Assembly (NCBI GenBank): GCA_963788635.1
Contig: CAWBHE010000014.1
Span: 15,405 to 79,404, forward strand
DNA length: 64,000 nt
Origin: an uncultured beta proteobacterium
GTDB taxonomy: Bacteria; Pseudomonadota; Gammaproteobacteria; Burkholderiales; Burkholderiaceae_C
Reading direction: 5' to 3'
The translations under genes were made by a program, and so were the position numbers. Positions 1-64,000 of the stretch are shown here, piece after piece (the first letter of the stretch is position 1; each line of letters begins with the position of its first letter). The notes under the pieces are model-generated. The model was not told the DNA's origin. It did no database searches and worked only from the letters and a program-made list of their open reading frames with translations.

Positions 1-2
1 TC

Positions 3-413
3 GTGTTCGTCCTGCAGCGCGTGCTGGGGCCGGCGGCGGTGCGTTCGTCCAAGCCGGTCTACCCGGGCGACGGGCGCAGCGCCGAGAACGCGCTCAGCGC
101 ACAGCTCGAGGCGGGCGGCATCCCGGTCGCGATCGAGGCGCGCATCGGCGGCGACGTGGACGACTTCAACCGCATGACGCTGCGCGGCAGCGCCGGCGAG
201 ATCGAGTTGCGCGAATGGTTCGGCGTGTGCCGGCGCCGCCACGGCGCCGGGTGGGACAGCCTGGGCGACGCCGCCGAGTTGCGCACGCGCGGCCAGGTCG
301 ATCAGCTGGCGCACTGGGTCGCGTTGATCGAAGGCCGACCGCACGGCCTGCCCGGCTTTGCCGAGGCGCTCGCGGTGCAGGAGACGATCGAGGCCTTGCT
401 CGCGGGCGCCTGA
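3..413 (+). CDS. Gfo/Idh/MocA-like oxidoreductase, C-terminal part (5' truncated)
   Basis: ORF open at window edge; C-terminus 'LPGFAEALAVQETIEALL' resembles Gfo/Idh/MocA ends. Confidence 0.55.
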   Translation: MFVLQRVLGPAAVRSSKPVYPGDGRSAENALSAQLEAGGIPVAIEARIGGDVDDFNRMTLRGSAGEIELREWFGVCRRRHGAGWDSLGDAAELRTRGQVDQLAHWVALIEGRPHGLPGFAEALAVQETIEALLAGA

Positions 414-472
414 TTCCGCCCTTGCCAAGCTGCCGCGTTTGCTGACTCGCGACTCGGGCCCGCTGGTTCTGG

Positions 473-601
473 CTATGGCTTCTTCGATCGGAGGGGGTTC
501 GGGACCAACGGCGCCAAACCCGCAGGCAGTCCGGGCGGGTTCGGTGCATGCGCCTTCTTCGGCTTCTTGGCCTCTTTGTTGCCGTGCTGCCCCTTGGTCA
601 T
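473..601 (-). CDS. small basic Lys/Pro-rich protein (42 aa)
   Basis: MTKGQHGNKEAKKPKK... with GGAGA Shine-Dalgarno upstream of ATG 601; tail of ORF 473..835. Confidence 0.6.
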   Translation of the reverse strand: MTKGQHGNKEAKKPKKAHAPNPPGLPAGLAPLVPNPLRSKKP

Positions 602-789
602 GCTGCTATCTCCAAACGTGGATGGGCACGGATGATGCGCGCTGCGGCCTGTCGGCGTCCGTGCGTTGGCCCACATGAAGGGCTGAACGCTGGATCGCGA
701 GCCGTCCGAAACGCCCCGGGGCGCGAGGGTGCCTCGCGACACGGTCGGTCCCTCGGCGGCGCTCTCGCCACCGGCCCGCAAGTCGCCCG

Positions 790-1227
790 TCAGCGCCGCG
801 CCCAGCGATCGACGCCTTGCTCGATACGCTCCCACGCGATCCGGTCGTACCCCACGGTGATGAACAAGTTTTCCTTGCTCGGGACGGCGCGCCGCGCCGT
901 GTCGGCCAAGCGCTCGAGTTCGTGTTGCAGGGCCCGGACGCAGCCGGCCAAGTCGGTGAACCGCGGGTCGAGGCGATGAAACAGGATGGCCTGGCGCAGT
1001 TCGGTGGCCTTGAGCGAGCTTCGCCGGACGGCGCGCACGAAGATTCGCGCACCCCCGTCGCCGTGCAGCTCCACGCAGAACTCGCGGTGCCAGCCGGTCA
1101 GGCTTCGCGCCGGGGTGATCTCGGGAAGGTCGGGATCGACCTGCAGGGTGGTGGTGGCGCCGACCGGGTTGGGCACGGGGTGATGGCGGGGAGGGTCATC
1201 CACGGGCAGCGGTCGTGGGGCGTGCAT
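790..1227 (-). CDS. hypothetical protein (145 aa)
   Basis: protein-like composition (WHREFCVEL...VGYDRIAWERIE), unlike the Arg/Pro-rich shadow ORFs. Confidence 0.6.
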   Translation of the reverse strand: MHAPRPLPVDDPPRHHPVPNPVGATTTLQVDPDLPEITPARSLTGWHREFCVELHGDGGARIFVRAVRRSSLKATELRQAILFHRLDPRFTDLAGCVRALQHELERLADTARRAVPSKENLFITVGYDRIAWERIEQGVDRWARR

Positions 1228-1280
1228 TCGCGGCCATCGGGTGTCTCATCGGGTCGTTGCAGGGCGCAGGTGGCATCAGG

Positions 1281-1973
1281 TCAATGGATCGGCAGGACGC
1301 GCATGCCCAGGGGCTTGCCCGCGAACCGATCGAGCACCTGGATCGTGGTCTGGCGTGGCCTGAAGCCCTCGGGCAGCGGCAGACTTCCGCGCACGATCTC
1401 ATGGCCACCCACCGACAGCGGGATCGGCTTGGCGGTCACCGTGGAGGGGGTGCCGTGTTCGGACTCACCGGCCACGAGGAGTTGCAGCGTGCCGGCCATC
1501 GGCTTGCCGGCGGCGCGTTCCCGCGTGAGCACGATGTCGTAGCTGAGCAACCCGCCATTGGCGGTGAACCGCCCGGCGCGTACCGCGACGGCGCCGCCGC
1601 GCGGATCGGCTGGCAGCGACATGACGACCGAAGCCAGGTCGTCGCGCAGCCGCACTGCGGTCGCGCGGGTGGACACCAACTCGTCCGCAACGGCCTTCTT
1701 CTCCGACAGCGTGGACTCGAGGCGCCTCTGGGTTGCGCCGAGTTCATCCCTCAGGCGCAGTCGCTCGGCGTCAGCCTGTTCGAACGCACTGCGCAACGCC
1801 GCCGACGCGCCGGCCGTCAGGCGGGGCGGCAGGTAGCGCTCCTGGACCGCGACGACCGCCCCCGCACCGACCACGCTGCCGACCAGCAGCAGCACCAGCC
1901 ATCGGGGCAGACGCCAGCGGGAGCGTCGTCGACCATAGGACTCGAAAACGACGTGCTTGGATCGGCCGAACAT
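1281..1973 (-). CDS. membrane-anchored coiled-coil protein (DUF6776-like)
   Basis: starts MFGRSKHVVF, then one TM segment, coiled coil, beta-rich C-terminus ending LPEGFRP..QV. Confidence 0.65.
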   Translation of the reverse strand: MFGRSKHVVFESYGRRRSRWRLPRWLVLLLVGSVVGAGAVVAVQERYLPPRLTAGASAALRSAFEQADAERLRLRDELGATQRRLESTLSEKKAVADELVSTRATAVRLRDDLASVVMSLPADPRGGAVAVRAGRFTANGGLLSYDIVLTRERAAGKPMAGTLQLLVAGESEHGTPSTVTAKPIPLSVGGHEIVRGSLPLPEGFRPRQTTIQVLDRFAGKPLGMRVLPIH

Positions 1974-2608
1974 CGGGATCGCCAGGGAATCTCTTTCGCG
2001 GGCCCGAACGGTAGTGCGCCCCGCCGTTCCGCTTGAAACCGTATGTATCGCCAGACCGGGTTCGCCGACACGGCGCAAAGGCGGTGTCGGTCCGCCCGCG
2101 AGAGGCCAGACCTCGCGCGAGCCGGGAAGATAACCACCCCGATCGCGCCGCCGGCCGCCAGAGGCGACCTGCGGCCCGCTTTCTCCGCCCAGGTCTCGAG
2201 GCACCTGGCTCGTGGCTCGCGCGATCGCAGGCGTGCGCATTCGTGCGCATTCGTGCATTACTGCTCGTTGCAGTACCGAGACGAGACTTGCGCTCGACAA
2301 GGCCACCTCCCCCCACGACCTTGCGCGCTGGATTGCGGACATGGGCATCGTTCGGCAGCGGCAAGAACACCGGCGGCTGCCGCGACGGCCATCGCGGCTT
2401 CGCTGGTGTGGGAGATGCTTGGCCCGGCGGTACCACGAACCCACCCAGCACATCCTCGAACGACTGCTTCACCGCGAGCCAGCGCAAAGTCAGTCCACGC
2501 AGCCTCGGTCGCGTTGGCATCGACCCGCGGTCTGCCGCCGGCGCGGTGCCATCGGAGTAGTCTGTTGGTGCCCTTCGACCGTCGGGTCGACAACCGACCG
2601 CTGCACCC

Positions 2609-3514
2609 ATGCAACCCCTTGGCCACCAGGCCGCGCAACTGATTCACCACCCCTGGGCGTTCGCGCTCCGGACGCTCAGGGCGTTCCGCGCCAACCAGGG
2701 CTTGCTGCTCGCCGGGGCGGTCGCGTACTACGCGCTGCTGTCGATCGTGCCGTTGCTGATCCTCACCGTGATCGTGTTGTCCCACGTCGTCGATCAGGTC
2801 GAACTGCTTCGGACCGTGGGCCGATACCTCGAATGGCTGGTGCCTGGGCAGTCCGACGCCGTCGTCGCGGAGCTGGCGAGATTCCTGGCGCATGGCGACA
2901 TCATCGGCTGGGTATTGCTGGCCACGATGCTGTTCTTCAGCTCCCTGGCCTTCACGGTGCTCGAGAACGCCATGTCGGTGATCTTTCATCACCGTGTGGC
3001 CATACGGCGTCGCCGCTTCCTGGTCTCGGCCGTCATTCCGTACGGCTACATCCTGTCTCTCGGGATGGGGCTGTTGCTGGTGACGCTGGTGGCGGGAAGT
3101 CTTCAAGCGATGGGCCAGGAGCGGGTGGAGTTCTTGGGACGCAGCTGGTCGATGGGCGGCTTGTCCGGCCTGCTCCTCTATCTTCTCGGGCTCGCTGGGG
3201 AGGTCTTCGTGCTGACTTCGATCTACCTCGTGATGCCGGTCGGCCGCTTGTCTCTTCGTCATGCCTTGCTGGGCGCAGTCACGGCAGCCTTGCTGTGGGA
3301 GCTCTCGCGCCACGTGCTGGTGTGGTACTTCGCGACCCTGTCACAGATCAGTACCGTCTATGGGTCGCTGACGACGGCCATTGCAGTCTTGTTGAGCCTG
3401 GAGCTCGCGGCGACCCTTCTGTTGCTGGGGGCCCAGGTGATCGCTGAATACGAGCGCCTCGGCAACGTGGATTTCGACGCGCGCCCGCAGCCGTTCACCA
3501 CCGGGCCGGGATGA
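2609..3514 (+). CDS. YihY/BrkB family membrane protein
   Basis: AGAVAYYALLSIVPLL and YGSLTTAI...LLLGAQ motifs, multiple TM segments. Confidence 0.85.
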   Translation: MQPLGHQAAQLIHHPWAFALRTLRAFRANQGLLLAGAVAYYALLSIVPLLILTVIVLSHVVDQVELLRTVGRYLEWLVPGQSDAVVAELARFLAHGDIIGWVLLATMLFFSSLAFTVLENAMSVIFHHRVAIRRRRFLVSAVIPYGYILSLGMGLLLVTLVAGSLQAMGQERVEFLGRSWSMGGLSGLLLYLLGLAGEVFVLTSIYLVMPVGRLSLRHALLGAVTAALLWELSRHVLVWYFATLSQISTVYGSLTTAIAVLLSLELAATLLLLGAQVIAEYERLGNVDFDARPQPFTTGPG

Positions 3515-3810
3515 TCGGCGCCACTCTCGCCGACCCCCGTCGAGAAGCTGGCGGTTAAACTGCTGCGGTGCAACAACGTTTCGCGGAAACCATGCCAGCG
3601 CGGGTCGTCTACCCGGGCAGCGGATTGCCGCGCGGGTACTTCTGCTCCGTGACGCCGCCGTGAGGCAGTCCGTCAGATCCCCGAGCGCCGGACCCCGTGT
3701 TCCGCGCCTGACCCGTTGCCGGCCATCGCGCAGCCTTGCGCCGCCGGGCGACCCGATCGATTCCTCTTCATTCGACGGCCTGGCGCCTGCCGGGTGCGTT
3801 GCATTGGCTC

Positions 3811-5292
3811 ATGACCCTTGAATCCATCCGCCGCGACTGGCTGTCCAACGTGCGCGGTGACGTGCTCGCCGGGCTCGTGGTCGCCCTGGCCCTCATTCCC
3901 GAGGCCATCGCGTTTTCCATCATCGCGGGCGTCGATCCGAAGGTTGGGCTGTACGCCTCGTTCAGCATCGCCGTGATCATCGCCTTCGCCGGCGGGCGGC
4001 CGGGCATGATCTCGGCGGCCACCGGTTCCATGGCATTGGTGATGGTCGTGTTGGTCAAGGAGCACGGCCTGCAGTACCTGCTGGCGACCACCGTGCTGAC
4101 GGGCGCGCTGCAAGTCGTGGCCGGCCTGCTCGAGCTCGGGAACCTGATGCGCTTCGTCTCGCGGTCGGTCATCACCGGCTTCGTCAACGCACTGGCGATC
4201 CTGATCTTTCTCGCCCAGTTGCCGGAACTGACGAACGTGAGCTGGGTCGTCTACGCGATGACGGCAGCGGGTCTGGCCATCATCTACGGCTTCCCGTACA
4301 TCACCAAGGCGGTGCCGTCGCCGCTCGTCACCATCGTCGTGCTCACCGGCGTGGCAATGGCGCTCAAGCTGGACATCCGCACCGTGGGCGACATGGGCCG
4401 GTTGCCCGACAGTCTGCCGGTGTTCCTGGTGCCCGGCGTGCCGCTGAACCTCGAGACGCTGAAGATCGTCCTGCCCTACGCGACGACGCTCGCCGTCGTG
4501 GGCCTGCTCGAATCGATGATGACCGCGTCCATCGTCGACGACCTCACCGACACGGGCAGCAACAAGAGCCGTGAATGCGTCGGCCAGGGACTGGCCAACA
4601 TCGCCACCGGCTTCATCGGCGGCATGGCCGGCTGCGCGATGATCGGCCAGTCGGTGATCAACGTGAAGTCGGGCGGCCGTGGCCGGCTGTCGACCTTCGT
4701 CGCCGGATTCTTCCTGCTGATCCTGATCGTGTTCCTGGGGCCGTGGGTCAAGCAGATCCCGATGGCCGCGCTGGTGTCGGTGATGATCATGGTCAGCATC
4801 GGCACCTTCAGCTGGGACTCGATCCGCAAGCTGCGCGAGCACCCGCCGAGTTCGTCGCTGGTGATGATCGCCACCGTCATCGTCACGGTCTCCACGCACG
4901 ACCTGGCCAAGGGCGTGTTCGTGGGCGTGCTGCTGTCGGGCATCTTCTTCGCGCACAAGGTCGGCCGCGTGCTGCGCATCGACCGCAGCAGCGACGAGGA
5001 CGGCCGGCTGCGCACCTACAGCGTGGTCGGCCAGGTGTTCTTTGCGTCCTCGGCCGAGGCCTTCGTCGGCGCCTTCGATTTCAAGGAAGTGGTGGAGAAG
5101 GTCCTCATCGACGTGAGCCGGGCGCACTTCTGGGACATCACCGCCGTCAGTGCGCTCGACAAGGTCGTGATGAAGTTCAAGCGCGAGGGCACCGAGGTCG
5201 AGGTGGTGGGCCTCGACGAGGCGAGCGCGACGCTGGTGGACCGCTTCGCGCTCCACGACAAGCCGGGCGCCGTCGAACAGCTGATGCACTGA
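3811..5292 (+). CDS. sulP: SulP family anion transporter with STAS domain
   Basis: [39 protein letters not shown] motifs; C-terminal STAS-like region. Confidence 0.92.
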
Positions 5293-5301
5293 AGGAATGG
5301 A

Positions 5302-5387
5302 CATGAAGCCCCAAGCTCGCCTTCGGTCGCTGCCCCCCAAGGGGGCGCGTGCCCGCCTCGAGGCGGCTCTGCGGAGGGCGCCATGAA
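5302..5387. repeat. palindromic insertion (REP/MITE-like) flanked by CATGAA direct repeats
   Basis: CATGAA at 5302-5307 and 5382-5387; internal hairpins GCCCCC-CAA-GGGGGC and CCGCCTCGAGGCGG. Confidence 0.65.
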
Positions 5388-6240
5388 CAAGGTCTATGCC
5401 TGCATCGACGGTCAGTCGAACACCGCCGCCGCGATCGACTGGGCGGTCTGGTCCGCCAAGCGGCTCGATGCGCCGCTGGAATTCCTGCATGTGCTCGATC
5501 GCCATCCCGAGCGCGCAACCGTCAGCGACTACAGCGGAGCCATCGGGCTGGGTGCGCAGGACTCGCTGTTGCACGAGCTCAGCGAAGTGGACGAGCAACG
5601 CGGCAAGCTCGCGCAGGAAGCCGGACGCCGCCTGCTGATCGCCGCGCGCGAGCGTGCTGCAGCGGCGGGGGTCGTGCGCCTGGACGGCCGCCTGCGCCAC
5701 GGTGAACTGGTCGACACGGTGCTGGAAATGGAGCCCGACGCGAGGCTCTTCGTGCTGGGCGAGCACGGTCACGCGACAAAGCCGTCGAAGATCCACCTGG
5801 ATCACCATGTCGAGCGGGTGATCCGCTCCGTCGAGCGCCCCGTGCTGGTGGCCACCGGCGAAGCCTTCGCCGAACCGCAGCGTTTCGTCATCGCGTTCGA
5901 CGGCAGCCCCACGGCGCGCAAGACGGTCGAGACCGTCGCACGCAGTCCGATGCTGGCCGGCTTGCCGGTCCTGGTGGCGATGGCCGGCGTCGAGACGACG
6001 CTGGCCCGCCGCCAACTCGACGCGGCGCGGCAGGCGCTGGCCGCGGCGGGTTTCAGCGCGGAAGCGGAGTGGGTGCCGGGTGAGCCCGAACAAGTTCTGC
6101 CTCCGATGGTCAAGGCGCAGGGTGCGGCGTTGCTCGTCATGGGCGCCTACGGCCATTCACGCATCCGCCAGTTGATCGTCGGGAGCACGACGACCACGCT
6201 GTTACGCTCGAGCGACATCCCGGTGTTGATCCTGCGCTGA
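5383..6240 (+). CDS. universal stress protein (tandem Usp domains)
   Basis: ACIDG, AFDGS, MGAYGHSRIR..VGSTT motifs; usual partner of sulP. Confidence 0.9.
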   Translation: MNKVYACIDGQSNTAAAIDWAVWSAKRLDAPLEFLHVLDRHPERATVSDYSGAIGLGAQDSLLHELSEVDEQRGKLAQEAGRRLLIAARERAAAAGVVRLDGRLRHGELVDTVLEMEPDARLFVLGEHGHATKPSKIHLDHHVERVIRSVERPVLVATGEAFAEPQRFVIAFDGSPTARKTVETVARSPMLAGLPVLVAMAGVETTLARRQLDAARQALAAAGFSAEAEWVPGEPEQVLPPMVKAQGAALLVMGAYGHSRIRQLIVGSTTTTLLRSSDIPVLILR

Positions 6241-6285
6241 CCACCCGCGTTGCGGCCGACGAATTGCCCACCTGGGAAACCGAGC

Positions 6286-7527
6286 ATGGAAGTCATCGCC
6301 GCCGTTCTGTTCGCCGTCGCCTTGGCTCACACCTTCGCGACGAAGTTCTTCGAGCATCTCGCGCATCGGTATCCCCGGCATGCCGGGCTGTTTCACCTGC
6401 TGGGCGAGGTCGAAGTCGTGTTCGGCTTCTGGGCTGCGGTGCTCATCGCGGTCATGGCCGCCATCGATGGCGGCCCCAAGGCCATCGCCTATGCGGAGTC
6501 GCGCCATTACACCGAACCCTTGTTCGTGTTCGTCATCATGGTCGTGGCGGGGTCAAGGCCCGTGCTGGAGGCCCTCAAGACGCTGGTGGCCGCGCTGGCC
6601 CGCTCGATGCCCATGCGCAGCGTCGTCGCCGAGACCTGGTTGTGCCTGGCCTTGGTGCCGTTGATCGGGTCGCTGATCACCGAGCCTGCCGCGATGACGC
6701 TTGCTGCGTTGATGTTGGCGCCCATCGTGTTCCGGCCCGGCACTCCCGAGCCGCTGAAGTACGGCGCGCTGGGCGTCCTGTTCGTGAACATCTCGATCGG
6801 TGGCACGTTGACCTCGTTCGCCGCGCCACCGGTGCTGATGGTCGCGACGACGTGGAACTGGGACAGCGCCTTCATGGCCACGACGTTCGGGTGGCGGGCC
6901 TGCATTGCGGTGCTCGTCAACGCCACGGCCATCGCCTTCATGCTCGGCAAGCACCTGCCCGATGCGAGCCCGAAGGCGGACGCCCACGGTGCCGTGCCCG
7001 TGCCACCCCTGGTGAGCGCGATTCATCTCGGGTTTCTTGCGACGGTCGTGGTGTTTGCCCACCACCCGGTGATCTTCCTCGGCGTGTTCCTGATGTTCCT
7101 GGGCTTTGCGCAGGCCTACGAGCGTCACCAGACACCGCTGATCCTCAAGGAGGCGTTGCTGGTCGCCTTCTTCCTGGCCGGGCTGGTGGTGCTCGGTGGC
7201 CTGCAACAGTGGTGGCTGCAGCCGATCGTGTCGAGCCTCGAGCCCACCGCGTTGTTCTTCGGCGCGCTCGCGTTGACGGCGATCACCGACAACGCGGCGC
7301 TGACCTACCTGGGCTCGCTGATCGAAGGCATCACCGATCCTGCCAAGTACATGCTGGTGGCGGGCGCCGTCGCGGCGGGCGGTCTGACCGTGATCGCCAA
7401 TGCGCCCAACCCGGCGGGGGTCGCTCTGCTCAAGCGAGGTTTCAACGACGGGTCGATCGGTGCGGGCGGACTGCTGCTCGGCGCATTGCTGCCCACGGCG
7501 GTGGCGGCGGGGATCTTCCTCCTGTAG
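6286..7527 (+). CDS. putative Na+/H+ antiporter (DUF1504-like)
   Basis: LLGEVEVVFGFW, TEPAAMT, TDNAALTYLG, GGLTVIANAPNPAG motifs. Confidence 0.85.
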   Translation: MEVIAAVLFAVALAHTFATKFFEHLAHRYPRHAGLFHLLGEVEVVFGFWAAVLIAVMAAIDGGPKAIAYAESRHYTEPLFVFVIMVVAGSRPVLEALKTLVAALARSMPMRSVVAETWLCLALVPLIGSLITEPAAMTLAALMLAPIVFRPGTPEPLKYGALGVLFVNISIGGTLTSFAAPPVLMVATTWNWDSAFMATTFGWRACIAVLVNATAIAFMLGKHLPDASPKADAHGAVPVPPLVSAIHLGFLATVVVFAHHPVIFLGVFLMFLGFAQAYERHQTPLILKEALLVAFFLAGLVVLGGLQQWWLQPIVSSLEPTALFFGALALTAITDNAALTYLGSLIEGITDPAKYMLVAGAVAAGGLTVIANAPNPAGVALLKRGFNDGSIGAGGLLLGALLPTAVAAGIFLL

Positions 7528-7719
7528 GTTGCCCCGGTTCGCCGGCGAACCCCGCCGCCGCCGGAGCATCCGACGTTTTGGCCCATCCCAAAGACGCAGG
7601 ATCGTCTGCGGTTGCCGAGGCACCGGCAGCGGCTGAATCCGCCCGGCTGAAGCGGGCCGTCGCCCGCAAACTCGAACCGCCGATGCGGTCTCCTCTGGGA
7701 CCGAACACGCGCCGGCACT

Positions 7720-9093
7720 TCAGCCGGTGGCCCGTTCCTCGCCCCAGAGCGCGCGCATCGCGGCCTCGAATCGCGCGCCGCTCGCCGCGTGCCGGGTCGC
7801 GCGCCATTGCCCGGCCACCATCACCCGGGTGAAGGGTCGCGCCGGCGCGGCGAAGACCAGGCCGTCGAGCAGGTGGCTCGCGGGCAGGCCGCGCAGCGCG
7901 TCGTCTGCCACGTCGACGACCAGCAGGTCGGCGCGGGCGCCGGACTCCAGGCCCCAGCGCGCAAAGCCGGCCGCGGGGGCCCCGCCGGCGCGAACGCGCT
8001 CGAACAGGCGCGCCGCGCTGGCGGGTTCCGCGCCCGGTGCGGCGGCGACGTTGCGCTCGCGCCGCACCAGGCGTTGGCCGTATTCGAGCCAGCGCAACTC
8101 TTCCGGCCAGGCGCGCGCGACCTGGCTGTCCGAGCCCAGCGACAGCGGCACGCCCGCGGCCAGCCAGCCGGGCAGGTCGGCCAGGCCGTCGCCGAGGTTG
8201 GCCTCGGTGGCCGGGCACAGCACGACGCCGGCGCCGCGTGCGGCCACCGCCTCGATCTCGGCCGGCAAGGCCTGCGTGGCGTGGACGAGCTGCCAGCGCG
8301 CGTCCAGCGCCGCGTGCCGTGCCAGCCACTCGATCGGCCGCAGCCCGGTGGCCGCCAGGCAGTCGTCGACCTCGGCCGTCTGCTCGGCCACGTGGACGTG
8401 CAGCGGCCCCGTGCTCGCCTCGGCCAGCGCGGCGATGGACTCCGGCCGCGCCGCGCGCAGCGAGTGCACCGCAACGCCGGCGCTCACCAGCGGCGCGCGC
8501 CGCGCCTGCACCGCGCGCTGCAGCGCGAGCACGTCGGCGACGGTGGTCGCGAAACGGCGCTGGTCGTCGCGCAGCGCCGGTTGCGCGAAGCCGGCGCGCT
8601 CGTACAGCACCGGCAGCAGCGTCAGGCCGATGCCGGCCTCGGCCGCGGCGTCGGCGAGCGCGTGGCTCATCGCCGCCGGGTCGGCGTAGCGGCTGCCGTC
8701 GGGCGCGTGCTGCAGGTAATGGAACTCGCAGACCTGGGTGTAGCCACCGGCGAGCAGCTCGCGGTAGAGATGCGTGGCGACGTCGCGCAACTGCCCGGGC
8801 GTGATGCGCAGCGCCACGCCGTACATGCGGTCGCGCCAGGACCAGAAATCATCGACCGCGCTGTCGCGCCGCTCGGCCAGGCCGACGAAGGCGCGCTGGA
8901 ACGCGTGGCTGTGCGCGTCGACGAGGCCCGGCAGCACCGGCCCGCTCAGCACCTCGGCGCCTTCGGGGGCCGGCGTGTCGGGGGCGATCTCGGCCCAGTG
9001 GCCGTCGGCGCCGGCGACGAGCAGGACGCGCTCGCGCCAGCGACCGGCCGACCCAGGCGCGCGCGGGCCCAGCACGCGCGCGGGCGCGCTCAG
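7720..9093 (-). CDS. hutF: formimidoylglutamate deiminase (5' end disturbed by frameshift)
   Basis: HSHAFQRA, FWSWRDRMY, EFHYL, HVHVAEQ, TEANLGDG; hut context; start approximate. Confidence 0.9.
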   Translation of the reverse strand: MSAPARVLGPRAPGSAGRWRERVLLVAGADGHWAEIAPDTPAPEGAEVLSGPVLPGLVDAHSHAFQRAFVGLAERRDSAVDDFWSWRDRMYGVALRITPGQLRDVATHLYRELLAGGYTQVCEFHYLQHAPDGSRYADPAAMSHALADAAAEAGIGLTLLPVLYERAGFAQPALRDDQRRFATTVADVLALQRAVQARRAPLVSAGVAVHSLRAARPESIAALAEASTGPLHVHVAEQTAEVDDCLAATGLRPIEWLARHAALDARWQLVHATQALPAEIEAVAARGAGVVLCPATEANLGDGLADLPGWLAAGVPLSLGSDSQVARAWPEELRWLEYGQRLVRRERNVAAAPGAEPASAARLFERVRAGGAPAAGFARWGLESGARADLLVVDVADDALRGLPASHLLDGLVFAAPARPFTRVMVAGQWRATRHAASGARFEAAMRALWGEERATG

Positions 9094-9897
9094 GGCTGCC
9101 GGCGCGCCAGTCGAGTCGACCGACTGCGCCAGCGCGCGCAGCAGCGGCAGCACCTGCGCGGCGCGCGCCTCGTCGTAGGTGTAAGGCGGTTCGGTCTGCA
9201 TGTAGCAATGCCAGCCCATCTCCATCTGCACCGCGTGCACGGCCCTCGGCCGGGCGGCCGTAGTGGCGCGTGATGTAGCCGCCCTTGAAGCGGCCGTCGA
9301 CCACATGGCTGTGCGACCGGTGCGCCCGCAGCTGCTGCACCAGCCGCTCGCGCAGCGCGGGCGCGCAGCTGCGGCCGTCGACGGTGCCGAGGTTCAGGTC
9401 GGGCAGTCGGCCTTCGAACAGCCAGGGCAGCTCGGCCTGGATGCTGTGGCCGTCGAAGAGCACCGCATGGCCATGCTCGGCCTGCAGCCGCGCCAGTTCG
9501 CCGGCCAGCGCGTCGTGGTACGGCCGCCAGTAGGTGGCGACGCGGCGCGCGACCTCGGCCGCATCGGGCACGCGGCCGTCGCGGTACAGCGACTCGCCGG
9601 TGAAGAAGCGCGTCGGGCACAGCTCGGTGTTGTTGACGCCGGGGTACATCGGCGTGTTCTCGGGCGGGCGGTTCAGGTCGACGACGTAGCGCGCGAAGCG
9701 CGGCACGATCAGGCTGGCGCCGAGTTCCACGCGCGAAGGCGTAGAGCCGGTCCAGGTGCCAGTCGGCGTCCTCGGTCGCGAGCGCGCGCGGCACGCAGAC
9801 GCTCGGCGATGTCGTCCGGGATCTCGGTGCCGACATGCGGCACGCTGACGAGCAGCGGCGGTCGTGCCGCGGTGCAGCGTGAAGACGTGTCCGTCAT
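9090..9897 (-). CDS. hutG: N-formylglutamate deformylase (frameshifted)
   Basis: [45 protein letters not shown] spread over three frames. Confidence 0.88.
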
Positions 9898-11103
9898 GCG
9901 TCGCTCCTCGCCACCGGCGACGACGCGCCGGCAGGGGTTGTGGCCGAACCCGTAGGCCAGCTCGTTCGGGTGGTCCAGCGCCCAGACGGCGAAGTCGGCG
10001 CGCTGGCCCGGCGGCGAGCGACGCCGCGGTCGCTGAAGGCCGAGCGCGCGGGCGCCGTGGACGGTGGCGCCGCGCAGCGCCTCCTCGGGCGTGAGCCGGA
10101 ACAAGCGTGCAGGCCATGTTCAGCATCAGCAGCATCGACAGCCCCGGCGACGAGCCCGGGTTGTGGTCGCTGGCGATCGCGATCGCGCACGCCGGCGTCG
10201 CGCAGCGCCTGCACCGGCGGCAGCTGCGTCTCGCGCAGGAAGTAGAACGCGCCGGGCAGCAGCACGGCCACGGTGCCGGCGCGCGGCCATCGCGCGCACG
10301 CCGTCGCCGGACAGCCATTCGAGGTGGTCGCAGCGACAGCGCGCCGTAGCTCGCCGCGAGGGCGGCGCCGCCCTGGTCGCTGAGCTGTTCGGCGTGCAGC
10401 TTGACCGGCAAGCCCAGCCGCCGCGCGGCTTCGAACACGCGCCGCGTCTGCGCCGGCGTGAAGGCGATGCGTTCGCAGAAGGCATCGACGGCGTCGACCA
10501 GGCCCTCGGCGTGCAGCGAGGGCAGCCAGTCGCAGACCGCCGTCGATGTACTCGTCGGGCCGGCCGTCGAATTCCGGCGGCAGCGCGTGCGCGGCCAGGC
10601 AGGTGGTGCGCACCGTCAGCGGCAGCTCGGCGCCGAGCCGGCGCGCCACGCGCAGGCAGCGCGCCTCGTGCTCGAGCGACAGGCCGTAGCCGGACTTGAC
10701 CTCGAGCGTCGTCACGCCCTCGGCCATCAGCGTGCGGGCGCGCTGCGCGGCCTTCGCGAACAGCGCTTCGTCGCTGGCTGCGCGCGTCGCCGCCACCGTC
10801 GAGCGGATGCCGCCGCCGGCGCGCGCGATCGTCCTCGTAGCTCGCGCCCTGCAGCCGCAGCTCGAACTCGTCGCGCACGCTGGCCGGCGTAGACCAGGTG
10901 GGTGTGGCAGTCGACGAGGCCCGGCGTGACGAGCGCACCGCCAGGTCGTGTTCGGCGTCGACGGGCAGGCCGGTCGGCAGCGCGGCTTCGGCCCCGACCC
11001 AGGCGATGCGTTCGCCGTCGGTGAGCAGCGCGCCGCGCTCGACCCGGCCCCAGTCCGGGCCAGCCAGCGTGGCCAGGCGGGCGTTGCGCCACAACTGCCT
11101 CAT
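9894..11103 (-). CDS. hutI: imidazolonepropionase (frameshifted)
   Basis: [35 protein letters not shown] in alternating frames. Confidence 0.9.
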
Positions 11104-11583
11104 GGCGCGACACCGATCCACAGGCTGTCGCCGTCGGCCGTCAGCGGTCCGGGGGGCAGTTCCCAGTGCAGACACAGCGTGGCCGGGTCGAAGCGGCCAC
11201 GCAGCGGCCAGTCCTCCGCGAAGCCGGGGCCGCGCTGCATCACGCCGCGCGCGCCGCGCTGCAGCATCAGGTTCAGGTCGCGCGTCGTCCCGGCCAGCAG
11301 CCGGCAGCCGGGCGCGGCCGCGCCGTCGAAGCGCAGCGGGGCATCGGCGGCGCGCACCCCGCGCGGGCCGTCGGCGAACTGCAGCTCGACGCCGGCGCCC
11401 CGGACCACCGCGAACCAGCGCTCGACGCCGGGATAGGCCGAGAACGGCCCGTCGCGCGTGATGTCGGCGAGGCTGATGCGCACGCGCCAGTTCGCGCCGT
11501 CGGGCCACGACAGCAACTCGCGCGCGAGGCCGCCGCCGTTCTTCCAGGGCGTGGCGGCGATGTCGTCGGACCCGGACGATCAC
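11100..11583 (-). CDS. hutD: HutD/Ves family protein (5' frameshift)
   Basis: PWKNGGG at start, RISLADITRDGPFSAYPGVERW, TRDLNLM. Confidence 0.85.
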
Positions 11584-12301
11584 GGCTTGAAGCTCCCTTC
11601 GATCGCGTAGCGGTTGCCGGGGTGCACCAGGCGCGCGATCGTGATCGGCACGCCGCGGCTCTCGGTGCGGCGCACGACCACCAGCACGGGTCGCGCTCGG
11701 CCGATGCCGAGCAGCCGCGCCTCGTCGGCCGACGGCCGCGCCGGCCTCGATCGAGTACTGCGCCTCCCACAGCGGCGCGACCTCGAGCAGGTAATGCGTG
11801 GGTGTCGTGCGCGTGAAGTCGACGCCCAGGTAGTCGGGCGCGCAGGCCGGGTTGACGTAGCGGTCCTCGCACTGCAGCGGCACGCCGTTGCAGCGGTGCA
11901 CGATCAGCGTGTGGAAGACGCGCGCGCCGGGCTCCAGCCCCAGGCGCTCGGCCAGCGCCGGCGGCGCCTTCTCGTCGCGCGCGAGGTGCACCTCGGCGTC
12001 GTGGCGCTGGCCGCGCGACTCGATCTCCTCGTGCAGGTCGCGGATCGTCAGCGTCGAGGCCACGCGGTGCAGCGGCGCGGCGAAGGTGCCCACGCCCTGC
12101 ACGCGCTCGACCAGGCCCTCGGCCTGCAGCTCGCGCATCGCGCGGTTCACCGTCATCCGGCTGACGCCGAACTGCGCCACCAGCTCGGCCTCGGACGGCA
12201 TCAGCGCGCCGGGCGGCCAGCGCCCCCGCGCCAGGCCGTCCTTCAGGAACTGCTTGACGCGGGCGTAGGGCGGGGCGTCGGCGCGTCGCGCTGGAAACCA
12301 T
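11580..12301 (-). CDS. hutC: histidine utilization repressor (GntR-UTRA; frameshifted)
   Basis: [36 protein letters not shown] domain; divergent from hutU. Confidence 0.9.
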
Positions 12302-12322
12302 GCGACGATCCTACTTGCGCCA

Positions 12323-12338
12323 ACTTGTCTAGACAAGT
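12323..12338. promoter_or_regulatory. HutC operator
   Basis: perfect 16-bp palindrome ACTTGTCTAGACAAGT between divergent hutC and hutU. Confidence 0.8.
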
Positions 12339-12373
12339 AGAGTCGCCCACCGGTTCAACGCCGGAGCCACGCC

Positions 12374-14089
12374 ATGACCGACCTGTCCGCCCTCCACCAG
12401 CTCGCCGCAGCCCGCATCCCGGTGCGCGCGCCGCGCGGCAGCGCAGCTCGCCTGCGCGCAACTGGCTCATCGAGGCCGCCTACCGGATGCTGCAGAACAA
12501 CCTCGACCCCGAGGTCGCCGAGAACCCCGACGCGCTCGTCGTCTACGGCGGCATCGGCAAGGCGGCGCGCAACTGGGACTGCTTCGAGGCCATCCTCGCA
12601 GCGCTGAAGCGCGCTGAAGGAAGACGAGACGCTGCTGTGCAGTCGGGCAAGCCGGTCGGCGTGTTCCGCACCCACGCCGACGCACCGCGCGTGCTGATCG
12701 CCAACTCGAACCTGGTGCCGAAGTGGGCGACCTGGGAGCACTTCGACGAGCTCGACCGCAAGGGCCTGATGATGTACGGCCAGATGACGGCCGGCTCGCT
12801 GGATCTACATCGGCAGCCAGGGCATCGTGCAGGGCACCTACGAGACCTTCGTCGAAGCGGGCCGACAGCACTACGGCGGCAGACCTGGCGGGCCGCTGGA
12901 TCCTCACCGCCGGCCTCGGCGGCATGGGCGGCGCGCAGCCGCTGGCGGCCACGTTTGCCGGCGCGTCGTCGCTGACGATCGAATGCCAGCAGAGCCGCAT
13001 CGACTTCCGCCTGCGCACCCGCTACCTCGACGAGCAGGCCACCGATCTCGACGACGCGCTGGCGCGCATCGCAGCGCTACGCGACGTGAGAAGCGCGCCG
13101 TCTCGGTCGGCCTGCTCGGCAACGCGGCCGAGATCCTGCCCGAGCTGGTGAACGCGCGCGGCGTGTCAAGCCCGACCTCGTCACCGACCAGACCGCGCGC
13201 ACGACCTCGTCAACGGCTACCTGCCGGTCGGCTGGAGCGTCGAGCGCTGGCGCGCCGCGCAGGCCGACGCCGACGCAGCATGCCGCGCTGCGCGAGGCCG
13301 CGGCGCAGAGCTGCGCCGTGCACGTGCAGGCGATGCTCGACTTCCAGGCGATGGGCGTGCCGACGGTCGACTACGGCAACAACATCCGCCAGGTCGCGCT
13401 CGACGCCGGCGTGAAGAACGCCTTCGACTTCCCGGGCTTCGTGCCGGCCTACATCCGGCCGCTGTTCTGCCGCGGCAAGGGGCCGTTCCGCTGGGTCGCG
13501 CTGTCCGGCGACCCCGAGGACATCCGCAAGACCGACGCGAAGATGAAGGAGCTGTTCCCGGAAGACGCGGCACCTGCACCGCTGGCTGGACATGGCCGGC
13601 GAGCGCATCGCCTTCCAGGGCCTGCCGGCGCGCATCTGCTGGATCGGCCTGGGCGAGCGCCACCGCGCCGGGCTGGCCTTCAACGCGATGGTGAAGTCGG
13701 GCGAGCTGAAGGCGCCGATCGTGATCGGCCGCGACCACCTCGACAGCGGCTCGGTCGCGTCGCCGAACCGCGAGACCGAGGCCATGCTGGACGGCAGCGA
13801 CGCGGTCTCCGACTGGCCGCTGCTGAACGCGCTGCTCAACACCGCCGGCGGCGCGACCTGGGTCAGCCTGCACCACGGCGGCGGCGTCGGCATGGGCTAT
13901 TCGCAGCACGCCGGCGTCGTGATCGTCTGCGACGGCAGCGACGCGGCGGCGAAGCGCATCGAGCGCGTGCTCTGGAACGACCCCGCCACCGGCGTGATGC
14001 GCCATGCCGACGCGGGCTACGAAGAGGCCGTCGCCTGCGCCAGCGAGCAGGGCCTGAACCTGCCGATGATCACCGGCGGGGGACGCTGA
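12374..14089 (+). CDS. hutU: urocanate hydratase (several frameshifts)
   Basis: [53 protein letters not shown]. Confidence 0.95.
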
Positions 14090-15741
14090 TGCTGCTGCGA
14101 CCCGGACGACTCACGCTCGAAGAGCTGCAGGCCATCCATGCCGGTGCCGATGGCAAGGTCCAGCCGCTGGTGATGGACCCGCTGGCGCTGCCGGCGATCC
14201 GCGCCAGCGCCGCGGTGGTGCAGCGGGCCGCCGAGGGCGACGCCGCCGTCTACGGCGTCAACACCGGCTTCGGCAAGCTGGCGAGCACGCGCATCAGCGA
14301 GGCCGACCTGGCGACGCTGCAGCTGAACCTGATCCGCTCGCACAGCGTCGGCGTCGGCGCGCCGCTGGCGCCGCCGGTGGTGCGGCTGATGCTCGCGACC
14401 AAGGCCGCGAGCCTGGCGCGCGGCTTCTCGGGCGTGCGCCCGGTCGTCGTCGACACGCTGCTCGCCGTGCACAACGCCGGCCTCGTGCCCTGCGTGCCGA
14501 GCCAGGGCTCGGTCGGGGCGTCGGGCGACCTCGCGCCGCTGGCGCACATGACGCTGGCGCTGCTGGGCGAGGGCGAGTTCCTCGTCGATGGCGTGCGCGC
14601 GCCCTGCGGCGCCGCGGTGCTGAAGGAGGCCGGCATCGCGCCGCTTCGGCTGGCCGCCAAGGAAGGGCTGGCGCTGATCAACGGCACCCAGACCAGCACC
14701 GCGCTCGCGCTGCACGCGCTGTTCGCCTTCGAGCCCGTGCTCGAGGCCGCGCTCGTGATCGGCGCGCTGACGGTCGACGCCGCGCGCGGCAGCGACGGCC
14801 CCTTCGATCCGCGCATCCACGAACTGCGCGGCCAGCCGGGCCAGATCGACGTCGCCCGTTACTACCGCCGGCTGCTCGAAGGCAGCGCGATCCGCGCATC
14901 GCACCGCGACGGCGACGACCGCGTCCAGGACCCCTACTGCCTGCGCTGCCAGCCGCAGGTGGTCGGCGCCTGCCTGGACCAGCTGCGCCACGCCGCGCTG
15001 GTGCTGCTGCGCGAAGCCAACGCCGTGACGGACAACCCCCTGGTCTTCCTCGACGAGCGCAGCGAAGTCGACCCCCGAGCGGACGCCGCGGATCCGGCTT
15101 CGCCGGTCCGCCAGCGTCGCCCCCCTGGGGGGGAGGCGGCCGAAGGCCGCTTCGGGGGGGATCTCATTTCCGGCGGGAATTTCCACGCGGAACCGGTCGC
15201 ACTGGCCTGCGACGCGATGGCCTGCGCGATCGCCGAGGTCGGTGCGATCGCCGAGCGCCGCATCGCGATGCTGATCGACAGCAACGTCTCGCGCCTGCCG
15301 CCCTTCCTCTGCGCCGATCCGGGGCTGAACAGCGGCTTCATGATCGCCCACGTCACCGCCGCGGCGCTGGCGAGCGAGAACAAGTCGATGGCGCATCCGG
15401 CCAGCGTCGACAGCCTGCCCACCAGCGCGAACCAGGAAGACCATGTCTCGATGGCGACCTTCGCCGCGCGCCGGCTGCAGCCGATGATCGCCAACGTCGC
15501 GCACATCCTGGCCATCGAATGGCTGGCCGCGGCGCAGGGCATCGAGTTCCTGCGCCCGCTGCAGAGCTCGCCCGCGATCGAGGCCGCGCATGCGCTGCTG
15601 CGCGCCGAATGCCCGGCGATGGCGGTCGACCGCTTCATCGCGCCGGACATCGAGCGCGCCAGCGCGCGCGTGCACGACGGTTCGCTGGGGCGCATCCTGC
15701 GCAGCCTGTCGGGCCTGCCGACGCTGTGGATCGCGAGCTGA
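14089..15741 (+). CDS. hutH: histidine ammonia-lyase with ~30-aa in-frame insertion
   Basis: [19 protein letters not shown] (MIO-forming ASG), [23 protein letters not shown]. Confidence 0.95.
15072..15160. repeat. palindromic repeat element inside hutH coding sequence
   Basis: terminal inverted repeat CCCCCGAGCGG...CCGCTTCGGGGG with three internal hairpins. Confidence 0.75.
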
Positions 15742-15825
15742 GCCGCCGTCGAAGCGAGGGTGGCCGGCGCGGCGCCGCCGCCCGGTCGTAGACTGCAACT
15801 CGATCCGGTTCCCCGGGAGGGACGA

Positions 15826-17746
<1,921 letters not shown>

Positions 17747-17770
17747 GCGGCGCGGCGCGGGCGACGCGGC

Positions 17771-18016
17771 TCAGACCGGCTTCTTGTGCGTCCCGTCGCA
17801 CAGCGGCTTGTTGGCGCTCGCCTTGCAGCCGCAGAAGTAGACCGTCTTGCTCTCGGTGGCGCTGTACTTGATCGGCGTGAACTCGTTGGCGGCGCGGTGC
17901 GAGCCGTCGCAGAAGGGCTGGCTCTTGCTCTGGCCGCAGGCGCACCACCAGTAGTCCTTGCCGGCTTCGACGGCGACGGCAAACGGGGTGTTCGAGGCGC
18001 GGACGGGGTTCGTCAT
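17771..18016 (-). CDS. CDGSH iron-sulfur (NEET-like) protein, two CDGSH motifs
   Basis: WCACGQS..QPFCDGSH and FCGCK...PLCDGTH. Confidence 0.92.
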   Translation of the reverse strand: MTNPVRASNTPFAVAVEAGKDYWWCACGQSKSQPFCDGSHRAANEFTPIKYSATESKTVYFCGCKASANKPLCDGTHKKPV

Positions 18017-18083
18017 TTCTGGCTTCCTTCGGCGTGGGTGGATGCGCCGACTGTCCTACGGTCGGGGTCGGCTGGCAAGCGCT

Positions 18084-18782
18084 TCAGCCGCGGCAGGCCA
18101 GGCGCAGGAACTGGCCGGCGACGAAGAGGTCGCGTTCGATCGCACGCCGTACCGCGGCGCTGTCGCGACGCGCCAGCGCCGCCAGCGCGTCGCCATGGGC
18201 CTGGTTGAGCACGGGCAGCGCGTCCGGGTGGTCGAAGAGGCGGTTCGACAACGGGCCGACCTTCAGCCATACGGTCTCGATCAGCGACAACAGTGTCGGC
18301 GAGCCGGCGGCGCGGTACAGATGCAGGTGGAATTCCTCGTTGGCCTCGAGATAGGTCTTCGCGTCGGCGCAAGCGAGCGCGGTGTCCATCCGGACGCTCA
18401 GGCCGCGAAGCGCGGCCAGGTCCTCGGCGTCCAGGTGCAGGCTGCCGCGCTCGGCGGCCTCGCCTTCGAGCAGCATGCGCATGTCGAGCACGTCGTCGAA
18501 TTCGGGGCGGGACAACAGCGGCACGGTGACGCCGGCATTTGGAACGTTGACCAGCGCCCCTTCGGCCGCCAGCCGCTGCAGCGCGGCGCGCACCGGCATC
18601 AGGCCGGCGCCGAGCTCGCCGGCCACGGTGCGGATCTTCAGCCGCTCGCCGGGCAGGAAGCGGCCGACCGTCACCCATTGGCGCAGGCGCTGGTAGCAGG
18701 CATCCTGCTGCGTCGCGCTGCCCGGTACGGCGCGGGCACCGCGTGCGTCGATCCTCGACCCCGTCGGCGGGCGCTCAGCCAC
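18084..18782 (-). CDS. GntR family regulator (FCD domain)
   Basis: PGERL...MPVRAALQRL HTH, NEEFHLHLY FCD motif. Confidence 0.88.
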   Translation of the reverse strand: MAERPPTGSRIDARGARAVPGSATQQDACYQRLRQWVTVGRFLPGERLKIRTVAGELGAGLMPVRAALQRLAAEGALVNVPNAGVTVPLLSRPEFDDVLDMRMLLEGEAAERGSLHLDAEDLAALRGLSVRMDTALACADAKTYLEANEEFHLHLYRAAGSPTLLSLIETVWLKVGPLSNRLFDHPDALPVLNQAHGDALAALARRDSAAVRRAIERDLFVAGQFLRLACRG

Positions 18783-20157
18783 CGGCGATCTCGCTCAGCA
18801 CGTCGTCGAACGCATCGAGCAACTGCCGCACATCGGCCGGCGTCGTGGCCGGGCAGACCAGCATCATGTTGTGGAACGGCGTGATGAGCACGCCGCGGTT
18901 GAGCAGCGCCAGATGGATCAGGTGCTCGAGTTCGGGGTCTAGCGAGATGCCCGCTTCGCTGCCGTTGCGCGGCGGCGCGGGACGGAACTGGAACTCGGTG
19001 CGCGCGCCGAGCTGCGTCACGCACCAGGGCAGGCGGTGACGGGCGATGCGCTCGCGCAGCCCTTGCGCGAGCATCGCGGCCTGCGCCAGCATCGGGGCGT
19101 AGACGGCCTCCGTCATCAGCCCGGTCAGCGTCGCGCGCATTGCAGCCATCGCGAGCAGGCTGGCGCCGAGGGTGGTGCCTATGCCCGAGTGACCCGGGGG
19201 CGCGTCGCGCTTGGCCCGCGCGGCGCGCTCGGCCCATTCGGCGCTGAAGCCGTACGCTGCACAAGGCATGCCGCCGCCCAGAGGCTTGCCGATCACGACG
19301 GCGTCGGGCGCCAGGCCATGGGCGCGCGCATAGCCGCCGGGGCCGACGCTGATGGTGTGCGTCTCGTCGAGCACCAGCGCGGCGCCGGCGCGGCGGATCA
19401 GGGCCTGCGCCGCCGGCCAGAAACCCGCGTCGGGCAGCACCATGCCGATGTTGGTCATCGCCGGCTCGGCGAGTACGCAGGCGACGTCGCCCGGTGCCAG
19501 CGCAGCCTCGAGCGCGCCGAGGTCGTTGAACTCGACGACGGTCGTGTACCGGGTGAGGTCGTGCACCTGGCCGAGCAGGCTGTCGCGCTGCACCGGCCGG
19601 CCGCCGACGAGGTCCACGAAGACGTCGTCGACCGTGCCGTGATAGCAGCCGTTGAAGACGATCAGCCGGCGCCGCCCGCTCGCTGCCCGCAGCCAGCGCA
19701 GCACGAATCGGTTCGCGTCGCTGGCGGTCGTCGCGAACTGCCAGCGGGCCAGGCCAAAGCGTTCGCTCAACAGCTCGCCGACTGCGGCCGCGTCCTCGCC
19801 GGGCAGCATCGCGGTGAAGCCGCGCGCCGCCTGGCGCGCTACAGCGTCGACCACCGGCGCCGGTGCATGACCGAACATCGCGCCGGTGTCGCCGAGGCAG
19901 AAGTCGACGCGCCGATGACCGTCGGCGTCGGTCAGGTGCGCGCCGGCGGCATGGGCCACCTGCAGTGGAAAGGGCGTGCCCCAGTCGGTCATCCAGTGCA
20001 GCGGCACGCCGAACAACAGGTGCTCGCCGGCGCGTGCCGCGATCGCGCGCGAGCGCGGGTTGCGCTCCACGTAGGTGGAACGTTCGCGTTGCAGCAGCGC
20101 CTGGGCGCGTGGCCAATCGACGCCTGGCCGGATCGGGTCGGGGAGCTCGTTGCGCAT
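18775..20157 (-). CDS. class III PLP aminotransferase
   Basis: DFCLGDTGAMFGH, YHG, EPAMTN, DETHT, GKPLGGG. Confidence 0.88.
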   Translation of the reverse strand: MRNELPDPIRPGVDWPRAQALLQRERSTYVERNPRSRAIAARAGEHLLFGVPLHWMTDWGTPFPLQVAHAAGAHLTDADGHRRVDFCLGDTGAMFGHAPAPVVDAVARQAARGFTAMLPGEDAAAVGELLSERFGLARWQFATTASDANRFVLRWLRAASGRRRLIVFNGCYHGTVDDVFVDLVGGRPVQRDSLLGQVHDLTRYTTVVEFNDLGALEAALAPGDVACVLAEPAMTNIGMVLPDAGFWPAAQALIRRAGAALVLDETHTISVGPGGYARAHGLAPDAVVIGKPLGGGMPCAAYGFSAEWAERAARAKRDAPPGHSGIGTTLGASLLAMAAMRATLTGLMTEAVYAPMLAQAAMLAQGLRERIARHRLPWCVTQLGARTEFQFRPAPPRNGSEAGISLDPELEHLIHLALLNRGVLITPFHNMMLVCPATTPADVRQLLDAFDDVLSEIAGG

Positions 20158-20164
20158 GGCAGCC

Positions 20165-21499
20165 TCAGACGAGCAGCAGCAGGTGTTCGCGCTCCCAGGA
20201 ACTGATCACGCGGTTGTAAGTACCGTACTCGAGCGCCTTCACCGCGCAGAAGGCATCGACGAAGCGCGAGCCGAGCAGATCGCGCACCGGGGCGCAGGCG
20301 CGCAGCGATTCGAGCGCGTCTTCCAGGTGGCGCGGCAGTTCGCTTTCCATCGCCCAGGCGCTGCTGTCCACCGGTTCGCTGGGCTGGCGTTGCTCGGTCA
20401 GGCCGAGGTAGCCGCAGGCCAGCGTGGCGGCGATCGCCAGGTACGGGTTCACGTCGACGCCCGGCACCCGATTTTCCACGCGGCGCGCCTCGGCTGGCGA
20501 CTTGGGAATGCGGATGCCGCAGGTCCGGTTGTCGTAGCCCCAGCGCACGTTCGTCGGTGCCGACATGTACGGCGCCAGCCGTCGGTACGAATTGACGTAG
20601 GGCGCGAACATCGGCATCAGCTGCGGCACGTAGCGCTGGAGCCCGGCGATGTAGTGGAAGAACGCCGGGCTCGCACTGCCGTCGGCCTGGCTGAAGAGGT
20701 TGCGGCCGTCGGCGTCGACGAGGCTCTGATGGATGTGCATCGCGCTGCCCGGCTCGGCCTCCATCGGCTTGGCCATGAAAGTCGCGAAGATGCCGTGGCG
20801 CAGCGCGGTCTCGCGCACCGTGCGCTTGAAGAGGAACACCCGGTCGGCCAGTTCGAGCGGGTCGCCGTGGGCGAAGTTGATCTCCATCTGCCCGGCACCG
20901 GCCTCGTGGATCAACGTTTCGACGCCGAGGCGGTGCACGTCGCAGAAGGCCGACAGCTCCATGAAGAAGGGGTCGAAGTCGTTCACCGCGTCGATCGAAT
21001 AGCTCTGCCGCCCGGCCTCGGGCTTGCCGGTACGGCCGATCGGCGGCTGCAGTGGCTCGTGCGGGTTCTGCTGTCGTGCGACCAGGTAGAACTCCATCTC
21101 GGGCGCCACCACCGGGCGCCAGCCGCGGCGCGTGTAGAGATCGATCACGCTGCGCAAGACGGCCCTGGGCGAGAGCGCGACCGCCGTGCCGTCCCATTCG
21201 TGGCAGTCGTGGATCACCACCGCGACCGGCTCCGCAGCCCAGGGCACGACGCGGAAGGTGCCGGGGTCCGGCCGGCAGACCATGTCCGGATCGGTGTCGC
21301 CGACGTGCGGGCCGTTGTCCGGTTGCTGGCCGTTGACGGTATTGAGCAGCACGCTCTTGGGCAGGCGCATCTCACCGGCAGCGAGAAACAAGTCCTTGGG
21401 CAGGATCTTGCCGCGCGCGATGCCGGTGATGTCGGGAACCACGCACTCGACCTCGTGGATGTGGTGCTCGGCGAGCAGCTTGGCGATCGGCGTGTTCAT
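20165..21499 (-). CDS. glutamine synthetase family, PuuA/SpuI-like gamma-glutamyl ligase
   Basis: PDITGIARGK, APEMEFYL, HEAGAGQMEIN, GSAMHIHQS, RVENRVPG. Confidence 0.88.
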   Translation of the reverse strand: MNTPIAKLLAEHHIHEVECVVPDITGIARGKILPKDLFLAAGEMRLPKSVLLNTVNGQQPDNGPHVGDTDPDMVCRPDPGTFRVVPWAAEPVAVVIHDCHEWDGTAVALSPRAVLRSVIDLYTRRGWRPVVAPEMEFYLVARQQNPHEPLQPPIGRTGKPEAGRQSYSIDAVNDFDPFFMELSAFCDVHRLGVETLIHEAGAGQMEINFAHGDPLELADRVFLFKRTVRETALRHGIFATFMAKPMEAEPGSAMHIHQSLVDADGRNLFSQADGSASPAFFHYIAGLQRYVPQLMPMFAPYVNSYRRLAPYMSAPTNVRWGYDNRTCGIRIPKSPAEARRVENRVPGVDVNPYLAIAATLACGYLGLTEQRQPSEPVDSSAWAMESELPRHLEDALESLRACAPVRDLLGSRFVDAFCAVKALEYGTYNRVISSWEREHLLLLV

Positions 21500-21536
21500 C
21501 GGTCGCGTCGGACGAGTGGATGAAAGATGTTTGCCG

Positions 21537-21617
21537 ATATTTGATCACAAGATGGACATCGCCCGTGAGGCGAATCGAAATCCATCGCCCACGACGTCGA
21601 CAATATTGATCAGAAAG
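21537..21617. promoter_or_regulatory. two putative GntR operator copies
   Basis: ATATTTGATCACAAGAT (21537-21553) and ATATTGATCAGAAAG (21603-21617) in an AT-rich gap upstream of the GS-AT-GntR unit. Confidence 0.5.
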
Positions 21618-21668
21618 TGACCACGGCGCCTGTGCTGGGCCGTGCGCGCCGCACCCGGTCCGGCCGCG

Positions 21669-22700
21669 CTAGAACCCCACCGCCCGCAGGCGGCCGACTT
21701 CGAGGCCGTTCCAGTTGACCAGCGGTGCATCGCTGAAGTCGTGCATGAAGGTCCGCTCGGCGTCGTCCAGGCGCACCAGGCGTTCGATCAGCGCGGCCAT
21801 CACGACCTCGGCCGCGCGTGCGTTGTTGCCGTCGTCGATCTTGATCGCCACGCCGATCCCGGCCTCGGGCAGCGCGGCGCAGTAGACGCCTTCGGCACCG
21901 ACCTTGCAGAACACGCGCTCGCCCAGGCGCTCCATCACGCGGGTGTCGAAACGGCCGCTGCCTGCGACCATGAACGGCGCTTTCGCGACCGCCGCGCGCA
22001 GCCGCTTCGCGGCGCGCGCCTGGCCGTCGCGCAGCCCGACGCCGGTGCCGGCGCGCGCGAAGGCCAGCGCCAGGTGGCGCAGCGGGATCGAATGGGTCGG
22101 GATCGAGCAGCCGTCGGTGCCGACCGGGCTGCGCGCGAGGTCCCAGCCGGTGGTCGATTGCAGCGACGCCGCCACCTCGCGCATCACCGGGTGGTCGGGC
22201 GTCACGTAGCCGCGCAGGAAGGCGCGCCGGTCGCGCGCGCCGGACTGCTCGGCCATCAGGCAGCCCAGGCAGACGAAGCCGGCATGCTTGCCCGAGCAGT
22301 TGTTGTGCAGCGCGGTCGGCGTCTCGCCGCGCGCCGCCATCTCGCGCTGCGTGACGTCGCGGTAAGGCCAGTGCGCGCCGCATTCGAGCGCGCTCGCGTC
22401 GACGCCGGCCTTGGCCAGCATGGCCGCCGCCGCCTGCGTGTGGCGCGGCTCGCCGCCATGCGACGCGCAGGCCAGCGCGAGCTCCTCGTCGCTCAGCTGC
22501 CAGCGGTCGGCGGCGCCGCTTTCCACCAGCGGCAGCGCCTGCAGCAGCTTCACCGCCGAGCGCGGGAAGATCGGCCGGTCGATGTCGCCGGCGGCGCTGT
22601 GCAGCGCGCCGTCGGCGTCGACGACGGCGAAGGCGCCGCGGTGCATCGATTCGACGCTGCCGCCGCGCAGTGCCTCGACCAGGACGGGGTTGATGTTCAT
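21669..22700 (-). CDS. L-asparaginase II family protein
   Basis: RSAVKLLQA, CASHGGE, NNCSGKHAG, DGCSIP, KVGAEG. Confidence 0.9.
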   Translation of the reverse strand: MNINPVLVEALRGGSVESMHRGAFAVVDADGALHSAAGDIDRPIFPRSAVKLLQALPLVESGAADRWQLSDEELALACASHGGEPRHTQAAAAMLAKAGVDASALECGAHWPYRDVTQREMAARGETPTALHNNCSGKHAGFVCLGCLMAEQSGARDRRAFLRGYVTPDHPVMREVAASLQSTTGWDLARSPVGTDGCSIPTHSIPLRHLALAFARAGTGVGLRDGQARAAKRLRAAVAKAPFMVAGSGRFDTRVMERLGERVFCKVGAEGVYCAALPEAGIGVAIKIDDGNNARAAEVVMAALIERLVRLDDAERTFMHDFSDAPLVNWNGLEVGRLRAVGF

Positions 22701-22732
22701 GGCCGCCACTGTATCGCCCGGACAATCGCCCG

Positions 22733-23546
22733 ATGGACAAGCTGTTGCTGGGTGTCGACTTCACCTGCGCGCCGGGTCGGCGCAAGCCGATCACGGTGGC
22801 GCGCGGCCGCCTCGCCGGCAGCGTGCTGCGCCTCGACGGCGTCGACGCTGCTGCCGGAGATGACCGGCTTCGAGGCGCTGCTCGCCGCGCCCGGCCCCTG
22901 GTTCGGCGCCTTCGACTTCCCGTTCGGCCTGCCGCGCGGGTTCGTCGATTCACTGGCGCTGGGTGACCGCTGCGACGCGGTCATCACGGAACTGCAGCGC
23001 CGCTGCCCGACGCGGATGGCGTTTCGCGCGCTCGTCGACGCCTGGGGCAACGCGCGGCCCGCGGGACAGCGGCTGGCGCACCGCGCGACCGACACCGCGC
23101 TGCCCGGCGTCAGCTCGACGAGCCCGCTGCAGACGCGCTACGTGCCGGTCGGCTTCATGTACTACGAGGGCTTGTCGCGGCTGGTGCGCGCCGGCGTCAC
23201 GTTGCCGCGGCTGCGCACGGGAGATCCGGCGCGCGTGGCGGTCGAAGGCTATCCCGGGCTGCTCGCGTTCGAGCTGATCGGCCGGCGCTCGTACAAGAAC
23301 TCGGACGCGCCGGACCGGCTGATCGCGCGCAAGGACCTCGTCGACGCGCTCGAGCAGGGCCGCAGCCGGCTCGGCCTGCGCCTCAAGCTCGGCCATGCGC
23401 AGCGCGAGGCGCTCGTCGACGATGCCTCGGGCGACCGGCTCGACGCCGCGCTGTGCCTGCTGCAGGCGGGTTGGGCGAGCCAGCGCCCGCAGGGCGGCCT
23501 GCCCGAAGGCGTGGACCCGGTCGAAGGCTGGATCGCGACGGCGTAG
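22733..23546 (+). CDS. DUF429 family RNase H-like protein (frameshift near 22850)
   Basis: GVDFTCAP..RKPITVA, FDFPFGLP, EGYPG, GDRLDAALC. Confidence 0.75.
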
Positions 23547-23569
23547 TACGCCGTCGCCTGGGTTGCGCT

Positions 23570-24897
23570 CTAGGCCGGCCGCGACGGCGCGGCTTCCTCG
23601 GTCTCGTCCTGGCCCAGGTGGATCAGGCCGTTGTGGAAGTTGTATTCGAAGACGTCGCCATGCCGGCCCCATTCGATCGCGGTTCGCATCACGCGTTCGG
23701 CCTCGGCGGCGTCGAGGCTGTCGCGCAGCAGGCGCAGGAAGGGCTCCTCGGGCAGCTCGCCCGAAGGCTCCTGCTCGAGGCTGTGGCGGATGTGCGCGAC
23801 CAGCGGCACGTGCGCGAGCAGCTGGGCGCCGAAGATCTGCTGCCGGTCGGTGTGGTCGGCGTCGACGTAGCGGCGGCCGATCGGCGTGATGTGCAGGTCG
23901 CCGTCGGCCAGGCGCGTGAAGTCCAGCAGCGACAGCGCCTGCACCAGCGGCAGCAGCTCGTCGTCGGTCAGCTCGGTCACCTCGGCCAGCTTGGGCAGGT
24001 CGGCGCGGCCGGCGAACTCGTCGTCGATCAGCATCTCGAGCAGGCCCTCCATGCGCGCGATGTCGGCCTGCGGCAGCCGGTGCGCGAGGTCCAGCTTCAC
24101 CGGCTCGGCGCCGGCGCGGCCGGCGCGCGTGGCGCCCGCGGTCATCAGCGCGTAGACCTCGTCGACGAGCATGCGCACCTCGGCGCTGTCGGCGTCGCGC
24201 GGGCGCGGCAGCCGCACCGCGAGCTGGAAGCGCACGCGGCCCGGGTCGCTCGCGAAGACGAGCACGCGGTCGGCCATCAGCACCGCCTCCTCGATGTTGT
24301 GCGAGACGACGAGGATCGCCTTCATCGGCATCGCGCCGCTGCTCCACAGCTCGAGGATGTCCTCGCGCAGCCGCTCGCCGGTGAGCACGTCGAGCGCCGA
24401 GAAGGCCTCGTCCATCAGCAGCACCTCGGGCTCGACGACGAGCGCGCGCGCGATGCCGACGCGCTGGCGCATGCCGCCCGACAGCTCGCGCGGCAGCGCG
24501 CTCTCGAAGCCGGCGAGACCGATCATCTCGATCGCCGCCTCGGCGCGCCGCGCGCGCTCGGCCGGCGCTATGCCGCGCGCCTCCAGGCCGAGCTCGACGT
24601 TCTGCTGCACCGTCAGCCAGGGGAAGAGCGCGAACGACTGGAACACCATGCTGACGCCGCGCGCCGGGCCGTAGAGCGGCTGGCCGCGGTAGCTGACGCG
24701 GCCGGCGTCGACGTCGATCAAGCCCGGCCATGATGCGCAGCAGCGTCGACTTGCCCGAGCCCGACTGGCCGAGCAGCGCGACGATCTCGCCCTCGGCGAG
24801 GCGGAAGTCGACGCCCTTCGAGCACCGAGCGCGCGCTGCCGTCGGCCGAGCGGAAGGACTTGCCCACGCCCTTGAGTTCGACGATCGCGTCCGACAT
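23570..24897 (-). CDS. NitT/TauT-type ABC ATPase with C-terminal extension (5' frameshifts)
   Basis: GQSGSGKS Walker [14 protein letters not shown]. Confidence 0.88.
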
Positions 24898-24916
24898 GGT
24901 CTGGGATCCCCCGGGT

Positions 24917-26644
24917 TCAGAAATGCATGCGGTCCTCGGCCAGCCGGTACAGCCGCCGCCAGACGAAGTGGTTCATGCCCATCACGAAGATGCACATCAC
25001 GCCGATGCCCAGCGCGATGCGCGGGAAGTCGCCGATCGCCGTCATGTGCGCGATGTAGCTGCCCAGGCCCTGCGCGCGCAACGTCGTGTCGCCCCAGGTC
25101 ACGTACTCGGCGACGATGCTCGCGTTCCACGAGCCGCCGCTGGCGGTGATCGCGCCGGTGACGAAGCTCGGGAACACCGCCGGCAGCAGGTAGCGCCGCC
25201 ACTTGAGCCAGCCGCCGAGGCCCAGGTTCTGCGCCGCATAGCGCAGCTCGGTGGGAATGGTCGACGCGCCGGCGATCACGTTGAACAGCAGGTACCACTG
25301 CGTGCCCAGCACCATCAGCGGCGAGAGCCAGATGTTCGGGTTCAGGTGCCAGCGCACGATGAACAGCACCGCGAGCGGGAACATCAGGTTGGCCGGGAAC
25401 GCGGCGAGGAACTGCGCCAGCGCCTGCAGCCGGCCGGCCCAGCGCGGGTTCATGCCGATCCAGACCCCGACCGGCACCCAGACGAGCGCGGTCAGCGCGA
25501 TCAGCACCAGCACGCGCGCCATCGTGTACAGCCCGAGCAGCAGCACGTGGCCGACCTCGGCGAGCGCGACCTCTCCGTAGATGAAGCTCGCCAGCCAGCC
25601 CAGCGCGATCAGCACCGCGGCGGCGAGCAGCGCGTCGCCGATGCGGCCGGCGAGCGCGTTGGGCGGCTTCGCGCGGGCGAGGATCGAGGTGCCGTCGTGG
25701 CTGCGCCGGAACAGCGTCAGCGAGCGCTCGATCAGGCGCACCGTCGAGCGGCCGAGCGCCTGCATCAGCTCGGTGCGGCGCATCCAGGTCAGCAGCCACG
25801 AGGTCGGCGCGGTCTCGCTGCTGCCCTCCTCGAAGCGGAACTTGTCGGCCCAGGCGATCAGCGGGCGGAAGAAGAGCTGGTCGTAGAGCAGGATGCCGAC
25901 GAGCATGGCGCCGATCGCCCAGCCGATCGCGCCCATGTCCTTGGCCTGGATCGCCAGCGCGATGTACGAGCCGATGCCGGGCAGCTTGATGTCCTGGTGC
26001 GAGACCGAGATCGCCTCCGACGCGACGACGAAGAACCAGCCGCCGGACATCGACATCATCATGTTCCACAGCAGCCCGGGCATCGCGAACGGCAGCTCGA
26101 GGCGCCAGAAGCGCTGCCAGCCCGAGAGCTGGAACACGCGCGCCGCCTCGTGCAGCTCGGCCGGCACGGTGCGGAACGACTGGTACAGGCTGAACGCCAT
26201 GTTCCAGGCCTGCGACGTGAAGATCGCGAAGATCGCCGCGCATTCGACGCCGAGCAGGTTGCCCGGGAACAGCGCGATGAAGAAGGTCACCGTGATCGAC
26301 AGGAAACCCAGGATCGGGATCGACTGCAGGATGTCGAGCAGCGGCACCATCACGCGTTCGGCGGCGCGGTACTTGGCCGCGACCGCCGCGAACGCGCAGC
26401 TGAAGACCAGCGACGCGCCCAGCGCGAGGAACATGCGCAGCGTGGTGCGCAGCAGGTAGTACGGCAGCATCCACGGGCTCAGCGACAGCGGCAGCGCTTC
26501 GCCCACCGCGTACGGCCGCGCCATCTGCGAGCCGGCGTAGCCCAGCGCCGCCAGCACGGCCAGCACCAGCGGCAGCAGCGCCCAGTCCCAGCGGTTGCCG
26601 CTGGCGTCCACCACCTGGCGGGGAAAGAAGGGTTTGTCGAACAT
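24917..26644 (-). CDS. NitT/TauT-type ABC permease, duplicated domain
   Basis: LDILQSIPILGFL, WNMMMSMSGGWFF, GGSWNASIVAE. Confidence 0.88.
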   Translation of the reverse strand: MFDKPFFPRQVVDASGNRWDWALLPLVLAVLAALGYAGSQMARPYAVGEALPLSLSPWMLPYYLLRTTLRMFLALGASLVFSCAFAAVAAKYRAAERVMVPLLDILQSIPILGFLSITVTFFIALFPGNLLGVECAAIFAIFTSQAWNMAFSLYQSFRTVPAELHEAARVFQLSGWQRFWRLELPFAMPGLLWNMMMSMSGGWFFVVASEAISVSHQDIKLPGIGSYIALAIQAKDMGAIGWAIGAMLVGILLYDQLFFRPLIAWADKFRFEEGSSETAPTSWLLTWMRRTELMQALGRSTVRLIERSLTLFRRSHDGTSILARAKPPNALAGRIGDALLAAAVLIALGWLASFIYGEVALAEVGHVLLLGLYTMARVLVLIALTALVWVPVGVWIGMNPRWAGRLQALAQFLAAFPANLMFPLAVLFIVRWHLNPNIWLSPLMVLGTQWYLLFNVIAGASTIPTELRYAAQNLGLGGWLKWRRYLLPAVFPSFVTGAITASGGSWNASIVAEYVTWGDTTLRAQGLGSYIAHMTAIGDFPRIALGIGVMCIFVMGMNHFVWRRLYRLAEDRMHF

Positions 26645-26742
26645 CGGCGATGAGCGCAAGGGCGGCGGCGCGGATTGTGCCCGCCGTTCGGGTCGGCGCG
26701 ATGACGGCCGGCGCCGCGGATCCTCGCTGGCTCAGGCGGACT

Positions 26743-26961
26743 TCAGCGCCGGCCGCCGAAGGCCAGCAGCGCGGCGCCGATCGCGATCGCGCCGACACCG
26801 GCCCAGACCGGCACCGCGACGGTCTGCTTTTCCTTCACCGCGAACTCGATCGGCCCGACCTTCACGTCGTGCGTCTGCTTCGTGTAGCTGAAGCCGCCGT
26901 AGATCAGCGCCAGCACGCCGGCGACGATGAGGGCGAGGCCGGCGAGCCTGATGGGTTTCAT
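26743..26961 (-). CDS. small two-TM membrane protein (72 aa)
   Basis: MKPIRLAGLALIVAG...YGGFSYTK.TH...GPIEF...VPVWAGVG. Confidence 0.75.
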   Translation of the reverse strand: MKPIRLAGLALIVAGVLALIYGGFSYTKQTHDVKVGPIEFAVKEKQTVAVPVWAGVGAIAIGAALLAFGGRR

Positions 26962-27083
26962 GGGGAGGTCGGTGCTTCGGTCGCGGTGAGGGATTGGACC
27001 ACGAGCGCCGGCTGGCGGCGCAACGCGTCGGGCCGGCCCTCGCGCCACCGGCGCTTGCGTGTAAACCCGCCCGCCGGCGGCCA

Positions 27084-27111
27084 TCAAGTCCGGGCGGCCG
27101 ACAGCCGATAC
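27084..27111 (+). promoter_or_regulatory. sigma28 (FliA) promoter of the MCP gene
   Basis: TCAAG-N15-GCCGATAC upstream of the chemoreceptor. Confidence 0.7.
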
Positions 27112-27145
27112 AACCGGGGTGTACCTTCCCTGATTCCGGACGACG

Positions 27146-28741
27146 ATGAACCCGCTGGCCCATCTCAAGCTTTCCCAACGCCTCGCCCTCGGCTTCGGCC
27201 TGGTGCTCGCCCTGCTGGTGCTGATCACCGGCTACGCGCTGTGGCGCATGCAGGCGCTGACCGCGACGCTGGACGACGTCGTCATCCGCGGCGCCGGCCG
27301 CAGCCAGGCGATCGGCGCGATGGTGCGGGCCGCCGACGACTACGCGCTGACCTTGCGCAGCATCGGGGGCGCGTCGCTCGACCAGGCCGAGGGCTTGCTC
27401 CAGCAGATGAACGCCGCCACCGCCCGCTACGACCACGCGCTGGCCGTCGCGACGCCGCTGATGCCCGCGAATGCGCAGACGCGCCCGCTGCTGGACGCCG
27501 CCGCCAAGGGGGCGAGCGGGTTGCGCGAAATCATGACGGTGGTCAACCAGGCGGCCGACGGGCGCGGCCTGCCGGCGGTGATCCTCAACCTGCGCGCGCA
27601 GGTCACCGGGCCCGACGGCGCCAAGTGGACGCAGCGCCGCGAGGCCTGGAGCAAGGCGCTGATGGCACTCGCCGACTGGGACGAGCAGGCCGGCCGCGAA
27701 CGCAGCGTGGCCGCCAAGGCCGATGCACAGAACGCCCGGCTGTGGGTCATCGGCGGCGCGCTGCTGGCGCTGCTCGCCGGCGCGTTCACCGCCTGGCGCA
27801 TCACGCGCGACATCGGCGCCGGCCTGCGCGAGGCCGTGCAGGCCACCGAACGGATGGCCGCGCACGACCTGTCCCAGCCCATCGTGACGCGCCGGCGCGA
27901 CGAACTCGGCCACCTGGCGAAGGCGCTCGAAGGCATGCGCAGCAGCCTGCATGCGCTGGCCGGCGGCGTGCGCGAGGCGTGTCAGGGCATCGCCACCGCC
28001 AGCGGCCAGATCACGCAAGGCAGCCAGGACCTGAGCCAGCGCACCGAACAGACCGCGGCGACGCTGCAGTCGACCGCGAGCGCGATCGCCCAGCTGACCG
28101 GGATGCTCGACCAGACCGTGCGCACCGCCGGCTCGGCCGGCACGCTGGCGCGCGAGGCACAGGACGTGGCCAACCGCGGCGGCGGCGTCGTCACCGAGGC
28201 GGTCTCGACGATGCAGGAGATCGACGGCGCGTCGCGCAAGATCGCCGACATCATCACGATCATCGATGGCATCGCGTTCCAGACCAACATCCTGGCGCTG
28301 AACGCCGCGGTCGAGGCCGCGCGTGCCGGCGAGCAGGGGCGCGGCTTCGCGGTCGTCGCCGGCGAGGTGCGCGCGCTGGCCCAGCGCAGCGCGAGCGCGG
28401 CGCGCGAGATCAAGGGCCTGATCCAGGCCTCGCTCGAGAAGGTGCAGAGCGGCAGCGCGCAGGTGCGCAACGCCGGCGGCGCGACGACCGAGATCATGAG
28501 TTCGGTCGAGCGCGTCTCCGAACTCGTGAACACGCTGTCCGGCGAGGCGGCGCAGCAGCGCGACGGCGTCGGCCAGGCCGGCCAGCAGGTCGCCCAGCTC
28601 GACACGATGGCGCAGCAGAACGCGGCGCTGGCCGAGCAGTCGGCCGCCGCCGCGGCCTCGCTGCTCGACCAGGCGCGGCGCCTGTCGGGGCTGGTCGACA
28701 GCTTCCGGCTCGACGCCGGCGAGGCCCGCTTCGCCACCTGA
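27146..28741 (+). CDS. methyl-accepting chemotaxis protein
   Basis: two TM segments, [38 protein letters not shown]. Confidence 0.95.
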
Positions 28742-28826
28742 GCGAACAGCCCTGGCCCGCGCGGCACAATGGACCCGGCCGATGGGTGGCGGGCCGGATC
28801 GGCCGGCCCGGCGCGGCCAGCGCCCG

Positions 28827-29231
28827 ATGACACGACTGCGACAACTGCTGCGCAAGGCGAACCCGGGGCGGCTGGGCGTCTACCTGCTCGCGCTGTGGAA
28901 GCTCTTCAAGCACCCGGACACGCCGCGGCCCGCGCGCTGGCTGGCGGTGGCGGTGCTGGCCTATGCGCTGAGCCCGATCGACCTGATTCCCGACTTCATT
29001 CCCGTCATCGGCCTGCTCGACGACATCGTGCTCGTGCCGCTGGGCGTGGCGCTGGTGATCCGGCTCACGCCTCGCGCGCTGTGGCAGGAGCGACTGCGCG
29101 AGGCCGAGCAGGGCGGCGAGGCGCTGCCTCGGTTGCTCTGGGGGGCGGCCATCGTGATCGGGGTCTGGCTGCTGGTGGCGGGGCTGTTCGCGGGGTGGAT
29201 GGTCTGGCTCGCGAAAGGAGCGTGGTGGTGA
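28827..29231 (+). CDS. YkvA/DUF1232 family protein
   Basis: YALSPIDLIPDFIPVIGLLDD motif. Confidence 0.9.
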   Translation: MTRLRQLLRKANPGRLGVYLLALWKLFKHPDTPRPARWLAVAVLAYALSPIDLIPDFIPVIGLLDDIVLVPLGVALVIRLTPRALWQERLREAEQGGEALPRLLWGAAIVIGVWLLVAGLFAGWMVWLAKGAWW

Positions 29232-29968
29232 TCGCACCGAGGTTCGCTGTCGCCTTGGTCGCCTTGGTCGCGCTGTCTGCGCTGGCCTTGACGTCGGCGC
29301 GCGCCGCGCCGCCGGCGCAGACCGGCGTCGTGACGCGCGTCGTCGACGGCGACAGCGTCTGGGTCACGCCCGCCGGCGGCAAGCCGGTGGCGGTGCGGCT
29401 GGCCGGCATCGACGCGCCCGAACTCTGCCAACCCTGGGGGCCCGAGGCGCGCGACGCGCTGCGCGACCGGGTCCTGGGCCACGAGGTCACGCTGCAGCCG
29501 CGCGGCCATGACAGCTACGGTCGCCTGCTCGCGACGCTGCTGCTCGACGGCAGCGTCGTCAACGGCCAGCAGGTCGAGGACGGCAATGCCTGGAGCCAGC
29601 GCTACCAGTGGGACCGGGGGCCGTACGTGAAGGAGGAGCGCGTCGCGCAGGCGCTCGGCCGCGGGCTGTTCGCGCAGGGCGGTGCGGTGCGGCCGCGCGA
29701 CTTCCGCCAGCGCCACGGGCCCTGCGAAGGCGCGGCGCATGCACCCGCCGGGACAGTGCCGCCCCCGGTACCTTCGCCGCCCGCAGTGCCAGCGCATGCG
29801 GCACCGATTCCGGCCACCGAACCGGCCCTGTTCCGCTGCGACGGCCGCACCCGCTGTTCGCAGATGCATTCCTGCGCCGAGGCGAAGTTCTTCCTCGCCC
29901 GTTGCCCGGCCGTGCAGATGGACGGCGACCACGACGGCGTGCCTTGCGAGACGCAGTGGTGCCGGTAA
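29228..29968 (+). CDS. secreted thermonuclease with C-terminal Excalibur-like Ca-binding domain
   Basis: signal peptide, VVDGDS, RLAGIDAPE, DSYGR; Pro-rich linker; CSQMHSCAEA...DGDHDGVPCE. Confidence 0.85.
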   Translation: MIAPRFAVALVALVALSALALTSARAAPPAQTGVVTRVVDGDSVWVTPAGGKPVAVRLAGIDAPELCQPWGPEARDALRDRVLGHEVTLQPRGHDSYGRLLATLLLDGSVVNGQQVEDGNAWSQRYQWDRGPYVKEERVAQALGRGLFAQGGAVRPRDFRQRHGPCEGAAHAPAGTVPPPVPSPPAVPAHAAPIPATEPALFRCDGRTRCSQMHSCAEAKFFLARCPAVQMDGDHDGVPCETQWCR

Positions 29969-29972
29969 ACCG

Positions 29973-31586
29973 CTACTTCCCCGGCGTTCCGACCTTCACC
30001 CAGCGCAGCTCGACCGTGTCGTCCGGCCATTGCACGGCGCTGACCTTCTTCGCCATCGCCCAGGTCAGCTGGCGCCGGTAGAGCGGCACGTAGGGCAGGT
30101 CGGCGGCGGCGTCGCGCAGCACCTCGGTGACCATCGCGCGCCGGCGCGCGAGGTCGGGCTCGACGCGGATCGCGTCGATCAGCGCGTCGAGCTTCGGATT
30201 GCTGTAGCGGCCGGCGTTGAAGACGCCGGCGCCGCCCGCGCTCCAGCGGTGGAACAGCGCGTTCAGCGACGACCAGGCGTCCGGGTTCGGCGACCAGCCG
30301 AACTCGATGAAGCTCGCCGTCGCCTGGCTCAGCTTGGGGAAGAACTGGCTCGCCGGGCTGACGCGCAGCGTGGTGCGGATGCCGACCTGCGTCAGCATCG
30401 CCGCCGCCGCCTGGCAGACCGCTTCGCGCCAGGCGACGTTGACGCAGTCCAGCGTGACCGAGAAGCCGTTCGGGTAGCCGGCCTCGGCGAGCAGCGCCTT
30501 GGCCTGTGCCGGATCGTAGGGCAGACGCCGGTCCAGCTCGGCCGGCGAACCGTCGACGCGCGGCGAGAGGAAGGCGCCGGTCGGCACGGCCAGGCCGCGC
30601 AGCACCTTGGCGATGATCAGGTCGATGTTGATCGCCTGGTAGACGGCGCGCCGCACGCGCAGGTCCTTGAACGGATTGCGACCCTTGACGTCGCTGCCGG
30701 TCAGCTCGGCGCGCGCCTGGTCGAAGGCCAGATACTGTTCGCCGATGTCGGCGATCTGCAGCAGCTTGATGCGCGGGTCGCGCTGCAGCCGCTCGACGTC
30801 CTGGAACGGCGGGTCGAGCACGAGGTCGACCTCGCCCGATGCGAGTGCCGCCAACCGGGTGGCGTCGGACTTGATCGTCACGAAGTCGACCCGGCCGAGG
30901 TTGCCGCTGCGCTTGTCGGCCCAGCCCCACCAGGCCGGGTTGCGGACCAGCGTCGTGCGCACGTCGGGCTCGTAGCGCAGCAGCTTGAACGGGCCGGTGC
31001 CGTCGGCGTGGCGCACCGCGTAGGTCTCCTGCTGGCCGTTGAAGTCCTGCGCGCGCGTGACGCCATGGGTCTGGCACCAGGCTCGGCTCATCATCGCGAT
31101 GAACTGCAGCTTGCCCGGCAGCACGGCGTCGGGGTGGGCGAGGGCTATCTCGATCGCGAGCGGGCCGAGCGCCTTCACCGCGGTCACGCCTTCGAGCTGG
31201 AAGGCGCGCTGCGACGGCGGCGCGAGTGCGCGCTCGATCGAGAACACCGCGTCGTCGGCGGTGAAGGGCTTGCCGTCGTCGAAGACGACGCCCGGGCGCA
31301 GCTCGAAGCGCCAGGTCGTCGGGCCGGTCATCTTCCACGACAGCGCGAGGCCGGGCTCGATGTGGAAGTCCTGGTCGCGCGTGACCAGCGACTCGTAGAT
31401 CTGGAACACGACGCGCGAGTGGTAGAGCAGCGCGAGCGCCTGCGGGTCCATCGTCTGCGGGTCGAAGGCGCTGGCGATGCGCAGCGCCGGTGCCGGCGCC
31501 GCCGTCTGGGCCTGCGCGGTGGGCAGCGCCGGCAGCGCGAAGACCAGGCCGAGGGCCAGGCGGGCGAGCAGGCGATCGAGGTTCAT
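29973..31586 (-). CDS. family 5 ABC solute-binding protein (Dpp/Opp-like), orphan
   Basis: YESLV, PGLALSW, GTGPFKL, AKALLAEAGYPNGF. Confidence 0.9.
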   Translation of the reverse strand: MNLDRLLARLALGLVFALPALPTAQAQTAAPAPALRIASAFDPQTMDPQALALLYHSRVVFQIYESLVTRDQDFHIEPGLALSWKMTGPTTWRFELRPGVVFDDGKPFTADDAVFSIERALAPPSQRAFQLEGVTAVKALGPLAIEIALAHPDAVLPGKLQFIAMMSRAWCQTHGVTRAQDFNGQQETYAVRHADGTGPFKLLRYEPDVRTTLVRNPAWWGWADKRSGNLGRVDFVTIKSDATRLAALASGEVDLVLDPPFQDVERLQRDPRIKLLQIADIGEQYLAFDQARAELTGSDVKGRNPFKDLRVRRAVYQAINIDLIIAKVLRGLAVPTGAFLSPRVDGSPAELDRRLPYDPAQAKALLAEAGYPNGFSVTLDCVNVAWREAVCQAAAAMLTQVGIRTTLRVSPASQFFPKLSQATASFIEFGWSPNPDAWSSLNALFHRWSAGGAGVFNAGRYSNPKLDALIDAIRVEPDLARRRAMVTEVLRDAAADLPYVPLYRRQLTWAMAKKVSAVQWPDDTVELRWVKVGTPGK

Positions 31587-31614
31587 GCGGCGTTCCCTTC
31601 CTGCCGGCGCCGGC

Positions 31615-32352
31615 CTACAGACCGGACTGCGCCACGATATACATGAAGCCGGCGCCGAGCGCGGTCAACGCGATGAGCTGCAGCGACTTGCCCGGCGGCG
31701 CACTCGAGTGCGCTTCGGGCAGGATGTCGGACACCCCGATGTAGAGCAGGAAGCCGGCGAAGAAGCCCAGGTAGAGCATCAGCGACTCGGGCGGCAGCTT
31801 GAACAGCAGCGTCGACGCCGCGCCGGCCACCGGCGCCAGCGCGTCCAGCGCCAGCATGACCAGCGAGCGGCGCGTCGGGTTGCCATGCGCGAGCATCAAT
31901 CCCATCGTGTTGAGGCCGTCGGAGAAATCGTGCGCGATGACCGCGATCGCGACCGCCGCGCCCACCGCCGGCGAGACCTGGAACGCCAGGCCGATGCCCA
32001 CCCCGTCCATCACGCTGTGCCCGACCAGCGCCAGCGCCGAGAACATGCCGACCTGCGGATGACGGTGCGCCGCGTAATGCGATTCGTGCGCGTGGTGGAT
32101 GAGCAGGAACTTCTCCATCCCGTGGAAGGCCAGGAAGCCGACCACCAGCGCGACCATCGCGCGCATCGGATCGGCCGAATGCTCGTGCGCCAGCTCGAAC
32201 AGCTCGGGCAGCACCTCGAAGCTGACCACCCCGAGCAGCACGCCGGCGGTGACGCTGAGCAGGTAATGCAGCCGGTCGCGAAAGCGCAGCGCGATCAGCC
32301 CGCCGAACAGGGTGGAGACGAAAGTGGCGAGAGACAGCAGGACGACGGTCAT
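31615..32352 (-). CDS. ZIP family metal transporter
   Basis: His-rich loop, HSVMDG, HDFSDG, ILPEAH. Confidence 0.88.
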   Translation of the reverse strand: MTVVLLSLATFVSTLFGGLIALRFRDRLHYLLSVTAGVLLGVVSFEVLPELFELAHEHSADPMRAMVALVVGFLAFHGMEKFLLIHHAHESHYAAHRHPQVGMFSALALVGHSVMDGVGIGLAFQVSPAVGAAVAIAVIAHDFSDGLNTMGLMLAHGNPTRRSLVMLALDALAPVAGAASTLLFKLPPESLMLYLGFFAGFLLYIGVSDILPEAHSSAPPGKSLQLIALTALGAGFMYIVAQSGL

Positions 32353-32442
32353 GGCGGGGTCCGACAAAGCAGCTGCGGATTGTCGTCGCCCTGCGGCCCG
32401 GGCATCGGAACGACGCGCCGGCGCGGCCGCCGGGCGCTCGCC

Positions 32443-33543
32443 TCAGCGGCGCAGCCGCGCCGGCGACAGCAATGCGGGATCCACGCCTTCGCGCGCCAGC
32501 GTCTCGGGCAGCGCCGTGTCGATGATCAGCGCCTCGGCGAGCTGGGCGGCGCCGGCGGCGCTCTGGATGCCGTAGCCGCCCTGGCCGGCGAGCCAGAAGA
32601 AGGCCGGAGCGTCGGCGTCGAAGCCGATCGCCGGTTCGCCGTCGGCCGTGAAGGTGCGCAGCCCGGCCCAGGTGTGGCGTGGGCGGCGGATGCGCAGCGT
32701 CGTGTGCTGCTCGATGTGCGCGATGCCCAGCGCGATGTCCAGCGCCTCGGGCTGCACGTCGTGGGCGGGCACCGGGTCGGCGTTGGCCGGCGAGCCGAGC
32801 AGCTGGCCGGCATCGGGCTTGAAGTACCAGCGCTCGTCGATCGCGCAGACGGTCGGCCAGCCGCGGTGGCCCGCGCCGGCCGGTGCGTCGAAGGTGAACG
32901 CGCTGCGCCGCTTGGGCTGCAGGCCGAGCGGCGCGACGCCGGCGCGCAGCGCCAGATCGTCGGCCCAGGCGCCGGCGGCATTGACGAGCCGCCGCGCCTG
33001 CAGGCTGCGGCCGTCGGCCAGCGTGACGGTCCAGCCCTGCGCGTCGTGATGGGCGGCGCCAACCTCGGCGTCGGTGATCAGCGTCGCGCCGCGCTGGCGG
33101 GCGATGGCGAGCGCGCCTTGCAGCAGCGTGTGGACGTCGATGTCCATCGCGTCGGGATCGGCCAGCGCGCCCAGCAGCCCGGCCTCGCGCAGCACCGGCA
33201 CGCGCGCCAGCGTGGCGGCGGCGTCGAGGCGCTGCAGGCCGGCATTCGCGGTGTCGAACAAGACCTCCTGCCCGGCCCAGGCGACGTAGAGCACGCCGCG
33301 CGGCGACAGGAGGGGCAGCAGCGCCGGCGCCGCGTAGGCGGCGCGACTGGCGCGCGTGAGCGCGCGCACCTGCGGCGGGCCGTAGCTTTCCATGAACATC
33401 GCCGCGCTGCGCCCGGTGGCGTGGCTGCCGGGCTGGCTCTCGCGCTCGATCAGCAGCACGCTTCCATGCGCCGCCAGGCGTGCGGCGAGCGTCGCACCGG
33501 CGATGCCGGCGCCGACGATGGCGAAGTCGTACAGCACGCTCAA
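32443..33543 (-). CDS. FAD-dependent oxidoreductase (DAO / D-arginine dehydrogenase-like)
   Basis: GAGIAG, HATGRSAA, WAGLR, GQGGYGIQ; TTG start at 33543. Confidence 0.85.
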   Translation of the reverse strand: MSVLYDFAIVGAGIAGATLAARLAAHGSVLLIERESQPGSHATGRSAAMFMESYGPPQVRALTRASRAAYAAPALLPLLSPRGVLYVAWAGQEVLFDTANAGLQRLDAAATLARVPVLREAGLLGALADPDAMDIDVHTLLQGALAIARQRGATLITDAEVGAAHHDAQGWTVTLADGRSLQARRLVNAAGAWADDLALRAGVAPLGLQPKRRSAFTFDAPAGAGHRGWPTVCAIDERWYFKPDAGQLLGSPANADPVPAHDVQPEALDIALGIAHIEQHTTLRIRRPRHTWAGLRTFTADGEPAIGFDADAPAFFWLAGQGGYGIQSAAGAAQLAEALIIDTALPETLAREGVDPALLSPARLRR

Positions 33544-33625
33544 GCGCGACACCGCATCGGCATGCGGGTCATGAGCGATCCCGCATCAGCGTGGGACTCA
33601 TGAACGATCCCGCATCAGCGTGCTC
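33540..33625. repeat. three-copy 29-nt period repeat between arginase and oxidoreductase
   Basis: TCATGA(G/A)CGATCCCGCATCAGCGTG at 33569 and 33598 plus a diverged copy at 33540. Confidence 0.75.
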
Positions 33626-34530
33626 TTGCCGAACAGGCTCTCGATCAGGTCGACGGCGAGCAGCGCGGTCTTGTTGCGCACGTCCAGCGCCGGGTTCAGC
33701 TCCATCACGTCCAGGCTGGCCAGGCGGCCGGTGTCGGCGATCATCTCCATGCACAGCTGGGCTTCGCGGTAGGTCGGCCCGCCGGGCACGGTGGTGCCGA
33801 CGCCGGGGGCGATCTCGGGGTCGAGGAAGTCGACGTCGAAGCTGACGTGCAGGTGGGTGTTCGCGTCCAGCGTGGCGAGCGCGAGCTCCATCGTGTGGCG
33901 CATGCCCATCTCGTCGATGTAGCGCATGTCGAAGACCTCGAGCCCGACCTCGTGGACGAAGCGCTTCTCGAGCGCGTCGACGCTGCGGATGCCGATCTGG
34001 CGGATGGACTTGGGGCTGAGCGCCGGCACCGTGCCGCCGATCTCGATCAGCTCGCGCGGCCCGTGGCCGCACAGGCAGGCGACCGGCATGCCGTGGAGGT
34101 TGCCGCTGGGGGTGAGCACGCGGGTGTTGAAGTCGGCGTGCGCGTCGAGCCACAGCACGCGCAGCTTCTTGCCGGCCTCGCGGCAGTGGCGCGCCACCGC
34201 GCCGATCGAGCCGATGCCCAGGCAATGGTCGCCGCCGAGCAGGATCGGCAGGCGCGACTGCCGCAGCTCGGCGAGCACGGCGTCGTGCACGCTGCGGTTC
34301 CAGGCCACGACCTCGTCCAGATGCCGGTAGCCGCCCGTCGGCGGGAGCCAGGGGTTGGCCGGGCCGGCGAGGTTGCCGCGGTCGACGACCTCGACGCCGT
34401 GGCCTTCGAGGGCGGTCTGCAGGCCGGCCACGCGCAGCGCTTCCGGGCCCATGCTCGCGCCGCGCGCGCCGGCGCCGATGTCGGTGGGCGCGCCGATCAG
34501 GCTGATGCCGCGCCGGGCTTCAGCCTTCAT
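33598..34530 (-). CDS. rocF: arginase
   Basis: LGGDH, DAHADFN, SGNLHGMP, SFDVDFLDP, ELNP. Confidence 0.93.
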   Translation of the reverse strand: MKAEARRGISLIGAPTDIGAGARGASMGPEALRVAGLQTALEGHGVEVVDRGNLAGPANPWLPPTGGYRHLDEVVAWNRSVHDAVLAELRQSRLPILLGGDHCLGIGSIGAVARHCREAGKKLRVLWLDAHADFNTRVLTPSGNLHGMPVACLCGHGPRELIEIGGTVPALSPKSIRQIGIRSVDALEKRFVHEVGLEVFDMRYIDEMGMRHTMELALATLDANTHLHVSFDVDFLDPEIAPGVGTTVPGGPTYREAQLCMEMIADTGRLASLDVMELNPALDVRNKTALLAVDLIESLFGKSTLMRDRS

Positions 34531-35425
34531 CGGCGGGCTCCGCGGCGGCGGCATCCGTCGGCTCGAAGCCGTAGAAATCGGCCAGGTGCGCCCAGGCCTG
34601 CTCGGCGGTCTCGACGAAGTGGAACAGGCTCACGTCGCCGGCGCTGATCATCCCGGTGTCGACGAGGTGCTGGAAGTCGACCAGCTTCTCCCAGAACGCG
34701 CGCCCGAAGAGCAGGATCGGCCGCGGCCGGCTCTTGCCGGTCTGGATCAGCGTCATCGTCTCGAACAGCTCGTCGAGCGTGCCGAAACCGCCCGGGAAGC
34801 ACACCAGCGCGATGCTGCGCATCACGAAGTGCATCTTGCGCAGCGCGAAGTAGTGGAACTGGAAGCACAGCTCGGGCGTGATGTACGGATTCGGCGCCTG
34901 CTCGTGCGGCAGCACGATGTTCAGCCCGATGCTCTTGCCGCCGACGTCGTGCGCGCCGCGGTTGCCGGCCTCCATGATGCCGGGCCCGCCGCCGGTGACG
35001 ACGTAGATCGGCGTGCGGTGCGTCTGCGAGCGGCTCGTCACCAGACCGGCGAAGCGGCGCGCCTCGTCGTAGTAGCGGCTCATCGTGAGCGCGGTCTCGG
35101 CGCGCGCCACAGTGGCCGCGTCGCTGCCGGCGCGCGCCGCGCGCAGCTGTTCGGCCGCGGCCTCGGGCGGCACGATGCGCGCGCTGCCGAAGATCACGAT
35201 CGTCGATTCGATGCCCTGTTCCTGCTGCACCATCTCGGGCTTGAGCAGCTCGAGCTGCATGCGCACCGGACGCAGTTCCTCGCGCAGCAGGAAGGCGGTG
35301 TCGGTGAACGCGAGCCGGTAGGCGCTCTCCGGCCCGGCATAGCGCATGGTGGTTTCCAGCGCGCGCGCCTCTTCCTCGGCGCTGGGGAAGTTGCGCGCGG
35401 TGAGTTCGTGGCGCTTGTCGGTCAT
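34520..35425 (-). CDS. LOG family Rossmann-fold protein
   Basis: FGSAR, TGGGPGIMEA, PGGFGTLDE. Confidence 0.9.
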   Translation of the reverse strand: MTDKRHELTARNFPSAEEEARALETTMRYAGPESAYRLAFTDTAFLLREELRPVRMQLELLKPEMVQQEQGIESTIVIFGSARIVPPEAAAEQLRAARAGSDAATVARAETALTMSRYYDEARRFAGLVTSRSQTHRTPIYVVTGGGPGIMEAGNRGAHDVGGKSIGLNIVLPHEQAPNPYITPELCFQFHYFALRKMHFVMRSIALVCFPGGFGTLDELFETMTLIQTGKSRPRPILLFGRAFWEKLVDFQHLVDTGMISAGDVSLFHFVETAEQAWAHLADFYGFEPTDAAAAEPADEG

Positions 35426-35435
35426 GGTCCCGAGC

Positions 35436-36181
35436 TTAGCCGCACACCGGGCAGGCAGCCTGGCGCGCGACGGCGATCTCGTCCCAGCGCATCGTCGTCG
35501 CGTCGAGCATCAGCAGCCGGCCGGCGAGCGAGCTGCCGATGCCGGCGAGCAGCTTCAGGGCCTCGGCCGCCTGCACGCAGCCGACGATGCCGACCAGCGG
35601 CGCGAACACGCCCATCGTCGCGCAGGCGACCTCCTCGAACGCCGCGTCGGGCGGGAACAGGCAGGCGTAGCAGGGCGCGCCGCTCTGGCGCGTGTCGTAG
35701 ACCGACACCTGCGCGTCGAAGCCGATCGCCGCGCCCGAGACGAGCGGCTTGCGGTGCGTCACGCAGGCGGCGTTGACGGCCTGGCGGGTGCGGAAGTTGT
35801 CGCTGCAGTCGAGCACGACGTCGACGCCGGGCAGCAGCGCGTCGAGCAGCGCCGCGTCGGCACGCTGCGACGAGCGCGTCGACGTGCACGTCGGGGTTGA
35901 TCGCGCCCAGCGTGTGGCGCAGCGACTGCGGCCTTCGGCTGGCCGATGCGGGAGAGGTTGTGCGCGATCTGGCGCTGCAGGTTGGTCAGCTCGACGTCGT
36001 CGTCGTCGACCACCGTGATCCGGCCGACGCCGGCGCTGCCCAGGTACAGCGCGGCCGGCGAGCCCAGCCCGCCGGCGCCGATGACCAAGGCGTGCGCCGA
36101 GAGCCAGCGCCGCTGGCCTTCGACGCCGATCGCGTCGAGCAGCAGGTGGCGCGAATAGCGCAGCAGCTGGTCGTCGTTCAT
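35436..36181 (-). CDS. HesA/MoeB/ThiF family adenylyltransferase (frameshifted)
   Basis: RYSRHLLL, GAGGLGSP, NLQRQ, DCSDNF, CYAC. Confidence 0.88.
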
Positions 36182-36215
36182 GGCCGGGCCCGCGGGTCGG
36201 CGCCCGGGCGGAGGC

Positions 36216-37676
36216 TCAACGCGCCGGGGTGGCGTCGGCGTCGGCCTCGGCCTTGCGCTCGACGGCGGTCTTGCTGACGACCACCGGCAGCCCGCGCAAC
36301 TCGTTGACCGCCTGCACGAGCGGGAAGTCGTCGGCGCTGCCGAACTCGGGCAGCGGCTTGGGCGTTTCCTTGGCCTTGGCGATCTGCGCCTCGAGCTTGG
36401 CACGCGCCTCGTCGCGCAGCTTCTCGGCCGCCATGTCCTTCTTCTCGTCCGGGCCCGCCAGGTGCTGGGCGAGGTCGGCCTCGCGCGTGCGCAGCAGCGC
36501 GAAGACGTTGCCTTCGGCGGTCTCGTCGAGCCAGATGTCGGGCACGATGCCCTTGGACTGGATCGAGCGGCCCGACGGCGTGTAGTAGCGCGCGGTGGTG
36601 ATCTTCAGCGCGGTGTCGGCCGACAGCGGGCGCACGGTCTGCACCGAGCCCTTGCCGAAGGTCTGCGCGCCCATCACGGTGGCGCGCTTGTGGTCCTGCA
36701 GCGCACCGGCGACGATCTCGCTGGCCGAGGCCGAGCCTTCGTTGACCAGCACCACCAGCGGCACCGTCTTCAGCGCCGCCGGCAGGCCGCGCAGCGGGTC
36801 GTTGAAGGCGCCGCGGCGCGCGTAGTACTCGGGCGAGGCCTTGAAGGTGGCGCGGGACTCGGGGATCTGGCCCTTGGTGCTGACGACCACGTCGTCGGCC
36901 GGCAGGAAGGCGGCGGCGACCGCCACCGCGCCGTCGAGCAGGCCACCGGGGTCGTTGCGAAGATCGAGCACCATGCCCTTGATGTTCGGATCCTGCTTGT
37001 ACAGGGCTTGGACCTTGTTCGCGAAGTCGTCCACCGTGCGGTCCTGGAACTGGGTGATGCGCACCCAGGCGTAGCCGGGGGCGAACATCTTCGCGCGCAC
37101 GCTCTGGACCTGGATCTCCGCACGCGTGATGGTCACCGGGAAGCTGCGGTTCTCGGCCTTGCGGAAGATCGTCAGCGTGACCTTGGTGCCGGGGTCGCCG
37201 CGCATCTTCTTGACCGCCTGGTCGACGGTCAGGCCCTTGACCGCGGTGTCGTCGATGCGCGTGATCAGGTCGCCCGGCTTGAGGCCGGCGCGGAAGGCGG
37301 GCGAGCCCTCGATCGGCGAGACGACCTTGACGAGGCCGTCCTCCATGCCCATCTCGATGCCGATGCCGACGAACTTGCCGCCGGTGGCTTCACGGAATTC
37401 CTTGAAGCTCTTCTTGTCGAAATACTGCGAGTGCGGGTCCAGCCCCGCGACCATGCCCGAGATGGCGTCGGAGATGAGCTTCTTCTCGTCGACCGGCTCG
37501 ACGTAGTCGGACTTGATCATGCCGAACACGGCGGCGAACTGCTGCAGTTCCTCCAGCGGCAGCGGGGCCAGCGAATCGCGCGCGTTGGCCTGCAGCTGCA
37601 AGGTGGTCAGCACCCCGGCCAACGCACCGACGGCGAGCAGCCCAGCGACTCTCAGTTTCGCACCCATCTTCGACAC
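36216..37676 (-). CDS. ctpA: carboxy-terminal processing protease (S41, PDZ)
   Basis: LDPHS, DLRNDPGG, SASASEIVAGALQD, TFGKGSVQ. Confidence 0.92.
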   Translation of the reverse strand: MSKMGAKLRVAGLLAVGALAGVLTTLQLQANARDSLAPLPLEELQQFAAVFGMIKSDYVEPVDEKKLISDAISGMVAGLDPHSQYFDKKSFKEFREATGGKFVGIGIEMGMEDGLVKVVSPIEGSPAFRAGLKPGDLITRIDDTAVKGLTVDQAVKKMRGDPGTKVTLTIFRKAENRSFPVTITRAEIQVQSVRAKMFAPGYAWVRITQFQDRTVDDFANKVQALYKQDPNIKGMVLDLRNDPGGLLDGAVAVAAAFLPADDVVVSTKGQIPESRATFKASPEYYARRGAFNDPLRGLPAALKTVPLVVLVNEGSASASEIVAGALQDHKRATVMGAQTFGKGSVQTVRPLSADTALKITTARYYTPSGRSIQSKGIVPDIWLDETAEGNVFALLRTREADLAQHLAGPDEKKDMAAEKLRDEARAKLEAQIAKAKETPKPLPEFGSADDFPLVQAVNELRGLPVVVSKTAVERKAEADADATPAR

Positions 37677-37938
37677 GCCTCCGGCGAATGAACCTTCTCG
37701 CGGCAGTATAGAACCCCACCCTCGTCTGGACGGTTGCGCCCCGGCAAAGTTGCGCGGTCCCCGCGCTGCCAGCGGCAGGAATGCGCGCCCCGAGGTCGCG
37801 CAGCACCGGCGAGAGGGCGGATTGTCCGCTGGCGGCCGTTCCGTGCGGGCCGCGGGGGCAAGCGGGGTTTCGGTGGTGGGCCGGCCGTGCCATCGTGCCG
37901 GGACCCTGCAACTTGTTACCGACGGTCACGGTGAAGCG

Positions 37939-37966
37939 TCAAGTTCGCGGCCGCGGCGGCCGATAG
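37939..37966 (+). promoter_or_regulatory. sigma28 (FliA) promoter
   Basis: TCAAG-N15-GCCGATAG, same geometry as the MCP promoter. Confidence 0.65.
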
Positions 37967-37973
37967 CCGGGGC

Positions 37974-38372
37974 ATGAACGAGTTGCCGCGCCAGTTTCTG
38001 CCCGACCGCGCCGCGGCCGCCGCTGCAGCGGGCTGGCCCGTGGGGCGGCGGGTGCCGCGGGCGTGTGACGAGGCGCTCACCGGCACCACCCGAACCTGGC
38101 TGCGCCGGCTGCCCGCCCGGCGCCGTCCGCTGCGGCTGTGCGAGCGCTTCCCCCGCGTGGCCAACCGCATCGCCTGGTGCTGGTCGGATGTCCGACTCGC
38201 CGACCAGGTGCTCGACGACCTGCTCGTCGATCGCCGTGGCGGCCGCCAGGGGTTCCCGCCGGCGATCGTCGCGGAGCTGCGCCGGCTGCGCGAATTCAAC
38301 GACCGCTTGCGCGCCGAGCCGCCGGCGCAGGGCTTCTGGGCCGCGTTGCGGCAGTCGCTGCCGCTGGACTGA
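37974..38372 (+). CDS. conserved hypothetical protein (132 aa)
   Basis: FPRVANRIA..W...LDDLLVDRRGGRQGFP motif; sigma28 promoter directly upstream. Confidence 0.7.
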   Translation: MNELPRQFLPDRAAAAAAAGWPVGRRVPRACDEALTGTTRTWLRRLPARRRPLRLCERFPRVANRIAWCWSDVRLADQVLDDLLVDRRGGRQGFPPAIVAELRRLREFNDRLRAEPPAQGFWAALRQSLPLD

Positions 38373-38417
38373 CTTCGCTGGGCAAGCCGAGCGAGCGCGA
38401 CGGCAGCGCCGAGACGG

Positions 38418-39311
38418 TCAGGCCGGCGCGCGGCCGGCGGCGCGCCGGCGTGTCAGCTTCAGCGCCAGCAGCGCCGTGCCGATGACGACGAACGAGACGA
38501 CGGTGGTCACGGTGCCCAGCGCGTAGATCGCCGGCGTCGTCACGGTCGCGGTCAGGCCCTGCAGCTCGAGCGGCAGCGTGTTGAGGTCGCCGATCGCCTG
38601 CGAGGTGCGTGCGATCTCGTCCCAGCTCAGCGTGAAGCCGAACATGCCGACACCGACCAGGCTGGGCGCGATCAGCGGCAGCACGACATGGCGCAAGCTC
38701 TGCCACGGAGTCGCGCCGAGGTCGGCCGCGGCTTCCTCGTAGGCCGGGTCGAAGCGGTTGAACACGGCGAGCATGATCAGCAGCCCGAACGGCAGCGTCC
38801 AGCTCAGGTGCGCGCCGAGGGCGGAGCTGAAGATGCCCATCGCGCCGCCGTAGCTGTCGGCGAGCGCCGAGAACCCGAGCGCGTTGAGCGTGGCCTTGAC
38901 CGCGTCGTCGATGAGCCGGAACTGCAGCCCGATGCCCAGCGAGACGACGATCGACGGCATGATCAGGCTCGCGACCGCGGTGTAGAAGAGCAGCGTCGAG
39001 CCCCGGAAGCGCTTGCGGAACGCGAGGCCGGCGCCGAGCGAGAGCAGCACCGTCAGCGCCATCACCGTCAGGCCGAGCGCGATCGAGCGCCGGAACGCGC
39101 CCGCGATGTCGACCACGCCCAGACCCTGCCAGAGCTGGACGAACCAGTGCAGCGAGACGCCGCGCATCGGGAAGGTCAGCCCGCCCTCGGGGCCCTGGAA
39201 GCTGAGCACGAAGATCGTGATCATCGGCCCGTAGAGGAACAGCACGAACAACCCGACCACCGCGGCGAGCGGGTAGAACGATGTCGGCCGCGCCTCGCGC
39301 CGGGTTCCCAT
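38418..39311 (-). CDS. ABC permease (PotC-like)
   Basis: EEAAADLGA loop, FTLSWDE. Confidence 0.88.
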   Translation of the reverse strand: MGTRREARPTSFYPLAAVVGLFVLFLYGPMITIFVLSFQGPEGGLTFPMRGVSLHWFVQLWQGLGVVDIAGAFRRSIALGLTVMALTVLLSLGAGLAFRKRFRGSTLLFYTAVASLIMPSIVVSLGIGLQFRLIDDAVKATLNALGFSALADSYGGAMGIFSSALGAHLSWTLPFGLLIMLAVFNRFDPAYEEAAADLGATPWQSLRHVVLPLIAPSLVGVGMFGFTLSWDEIARTSQAIGDLNTLPLELQGLTATVTTPAIYALGTVTTVVSFVVIGTALLALKLTRRRAAGRAPA

Positions 39312-40189
39312 CAAAGCTCCTTGCGGATGTCGACCAGGCGCGTCAGCCCGAAGATCATCAGCAGCGTCAGCGCCAGCAGCGTCACCGCGTTCGCCGCCGC
39401 GGCCGGGAACTGCAGGTACGAGGTCTCGACCTGGATGATCTTGCCGACCGACGCGATCTGCTGCCCGCCCATCACGCCGATCGTCACGAAGTCGCCCATC
39501 ACGATCGTGATGACGAAGATCGAGCCGATCACGATGCCGGTGCGCGACAGCGGCAGCACGACGTTCCACACCGTCTGCCAGCCGCTCGCGCCGGCGTCGC
39601 GGGCGGCCTCGATCAGCGAGCGGTCGATGCGCATCATCGAGTTGAAGATCGGCACGATCATGAACATCGTGTACAGGTGCACGAACGCGAGCACGACCGA
39701 GAAGTCGGAGTAGAGCAGCCACTCGACCGGCGCGTGGACCAGGCCCATGCCGCGCAACGCGTCGTTGATCAGCCCGTTGCGCCCGAGCAGCGGGATCCAC
39801 GAGATCATCCGGATCACGTTGCTGGTCCAGAACGGCACCGTGCAGACGATGAACAGCAGCATCTGCGTGCCGACCTTGCGCACGTGGAAGGCCATGAAGT
39901 AGGCCACCGTGAAGCCGATCGCCAGCGTGATGCCCCAGACCAGCAGGCAGAACTGCAGCGTCGAGAGATAGGTCTTGAAGGCGACGCACAGCTCGGTCGT
40001 GCTGGCGCAGCCGTGGAAGGCGTCGACGTAGTTCTGCGCCGTGAACGCCGGGATCAGGTCGTAGTCGGTCGCGCGCCAGAAGCTCACCACCACCACGAGG
40101 GCGAGCGGGAGCACCAGGAACGCCACCAACACGAACGTGAACGGCGCGGCCTGCAGCCACGCCGAGACGCCGCTGCGCGCACGGCTCAC
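39311..40189 (-). CDS. ABC permease (PotB-like)
   Basis: PFWTSNVIR, EAARDAGA loop. Confidence 0.88.
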   Translation of the reverse strand: MSRARSGVSAWLQAAPFTFVLVAFLVLPLALVVVVSFWRATDYDLIPAFTAQNYVDAFHGCASTTELCVAFKTYLSTLQFCLLVWGITLAIGFTVAYFMAFHVRKVGTQMLLFIVCTVPFWTSNVIRMISWIPLLGRNGLINDALRGMGLVHAPVEWLLYSDFSVVLAFVHLYTMFMIVPIFNSMMRIDRSLIEAARDAGASGWQTVWNVVLPLSRTGIVIGSIFVITIVMGDFVTIGVMGGQQIASVGKIIQVETSYLQFPAAAANAVTLLALTLLMIFGLTRLVDIRKEL

Positions 40190-40201
40190 CGCCGAGCCCC
40201 G

Positions 40202-41461
40202 TCAGGCCGCGACGAACTCATTCCACTTCTGAACCATGTACGCGTTCTCGTCCATCACCGCGTTCCAGCAGGCGATCGCGCCCATCCGGGTCTCGTAGCT
40301 GCCGCCGTCGCGCACGCTGCCGGCCTTCGCGAGCAGGTCGCCGTGCGGCGACTTGATGTCCTGCGCCGCGGGCTTGCCTTCCATCCAGTACGCCCACTCG
40401 TAGGGCGCCATCTGGGCCTTCGCGGTCTCGAGCACGGCGCTGTAGTAGCCCTGGCGGTTCAGGTAGGCGCCGGCCCAGCCGTCGAGGAACCAGTTGATGA
40501 ACTCGTAGACCCCGTCGGCCTTGCGACCGTGGACGGTCTTGGGCACGCCGAAGCCCGAGGCCCAGGCGCGGTAGCCTTCCTTCAGCGGCTGGAAGGTGCA
40601 GGCGATGCCCTTCGTGCGCACCGCGGTCACGGCCGGCGACCACATCGACTGGATCACGACCTCGCCCGAGGCCATCAGGTTCACGCTCTCGTTGAAGTCC
40701 TTCCAGAGCGCGCGGAACTGGCCCGCCTTCTTCGCCTCGATCAGCGTCTTGATCGTCAGGTCGATCTCCGGCCGCGTCATGTTGCCCTTGTCCGGGTACT
40801 TGTGCAGGCCCAGCGCCTCGACGACCATCGCCGCGTCCATGATGCCGATCGACGGGATGTTCAGGATCGACGCGCGGCCCTTGAACTCCGGGTTCAGCAG
40901 CTCCTTCCAGCTCTCGATCGGGCGCTTGATCAGGTCCGGCCGGATGCCCAGCGTGTCGGCGTTGTAGACCGTCGGGATCAGCGTCATGTAGCGCGTCGGG
41001 TGCGTCGCGAACACCTTGGACGTCGGCGACTCGAGGTACATCACCTTCTTCGGCGCGGTGCCCTGGTCGCCGACCTTCTTGCCGTCGATCTCGCCCTTCG
41101 TGAACAGCGTCGTGATCTTGCCGGCGTTCTTGATCCGCGTCGTGTCGATGCCGAGCAGGTTGCCCGACGGGATGATCTTCTTCAGCGAGAAGAACTCGGT
41201 GTCGATCAGGTCGAACGAATTCGGCGCGGTGACGGCGCGCTTGGTCACGTCGTCGGTCGTGACCGGGATGTAGTCGATCGTGATCCCGGTGTCGGCCTTG
41301 AACTTGTCGGCGATCTCCTTGTCCTGGTTCACCGCGGTGCCGAGGTAGCGCAGCGTGATCTTCTCCTGCGCGTGGACGAACGGGAAACCCAGCGCGCCGC
41401 CCGCGGCCGCGGCGCCCTTCAGCAGGGTGCGGCGGGTGGCATTGGGCTTTGGATCGGACAT
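40202..41461 (-). CDS. Tat-exported ABC solute-binding protein (PotD/PotF-like fold)
   Basis: TRRTLLK twin-arginine signal; in operon with permeases and ATPase. Confidence 0.85.
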
Positions 41462-41518
41462 GTTCGGCTCCTGGAGGGGTTGCAGAGGAAGAAGGACGTG
41501 GAAACTCGGAAGACGGAT

Positions 41519-42519
41519 TCAGGCCAGCGCGTGCGCTTCGTCCGGCGCCCACGAGACGACCACCGTCTCGCCGGGCTGCAGCGGCTGGGCGTCGAATTGC
41601 GCGTCGGCCAGCGTCACGACCCACGGCGCGTCGACGGGGTCGGTCGGCGTCAGGCTGACCTGGACATGGGTGCCCTGGTACTCGACCGCGCGCACCGAGG
41701 CCCGGCGCGTGTCGTGGCCGGGCACCGAAGCGCCGCGCTGGAGCCGCAGCCGGTCCGAACGGACGGCGACGTTGCCGGCCCCGGTGGCGATCACGTTGTG
41801 CGCGCCGATGAAGCGGGCGACGAACTCGGAACGCGGTCGGTTGAACACCTCGCGCGGCGAGCCGGTCTGCTCGATGCGGCCCTGGTTCATCACGACGATC
41901 TGGTCGGCCAGCGCCATCGCCTCTTCCTGCGAATGCGTGACATGGACGAACGTGAATGCCCAGCTCCTGCTGCCAGCGCTTCAACTCGGCGCGCATCTGC
42001 ACGCGCAGGAAGGGGTCGAGCGCCGAGAGCGGCTCGTCGAGCAGCAGCACGCGCGGCTCGGTCATCAGCGCGCGCGCCAAGCGCCACGCGCTGCTGCTGG
42101 CCGCCCGACAGCTCGCCGGGCCGGCGCGCGAGATACGGCGTCATCGCGACGAGCTCGAGCAACTCCTTCGCGCGCGCATGCCGCTCGGCGACCGCCTTGC
42201 CGCGCATCTTCCAGCTGAAGGCGACGTTGTCGAGCACGTTCAGGTGCGGGAACAGCGCGTAGCTCTGGAACATCATCGCCGTGCCGCGGTCGGCCGCGGC
42301 GCTGTCGGTGATGTACTTGCCGCCGAGCAGGATCTGCCCGCTCGTCACCGACTCGTGGCCGGCGATCATGCGCAGCGTCGAGGTCTTGCCGCAGCCCGAA
42401 GGCCCGAGCAGGCAGCAGTAGCTGCCCGACGGGATGCTCAGGTCGATGCCGGCCACGGCCACCGTCTCGCCGTAGCGCTTTTCGAGTGCGGTGAGCACGA
42501 GCTTGGAGTCAACGACCAT
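41519..42519 (-). CDS. ABC ATPase (PotA-like, frameshifted)
   Basis: [22 protein letters not shown]; TOBE-like tail. Confidence 0.88.
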
Positions 42520-42530
42520 GCACCCCTGTA

Positions 42531-42546
42531 TGCAAAGCCTGTGCCA
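42531..42546 (-). promoter_or_regulatory. sigma54 promoter of the ABC operon
   Basis: minus strand TGGCACAGGCTTTGCA, canonical -24/-12. Confidence 0.8.
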
Positions 42547-42608
42547 CGAAGGGGCTTCGCGATGACGGGGCGCGAGACGCGCCGGCCGGCCGGATCCGAA
42601 CCCTGGCA

Positions 42609-42658
42609 CGCACCACGCCGGTCCGTCGTCGGCGATCGTGGCGCCCGCGTTTGGGGCG
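42609..42658. promoter_or_regulatory. putative tandem NtrC-type enhancer sites
   Basis: CGCACCACGCCGGTCCG (42609-42625) and CGCCCGCGTTTGGGGCG (42642-42658), 33 bp apart; resemble TGCACCA-N3-TGGTGCA. Confidence 0.45.
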
Positions 42659-42675
42659 TCCGCGCGGTCGGACGC

Positions 42676-42691
42676 CGGCGCGCGACTTGCA
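42676..42691 (+). promoter_or_regulatory. sigma54 promoter of the racemase gene
   Basis: CGGCGCGCGACTTGCA (GG-N10-GC). Confidence 0.6.
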
Positions 42692-42759
42692 ATCGCAGTG
42701 GCTTGTCCCGCGCAACGCGTCGATGCGACGCCGCCGCAGGACGCCATGGAGATGCGCGC

Positions 42760-43491
42760 ATGAAGATCCTCGTCGTCAACCCGAACACCAGCGCCGCGAT
42801 GACGGCCCGCATAGCCGCCGCCGCCGCCGCGGTCGCCGCGCCCGGCACCTTGGTGGACGCGGTGAATCCCAGCTTCGGTGCGCCGTCGATCGAGGACCAT
42901 CACGACGATGTCTGGGCCGCCGCCGGCGTGCTCGAGCAGGTGCGCCGCGGCCAGGCCGAAGGCGCCGACGCGTTCGTGATCGCCTGCTTCGGCGACCCCG
43001 GTCTGCACGCGGCGCGCGAGGTCGCCGACGGCCCGGTGATCGGCATCGCCGAAGCCGCGTTCCACGCCGCCAGCCTGCTCGCGACCGGGTTCTCGGTCGT
43101 CACGACGCTGACCCGGACCTGCGTGATCGCCGAACACCTGGTGCTTCAGTACGGCTTCGAGCGCAAGTGCCGCGGCATCCACGGCACCGACATCGCGGTG
43201 CTCGATCTGGAATGCGACGACGGCGCCACCGTCGAGCGCATCCACGACGTGGCGCGCCAGGCCCTCGAGCGCGACCGCAGCGGCGCGATCGTGCTCGGCT
43301 GCGCCGGCATGGCCGACCTGTGCCATACGCTGCAGCAGCGGCTGGGCGTGCCGGTGATCGACGGCGTCGGCGCCGCGGTCAAGTTCGCCGAGGCGCTGGT
43401 CGGCCTGGGTCTGCGCACCAGCAAGCGCGGCGACTACGCACCGCCGCTGGCCAAGCGCTACGCCGGGCTCGCGCAGCCCTTTTCGCCCTGA
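42760..43491 (+). CDS. hydantoin/allantoin racemase family
   Basis: MKILVVNPNT, IACFGDPGL, VLGCAGM (two catalytic Cys). Confidence 0.9.
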   Translation: MKILVVNPNTSAAMTARIAAAAAAVAAPGTLVDAVNPSFGAPSIEDHHDDVWAAAGVLEQVRRGQAEGADAFVIACFGDPGLHAAREVADGPVIGIAEAAFHAASLLATGFSVVTTLTRTCVIAEHLVLQYGFERKCRGIHGTDIAVLDLECDDGATVERIHDVARQALERDRSGAIVLGCAGMADLCHTLQQRLGVPVIDGVGAAVKFAEALVGLGLRTSKRGDYAPPLAKRYAGLAQPFSP

Positions 43492-43499
43492 GCGGCCGG

Positions 43500-43515
43500 C
43501 GGCATGCGACTTGCT
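43500..43515 (+). promoter_or_regulatory. internal sigma54 promoter
   Basis: CGGCATGCGACTTGCT (GG-N10-GC) in the short gap after the racemase. Confidence 0.6.
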
Positions 43516-43548
43516 GCCAGGCCAGGCGATGCCCGCCCGAGACCCGCC

Positions 43549-43956
43549 ATGCCCGATGAACCCGCCGAGATGACGCCGGCCACGCTGGTCGACGAGTACC
43601 TGCGCCGGCTGATGATTCCCGACCCGGTCGCGGCCAGCCGCCTGGTCGCGAGCGACCTGCGCATCCGCTTCACCGGCGGGCGCCTGATGCGCGAGCCGGC
43701 CGAATGTGCGGCCTTCAATGCCGCGCGCTACCGCTGGGTGAAGAAGCGCGTCGACGCGACCGAGACCGTCGCCGGTGGCACGCCCGAACACACGGTCGTC
43801 TACAGCCTGGGCAGCCTGTACGGCGAATGGCCGGACGGCACCGCGTTCGAAGGCAACCGCTACGTCGACCGCTATGTCGTTCGCCACGGACGCATCGCGC
43901 AGATGGACGTCTGGAACGACAGCGCCGAATGGCTGCTCGTGCGCGCCGGGCTTTGA
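43549..43956 (+). CDS. NTF2/SnoaL-like protein
   Basis: YRWVKK, GSLYGEWPDGTAFEGNRYVDRY, DVWNDSAE; start could be 43570. Confidence 0.75.
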   Translation: MPDEPAEMTPATLVDEYLRRLMIPDPVAASRLVASDLRIRFTGGRLMREPAECAAFNAARYRWVKKRVDATETVAGGTPEHTVVYSLGSLYGEWPDGTAFEGNRYVDRYVVRHGRIAQMDVWNDSAEWLLVRAGL

Positions 43957-43969
43957 GCGCGGGACGATC

Positions 43970-44893
43970 ATGACGGCACGCTACCTCGGCCCGCTGCCCG
44001 GCCATGGGCGCTTCGACTACCGGCCGATCACGCGCCGGCCCGACTACCGCTGGCCCGGCGGCGCCGGGCTCGCGGTCTACCTCGGCTTCAACGTCGAGCA
44101 TTTCGCTTTCGGCGAGGGCCTGGGCGCCGAGATCGGCCCGGCGTCGCCGCAGCCCGACGTGCTGAACTACAGCTGGCGCGAGTACGGCAACCGCGTCGGC
44201 GCCTGGCGCTGCCTGGAGCTGTTCGACCGCCTCGGCCTGCCGGCCGCCGCGATCATCAACACCGCGCTCTACACGCATGCCCCGGAGCTGGTTGCGGCGA
44301 TCGTCGCGCGCGGCGACGAACTCGTCGGCCACGGGCACAGCAACGCCGAACGCCAGGGCGGGCTGGCCGAGAGCGCCGAGCGCGAACTGCTGCTGCATTG
44401 CCGCGCCCGCATCGTCGAGCAAGGCCACGCGGCGCCGACGGGCTGGCTGTCGCCGTGGATCTCGGAGAGCCTGCACACGCCCGACCTGCTCGCCGAGACC
44501 GGCTACCGCTACACGCTGAACTGGTGCCACGACGACCAGCCGTTGCGCATGCGCACGCGCAGCGGCCGGCCGCTGTGGGCGGTTCCGTACCCGCAGGAGC
44601 TGAACGACATCCCGATGATCGTCGCGCGCCGGATGGACGCGAAGGACTTCGCGCAGATGATCGTCGACCAGTTCGACGAGATGCTCGAACAGTCGCGCCA
44701 GCAGCCGCTGGTGATGGGCATCGCCTTGCACCCCTACCTGGTCGGCCAGCCTTACCGGCTGCGCCATCTGCGGCGCGCGCTCGAGCACATCGCCGCGGTG
44801 CGCGACCGTGGCGGCCTGTGGTTCACGACGCCGGGCGCGATCTGTTCCCATCTCGACGCGCTCGCGGCCGACGCACCCGGAGACTTCGAATGA
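43970..44893 (+). CDS. polysaccharide deacetylase family (PuuE-related)
   Basis: NYSWREYGNRVG, ELVGHG, GWLSPW, ELND, ALHPYLVGQP. Confidence 0.85.
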   Translation: MTARYLGPLPGHGRFDYRPITRRPDYRWPGGAGLAVYLGFNVEHFAFGEGLGAEIGPASPQPDVLNYSWREYGNRVGAWRCLELFDRLGLPAAAIINTALYTHAPELVAAIVARGDELVGHGHSNAERQGGLAESAERELLLHCRARIVEQGHAAPTGWLSPWISESLHTPDLLAETGYRYTLNWCHDDQPLRMRTRSGRPLWAVPYPQELNDIPMIVARRMDAKDFAQMIVDQFDEMLEQSRQQPLVMGIALHPYLVGQPYRLRHLRRALEHIAAVRDRGGLWFTTPGAICSHLDALAADAPGDFE

Positions 44894-46081
44894 ACTTCGC
44901 GATCGACGACGAGGTCGGCGCCTGGGTGCCGCATGGCCGCTTCGTCATCGAAGGCCGGCCCGGCGGCGCGCTCGCCGGGCTGCGCTTCGCCGCCAAGGAC
45001 TTGTTCGACGTCGCCGGCCACCCGACCGGGGCCGGCAATCCAACCTGGCTGGCGACGCACCCGGCGCCGGCGCGGCACAGCGCGGTCGTCGCGCGGCTGC
45101 TCGACGCCGGCGCGACGCTGGCGGGCAAGGTCGTCACCGACGAGCTGGCCTACAGCCTGCACGGCGACAACCTGCATTACGGCGCACCGATCAATGCGCG
45201 CGCGCCCCGGCACGTGACCGGCGGCTCGTCCAGCGGCTCGGCCGCGGCGGTGGCCGCCGGCCTGGTGGACTTCGCGCTCGGCACCGACACCGGCGGCTCG
45301 ACGCGCGTGCCGGCGAGCTACTGCGGGCTCTGGGGCCTGCGCAGCACGCAGGGCCTCGTCCCGGTCGACGGCCTCGTGCCGCTGCACCCGAGCTTCGACA
45401 CCGTGACCTGGCTCGCGCAGGACGCGGTCACCTTCGAACGGGTCGCGTGCGCGCTCCTGCCCGAGCGCCCCTTCACGCCGCGCCGGGTGCTGGTGCCGGC
45501 CGATGCCTGGGACGCTGGCCGATGCCGGGTTCGCGTCACCGCTGCAGCGCGTGCGCGACGCGCTGGCCGCGCGGCTGGACGCGACGCCCGAGTCGCTGCG
45601 CGTCGCCGGCGACCAGACCCTCGACGCCTGGCGCCAGACCTACGCCACCGCCGGCGCGTTCGAGGGCTGGCAGGTTCACGGTGCGTGGATCCGCGCCCAC
45701 CGGCCCGTCTTCGGCCCCGCCATCGCCGCGCGCTGGCAGGCGGCAAGCCAGGTCGACGATGCCGCCGCGGCCGCGGCATGGGCCACGGTGCAGCGTGTTC
45801 GCGCACGGGTGCGGGCGCTGCTCGGCGACGACGGCGTGGCGGTGCTGCCGTCGGCGGCCAGCGTCGCGCCGCGCCGCGATGCCGCCGCCGCGGCGGTGGA
45901 CGCGGTGAGACTGCGCACGATGGCGATCACCTGCATCGCCGGGCTCGCCGGGCTGCCGCAGGTGAGCCTCCCGCTGAGCGCGCCGGACGGCCTGCCGCTG
46001 GGCGTTTCGCTGCTCGGGCCGGCCGGCAGCGACCTCGCGCTGATCCGGCTCGCCGCGGCGTTGCACGCGGCGCTCGTCTGA
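44890..46081 (+). CDS. amidase-signature enzyme (frameshift near 45510)
   Basis: AKDLFD, GGSSSGSAAAVA, GTDTGGSTRVPASYCG. Confidence 0.88.
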
Positions 46082-46103
46082 CGCGGGCGCGGGTCCGGGG
46101 CGC

Positions 46104-47102
46104 TCAGCCGGCCGTCACCGGCCGGCCCTGCTCGCGGCGCGCGGCGACGAAGGCGTCGAAGGCTTCGGCGCTGGTCTTCGCCGGCCGGTAGCCGAAGTCC
46201 TGCTTCAGCGCGGTGTTCAGCAGCACCGGGCGGTAGCGCAGGAAGTCCAGCTGCTCGGGCCCGTAGCGCGTCAGCCCGAGCGCCGAGCCGACGCCGAGCG
46301 CGGCCTTGAGCAGCCCGGCGGGCAGCGACAGCAGCGGCTTGCCGAGCCGGCGCGCGATCTCGGCCAGCGGCAGCGCGCCGTCGCCGGCGAGGTTGAAGCA
46401 TCCGGCGCGGCGCGTGCGCAGCGCGTGCACGATGGCGCCGGTGACGTCCTCGTCCCAGACGAAGACGAAAGGGCTGGCGCTGCCGCGGATCGCGAGCAGG
46501 CGTGGCTTCTCGAACAGCGCCGTGATCTGGTTGTCGACCCGCTCGCCCAGGATGGTGCCGATGCGCAGCACCGTTTGCGCCAGCGCCGGGTGGCTTGCGC
46601 GGGCTTGCGCGAGCATCTCCTCGACCAGCCGCTTGTGGTGCGCGTAGGCGAAGGCCTCGTTGCCGCGCAGCGCATCGGTCTCGCGCAGCCAGTCCGGGTT
46701 GTCGGCGTGGTAGCCGTAGGCCGCGCCGCTGGAACTGACGACGAGGTGCTGCACGCCTTGTGCGATGCAGGCGTCGAGAACGTTCTTCGTGCCGAGCACG
46801 TCGACCGAGTACTCGAACTCGCGGCTCGAACCCTTGCCCGGCGTGACGATCGAGGCCAGGTGGACGACGCTGTCGATGCCGTGCTCGGCCAGCGTCGCGC
46901 CGATCGCCGCGTCGCGCACGTCCTGCACGAGGTAGCTCACGCCGGGCAGCCGGCGCGCCAGGGGCACCTCGCGCACGTCGGTGGCGACCAGTGCGGCGGG
47001 TCGAGCCCCGCCCGCCAGCGCGGCGAGCAGGCTGCGGCCGAGGAAACCGTCGGCGCCGGTGACGAGCACGCGGCGCGTCGCGAGCGGGTCATTGCTGGTC
47101 AT
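46104..47102 (-). CDS. extended SDR / NAD-dependent epimerase-dehydratase
   Basis: TGADGFLG, HLAS, SSGAAYG, YAHHK. Confidence 0.85.
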   Translation of the reverse strand: MTSNDPLATRRVLVTGADGFLGRSLLAALAGGARPAALVATDVREVPLARRLPGVSYLVQDVRDAAIGATLAEHGIDSVVHLASIVTPGKGSSREFEYSVDVLGTKNVLDACIAQGVQHLVVSSSGAAYGYHADNPDWLRETDALRGNEAFAYAHHKRLVEEMLAQARASHPALAQTVLRIGTILGERVDNQITALFEKPRLLAIRGSASPFVFVWDEDVTGAIVHALRTRRAGCFNLAGDGALPLAEIARRLGKPLLSLPAGLLKAALGVGSALGLTRYGPEQLDFLRYRPVLLNTALKQDFGYRPAKTSAEAFDAFVAARREQGRPVTAG

Positions 47103-48024
47103 GCCGTGCTCCGCGCGGGCGCGCCGACCGGTTCGCGCCGCGCCCACCAGCCGGCCAACACGAGGCCGGCGATGATGTCCCAGAAGCCCCAGACGCCGGC
47201 CACGACGGCCATGCCGCCGAGGCCACCGAAGAAGCCGAAGATCAGCACCAGCCCGAGCCCGGCGTTGCGGATGCCGACCTCGATCGCGACCGCGCGCCGG
47301 TCGTAGTCGGACGAGGCCGGTGGCGCGCGCGCAGGCCCAGCCGGTGGCGAAGGCGAGCGCGTCCTGCAGCACCACGGCGAGCAGCACCAGCCCCACGTAG
47401 TCGAGGAAGAAGCGCCAGTTGCCGGCGATCGCGCCGACGATGAAGCCGATCAGGCAGACCAGGCCGAAGCCGGCGCGCGGGCTTGACCAGCCGCGCGGCC
47501 AGGCGCGGCAGCCGCTCGGCGCAGAGGATGCCGAGCACGAAGGGCGCTCCGATGATGACGACGATGTGGCCCGTCATCTCGAGCGGGTCGAGCGCGATGC
47601 GGCGCAGCAGCGGCGCGGCGGTCGGGTGCAGGCCGCCCCAGAACGCGAAGTTGATCGGCATCAGCACGATCGCGAGCGCGTTCGAGATCGCCGTCATCGA
47701 CACCGACAGCGCGACGTTGCCGCGCGCGCGGTGGGTCAGGATGTTGCTGATGTTGCCCGGCGGGCAGCAGGCGACGAGCAGCATGCCCAGCGCGATGCTG
47801 GGCGCCGGCCGCAGCAGCAGCGTGAGCGCGAAGCTCACCGCCGGCAGCACGATGAACTGCGCCGCGATGCCGACCGCCATCGCGCCGGGCATGCGCAGCA
47901 CGCGCCGGAAGTCGGCGAGCCGGGTGTCGAGCGCGATGCCGAACATCAGCAGCCCGAGCACGCCGTTGAGCGCGACCAGCGACGCGGGGCTGAAGTTCAG
48001 GCGGATCTCGTCGACGGGCAGCAT
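47099..48024 (-). CDS. bile acid:sodium symporter family transporter (frameshifted)
   Basis: MFGIAL, QFIVLPA, CPPGNISN, GNVALSVSMT, EVGIRNAGL across frames. Confidence 0.85.
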
Positions 48025-48056
48025 CGGGGCTTTCGGTGGGGCGCGAGCGAGGCGAA

Positions 48057-49367
48057 TCAGGCGAGGGCCGCCGCGGCCTTGCGCACCGCGGCGCGGTAGA
48101 CGTCCTTGTTGACGTAGTAGGCCATGCGTTCGAGCTTCAGGTAGCGGATGCCGCCCGACAGGTCGGGCGCCGGCCCGGCCTTCGCGCGGCGCAGCGCGTC
48201 GGCCTTCGGCGCACCTTCGGCCGCGGCCTTGAAGAAGCGCGCGACCAGCTCGGCCTGCTCGTAGCGGCCCTGCCAGCCGATGCCGCTGGCCTCGATCATG
48301 CCCAGCACGGCCAGGTTGTCGAAGCGCTTCGAGAGGATGTTCAGGTACAGCTGCGGCGCCATGCCCTGCCAGTCGAGCAGCTCGCGCGCGATGAACGGGT
48401 AGTGCAGCCGGTAGCCGGTGGCGCAGAGCACGAGGTCGTAGTCCTGCGCGCTGCCGTCCTTGAAGTGAACGGTGTGGCCGTCGAGGCGCGCGATGTCGGG
48501 CCGGGCGCGGATGTCGCCATGGCCCAGGTGGTGCAGCACGAGCGAGTTGACGACCGGGTGCGACTCGTACATCCGGTAGTCGGGCCGCGGCAGCCCGAAG
48601 CGCGCCGGGTCGCCGGTGAACCAGCGCAGCACGACGGCGTCGACGCGCTGCTTCAGCCACGACGGCAGCCGGATCCGGCCGCCCAGCGTGTCGGCCGGCT
48701 TGCCGAACATGTACTTGGGCACGAAGTAGTAGCCGCGCCGCACCGACAGGTCCACGCGCTCGGCCTGGTGCACCGCGTCGACCGCGATGTCGCAGCCCGA
48801 GTTGCCGGCCCCCACCACCAGCACGCGCTTGGCGCGGAACTGGCTCGCGTCCTTGTAGGCCGCGGTGTGCAGCAGCTCGCCGTCGAAGCGGCCTTCGAAG
48901 CGCGGCAGGTTGGGCTCGGCCAGCGTGCCGTTGGCGATCACGACGCCGGCGAACTCGGCGCCATCGCGGCGGCCGTCGGCGTCGACCCATTCGACCCGCC
49001 ACGACGGCGACGCGCCGTCGCCGAGCGGCGCGATGCGTTCGACGCGGGCGCCGAAGCGGAAGTGCGCGCGCAGGCCGAAGTGGCTGGCGTAGTCGAGGAA
49101 GTACTGGCGCAGCTCGCGCTGGCTCGGGTAGTCGGCCACCGCGTCGGCCATCGGGAACTCGGCGAACTCGGTCGTGCGCTTGCTCGAGATCAGGTGCGCC
49201 GAGCGGTAGACCGTGCTGCGCGGGTTGTCGATGTTCCACAGCCCGCCGACGTCGGTGTGCGCCTCGAAGCCCTGGAACGGGAGGCCGAGCTTCTGCAGGT
49301 TGCGCGCCGCGGCCAGGCCGCAGGGGCCGGCGCCGATGACGGCGATCTGGGTTCGGGTGTCGGTCAT
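48057..49367 (-). CDS. flavin-containing monooxygenase
   Basis: GAGPCG, GGLW, FDGELLHTAAYK (FMO motif), GAGNSG, ATGY. Confidence 0.9.
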   Translation of the reverse strand: MTDTRTQIAVIGAGPCGLAAARNLQKLGLPFQGFEAHTDVGGLWNIDNPRSTVYRSAHLISSKRTTEFAEFPMADAVADYPSQRELRQYFLDYASHFGLRAHFRFGARVERIAPLGDGASPSWRVEWVDADGRRDGAEFAGVVIANGTLAEPNLPRFEGRFDGELLHTAAYKDASQFRAKRVLVVGAGNSGCDIAVDAVHQAERVDLSVRRGYYFVPKYMFGKPADTLGGRIRLPSWLKQRVDAVVLRWFTGDPARFGLPRPDYRMYESHPVVNSLVLHHLGHGDIRARPDIARLDGHTVHFKDGSAQDYDLVLCATGYRLHYPFIARELLDWQGMAPQLYLNILSKRFDNLAVLGMIEASGIGWQGRYEQAELVARFFKAAAEGAPKADALRRAKAGPAPDLSGGIRYLKLERMAYYVNKDVYRAAVRKAAAALA

Positions 49368-49393
49368 GGGTGGGGGGTCACGCTCGTGGGACA

Positions 49394-50212
49394 TCAATGC
49401 TCGTCGCGCGACGGCAGGCCCGGAATCGCGCTCGCCCCGGCCTCGCCCCAGCGCGGCTTGCGCGGCTGGCCGAGCAGGATGCGGTCGTGCCAGGCGTCGG
49501 GCAGCCAGCCGAGCGCGTGCGCGAGCCAGCCCATGCGCCGCGGCAGCACGATCTGCGTGCGGCCGCGCGCGACGCCGGCGAGCAGCGCGCGCGCCGCGGC
49601 GTCGGGCTCCATCAGCCCCGGCATCGCGAAGCGGTTGCCGGCCGTCAGCGGCGTGCGCAGGTAGCCGGGGCTCACGGTGTGCACGCTCAGGCCGCTGCCG
49701 CGCAGTTCGGCGCGCAGGCTCTCCAGGTAGCGGATCAGCCCGCCCTTGCTGGCGCAGTACGCGCCGTTGCCCGGCATGCCGCGCCAGCCCGCGAGGCTGG
49801 CCACGCCGACCAGCGCGCCGTGGCGCCGCGCGCGCATCGCCGCGACGAAGGGCTGGAAGGTCGTGGCCACGCCGAGCAGGTTGATCTCGAGCATGCGGCG
49901 CATCACGGCCAGGTCGTCGCGCTGCGCGGTGTCGAAGCCGCCCGCGACGCCGGCGTTCGCCAGCACCAGGTCCGGCACGCCGGCGCGCGCGGTCCAGTCG
50001 GCCGCGAGCGCCTGCCAGGCGGCGGCGTCGGCGACGTCGGGCGTGTAGACCGCGCAGCGGCCCGGGGCCAGCGCCGCCAGGCCTTCGAGCACCGGGCGCT
50101 GCAGGCCGACGAGCGCGACCGCGGCGCCTTGCGCGATCAGCTCGCGCGCGAGCGCCTGGCCGAGGCCGCCGCAGGCGCCCGTGAGCACGGCGTTCTTGAT
50201 CGTGAGGGCCAT
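49394..50212 (-). CDS. short-chain dehydrogenase/reductase
   Basis: TGACGGLG, ANAG, YCASK, PGYLRT. Confidence 0.9.
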   Translation of the reverse strand: MALTIKNAVLTGACGGLGQALARELIAQGAAVALVGLQRPVLEGLAALAPGRCAVYTPDVADAAAWQALAADWTARAGVPDLVLANAGVAGGFDTAQRDDLAVMRRMLEINLLGVATTFQPFVAAMRARRHGALVGVASLAGWRGMPGNGAYCASKGGLIRYLESLRAELRGSGLSVHTVSPGYLRTPLTAGNRFAMPGLMEPDAAARALLAGVARGRTQIVLPRRMGWLAHALGWLPDAWHDRILLGQPRKPRWGEAGASAIPGLPSRDEH

Positions 50213-50302
50213 CGAGTCGGTGGGTGGGTTGGGCGGCGAGCTTAGCCAGGGCCGCCTATCATCTCGAAAAAATCGACGGTTTCGTCTCGAATTCAGAGAT
50301 TC

Positions 50303-51055
50303 ATGAGCAAGCCTGCCCCCAGCCTGCGCCTGTTCGAGCTGCTGGAACTGCTCTGCGCCGACGGCCGGCCGTTCAGCCTGGCCGACGCGGTGCGCCTGAG
50401 CGGCTGGCCCAAGCCCAGCGTGCACCGGATGCTGGGCCAGCTCGAGGCGGGCGCGCTGCTCGCACGCGAGCCCGGCGGCCGGCTCTACGCCGCGGCACCG
50501 CGCCTGCTGCGCCTGGCCGAGAAGCTGCTCGACGCCGGCATGCCGCAGGGCGTGCGCCACGCGGTGCTGCGCCAGCTGGTCGCCGACATCGGCGAGAGCT
50601 GCAACCTGACCGCGCTCGCCGGCGCCGAGGTGGTCTACCTGGACCGCGTCGAATCGGCGTTTCCGCTGCGCATGGAGTTGCGCCCCGGCACGCGCGTGCC
50701 GCTGCACTGCTCGGCCAGCGGCAAGCTGTTCCTGGCCTACATGGCGCCGGCGCAGCGCGGCGCGTTGCTCGAGCGGCTGCCGCTGACGCGGCACACCGCG
50801 GCGACGCTGACCCGGCGCGACGCGCTCGAAGCCGAGCTCGAGCGCATCGTCGCCCAGGGCCATGCGGTCGATGCCGAGGAATACGTCGACGGCCTGGTCT
50901 GCGTGGCGGTGCCGGTGGCGGCGCCGGACCGGCGCGCGCTGCGCTGCGCCGTCGCGCTGCAGGCGCCGGCCGCGCGCATGCCGCTGGCCAAGGCCTTGCA
51001 GCAGGTGCCGCGGCTGAACGAGGCCGCGACCGCGCTCGCGCGCACGCTGGCCTGA
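50303..51055 (+). CDS. IclR family regulator
   Basis: N-terminal HTH PKPSVHRML, PLHCSASGK; divergent from SDR-FMO-BASS. Confidence 0.9.
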   Translation: MSKPAPSLRLFELLELLCADGRPFSLADAVRLSGWPKPSVHRMLGQLEAGALLAREPGGRLYAAAPRLLRLAEKLLDAGMPQGVRHAVLRQLVADIGESCNLTALAGAEVVYLDRVESAFPLRMELRPGTRVPLHCSASGKLFLAYMAPAQRGALLERLPLTRHTAATLTRRDALEAELERIVAQGHAVDAEEYVDGLVCVAVPVAAPDRRALRCAVALQAPAARMPLAKALQQVPRLNEAATALARTLA

Positions 51056-51219
51056 GCGCGTCGCGCGCGGCCCAGCCTGCCACGGCTTCGTGTCGGCGGC
51101 GTGACGGTTGGATCTGCTTACCGATGTTGGGGATCACGCGATCAAGTTCACAAACCGACATCGCGTTGACTCGCGGCCCGGCTAGATTGGGCTCGTTGCC
51201 ACCGCCGAGGAGCCGCACC

Positions 51220-51480
51220 GTGGACCACTATCACGTCATCAGCGTCGGATCGAACGGGCACGCGCTGGCGCTGCAGGACGCGCGCGGCCGCTGCCATGTG
51301 GCGACGCTGCTCGCGAATTCCCCGCCGTCGTGGCCGACGCTGGTCGGGCCGGCGCCGTCGCGCGGCTTCCAGGTGCTGCGCGCCCAGGACAGCGGGCACC
51401 TGTTCCGCCTGATCTTCGAGCAGGTCGACTGCGACCGGCGCGAACTGCTCGAGCACCTGGACTCGATCGCCGCGGACTGA
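51220..51480 (+). CDS. hypothetical protein (86 aa)
   Basis: GAGGAG SD before GTG; protein-like sequence ALQDARGRCHVA...FRLIFEQVDC. Confidence 0.6.
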   Translation: MDHYHVISVGSNGHALALQDARGRCHVATLLANSPPSWPTLVGPAPSRGFQVLRAQDSGHLFRLIFEQVDCDRRELLEHLDSIAAD

Positions 51481-51807
51481 GCGCGCGCCGCCCGCCGGTG
51501 CCGCGCCGGTGCGGCGCCACGGGCCGCCGCATCCCGGCGCAGGGCCGCAGCGCGGCGACCCGGCCCTTGTGGTTTCAAACGGTTCGCGCCGGCGATCGAG
51601 CGCGCGCCGCTGCGGCTTGACGCCAGCCACCGTGGCGGGCGAAAGTCCGCCGGCCGGGCTGGGGGTGGCATCGGGGCTGTCGATGGGCTCGTTCATGCCG
51701 AACGATTCAGGCCGCCCATTTCGGCCGGGGCCTGCCCGTCGGGCGCCAAATGGGGTGAGTCCGGAGAGGGGCGATGATCAGTGCGGCCAGAATGCTGGAA
51801 TAGCATG

Positions 51808-51853
51808 GGCCAACCGGCTCATCGGCCGCTATTCGGCCCATTTCACGTTAGGC
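51808..51853 (+). mobile_element. degenerate, shortened attC-like site
   Basis: GGCCAAC...GTTAGGC followed by CGCAC and an ATG 10 nt later; only 46 bp. Confidence 0.45.
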
Positions 51854-51862
51854 CGCACCAAG

Positions 51863-52677
51863 ATGACCACCATGCCTCATGCTCGCTCAGCGATCATGCC
51901 GGCGCGAGCGACGTCGAACGGTACCGTCGGCGTCTTCGGCCTGACAGACGGCATGGCTCACGACGGAAACGCTGAATCTCGACGGCACTTCGAGAGTCGT
52001 CCAGTGAACAGCCATCTGAGCTTTCACAACGCAGCTTGGTCGAGTCACAACTTCTGGCGACATGAACGCGTCTGAACTACCAAAGTCAAATCAGGCGCAC
52101 CAAGAATCACGCTCCTTCGTATCACTCCAGGGTTACGCTTGTCCACGCGAACGAAACGGTATGGTGCGCTCAAGTTGGTCAGCAGCCCCAATGACTTCAT
52201 GCATGATGTAACGCATGATCGTTGGCGCAGGTCCAGCCTCAGCATGGAGATGCTCGATCTCGTAGCGCCAGAAGCGACAGGCACAAGCTGAGTCAGGCGT
52301 GCCGTTTGCGCTCTTCTGCGGATCGCCGCCATGGTTCACGGACTTGTCTGGTCTCTATGTTCATCAAGTACTTCGAGCCCACACGCGATCAAGTCAGATG
52401 CACGAAGTGATGGGTCGGTCGCTCTCACTTGGCCCGATGCATCTGGAACTTCGGGCGAACTGTTCGGAACGCCCTCACACACCGCGGCGTTGTCGAAATG
52501 CGAAATCCAACTGCCGCGCCTGTCACTTGGCGCGGCATCACGCTGGCTCCCGTCAACAATGGCCAAGACCTTCTCACGCCGCAGCATCTCTTGGGCGTTG
52601 GCGATCTAATTGCATTGCTGCTGGAGCTGGACGCGAGTGTGGCCTCTCAAGTCACTCCACCCAAGTGGTTGATTTGA
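51863..52677 (+). pseudogene. low-GC interrupted ORF, probable gene cassette
   Basis: line 52081-52140 is 50% GC; protein-like fragments SMFIKYFEP and WNFGRTVRNALTHRG...GDLIALLLELD broken by stops and frameshifts. Confidence 0.5.
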
Positions 52678-52733
52678 AAGTCGCTTTCTCTGAGTGACCT
52701 TCGGGCGATTTGCGGCCCAGGGCCCGATTACCT

Positions 52734-52857
52734 CGCTAACCCCTTCGATCGAAGGTGCCACGAGCAGGCCATGCCGTCCGCGCGGCGCCTTGGCCCATCG
52801 TGCGCCGCACGAGCGGCGCGTCCTGCCGCGACGCCCGGCTTTGCTCGAACGTTGGGC
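52734..52857 (+). mobile_element. attC-like site (124 bp)
   Basis: CGCTAAC (R'')...CTCGAAC-GTTGGGC (R'); long internal stem GCAGG..GCCG..CGCGGCGC / GCGCCGC..CGGC..CCTGC. Confidence 0.7.
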
Positions 52858-52885
52858 CCCACGATCCAACCCTCTCACGGCACGA

Positions 52886-53227
52886 TCAGGATTCCGGGTC
52901 GAACATGATTTCGCGGACCTCCTGCGCGCACCGACAGGCTTCGGCGATCCTGGCCGCCCAGGCGAGCGCCTCTTCGCGCGAGGGCACCTCGATGATGGAG
53001 AACCCGCCGACGACCGCCTTCGTCTCCACGGCAGGGCCCTCCGTGATGGTCCCGTCCGGCGCCACGACGCTCGATTGCTGCCGTTGCAGCCCGCCGCCGA
53101 AGATCCAGACCCCAGCGGCCTTGGCAGCCCGCACCACCGCGTGCGCCGACTCGCCCACCGCCGGCCAGTCCTGCTCGGGAATGTGGTCCATCGAGCCGTC
53201 GTCGAACGAAATCAGATACCGGGGCAT
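52886..53227 (-). CDS. YciI family protein
   Basis: ITEGP..ETK..VGGFSIIEV.SREEALAWA, EVRE. Confidence 0.85.
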   Translation of the reverse strand: MPRYLISFDDGSMDHIPEQDWPAVGESAHAVVRAAKAAGVWIFGGGLQRQQSSVVAPDGTITEGPAVETKAVVGGFSIIEVPSREEALAWAARIAEACRCAQEVREIMFDPES

Positions 53228-53323
53228 GGCGTCGTTCCTTCTCTCGTGCGGCAGCGATCGGCCGCCCCTCGATCTTGCTACGAGGATGCACACGCGCTCG
53301 GAGAAACGCTGGCTTGTTGCCGG

Positions 53324-53382
53324 GCCCAACCCCCCGGTCGAGCGGGCTGGCGCCGGCAGGCCGCTCGGTTCGAACGTCAGGC
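53324..53382 (+). mobile_element. attC-like site (59 bp), GTT core changed to GTC
   Basis: GCCCAAC...CGAGCGG/CCGCTCG stem...TCGAAC-GTCAGGC-CTCAC. Confidence 0.6.
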
Positions 53383-53455
53383 CTCACGCGCCGCGCCGTG
53401 CCGCACTTCGATCAAGGCCAAGGCCCATACTGGCCACCCTCAACCGGAGAGCGTC

Positions 53456-53698
53456 ATGAGCGATTCCGTCGCGCCACTGGTCCTTGACTTGCTGGAGTGG
53501 ATCGGCGCTCGGCCTCGCCCTTACCGAGAGGTCATGGACGCCTGGCGCACGTCCTGTCCTCGCCTCCCGGTCTGGGAAACCGCCAACGAACAGGGCTTGC
53601 TCGAGCACAGGCACATACCGGGCCACGAAGCAACGGTGGCTGTGTCCGAGCAAGGCCGTGCGCTTCTCGCCCAGCGCCGCACGCGCGTCGTGGCCTGA
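53456..53698 (+). CDS. small hypothetical protein (80 aa, winged-helix-like)
   Basis: GGAGAG SD; LVLDLLEW...Y.EVMDAWRTSCPRLPVWE. Confidence 0.75.
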   Translation: MSDSVAPLVLDLLEWIGARPRPYREVMDAWRTSCPRLPVWETANEQGLLEHRHIPGHEATVAVSEQGRALLAQRRTRVVA

Positions 53699-53766
53699 GC
53701 GCCAATGCGCTGGGTACCGCGTTCTTCGTGAGGCTGTTGGGGCCTCTGCATCGAACCCGGCCGGAG

Positions 53767-53800
53767 AAAGAAAGCCCGCTTCCCATGCGAGAAGCGGGCC
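53767..53800 (-). terminator. rho-independent terminator downstream of tRNA-Arg
   Basis: minus strand GCCCGCTTCTCGCATGGGAAGCGGGC followed by TTTCTTT. Confidence 0.75.
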
Positions 53801-53835
53801 CCACGATCTTCGGCGCTCTTTCGTGAGCGCGCGTT

Positions 53836-53910
53836 TGGCGCCCCCGGCGGGAATCGAACCCACATCTGAGACTTAGGAGGTCCCCGTTCTATCCATTGAA
53901 CTACGGCGGC
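53836..53910 (-). tRNA. tRNA-Arg (CCT)
   Basis: 75-nt cloverleaf, anticodon loop CTCCTAA, GGTTCGATTCC T-arm, encoded CCA. Confidence 0.93.
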
Positions 53911-56900
53911 TGGGGCGCTGATTTTGGCACGGGGGTCGGGCGCGGTGCCGCGCTCTTCCAGGTCCAGATCACGTCGACCGCGTTCTCCGCGCCCGACTGC
54001 GCGCGCAGCGTGAAGCGTTGCGCCAGCCGGTAGACGAGTTGCCAGGTGCCGGCGGTGGCATTGACGCCGCGCTCGTAGCCGACGTACCAGCGGCGCGAGA
54101 GCTGCTTGCCCAGGCTGACCACGGTCTGCTGCACGCCGGTGTCGTTGTTCTGGCTCACCGACAAGTCGTCCAGCCCGAGGCTGTGGATCAGCGCGTCGGT
54201 GGGCGTGCCGCCTTCGCCGGCCAGCAGCGCGACGGCGGCGCGCTGCAGCAGCGCGGTGTCGCTGCGGCCCAGGCCGTCGGGCGCGCGGCCCAGCAGCAGC
54301 CAGGACAGCTTGTCCGCGTCGCTGAGGTCGGCGTCGGAGTACAGGCGCACGCGCGGCGTGAGCAGGTTGCCGGTGATCGCGACGCCGACGTCGATGTCGG
54401 TGTTCGGCCGCAGCGCCAGGATGTCCAGGCGCGGGTTGTCGACCGCGCCGCTGAACGCGACGACGCCGCGCGCGATGTCCAGCTTCTGACCGTAGGCCTG
54501 GTAGGTGCCGCCGTCGGTGCTGACCTGGCCTTGCACCGCGAGCCGGCCGCCCGGGGTGGTGATGCGCAGCCGGCCGCGCAGCGCGGTGTCCAGGCCGCGG
54601 CCGCGCACGCGCAGCTTGTCGCCCAGGTCGACCTCGACGGCCACCGCCACGTTGCGCCGCGGGGGCGGTGCTGCGGCGGCCGCGGCGTCGGCCTTCAGAG
54701 CGGCCTGTTCCGGACCTTGCACGACGACGTCGTCGTCGAGCGAGGGGGCGTCGCCGTGGCTGATGTCGAACAGCCCCTCGTCGACCTTGAAGCCGCCGTC
54801 GAGCTTGATCTCGTCGGCCCGCAGCCCGAGCTGGGCGCTGCCGCTGACGATGAGCTGGCGGTCGATGCGGCCGAGCACGCGGAAGCGCTCGGCGTCGACC
54901 TTCAGCGTCGCGTTCGGCGTGCTGCCGAACGTGGCGCCGCCGCTCAGCGTCAGCGTGCCGTCGCCGCCGCGCAGCGTGAAGCGTTCGATGCGCGCCGCCG
55001 CGCCTTCGAGCTTGATCGCCAAGCTGCCCTGGTCCAGGCTCACCCCTTGCAGCACGTTGCGCACGGTGATCCCGCTGCCCTGCAGCTCGCCGGTGTATTC
55101 GGGCGCGCCGAAGCGGCCGCCGAGGCCGGCGCGGGTGCGCAGTTCGCCGCCGATCTGCCAGCCCGGCGGCACCCAGTTGCGCCAGATGCTCAGGTTGGCC
55201 ACATGCGCCTGCAGCACGCCGTCGATCGGTGCGTCCGCCCCGGGCCAGCGGTTCTGCGGCGTGGTGTGGGCGCGCAAGGTGCCGTCGATCTCGCCGACCG
55301 AGCGGCCGGCCAGTGCCTGCGTGAACACCCATTCGCCGTCGTGTGCGGTGATCGCCAGGCGCAGCTGGGTCAGGCCGAGCCGCTGGGTCGCATGGGCGGT
55401 GTCGATCTGCAGATCGCCGTCCTGCCGCTCGAGCACCAGCTCGGCGTCGAACTTCTCGGCCGCCCGGATGTCGACGTGCCCGGCGAGCGTCAGGTCGCCG
55501 CTCCACCCCATCGTCGGCTGCGTGCGCGCGAGCAGCGGTGCGACGGCGAAAGGCGCGAGGTCGGCGCGCAGCACGATGTTCGGCCGCGGGCCGCGCAGGT
55601 CGACATGCACCGCGTCCCAGCGCAACGCGACCTCGCCCGCGGCGCGCAGCTGGCCGGGGTCGGCCTGGATGTCGAGCAGCTCGCCGCCGGCGCCGAACTG
55701 CAGCGTGGTGTTCAGCCCGTCGGCCTGCAGCCAGTCGGCCGCGGGTGCGCCCGCGAGCGTGTGACCGTCCCAGGTGCCGACGGCCAGGTGCGCGATGTGG
55801 CCGCGCCATCGGCCGCCGCCGGCGGGGTCGCCGGACCAGCTTCCGTCCGCCTCGAGCTGCGCGCGCGTGCCCGAGCCGGGCTTCATCGCGAACAGCGCTT
55901 CGGCCGCGGGCGGCGGCGTGATCGGCAGCGCGGCCGACAGCAGCAGCCGGTGCCGGGACAGCGTGCCGCTCAGTTCGGCGCTCAGCTGCTGGGCGCGCTG
56001 GCGCCCGAGGTGCACGCTGCCGAGCTGGGCCGTGAGCTGCAGCGGGCGCTCGCCGTCGCCGCCGGTGTCGAGGTTCCAGCGCACGCTGCCGGTCTGGACG
56101 CCCAGATCGCCGGCTTCGAGCCGGGCCAGCGTCGCCTGTCCCTCGGTGCGCAGCGCCGGCCAGCGGCCGATCGCGTCGAGCCTTGCGCTGGCCTGGCCGC
56201 TGCGCGGCGCCCAGGCGGCGGTGGCCGGCGACAACAGCGCCAGCGGGCCGAGGCGGCCGAGTTCGGGCGCGTCGAGCACGAGCTGCCAGCGGTCGGCCGC
56301 ACCGCTGCCGTTGGCGTCGCCGCGACCGTCGACCGACAGCGTGTTGCCGGCGATCTGCAGCGTACCGTGCGCGCTGGTCGCGCCCTGCGTCTGGCCGAGC
56401 GTGACATCCAGCGCCAGCGGCAGGCCCGCGATGAGCGAGTCGTGCACGTGCAGCCGGCCCTCGCCGGCCAGGCCTTGCAGCAAGGCCAGCGGCGCGAGTC
56501 GGCGCGCTTCGACCGGCAGCCGCACCGCGAGTCGCCAGTCGGCCGAGATCCGGTGCGGACCGCGCCGCCACGCCGAGCCCGCTTCGCCCGGCCACCAGGG
56601 CAGGGGGTCGAAGTCGCTCAGGCTGCCGTCGGATTGCATCGACCAGCGGTCGCCTGCGCCGCGCTCGGCGCTGGCCGTCCCTTGCGCGACCGCGCGGCCG
56701 GCACTCGCGCGCAGCCGGCGCAGATCGATGTGCGTGGCGTCGGCAAGGACGTCGATCGCCAGTTGCACCGGCTGCGGCGCGGCGTCGAGCCGGCCGTCGA
56801 GGGTGGACTTCAGCTCGACGGCCAGCGGCGCCGCAGCGGCGCTGCCGTCGGGCGAGGGCAGGCCCTGCAGCGTCAGCGCGAGCGGGCCGGACAGCGACAT

Positions 56901-58101
56901 CGCCGCAGCGCGGCCGTCGATCCGCTGCGGCCGCACGTCGGCCAGCGTGCTGGCCAGCTGCAGCGTGTTCTTCAGCCAATGCCCGCTGCCCTGCCAGGTG
57001 CCGGCGGCGGCGTTCGCGCCGGCCCCGCCGAGCGCGAGCTCGAAGTGGCGCAGCTCGACGCGGTCGCGCGCCTCGGCTCGCGCTGCCAGCTCGAGCGCGA
57101 CGTGGCGCAGCGGCAGCCGGCCTTCGTCCCAGCGGCCGGGGTCGGCGTTGTCCAGCGTCACCGACGCGGTGATCGGCGCCTGCAGTGCGCTGCTGTGCAC
57201 TTGCACCTGACCGCTGAGCCGGGTCTGCGGCAAGCTGCTGGCCAGCGCGGCGAGGTCCAGCGCCTGCGTGCTGGCGCTCAGCGCGGCCAGCGGCCAGGCC
57301 GCGAAGGGCTGCAGCTCGGCGTGCACGTCGGCGGCCGGGGTGGCATGGCCGGCGCGCGCGATGCCGCGCAGGCGCGCGTCCAGCGTCGTCCGCTCCAGCG
57401 TGCCGCCGGCGGTGAGCGTGGCGTCGAAGGCCTCGCCGCTGAGCGGCGCGACATGCCACTGCGCCGCCAGCGCGAACGGGCGGGCGGCGGCGATGCGGGC
57501 GTCGCCGTCGACGCGGACCTTGTCCCAGGTCAGGTGCAGCGCGGCGATGCGGTGGCCGTTCGCGCCACCGAGCGCCACGCGCGCGCCGAGGTCGGTGACC
57601 GGCGCGAACTGGTCGACGCGCAGGCGGCCGATCTGCAGCGCGGCGACGTCGATGCGCGCCGGCAGGTTCAGCGACGCCGGCAGGCTGGTCGGTGGCGCGT
57701 TGGCGACCGCGGGGCCGGTCTGCAGCTCGACGTCCTGCACCGCCAGGCGATCGGCCTGCAGGCTGAACCAGGCGCCGGGCTGCGGGCGCCAGCGCCAGAC
57801 CAGGCCGTCGGCCTGCAGCCCGGTCAGGGTCAGCGACTTGCTGCCGCCGGCCCATTCGACCTTCAGCCCTTGCAGCGCGAAGCGCGGGCCGAGCAGCGCG
57901 CCGCTGCACGCCGCGGACCTGCACGCCCGGCAGCCGGTCGAGCAGCCAGCGCGTGCCGTCTTCGCTGCGCAGCAGCCAGAGCGCGCCGCCGGCGAGTCCG
58001 GCCGCGACGAGCACCATCAGTGCGAGCACCAGCGCGGTCGGCAGCAGCAGGCGCAGCGCGCTGCGCAGCGGGCGGGCAGGGGGGTGCGGCGCGCTGTTCA
58101 T
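53901..58101 (-). CDS. tamB: translocation and assembly module TamB (frameshift near 57900)
   Basis: N-terminal TM, long beta-rich body, C-terminal YQAYGQKL...DNPRLDILA...GKQLSRRWYVGYE; follows tamA. Confidence 0.88.
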
Positions 58102-58110
58102 GCGTGACGA

Positions 58111-59931
58111 TCAGTACGCGATGCCGACGCTGAGCGTCAGCCGCCCGGCGTGCAACGCCGGTGCCCAGGCCCAGTCGAGGTTGAGCGGGCCGACCGGGCT
58201 GCGCCAGCGCAGGCCGATGCCGGTGCCGATCTTCGGCTTGAGGGTGCGAAAGCTGTTCGCCGCGTTGCCGGCGTCGATGAACACCGCACCCCACAGGCTG
58301 GGCATCGAGGCGGCGAGCGGATGCGCGAATTCGAGGCTGGTGGTGAACAGCGAGTTGCCGCCGGTGACGGTGCCGTCGGCGAGCAGCGGCCCCAGGCTGC
58401 GGTAGCTGTAGCCGCGCACCGAGTCGTCGCCACCGGCGCGGAACAGTTCGAGCTGCGGCACCGCGACCGCCTCCTTCTTGACGACCTGGCCGAGCTCGAC
58501 GCGCGCCTGGCCGTACCACTGGCGGCCGAGCGGTCGGTAGGCGGTCAGCCGGCCGTACAGCCGGCTGAACAGCCCGGCCGGCGACGCCGTGCCATGCGCG
58601 TGGCCGAAGCCGCCCTGGGCCGAGAGCGTCCAGCCGTCGGTGGGCAGCACCGCGCTGTCCAGGTTGCGCCAGATGCCGTGGTAGTTCGCGACCACCGCCG
58701 CCGCGCTCAGGAACGAGGTGTCGGTGCTGCGCGCCGAGCGCTCGACCTGCGCGTAGTACAGCCGTTCGATGCGCTCGCCGCTTTGCGCGCGGCCCAGGCG
58801 CAGGCTTTGCGAGAGCACGAGGTCGGTGTTCGAGCGCAGCCAGTCGACGGTGCCGCCGAGCAGCGAGCGGTACAGGCCGACGCCGGTGTGGCTGCTGATC
58901 TCGCCGTCCCAGGCGCGGTGCAGGCTGCCCCATTCGACCTTGTTGCGCGCGGTCGCGGGGTGGCCGAAGATGCGCCGGATCTGGTGCTCGGCCGACATGC
59001 GCGGCCCGGTGTTCGCGCTGATGCCCAGGCCGATCGTCCAGACCTGCAGCGGCGCTTCGCGCAGGCGCACGCGCACGGTGGCCGCCGCGGCCTGCGCCGG
59101 GTCGGTGTCGAGCGTGACGGTGGCGCTGTCGAACAGGCCGGACTTCTGCAGCCGGTCCTGGTAGTCGAGCAGCCGCTTGTCGGTGACCGGCGCGCCGGGC
59201 GGGAGGTCGGCCAGGTTGCGCACCGTGTCGATGTCGTGCGCGACCAGGCCCTGGATGTCGAGCCGGCCGAAGCGGAACAGCGGCCCGCTCTCGGCGACGA
59301 CGAACAGTCGCGCCTCGTGCGTCGCCGGGTCGATCTCGGCGGCGGTGCCGTTCCAGCTGGCGGTGGCGTAGCCGTCGGCGCGCAACCGGGCCAGCGCGGC
59401 CGCCTTCGCGCCGGTCCACTCGGCATTGCGGAACGGCTCGCCGACCGGCAGCTGCCAGCTGCGCCGCAGGTCGGCCAGGACCGCCTTCGCGTCGTCGTCG
59501 CCGGCCTCGGCAGCGCGCTCGAGATCGCCGTCGGCGGCGATCGTCACGCGCGAGACGCGCACCCGCGGGCCGGGGTCGAGCTGGAGCTCGACGCGGCGCG
59601 CGCTGAGTTCGCGCGTGAGCGTGACGTGGGGCTCGAAGTAGCCTTCGGTCTGCAGCAGCGCGCGCGCCTGCGCCGGTGCGGCGTCGATCAGGCGCGACCA
59701 CTCGTCCTCGTCGATGGTCTCGTTGCCGCTCAGGCTGCCGACCCGGGCCAGGTCGAGGTTGCGCTCGAGCAGGGTCTTCAGCTCCGCCGGGGCCTGCACG
59801 ACGAGGCTGGTGGACGTGGCCGACGCGGCCGGCGCGGCGTCCGCCGGCGGCGCCGGCTTCCATGCCGCGCAGCCGCCGAGCCACAGGATCGCCAGCAGGG
59901 CCGGCAGCGTCGCGGCGCGGCTGCCCTTCAT
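58111..59931 (-). CDS. tamA: TamA, Omp85 family outer membrane protein
   Basis: lipobox-like LGGC, POTRA-like region, FRAGGDDSVRGY, RWRSPVGP. Confidence 0.88.
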   Translation of the reverse strand: MKGSRAATLPALLAILWLGGCAAWKPAPPADAAPAASATSTSLVVQAPAELKTLLERNLDLARVGSLSGNETIDEDEWSRLIDAAPAQARALLQTEGYFEPHVTLTRELSARRVELQLDPGPRVRVSRVTIAADGDLERAAEAGDDDAKAVLADLRRSWQLPVGEPFRNAEWTGAKAAALARLRADGYATASWNGTAAEIDPATHEARLFVVAESGPLFRFGRLDIQGLVAHDIDTVRNLADLPPGAPVTDKRLLDYQDRLQKSGLFDSATVTLDTDPAQAAAATVRVRLREAPLQVWTIGLGISANTGPRMSAEHQIRRIFGHPATARNKVEWGSLHRAWDGEISSHTGVGLYRSLLGGTVDWLRSNTDLVLSQSLRLGRAQSGERIERLYYAQVERSARSTDTSFLSAAAVVANYHGIWRNLDSAVLPTDGWTLSAQGGFGHAHGTASPAGLFSRLYGRLTAYRPLGRQWYGQARVELGQVVKKEAVAVPQLELFRAGGDDSVRGYSYRSLGPLLADGTVTGGNSLFTTSLEFAHPLAASMPSLWGAVFIDAGNAANSFRTLKPKIGTGIGLRWRSPVGPLNLDWAWAPALHAGRLTLSVGIAY

Positions 59932-61100
59932 TTGCCGAGCAACCGCATCGCCCCTTCCAGGCCGGTCAGCGTGAGCGGGAACATGCGCTGGTTCATCAGC
60001 TGCTGGACGATCGCGATGCTCTGCCGGTACTGCCACACACCCTGCGGTTCGGGGTTGATCCACGCGAACTTCGGGAACGCGTTCGTGAGCCGCTGCAGCC
60101 ATTCGGCGCCCGGCTCCTCGTTGTTGTATTCGACGCTGCCGCCGGGCTGCAGGATCTCGTACGGACTCATCGTCGCGTCGCCGACGAAGATCAGCTTGTA
60201 GTCCTTGTTGTACTTTCGGATCAGGTCCCAGGTCGCGAACTTCTCGCTGAAGCGGCGCCGGTTGTTCTTCCACATGAAGTCGTAGACGCAGTTGTGGAAG
60301 TAATAGAACTCGAGGTGCTTGAACTCGGTCTTCGCGGCGCTGAAGAGTTCCTCGACGCGGTGGATGTGCTCGTCCATCGTGCCGCCGACGTCCATCAGCA
60401 GCAGCACCTTGACCTTGTTGTGGCGCTCGGGCACGAGCTTGATGTCGAGCAGGCCGGCGTTGGCCGCGGTGCTGTGGATGGTGTCGTCGAGGTCGAGCTC
60501 CTCGGCCGCGCCTTCGCGCGCGAAGCGGCGCAGCCGGCGCAGCGCGACCTTGATGTTGCGCGTGCCGAGCTCGCGCGTGTCGTCGTAGTCCTTGTAGGCG
60601 CGCTGGTCCCAGACCTTGACCGCGCTCTTGTTGCGGCCCTTGTCCTGGCCGATGCGGATGCCCTGCGGGTTGTATCCGTAGGCACCGAACGGGCTCGTGC
60701 CGCCGGTGCCGATCATCTTGCTGCCGCCCTCGTGGCGTTCCTTCTGTTCCTCGAAGCGCTTCTTCAGCGTTTCCATCAGCTCGTCCCAGCCCATCTTCTC
60801 GATCGCCGCCTTGTCCTCGGGGCCGAGTTCGAGCTCGAGGGTCTTCTTCAGCCACTCGAGCGGCAGGTCCTTCGTGAAGTCGGTGAGCAGCTCGACGCCC
60901 TTGAAGTAGGCGCCGAAGGCGCGGTCGAACTTGTCGAAATGGGCCTCGTCCTTGACCAGCGCGGTGCGCGCCAGCACGTAGAATTCATCCACCGAGGGGC
61001 CGATCACGCCGGCCTGCAAGGCCTCGAGCAGGGTCAGGAACTCCTTCACGGATACCGGCAGCTTGGCGGCGCGCAGGGTGTAGAAGAAGTTGATCAGCAT
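59928..61100 (-). CDS. VWA domain protein (CoxE-like)
   Basis: IGTGGTSPFG, DVGGTM MIDAS-like motif, YYFHNC, VGDATM. Confidence 0.88.
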   Translation of the reverse strand: MLINFFYTLRAAKLPVSVKEFLTLLEALQAGVIGPSVDEFYVLARTALVKDEAHFDKFDRAFGAYFKGVELLTDFTKDLPLEWLKKTLELELGPEDKAAIEKMGWDELMETLKKRFEEQKERHEGGSKMIGTGGTSPFGAYGYNPQGIRIGQDKGRNKSAVKVWDQRAYKDYDDTRELGTRNIKVALRRLRRFAREGAAEELDLDDTIHSTAANAGLLDIKLVPERHNKVKVLLLMDVGGTMDEHIHRVEELFSAAKTEFKHLEFYYFHNCVYDFMWKNNRRRFSEKFATWDLIRKYNKDYKLIFVGDATMSPYEILQPGGSVEYNNEEPGAEWLQRLTNAFPKFAWINPEPQGVWQYRQSIAIVQQLMNQRMFPLTLTGLEGAMRLLGK

Positions 61101-61152
61101 GGCTTCTGTCCGATGACGCTATTGTGAGCCACCCCGAGGGTCGGCTTCGTCC

Positions 61153-62355
61153 ATGCCGACCATGTCCAAAGCCGCGCTGCTGCTGTTCGTCATCCTGCTC
61201 CAGCAGGGCTTGTTCGGCCTGCTGTGGCTGATCGCCGCCCGGCTGCGGCTGGCGCGGGCGCCGGCCTGGCACTGGGCACTGGCGGCCTGGCTCGTGGCGG
61301 CCGGCGTGGCGCTCGTGCTGCTGCGCGGCCAGGTCCCGGCCTGGCTGACGGTGACCGGGGCGAACCTGCTGTTGACCGCGTCCTTCGTCGCGCTGCGGCG
61401 CGGCATCCAGCGCTTCGTCCGCAGCCCGCCCACCGACCGCGAGCACGCGCTGGTGCTGGCGCTGGCCAGTGCCGGCCTGGTCGGCGTCGCGCTGTCGGAC
61501 GCGAACCTGCTGCCGGCGGTGCTGGCGACGGCCGCGGCGATGGGATGGACGCTGCTGCGCGCGGCCGGCGAGGTGCGGCGCCGGCTCGCGGGCGAGTTCG
61601 GCCGCGCGGCAGCCCACTGGTGCGCGACGCCGCTGGCGGTGGTGGCGGCGCTGGTCAGCGTGCGCGGCGCGATGGCGCCGTTCCACCCGGCGCTTTTCGC
61701 CAGCTACGTCGAACATCCGGGCGCGGGCAACGTGCCGGTGGCGTTCGTCACGCTTGCATTCGCGCTGGTGCTGCACGTGAACCTGACGGCGCTGGTGCTG
61801 CTGCGCCTGGTGCGCCGGCTGCAGTACCGCTCGGACCACGACATGCTCACCGGCTTGCTCGGCCGCCGTCCGATGGAGCAGCGCTTGCGCGCCGAGTCGC
61901 AGCGCCAGCGCCGCTTCGGCGGCTGCTTCGCGATGCTGTCGATCGACATCGACCACTTCAAGCAGGTCAACGACCGCTTCGGGCACGCCGCCGGCGACGC
62001 CGTGCTCGTGCGCGTGGCGCAGGTGCTGCGCATGGCCGCGCGCGAGGTCGACAGCGTGGCACGCATGGGCGGCGAGGAATTCTGCGTGCTGCTGCCCGGG
62101 GCGAACCGGGCCGGCGCCGAGGCGGTGGCCGCGCGCATGCTGGACGCGGTACGCGTGCTGCACCACCCCGAGGCCCCCGGCCTGCCGGCGGTGACGGTCA
62201 GCATCGGTCTGGCCGTGGTGGAGGCGCCGGCCGAGTCGCTGCAGGCCATGCAGCGCCGGCTCGACAAGGCCTTGTACGGCGCCAAGGCCGGCGGCCGCGA
62301 CCGCATCCAGCATGCCGCGGCGCCGGCGCCGGCCGAGCCGACGATCTGCACCTGA
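61153..62355 (+). CDS. membrane-bound diguanylate cyclase
   Basis: multiple TM segments, DMLTGL, DIDHFK.VND.FGH..GD, GGEEF. Confidence 0.9.
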   Translation: MPTMSKAALLLFVILLQQGLFGLLWLIAARLRLARAPAWHWALAAWLVAAGVALVLLRGQVPAWLTVTGANLLLTASFVALRRGIQRFVRSPPTDREHALVLALASAGLVGVALSDANLLPAVLATAAAMGWTLLRAAGEVRRRLAGEFGRAAAHWCATPLAVVAALVSVRGAMAPFHPALFASYVEHPGAGNVPVAFVTLAFALVLHVNLTALVLLRLVRRLQYRSDHDMLTGLLGRRPMEQRLRAESQRQRRFGGCFAMLSIDIDHFKQVNDRFGHAAGDAVLVRVAQVLRMAAREVDSVARMGGEEFCVLLPGANRAGAEAVAARMLDAVRVLHHPEAPGLPAVTVSIGLAVVEAPAESLQAMQRRLDKALYGAKAGGRDRIQHAAAPAPAEPTICT

Positions 62356-62388
62356 GCGCCGAGCGCCCCGGGCGCGCTGTCGGTGCGC

Positions 62389-64000
62389 TCAGCGCGCGGG
62401 TGCTTTGACCGCGCCCTTGGCGCGCGCGCGGCCCGCGGGCTTGGCGTGCTGCTCGAGCCAGCCGAAGAATTCGCCGTACCACTGCTTCGAGTTGCGCGGC
62501 TTGAGCACCCAGTGGTTCTCGTCCGGGAACCAGAGCAGCCGCGCCGGCACGCCGCGCGCCTTGAGCGTGTTGTAGTAGGCCAGGCCCTGGGCGTCGGGCA
62601 CGCGGTAGTCGAGCGCGCCGTGGATCACCAGCGTCGGCGTCGCCATCGCGCCGGCCGAGACGTGCGGGCTCTGCGCGTGGATCTTGGCCAGGTCGTCCCA
62701 GTACCAGGCGCCCAGTTCCTTCGCGTGCCAGGTGTAGGCGTCGTCGGCGAACATCGCGGTCCAGTCGAAGCAGCCGGCATGGCAGACATAGGCCGCGTAG
62801 CGGCCGGCCGGCAGATGGCCGTTCATCCACGCGACCATGAAGCCGCCGTAGCTGCCGCCGGTGGCGTAGACGCGCGTCTTGTCGACCCAGCGCTTGCCGA
62901 GCAGCCAGTCGGTGCCGGCCTCGACGTCCTGCAGTTCGAGCTCGCCCCAGCGGTGCGTGATGCTGTCCAGGAACGCATAGCCGAAGCCCGACGAGCCGTG
63001 GTAGTTGACGCAGGCGACGACGTAGCCTTGCGCGGCGAAGGTCTGCACGTTCCAGCGGAAATGCCAGGCGTCGCCGAATGCGGTGTGCGGGCCGCCGTGG
63101 ATCAGCTGCATCACCGGGTACTTCTTCTTCGGGTCGAAGTCCGGCGGGTAGGTGACCCACATCTGCACCTCGTCGCCGTCGGCGCCGCCGGCCGCGCTCG
63201 CGCCCTTGAGCCAGACCTCCTCGGTGCGCCCCGTCGCCAGGCCCTTGAGCAGCGCGTCGTTGAAGTGCTCGATCCGGCGCGGCGCCTCGCCGGGCAGGTG
63301 GGCGCGCAGCAAGGCCGGATGGTCGACGGCGTCGGCCAACGTCACCAAGGTGCCGGCCGCCTTGTCGTAGCCCTGCACGGTGCCGCCGTGGACCACGACT
63401 TCGGCGCGCCGGTCCGGCAGGTCGAAGCGCCACAGGTGCTGGCGGCCCTGCTGTTCGGCGCGCAGCAGCACGGCCTGGCCGTCGTCTTCCCAGTGCAGCG
63501 GCGCGTGCACCTCGTGGTCCCATTCGCCGCTGACCACTTCCCAGGCGCTGCCGTCGCGCGTCCAGACGGCGAGCTGGCCGGGCATCGTGTGCTTGACGCC
63601 CTGGTGGCTGGCGATGAAGGCGATGCGGTCGCCGTCCGGGCTGTAGCGCGGGGCGCCGAAGTCCCAGTCGGCGTCCTGGGCGATCACCGCGATGCGGCCG
63701 CTCTTCAGGTCCAGCTCGGCGAGCGCGAAGCAGTTCCCGACCTTCTTCTCGGGCGCGGGGTCGAACGCGAACACGAGGCGCCGGCCGTCGGGCGAGACGT
63801 CGAAGCTGTCGGCACCGGGCTCGGTGCGCGTCAGCTCGTAAGGCGTGCCTTCGAACAGGTCGCGCACCTTGCCCGGCGCACCGTCGCGCGACAGTTCGAG
63901 CAGGTGCAGGTGGGCCACCCGGCCCATCGGCAGGTGGTGGTCCCAGTGGCGGTACTGGGCTTCGCTGGTCGCGTAGCCGCTCTCCTTGCGCTCCTTGAAT
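62389..64000 (-). CDS. S9 family peptidase (5' truncated)
   Basis: IHGGPH, GGSYGG nucleophile, DYRVP, ENHW. Confidence 0.9.
   Translation of the reverse strand, partial: FKERKESGYATSEAQYRHWDHHLPMGRVAHLHLLELSRDGAPGKVRDLFEGTPYELTRTEPGADSFDVSPDGRRLVFAFDPAPEKKVGNCFALAELDLKSGRIAVIAQDADWDFGAPRYSPDGDRIAFIASHQGVKHTMPGQLAVWTRDGSAWEVVSGEWDHEVHAPLHWEDDGQAVLLRAEQQGRQHLWRFDLPDRRAEVVVHGGTVQGYDKAAGTLVTLADAVDHPALLRAHLPGEAPRRIEHFNDALLKGLATGRTEEVWLKGASAAGGADGDEVQMWVTYPPDFDPKKKYPVMQLIHGGPHTAFGDAWHFRWNVQTFAAQGYVVACVNYHGSSGFGYAFLDSITHRWGELELQDVEAGTDWLLGKRWVDKTRVYATGGSYGGFMVAWMNGHLPAGRYAAYVCHAGCFDWTAMFADDAYTWHAKELGAWYWDDLAKIHAQSPHVSAGAMATPTLVIHGALDYRVPDAQGLAYYNTLKARGVPARLLWFPDENHWVLKPRNSKQWYGEFFGWLEQHAKPAGRARAKGAVKAPAR

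Follow-up and report, generated by a model that had tools for sequence, protein, structure and literature searches.

In a live integron, the integrase IntI folds the bottom strand of an attC site and cuts it at the AAC triplet (GTT on the top strand), and in this way gene cassettes are excised and re-inserted. A complete integron comprises an intI gene, an adjacent attI site and the Pc promoter. The inverse core sites that bound attC are given, in the part of Nivina et al. (2016) concerned with them, as R'' (RYYYAAC) and R' (GTTRRRY), with a conserved AAC/GTT triplet. Clusters of attC sites lacking integron-integrases are known as CALIN and, in the passages that Cury et al. (2016, NAR, PMC4889954) devote to them, consist of two or more attC sites that share a strand and are separated by less than 4 kb.

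The remnant integron on plasmid RPME01 of Methylibium petroleiphilum PM1 (NC_008826, locus L068) is among the known systems closest to the locus described here. It holds four near-perfect attCs of the type GCCTAAC-CCCTC-CATCGAGC...GCTCATG-TCGAAC-GTTAGGC, in which 6-7 of the 7 positions of the R and L boxes are paired; its cassettes start with CCCAC after R', its integrase is not intact, and a 92-aa IntI fragment, 55% identical to IntI1, is kept. The attC of the aac(6')-Ib (aacA4-type) class 1 cassette (locus L056), which is mobile, active and clinical, has a 7-5-8...7-6-7 geometry, a bulged C in L'', a TCAAAC/TCGAAC spacer before R' and a fully paired L box. As a separate observation, a Sphaerotilaceae attC type closely resembles this aac(6')-Ib attC. 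Genomic islands linked to tRNA genes and carrying a P4-type tyrosine integrase are also related to the locus by their position.

The region between 51.8 and 53.8 kb of the window (the whole 64-kb stretch of DNA analysed) is quite probably a fossilised gene-cassette array of integron type such as Sphaerotilaceae carry, the Methylibium plasmid remnant being an example. It shares with this remnant the attC type, the cassette start after R', similar cassette sizes and the lack of an intact integrase, but no IntI fragment is found in the window and its sites reach 4-17 bits with a covariance model (R1, see below) that gives 47-60 bits for the four Methylibium attCs. The sequence type, the geometry, the bulged C and the spacer before R' are also those of the aac(6')-Ib attC; the window sites, however, are chromosomal and degenerate and flank non-resistance genes. 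As in tRNA-linked islands, the array is located directly 3' of a tRNA gene and shows a lower GC content, whereas neither the P4-type integrase nor the direct repeat of the tRNA 3' end that characterise a tRNA-integrated island is present in the window.

Candidate attachment sites and their shared junction

Two home-made covariance models, built without any window site, were used. R1 was made from 16 class-1 attCs, and 16 real sites also provided the reference geometry: R''(7)-spacer(5)-L''(8)...L'(7)-spacer(5-6)-R'(7), with an extrahelical base in the L box. R2 was made from 6 sites (four Methylibium attCs, one from the MAG locus L012 and the aac(6')-Ib attC); its effective sequence number is 2.2 and its E-values are rough. 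In 509,878 control bases from relatives and other loci, the top non-attC score of R2 was 17.3 bits, the reverse strands of true attCs (22.0 and 21.4 bits) being set aside from noise, and with filters off the top score over 92,323 bases was 17.1 bits. Over about 666 kb searched, noise did not exceed 18.9 bits, which is also the score of the next-best match in the window; four unrelated matches of 16.4-18.9 bits were found in 156 kb.

Three co-oriented sites with attC architecture had been described in the earlier note. Their sequences, of 46, 124 and 59 bp, are present where they were placed, and each of them is followed by C-N-CAC, but they are not three intact attC sites. The best match of the window with both models is site 3 (53324-53382, + strand, 59 bp). 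With R2 it scores 30.1 bits (E about 6e-6, a rough value) and is first in the 64 kb on both strands. With R1 it is again first in the window (16.9 bits, E 0.032), although marginal, since E is 0.27 in the pooled 538 kb and noise reaches 15.4 bits. Its minus strand does not exceed 7.8 bits. The site consists of R'' GCCCAAC, spacer CCCCC, L'' GGTCGAGC with a bulged C, a 19-nt centre, L' GCTCGGT, spacer TCGAAC and R' GTCAGGC, and follows the 7-5-8...7-6-7 geometry with exact spacing. Of the 7 positions of its L box, 4 form Watson-Crick pairs, 2 form G-T pairs and 1 is mismatched. Each of its ends matches the Methylibium attC PM1_2 at 18 of 22 positions, and the true attC PM1_1 gives similar values (18 and 17). 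By these scores, site 3 stands out clearly in statistical terms as an attC homologue, albeit a degenerate one.

The second site had been given an extent of 124 bp with a long stem. The left end of this version (52734-52757, + strand) bears a loose likeness to an attC left half and its status is uncertain; it is returned by neither R1 nor R2. In the canonical geometry it forms no L box with the right end, so the 124-bp extent was rejected in favour of 52793-52857. The stem itself is not significant, as the single-stranded DNA folds no more stably than its shuffles. With the left end moved to 52793 the attC geometry is recovered, and the resulting site 2' (+ strand, 65 bp) is made up of R'' GCCCATC, a 7-nt spacer, L'' GCACGAGC with a bulged C, L' GCTTTGC, spacer TCGAAC and R' GTTGGGC. 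The TCGAAC before R' is thus common to sites 2 and 3, as had been noted. Six of the L-box pairs are Watson-Crick and one is G-T, the R box is paired at 6 of 7 positions, and the junction agrees with that of PM1_2 at 18 of 20 bases. With R2, site 2' obtains 14.5 bits, a borderline score inside the noise range, which ranks fourth in the window (E 0.13) and corresponds to E 0.005 in a 2.5-kb local search, both values being rough; with R1 it obtains 7.3 bits. Taking the match to R2, the L box and the junction together, site 2' is probably an attC.

Site 1 (51808-51853, + strand) is recognised as a whole attC by neither model (3.6-5.2 bits), and its L box is paired at only 4 of 7 positions. Only its right end (51841-51860), with the core GTTAGGC at 51847-51853, is supported as a junction: it matches 15 of the 20 bases of the Methylibium junction word, the + strand of the window has a single GTTAGGC, and at this position the GC content drops from about 74% to about 58%. 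The check with an attC covariance model that had been proposed, carried out here with the home-made models, therefore detects site 3, leaves site 2' borderline and does not recover site 1.

The claim that the sites are bounded by RYYYAAC/GTTRRRY did not hold, because a strict scan of 50-55 kb returned no such pair and none of the three fits at both ends. The deviations are found in R'' of site 1 (GGCCAAC), of site 2 (CGCTAAC) and of site 2' (GCCCATC) and in R' of site 3 (GTCAGGC); real reference attCs deviate in places too, such as PM1_4 (GGTAGGC) and gcuF (TTCTAAC). Fold energy was dropped as an attC criterion for not being better than in shuffles (z-scores of the six strands from -0.6 to -2.0, and +1.3 for the minus strand of site 3), and an Rfam scan found only a tRNA, with no attC-like match.

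The relatedness of the three sites becomes evident when their right ends are considered. The junction word TCGAACGTTAGGCCCCACAA, of 20 bases, was taken from the Methylibium plasmid integron and not from the window. At 15 or more matches out of 20, it is found in exactly three places in the window (51841, 52845 and 53370, all on the + strand), which coincide with the right ends of the three sites noted earlier, and once in 473,618 bp of relatives' DNA on both strands (947 kb of strand). Because the word picks out precisely these three right ends and has one match in control DNA, the kinship of the three sites with one another and with the cassette junctions of real integrons, as read from their letters, is far above chance. 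Besides, the + strand of the window contains TCGAACGT twice, at 52845 and 53370, and nowhere else. The complement of R'' of site 3 (GCCCAAC) is exactly the R' with which that site's own unit opens (GTTGGGC at 52851), as expected for a cassette that was once circular. A 13-nt repeat, GGGCCCCACGATC (52854 and 53799), was set aside as a further junction, since by our own estimate chance alone would give about 0.6 exact repeats of 13 nt in 3.2 kb, and a second, unrelated repeat of this length is present.

Cassette-like units and the missing integrase

According to the proposed scheme, three co-oriented cassette junctions would survive, at 51847 (G|TTAGGC), 52851 (G|TTGGGC) and 53376 (G|TCAGGC), and the last two would be the right ends of attC hairpin sites, clear in the case of site 3 and probable in that of site 2'. 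Between and after these junctions would lie cassette-sized units with one small gene each: an orphan with a premature stop, an inverted yciI and orf80. The units measure 1004 and 525 bp from junction to junction, compared with 751, 549 and 480 bp in the Methylibium array. Their GC content is reduced (58-68% versus 71-75%). The gene content and spacing that had been reported, a low-GC unit followed by yciI, were thus confirmed.

The body of unit A (51854-52792, + strand) has 58% GC, and the whole unit spans 1004 bp between junctions; none of its ORFs belongs to a Pfam or NCBIfam family. It carries ORF-A (52357-52677, + strand), a small orphan-type gene co-oriented with the attC sites. ORF-A is interrupted by an in-frame TGA at 52408-52410, and a shorter ORF is intact from 52429. 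The only homologue found (P0001, the single candidate) is 63% identical, and the alignment continues through the stop. The premature stop points to decay.

The 525-bp unit B contains a gene of the yciI family (52886-53227, minus strand, 113 aa; Pfam PF03795, E 2.5e-8), which runs against the orientation of the attC sites and differs in this from the annotated cassette genes in the Methylibium array. The search for YciI homologues gave 7120 proteins, the best 120 of which are 83-99% identical. YciI copies of 90-99% identity, like the ORF-A homologue P0001, come from metagenome contigs; the copies found on plasmids are only 51-55% identical. The third gene, orf80 (53456-53698, + strand), is a small gene of the conserved hypothetical kind, which has the same orientation as the sites and belongs to no Pfam or NCBIfam family. 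Its homologues in Roseomonas and Burkholderia replicons are 56-62% identical and do not adjoin yciI. Comparison of the 2.1-kb region with plasmids gave short gene-internal matches only. A fourth attC after orf80 was looked for and rejected, as no model match above 5.6 bits was obtained in 53383-53835.

The absence of a tyrosine recombinase from the window, as stated in the earlier note, was borne out. Neither IntI1 nor the Methylibium IntI fragment nor a P4-type integrase, used as tblastn queries, matched anything in the window at E <= 1, and of the 103 six-frame ORFs in 41.8-64 kb that reach 100 aa, none matches PF00589. No intI was found, so the locus is not a complete integron. A simple scan of 51.4-53.95 kb detected no sigma-70-like promoter. 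Since there is neither an integrase nor a Pc promoter, the unit genes would use promoters of their own.

The locus is therefore comparable to a CALIN. Sites 3 and 2' are 467 bp apart on the + strand, within the 4-kb limit, site 2' passing in the local search only; within 10 kb there is no integron integrase or recognisable intI pseudogene, and the cassettes are unrelated to resistance genes. The origins put forward for CALINs in the same passages of Cury et al. (2016), namely intI loss, rearrangement and secondary-site insertion, fit the array as well. It differs from a CALIN in having one secure and one probable site, according to home-made models. Degeneration is also plain to see in the sites, with their GTC core and broken L box, and of the unit genes one is inverted and another interrupted by a stop. 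In this form the reading of the stretch as a decaying array without integrase beside tRNA-Arg(CCT) stands in its core (an attC homologue at site 3, a probable one at site 2', three junctions and cassette-sized units), while site 1 as a full attC, the 124-bp site 2 and the consensus bounds do not. This tRNA-adjoining stretch of about 2 kb is quite probably a decayed CALIN-like cassette array, real yet of a known kind, an ordinary genomic fossil.

Probable decay of the sites and other readings of the array

Site 3 would have drifted from a live site by the replacement of GTT with GTC and by having three outer pairs in its L box that are not Watson-Crick, site 2' through ATC in R'' and its 7-nt spacer, and site 1 to the point of keeping only its junction end. 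Because the sites have drifted, the array is most likely immobile or barely mobilisable. These changes bear directly on the proposal that the locus is a still-functional CALIN, whose yciI and ORF-A units could be excised and moved by an IntI supplied from another part of the genome or by an incoming plasmid. CALIN cassettes may be mobilised in trans, according to the passages of Cury et al. (2016, PMC4889954) on this subject, and in the corresponding part of Nivina et al. (2016) the role given to the AAC triplet is to provide micro-homology, the triplet being 'not important per se'. GTT is kept in site 2'. The pfold values for the bottom strand, which are approximate since only formable pairs were enforced, are 0.24 for the R/L-box hairpin of site 3 (2e-8 on its top strand) and 0.03 for site 2', both within the range of ten real sites (0.001-0.6). 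That of site 1, on the contrary, is 3e-5, below all ten, so this site lacks a foldable structure; moreover, ORF-A has its premature stop and no IntI is encoded within the window. With GTC for GTT in site 3 and ATC for AAC in R'' of site 2', mobilisation by an IntI from elsewhere becomes less likely, and a functional CALIN is considered an improbable reading.

Slightly less probable still is the view that a single orphan attC, and not an array, is present, site 3 alone being integron-derived (by secondary-site insertion or as a leftover) and sites 1 and 2 being chance look-alikes. Site 3 is the one site that rises above the noise with both models; site 2' (14.5 bits) and site 1 (3.6 bits) do not. 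Single attC sites were discarded as possible false positives in the procedure given by Cury et al. (2016, PMC4889954), and secondary-site insertion figures among the CALIN origins mentioned there. Nevertheless, the Methylibium junction word matches the three right ends but no other place in the window, site 2' combines a near-complete L box and a bulged C with a junction almost identical to that of PM1_2, and the R' at 52851 is exactly complementary to R'' of site 3.

The idea that the sites have no integron relation, being ordinary GC-rich intergenic hairpins (terminators or regulatory palindromes) that resemble attC by chance, would accord with the non-significant fold z-scores, the unmet strict consensus, the tRNA-only Rfam result and the position of site 2' between convergent gene ends, where a terminator is expected, but it is very improbable in view of the 30.1 bits of site 3 with R2 against noise of at most 18.9 in about 666 kb, its correct geometry and strand asymmetry, its location between divergent gene starts, for which reason it is not a terminator, and the cluster of three junction-word matches in one orientation, compared with a single match over 947 kb of control strand.

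The tRNA-Arg(CCT) gene and the likely arrival of the array

The putative cassette array adjoins a tRNA-Arg(CCT) gene (53836-53910, minus strand), identified by ARAGORN and with an Rfam tRNA score of 59.5 bits. Downstream of this gene there is a terminator-like hairpin with a T-rich tail (53775-53800, minus strand). Comparison with relatives, the nearest of which is another species (89% nucleotide identity over tamB), revealed by blastn and alignment that homology ends at the tRNA 3' end in all 35 loci showing the tRNA. IclR, orf86, YciI and orf80 are encoded in none of the 52 relatives' loci.

A P4-type integrase follows tRNA-Arg(CCT) in 11 of these 52 loci. One of the 11, the island locus L012, contains a true attC (43.1 bits with R1) of the same type and in the same orientation relative to the tRNA as in the window. 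No remnants of the L012 island genes were detected in the window, and nowhere in it does the tRNA 3' end recur over more than 12 nt, a recurrence that could mark an island boundary. Judging from the relatives, the array most likely arrived on a genomic island integrated at tRNA-Arg(CCT), whose integrase would have been lost later. The recurrence of islands at tRNA-Arg(CCT) makes this gene a hotspot, which is of note in itself.

A broader proposal joins several statements: that islands with P4-type integrases targeting tRNA-Arg(CCT) in Sphaerotilaceae-like Burkholderiales are vehicles of cassette arrays between genomes, that the window holds cargo stranded in this way, that its drifted sites (the GTC core and the 46-bp mini-site) are still used at a low rate by an IntI acting in trans, and that the same attC type was the source of the clinical aac(6')-Ib cassette attC. 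That all of these should be true together is improbable.

The array has no resistance or virulence content. It shows that relics of integron cassettes can be recognised in a genome of 71% GC even though no site passes the textbook consensus, and the route to such recognition is to derive the attC models from sites of the clade to which the host belongs. It would also be one small example of a possible origin of CALINs, in which cargo is stranded once a tRNA-targeting island has lost its integrase, this being the likely route. The hotspot at tRNA-Arg(CCT) and the Sphaerotilaceae attC type that resembles the aac(6')-Ib attC may be more useful than the array itself.

Layout of the locus and redefinition of its sites

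The interval between the IclR regulator gene and tamB carries a decayed integron-type cassette array that is real, but of a known kind. CALIN (clusters of attC sites lacking an integron integrase) are defined as at least two same-strand attC sites separated by less than 4 kb, and intI loss, rearrangement and secondary-site insertion are among the origins proposed for them there (Cury et al. 2016, PMC4889954). Compared with that class, the locus is probably a small, degenerate member. The earlier note had proposed a CALIN-like array beside tRNA-Arg(CCT); this core idea stands, but the details of the sites need correction. Its statement that the window holds no tyrosine recombinase was borne out, as both scans were empty: tblastn of IntI1, the Methylibium IntI fragment described below and a P4-type integrase yielded no window match at E <= 1, and no match to PF00589 was found among 103 six-frame ORFs of 100 aa or more up to 10 kb to each side of the array.

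The window has a GC content of 71%. Along the locus lie the IclR regulator gene (50303-51055, +), a small ORF (51220-51480, +), a GC-rich spacer of about 330 bp, a stretch of 52-62% GC with no family match (about 51.8-52.7 kb), the yciI gene (52886-53227, -; Pfam PF03795, E 2.5e-8), the 80-codon orf80 (53456-53698, +), a terminator-like hairpin, tRNA-Arg(CCT) (53836-53910, -) and tamB (53901-57740, -).

Three sites had been described, site 1 (51808-51853), site 2 (52734-52857) and site 3 (53324-53382). Their sequences are present at these coordinates and the right-end motif common to them is real, its chance estimate being circular because the motif was derived from the same sites. They had also been said to be bounded by RYYYAAC/GTTRRRY, and no such pair occurs in 50-55 kb: site 1 starts GGCCAAC, site 2 starts CGCTAAC and site 3 ends GTCAGGC. 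Single-strand folds of the three sites are no more stable than shuffles, and the tRNA was the sole match of an Rfam scan. No L box forms between the right end of site 2 and the left end given for it (52734), and the site is redefined here as site 2' (52793-52857).

Covariance models and junction homology

The attC features applied here follow Nivina et al. 2016, who describe R and L boxes, an AAC triplet that is the sole conserved stretch and, on the bottom strand, extrahelical bases lying opposite this triplet. Taxon-specific attC models are already an established approach, and the 11 modelled taxa named in that source do not include Burkholderiales (Ghaly et al. 2021). Class 1 integrons were found with IntI1, starting from plasmid R100; 12 arrays were fetched and 16 attC sites were located in them by box geometry. 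These sites, which form the training set of model R1, align cleanly at both ends, with an R'' of 7 bases, a spacer of 5, an L'' of 8 (bulged fourth base), a variable centre, an L' of 7, a spacer of 5-6 and an R' of 7. The smr site of one array (L055) was left out because an IS110-family transposase (1279-2322) lies directly 3' of the cassette, in the place expected for the attC.

Searching the whole window on both strands with R1, filters off, gave 15 matches at E <= 10, and the best was exactly site 3 (53324-53382, +; 16.9 bits, E 0.032). The runners-up (14.5 and 12.7 bits) are both within genes, and 7.8 bits were obtained for the minus strand of site 3, 7.3 for site 2' and 4.4-5.2 for site 1. 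Since noise in 45 loci of relatives reached 15.4 bits, site 3 is marginal by R1 alone. Across those 45 loci there was one standout, in L012 (14257-14335, -; 43.1 bits).

The L012 attC matched by blastn the plasmid RPME01 of Methylibium petroleiphilum PM1 (L068), where an IntI fragment (10618-10896; 92 aa, 55% identical to IntI1) is followed by four co-oriented attC sites (11251-13108, +; 47-60 bits with R1). This plasmid locus is a true integron remnant from a member of the family to which the window's organism belongs. Its four attC sites, that of L012 and that of the aac(6')-Ib cassette are of one sequence type, GCCTAAC CCCTC CATCGAGC ... GCTCATG TC(G/A)AAC GTTAGGC. The aac(6')-Ib attC (L056 6220-6291, -) is identical to one Methylibium attC (L068 12551-12628, +) at 64/71 aligned bases, and to the L012 attC at 65/70.

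These six sites, none of them from the window, were used to train model R2, by which site 3 scored 30.1 bits (E ~6e-6 over the whole window). The next window matches, of 18.9 and 16.4 bits, are in unrelated genes, and site 2' ranked fourth with 14.5 bits. In 510 kb of controls the best non-attC match had 17.3 bits, with the reverse strands of attC sites (22.0 and 21.4 bits) set aside, and a 92-kb control with filters off gave at most 17.1 bits. When the search was confined to 2.5 kb, site 2' had an E of 0.005 and site 1 had 3.6 bits. The two models built here recovered site 3, put site 2' at 14.5 bits at most and failed for site 1 (3.6-5.2 bits). The strongest false match of R2 (window 33991-34051, +, 18.9 bits; L002 18328-18388, -, 17.1 bits) falls at the orthologous place of an arginase-family gene in two genomes, so the model can mistake conserved coding sequence for an attC.

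A junction word of 20 bases, running from spacer' through R' to base 7 of the next cassette, was taken from the Methylibium attC PM1_2 and applied with a threshold of 15/20. It has exactly three matches in the window, at 51841 (15), 52845 (18) and 53370 (16), all on the + strand and coinciding with the right ends of the three described sites, and one match at >= 15/20 in 473,618 bp of relatives on both strands. All three sites, site 1 included, are therefore cassette-junction homologues. Site 1 has no recognisable hairpin left; GTTAGGC, the R' of the clade, has a single + strand occurrence in the window, at 51847, the point at which GC begins to drop. An exact 13-nt repeat, GGGCCCCACGATC, is found at 52854-52866, the start of the unit with yciI, and at 53799-53811 (both +), which is 25 nt away from the tRNA 3' end, in the region of the terminator hairpin; such a repeat is near chance level in 3 kb, yet this one overlaps the cassette-start motif.

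Site 3 has the exact attC spacing and the bulged C, with an L box of 4 Watson-Crick pairs, 2 G-T pairs and 1 mismatch, and an R box of 5/7 pairs because its R' is GTCAGGC. Its ends match PM1_2 at 18/22 and 18/22, the values for the true site PM1_1 being 18 and 17. Site 2' also has the bulged C, with 6/7 pairs in the R box and 6 Watson-Crick pairs plus 1 G-T pair in the L box, whose outer triplet is GCA/TGC on both arms instead of the clade's CAT/ATG; its spacer has 7 nt and its R'' has ATC where AAC is expected. The probability of the R/L-box hairpin in site 3 is 0.24 for the bottom strand versus 2e-8 for the top strand; it is 0.03 for site 2' and 3e-5 for site 1, and 0.001-0.6 in ten real sites.

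Cassette-like units and their genes

The junction-to-junction lengths are 1004 bp (unit A) and 525 bp (unit B), those of the Methylibium array being 751, 549 and 480 bp. Unit A contains ORF-A (52357-52677, +), with a single homologue among 5.8 billion proteins, a 94-aa metagenome protein; the alignment (63% identity) passes through an in-frame TGA at 52408-52410. ORF-A is an orphan-type gene in decay.

In unit B, the R' at 52851 that opens the unit is perfectly complementary to the R'' of site 3, as expected if the unit was once a circle. Its yciI gene is inverted relative to the sites. The YciI protein (113 aa) has 7120 homologues, the best 120 of which are all 83-99% identical, some of them in MAGs labelled as different phyla, and this spread is compatible with a horizontally moving gene. 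MAG proteins labelled Terriglobales and Casimicrobiaceae are included in the best 120 of 7120, a uniformity across labels that is unusual for a small gene. The orf80 gene lies 3' of site 3, co-oriented with the sites; the model search found no attC after it, and its homologues are in ordinary contexts, away from yciI.

The tRNA-Arg(CCT) gene as an island site in relatives

Of the relatives in the genome collection, Rubrivivax sp. SCN 70-15 is the nearest (89% nucleotide identity in tamB). The tRNA-Arg(CCT) gene was detectable in 35 of the 52 loci of relatives, and its 3' end is the point where homology to every relative ends. In L005 the tRNA is directly followed by the homologue of window 38067-38327 and the 15.5-kb block 38330-53835 is absent; therefore, the whole of 38.3-53.8 kb is variable. 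In its place, L002 and L003 contain unrelated genes over about 3 kb. The block consists mostly of GC-normal metabolic genes, among them those for an ABC transporter, hydantoin racemase, amidase, epimerase, SBF transporter, FMO, SDR and IclR. The amidase (PF01425) matches at 43957-46188 and 45407-46078 (+) are split over two reading frames, with profile positions 41-214 in one and 328-444 in another, which suggests that the gene is frameshifted or otherwise disrupted.

A P4-type tyrosine integrase gene lies about 50-180 bp after tRNA-Arg(CCT) in 11 of the 52 loci (L008, L012, L013, L014, L015, L023, L025, L030, L037, L038 and L042), and the tamB-linked tRNA is thus a recurrent island integration hotspot in the family. 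The L038 match is in two pieces and may represent a frameshift. No repeat of the tRNA 3' end was found in the window. The L012 island bears a true attC 2.8 kb beyond the same tRNA-Arg, adjoining the P4-type integrase gene and oriented relative to the tRNA as the window's sites are. The high identity of the aac(6')-Ib attC to the Methylibium and L012 sites hints that the recombination site of this clinical resistance cassette belongs to a Sphaerotilaceae-type attC family. As for the window, its array would have come in on a tRNA-Arg island like that of L012 and would then have outlived the integrase of the island.
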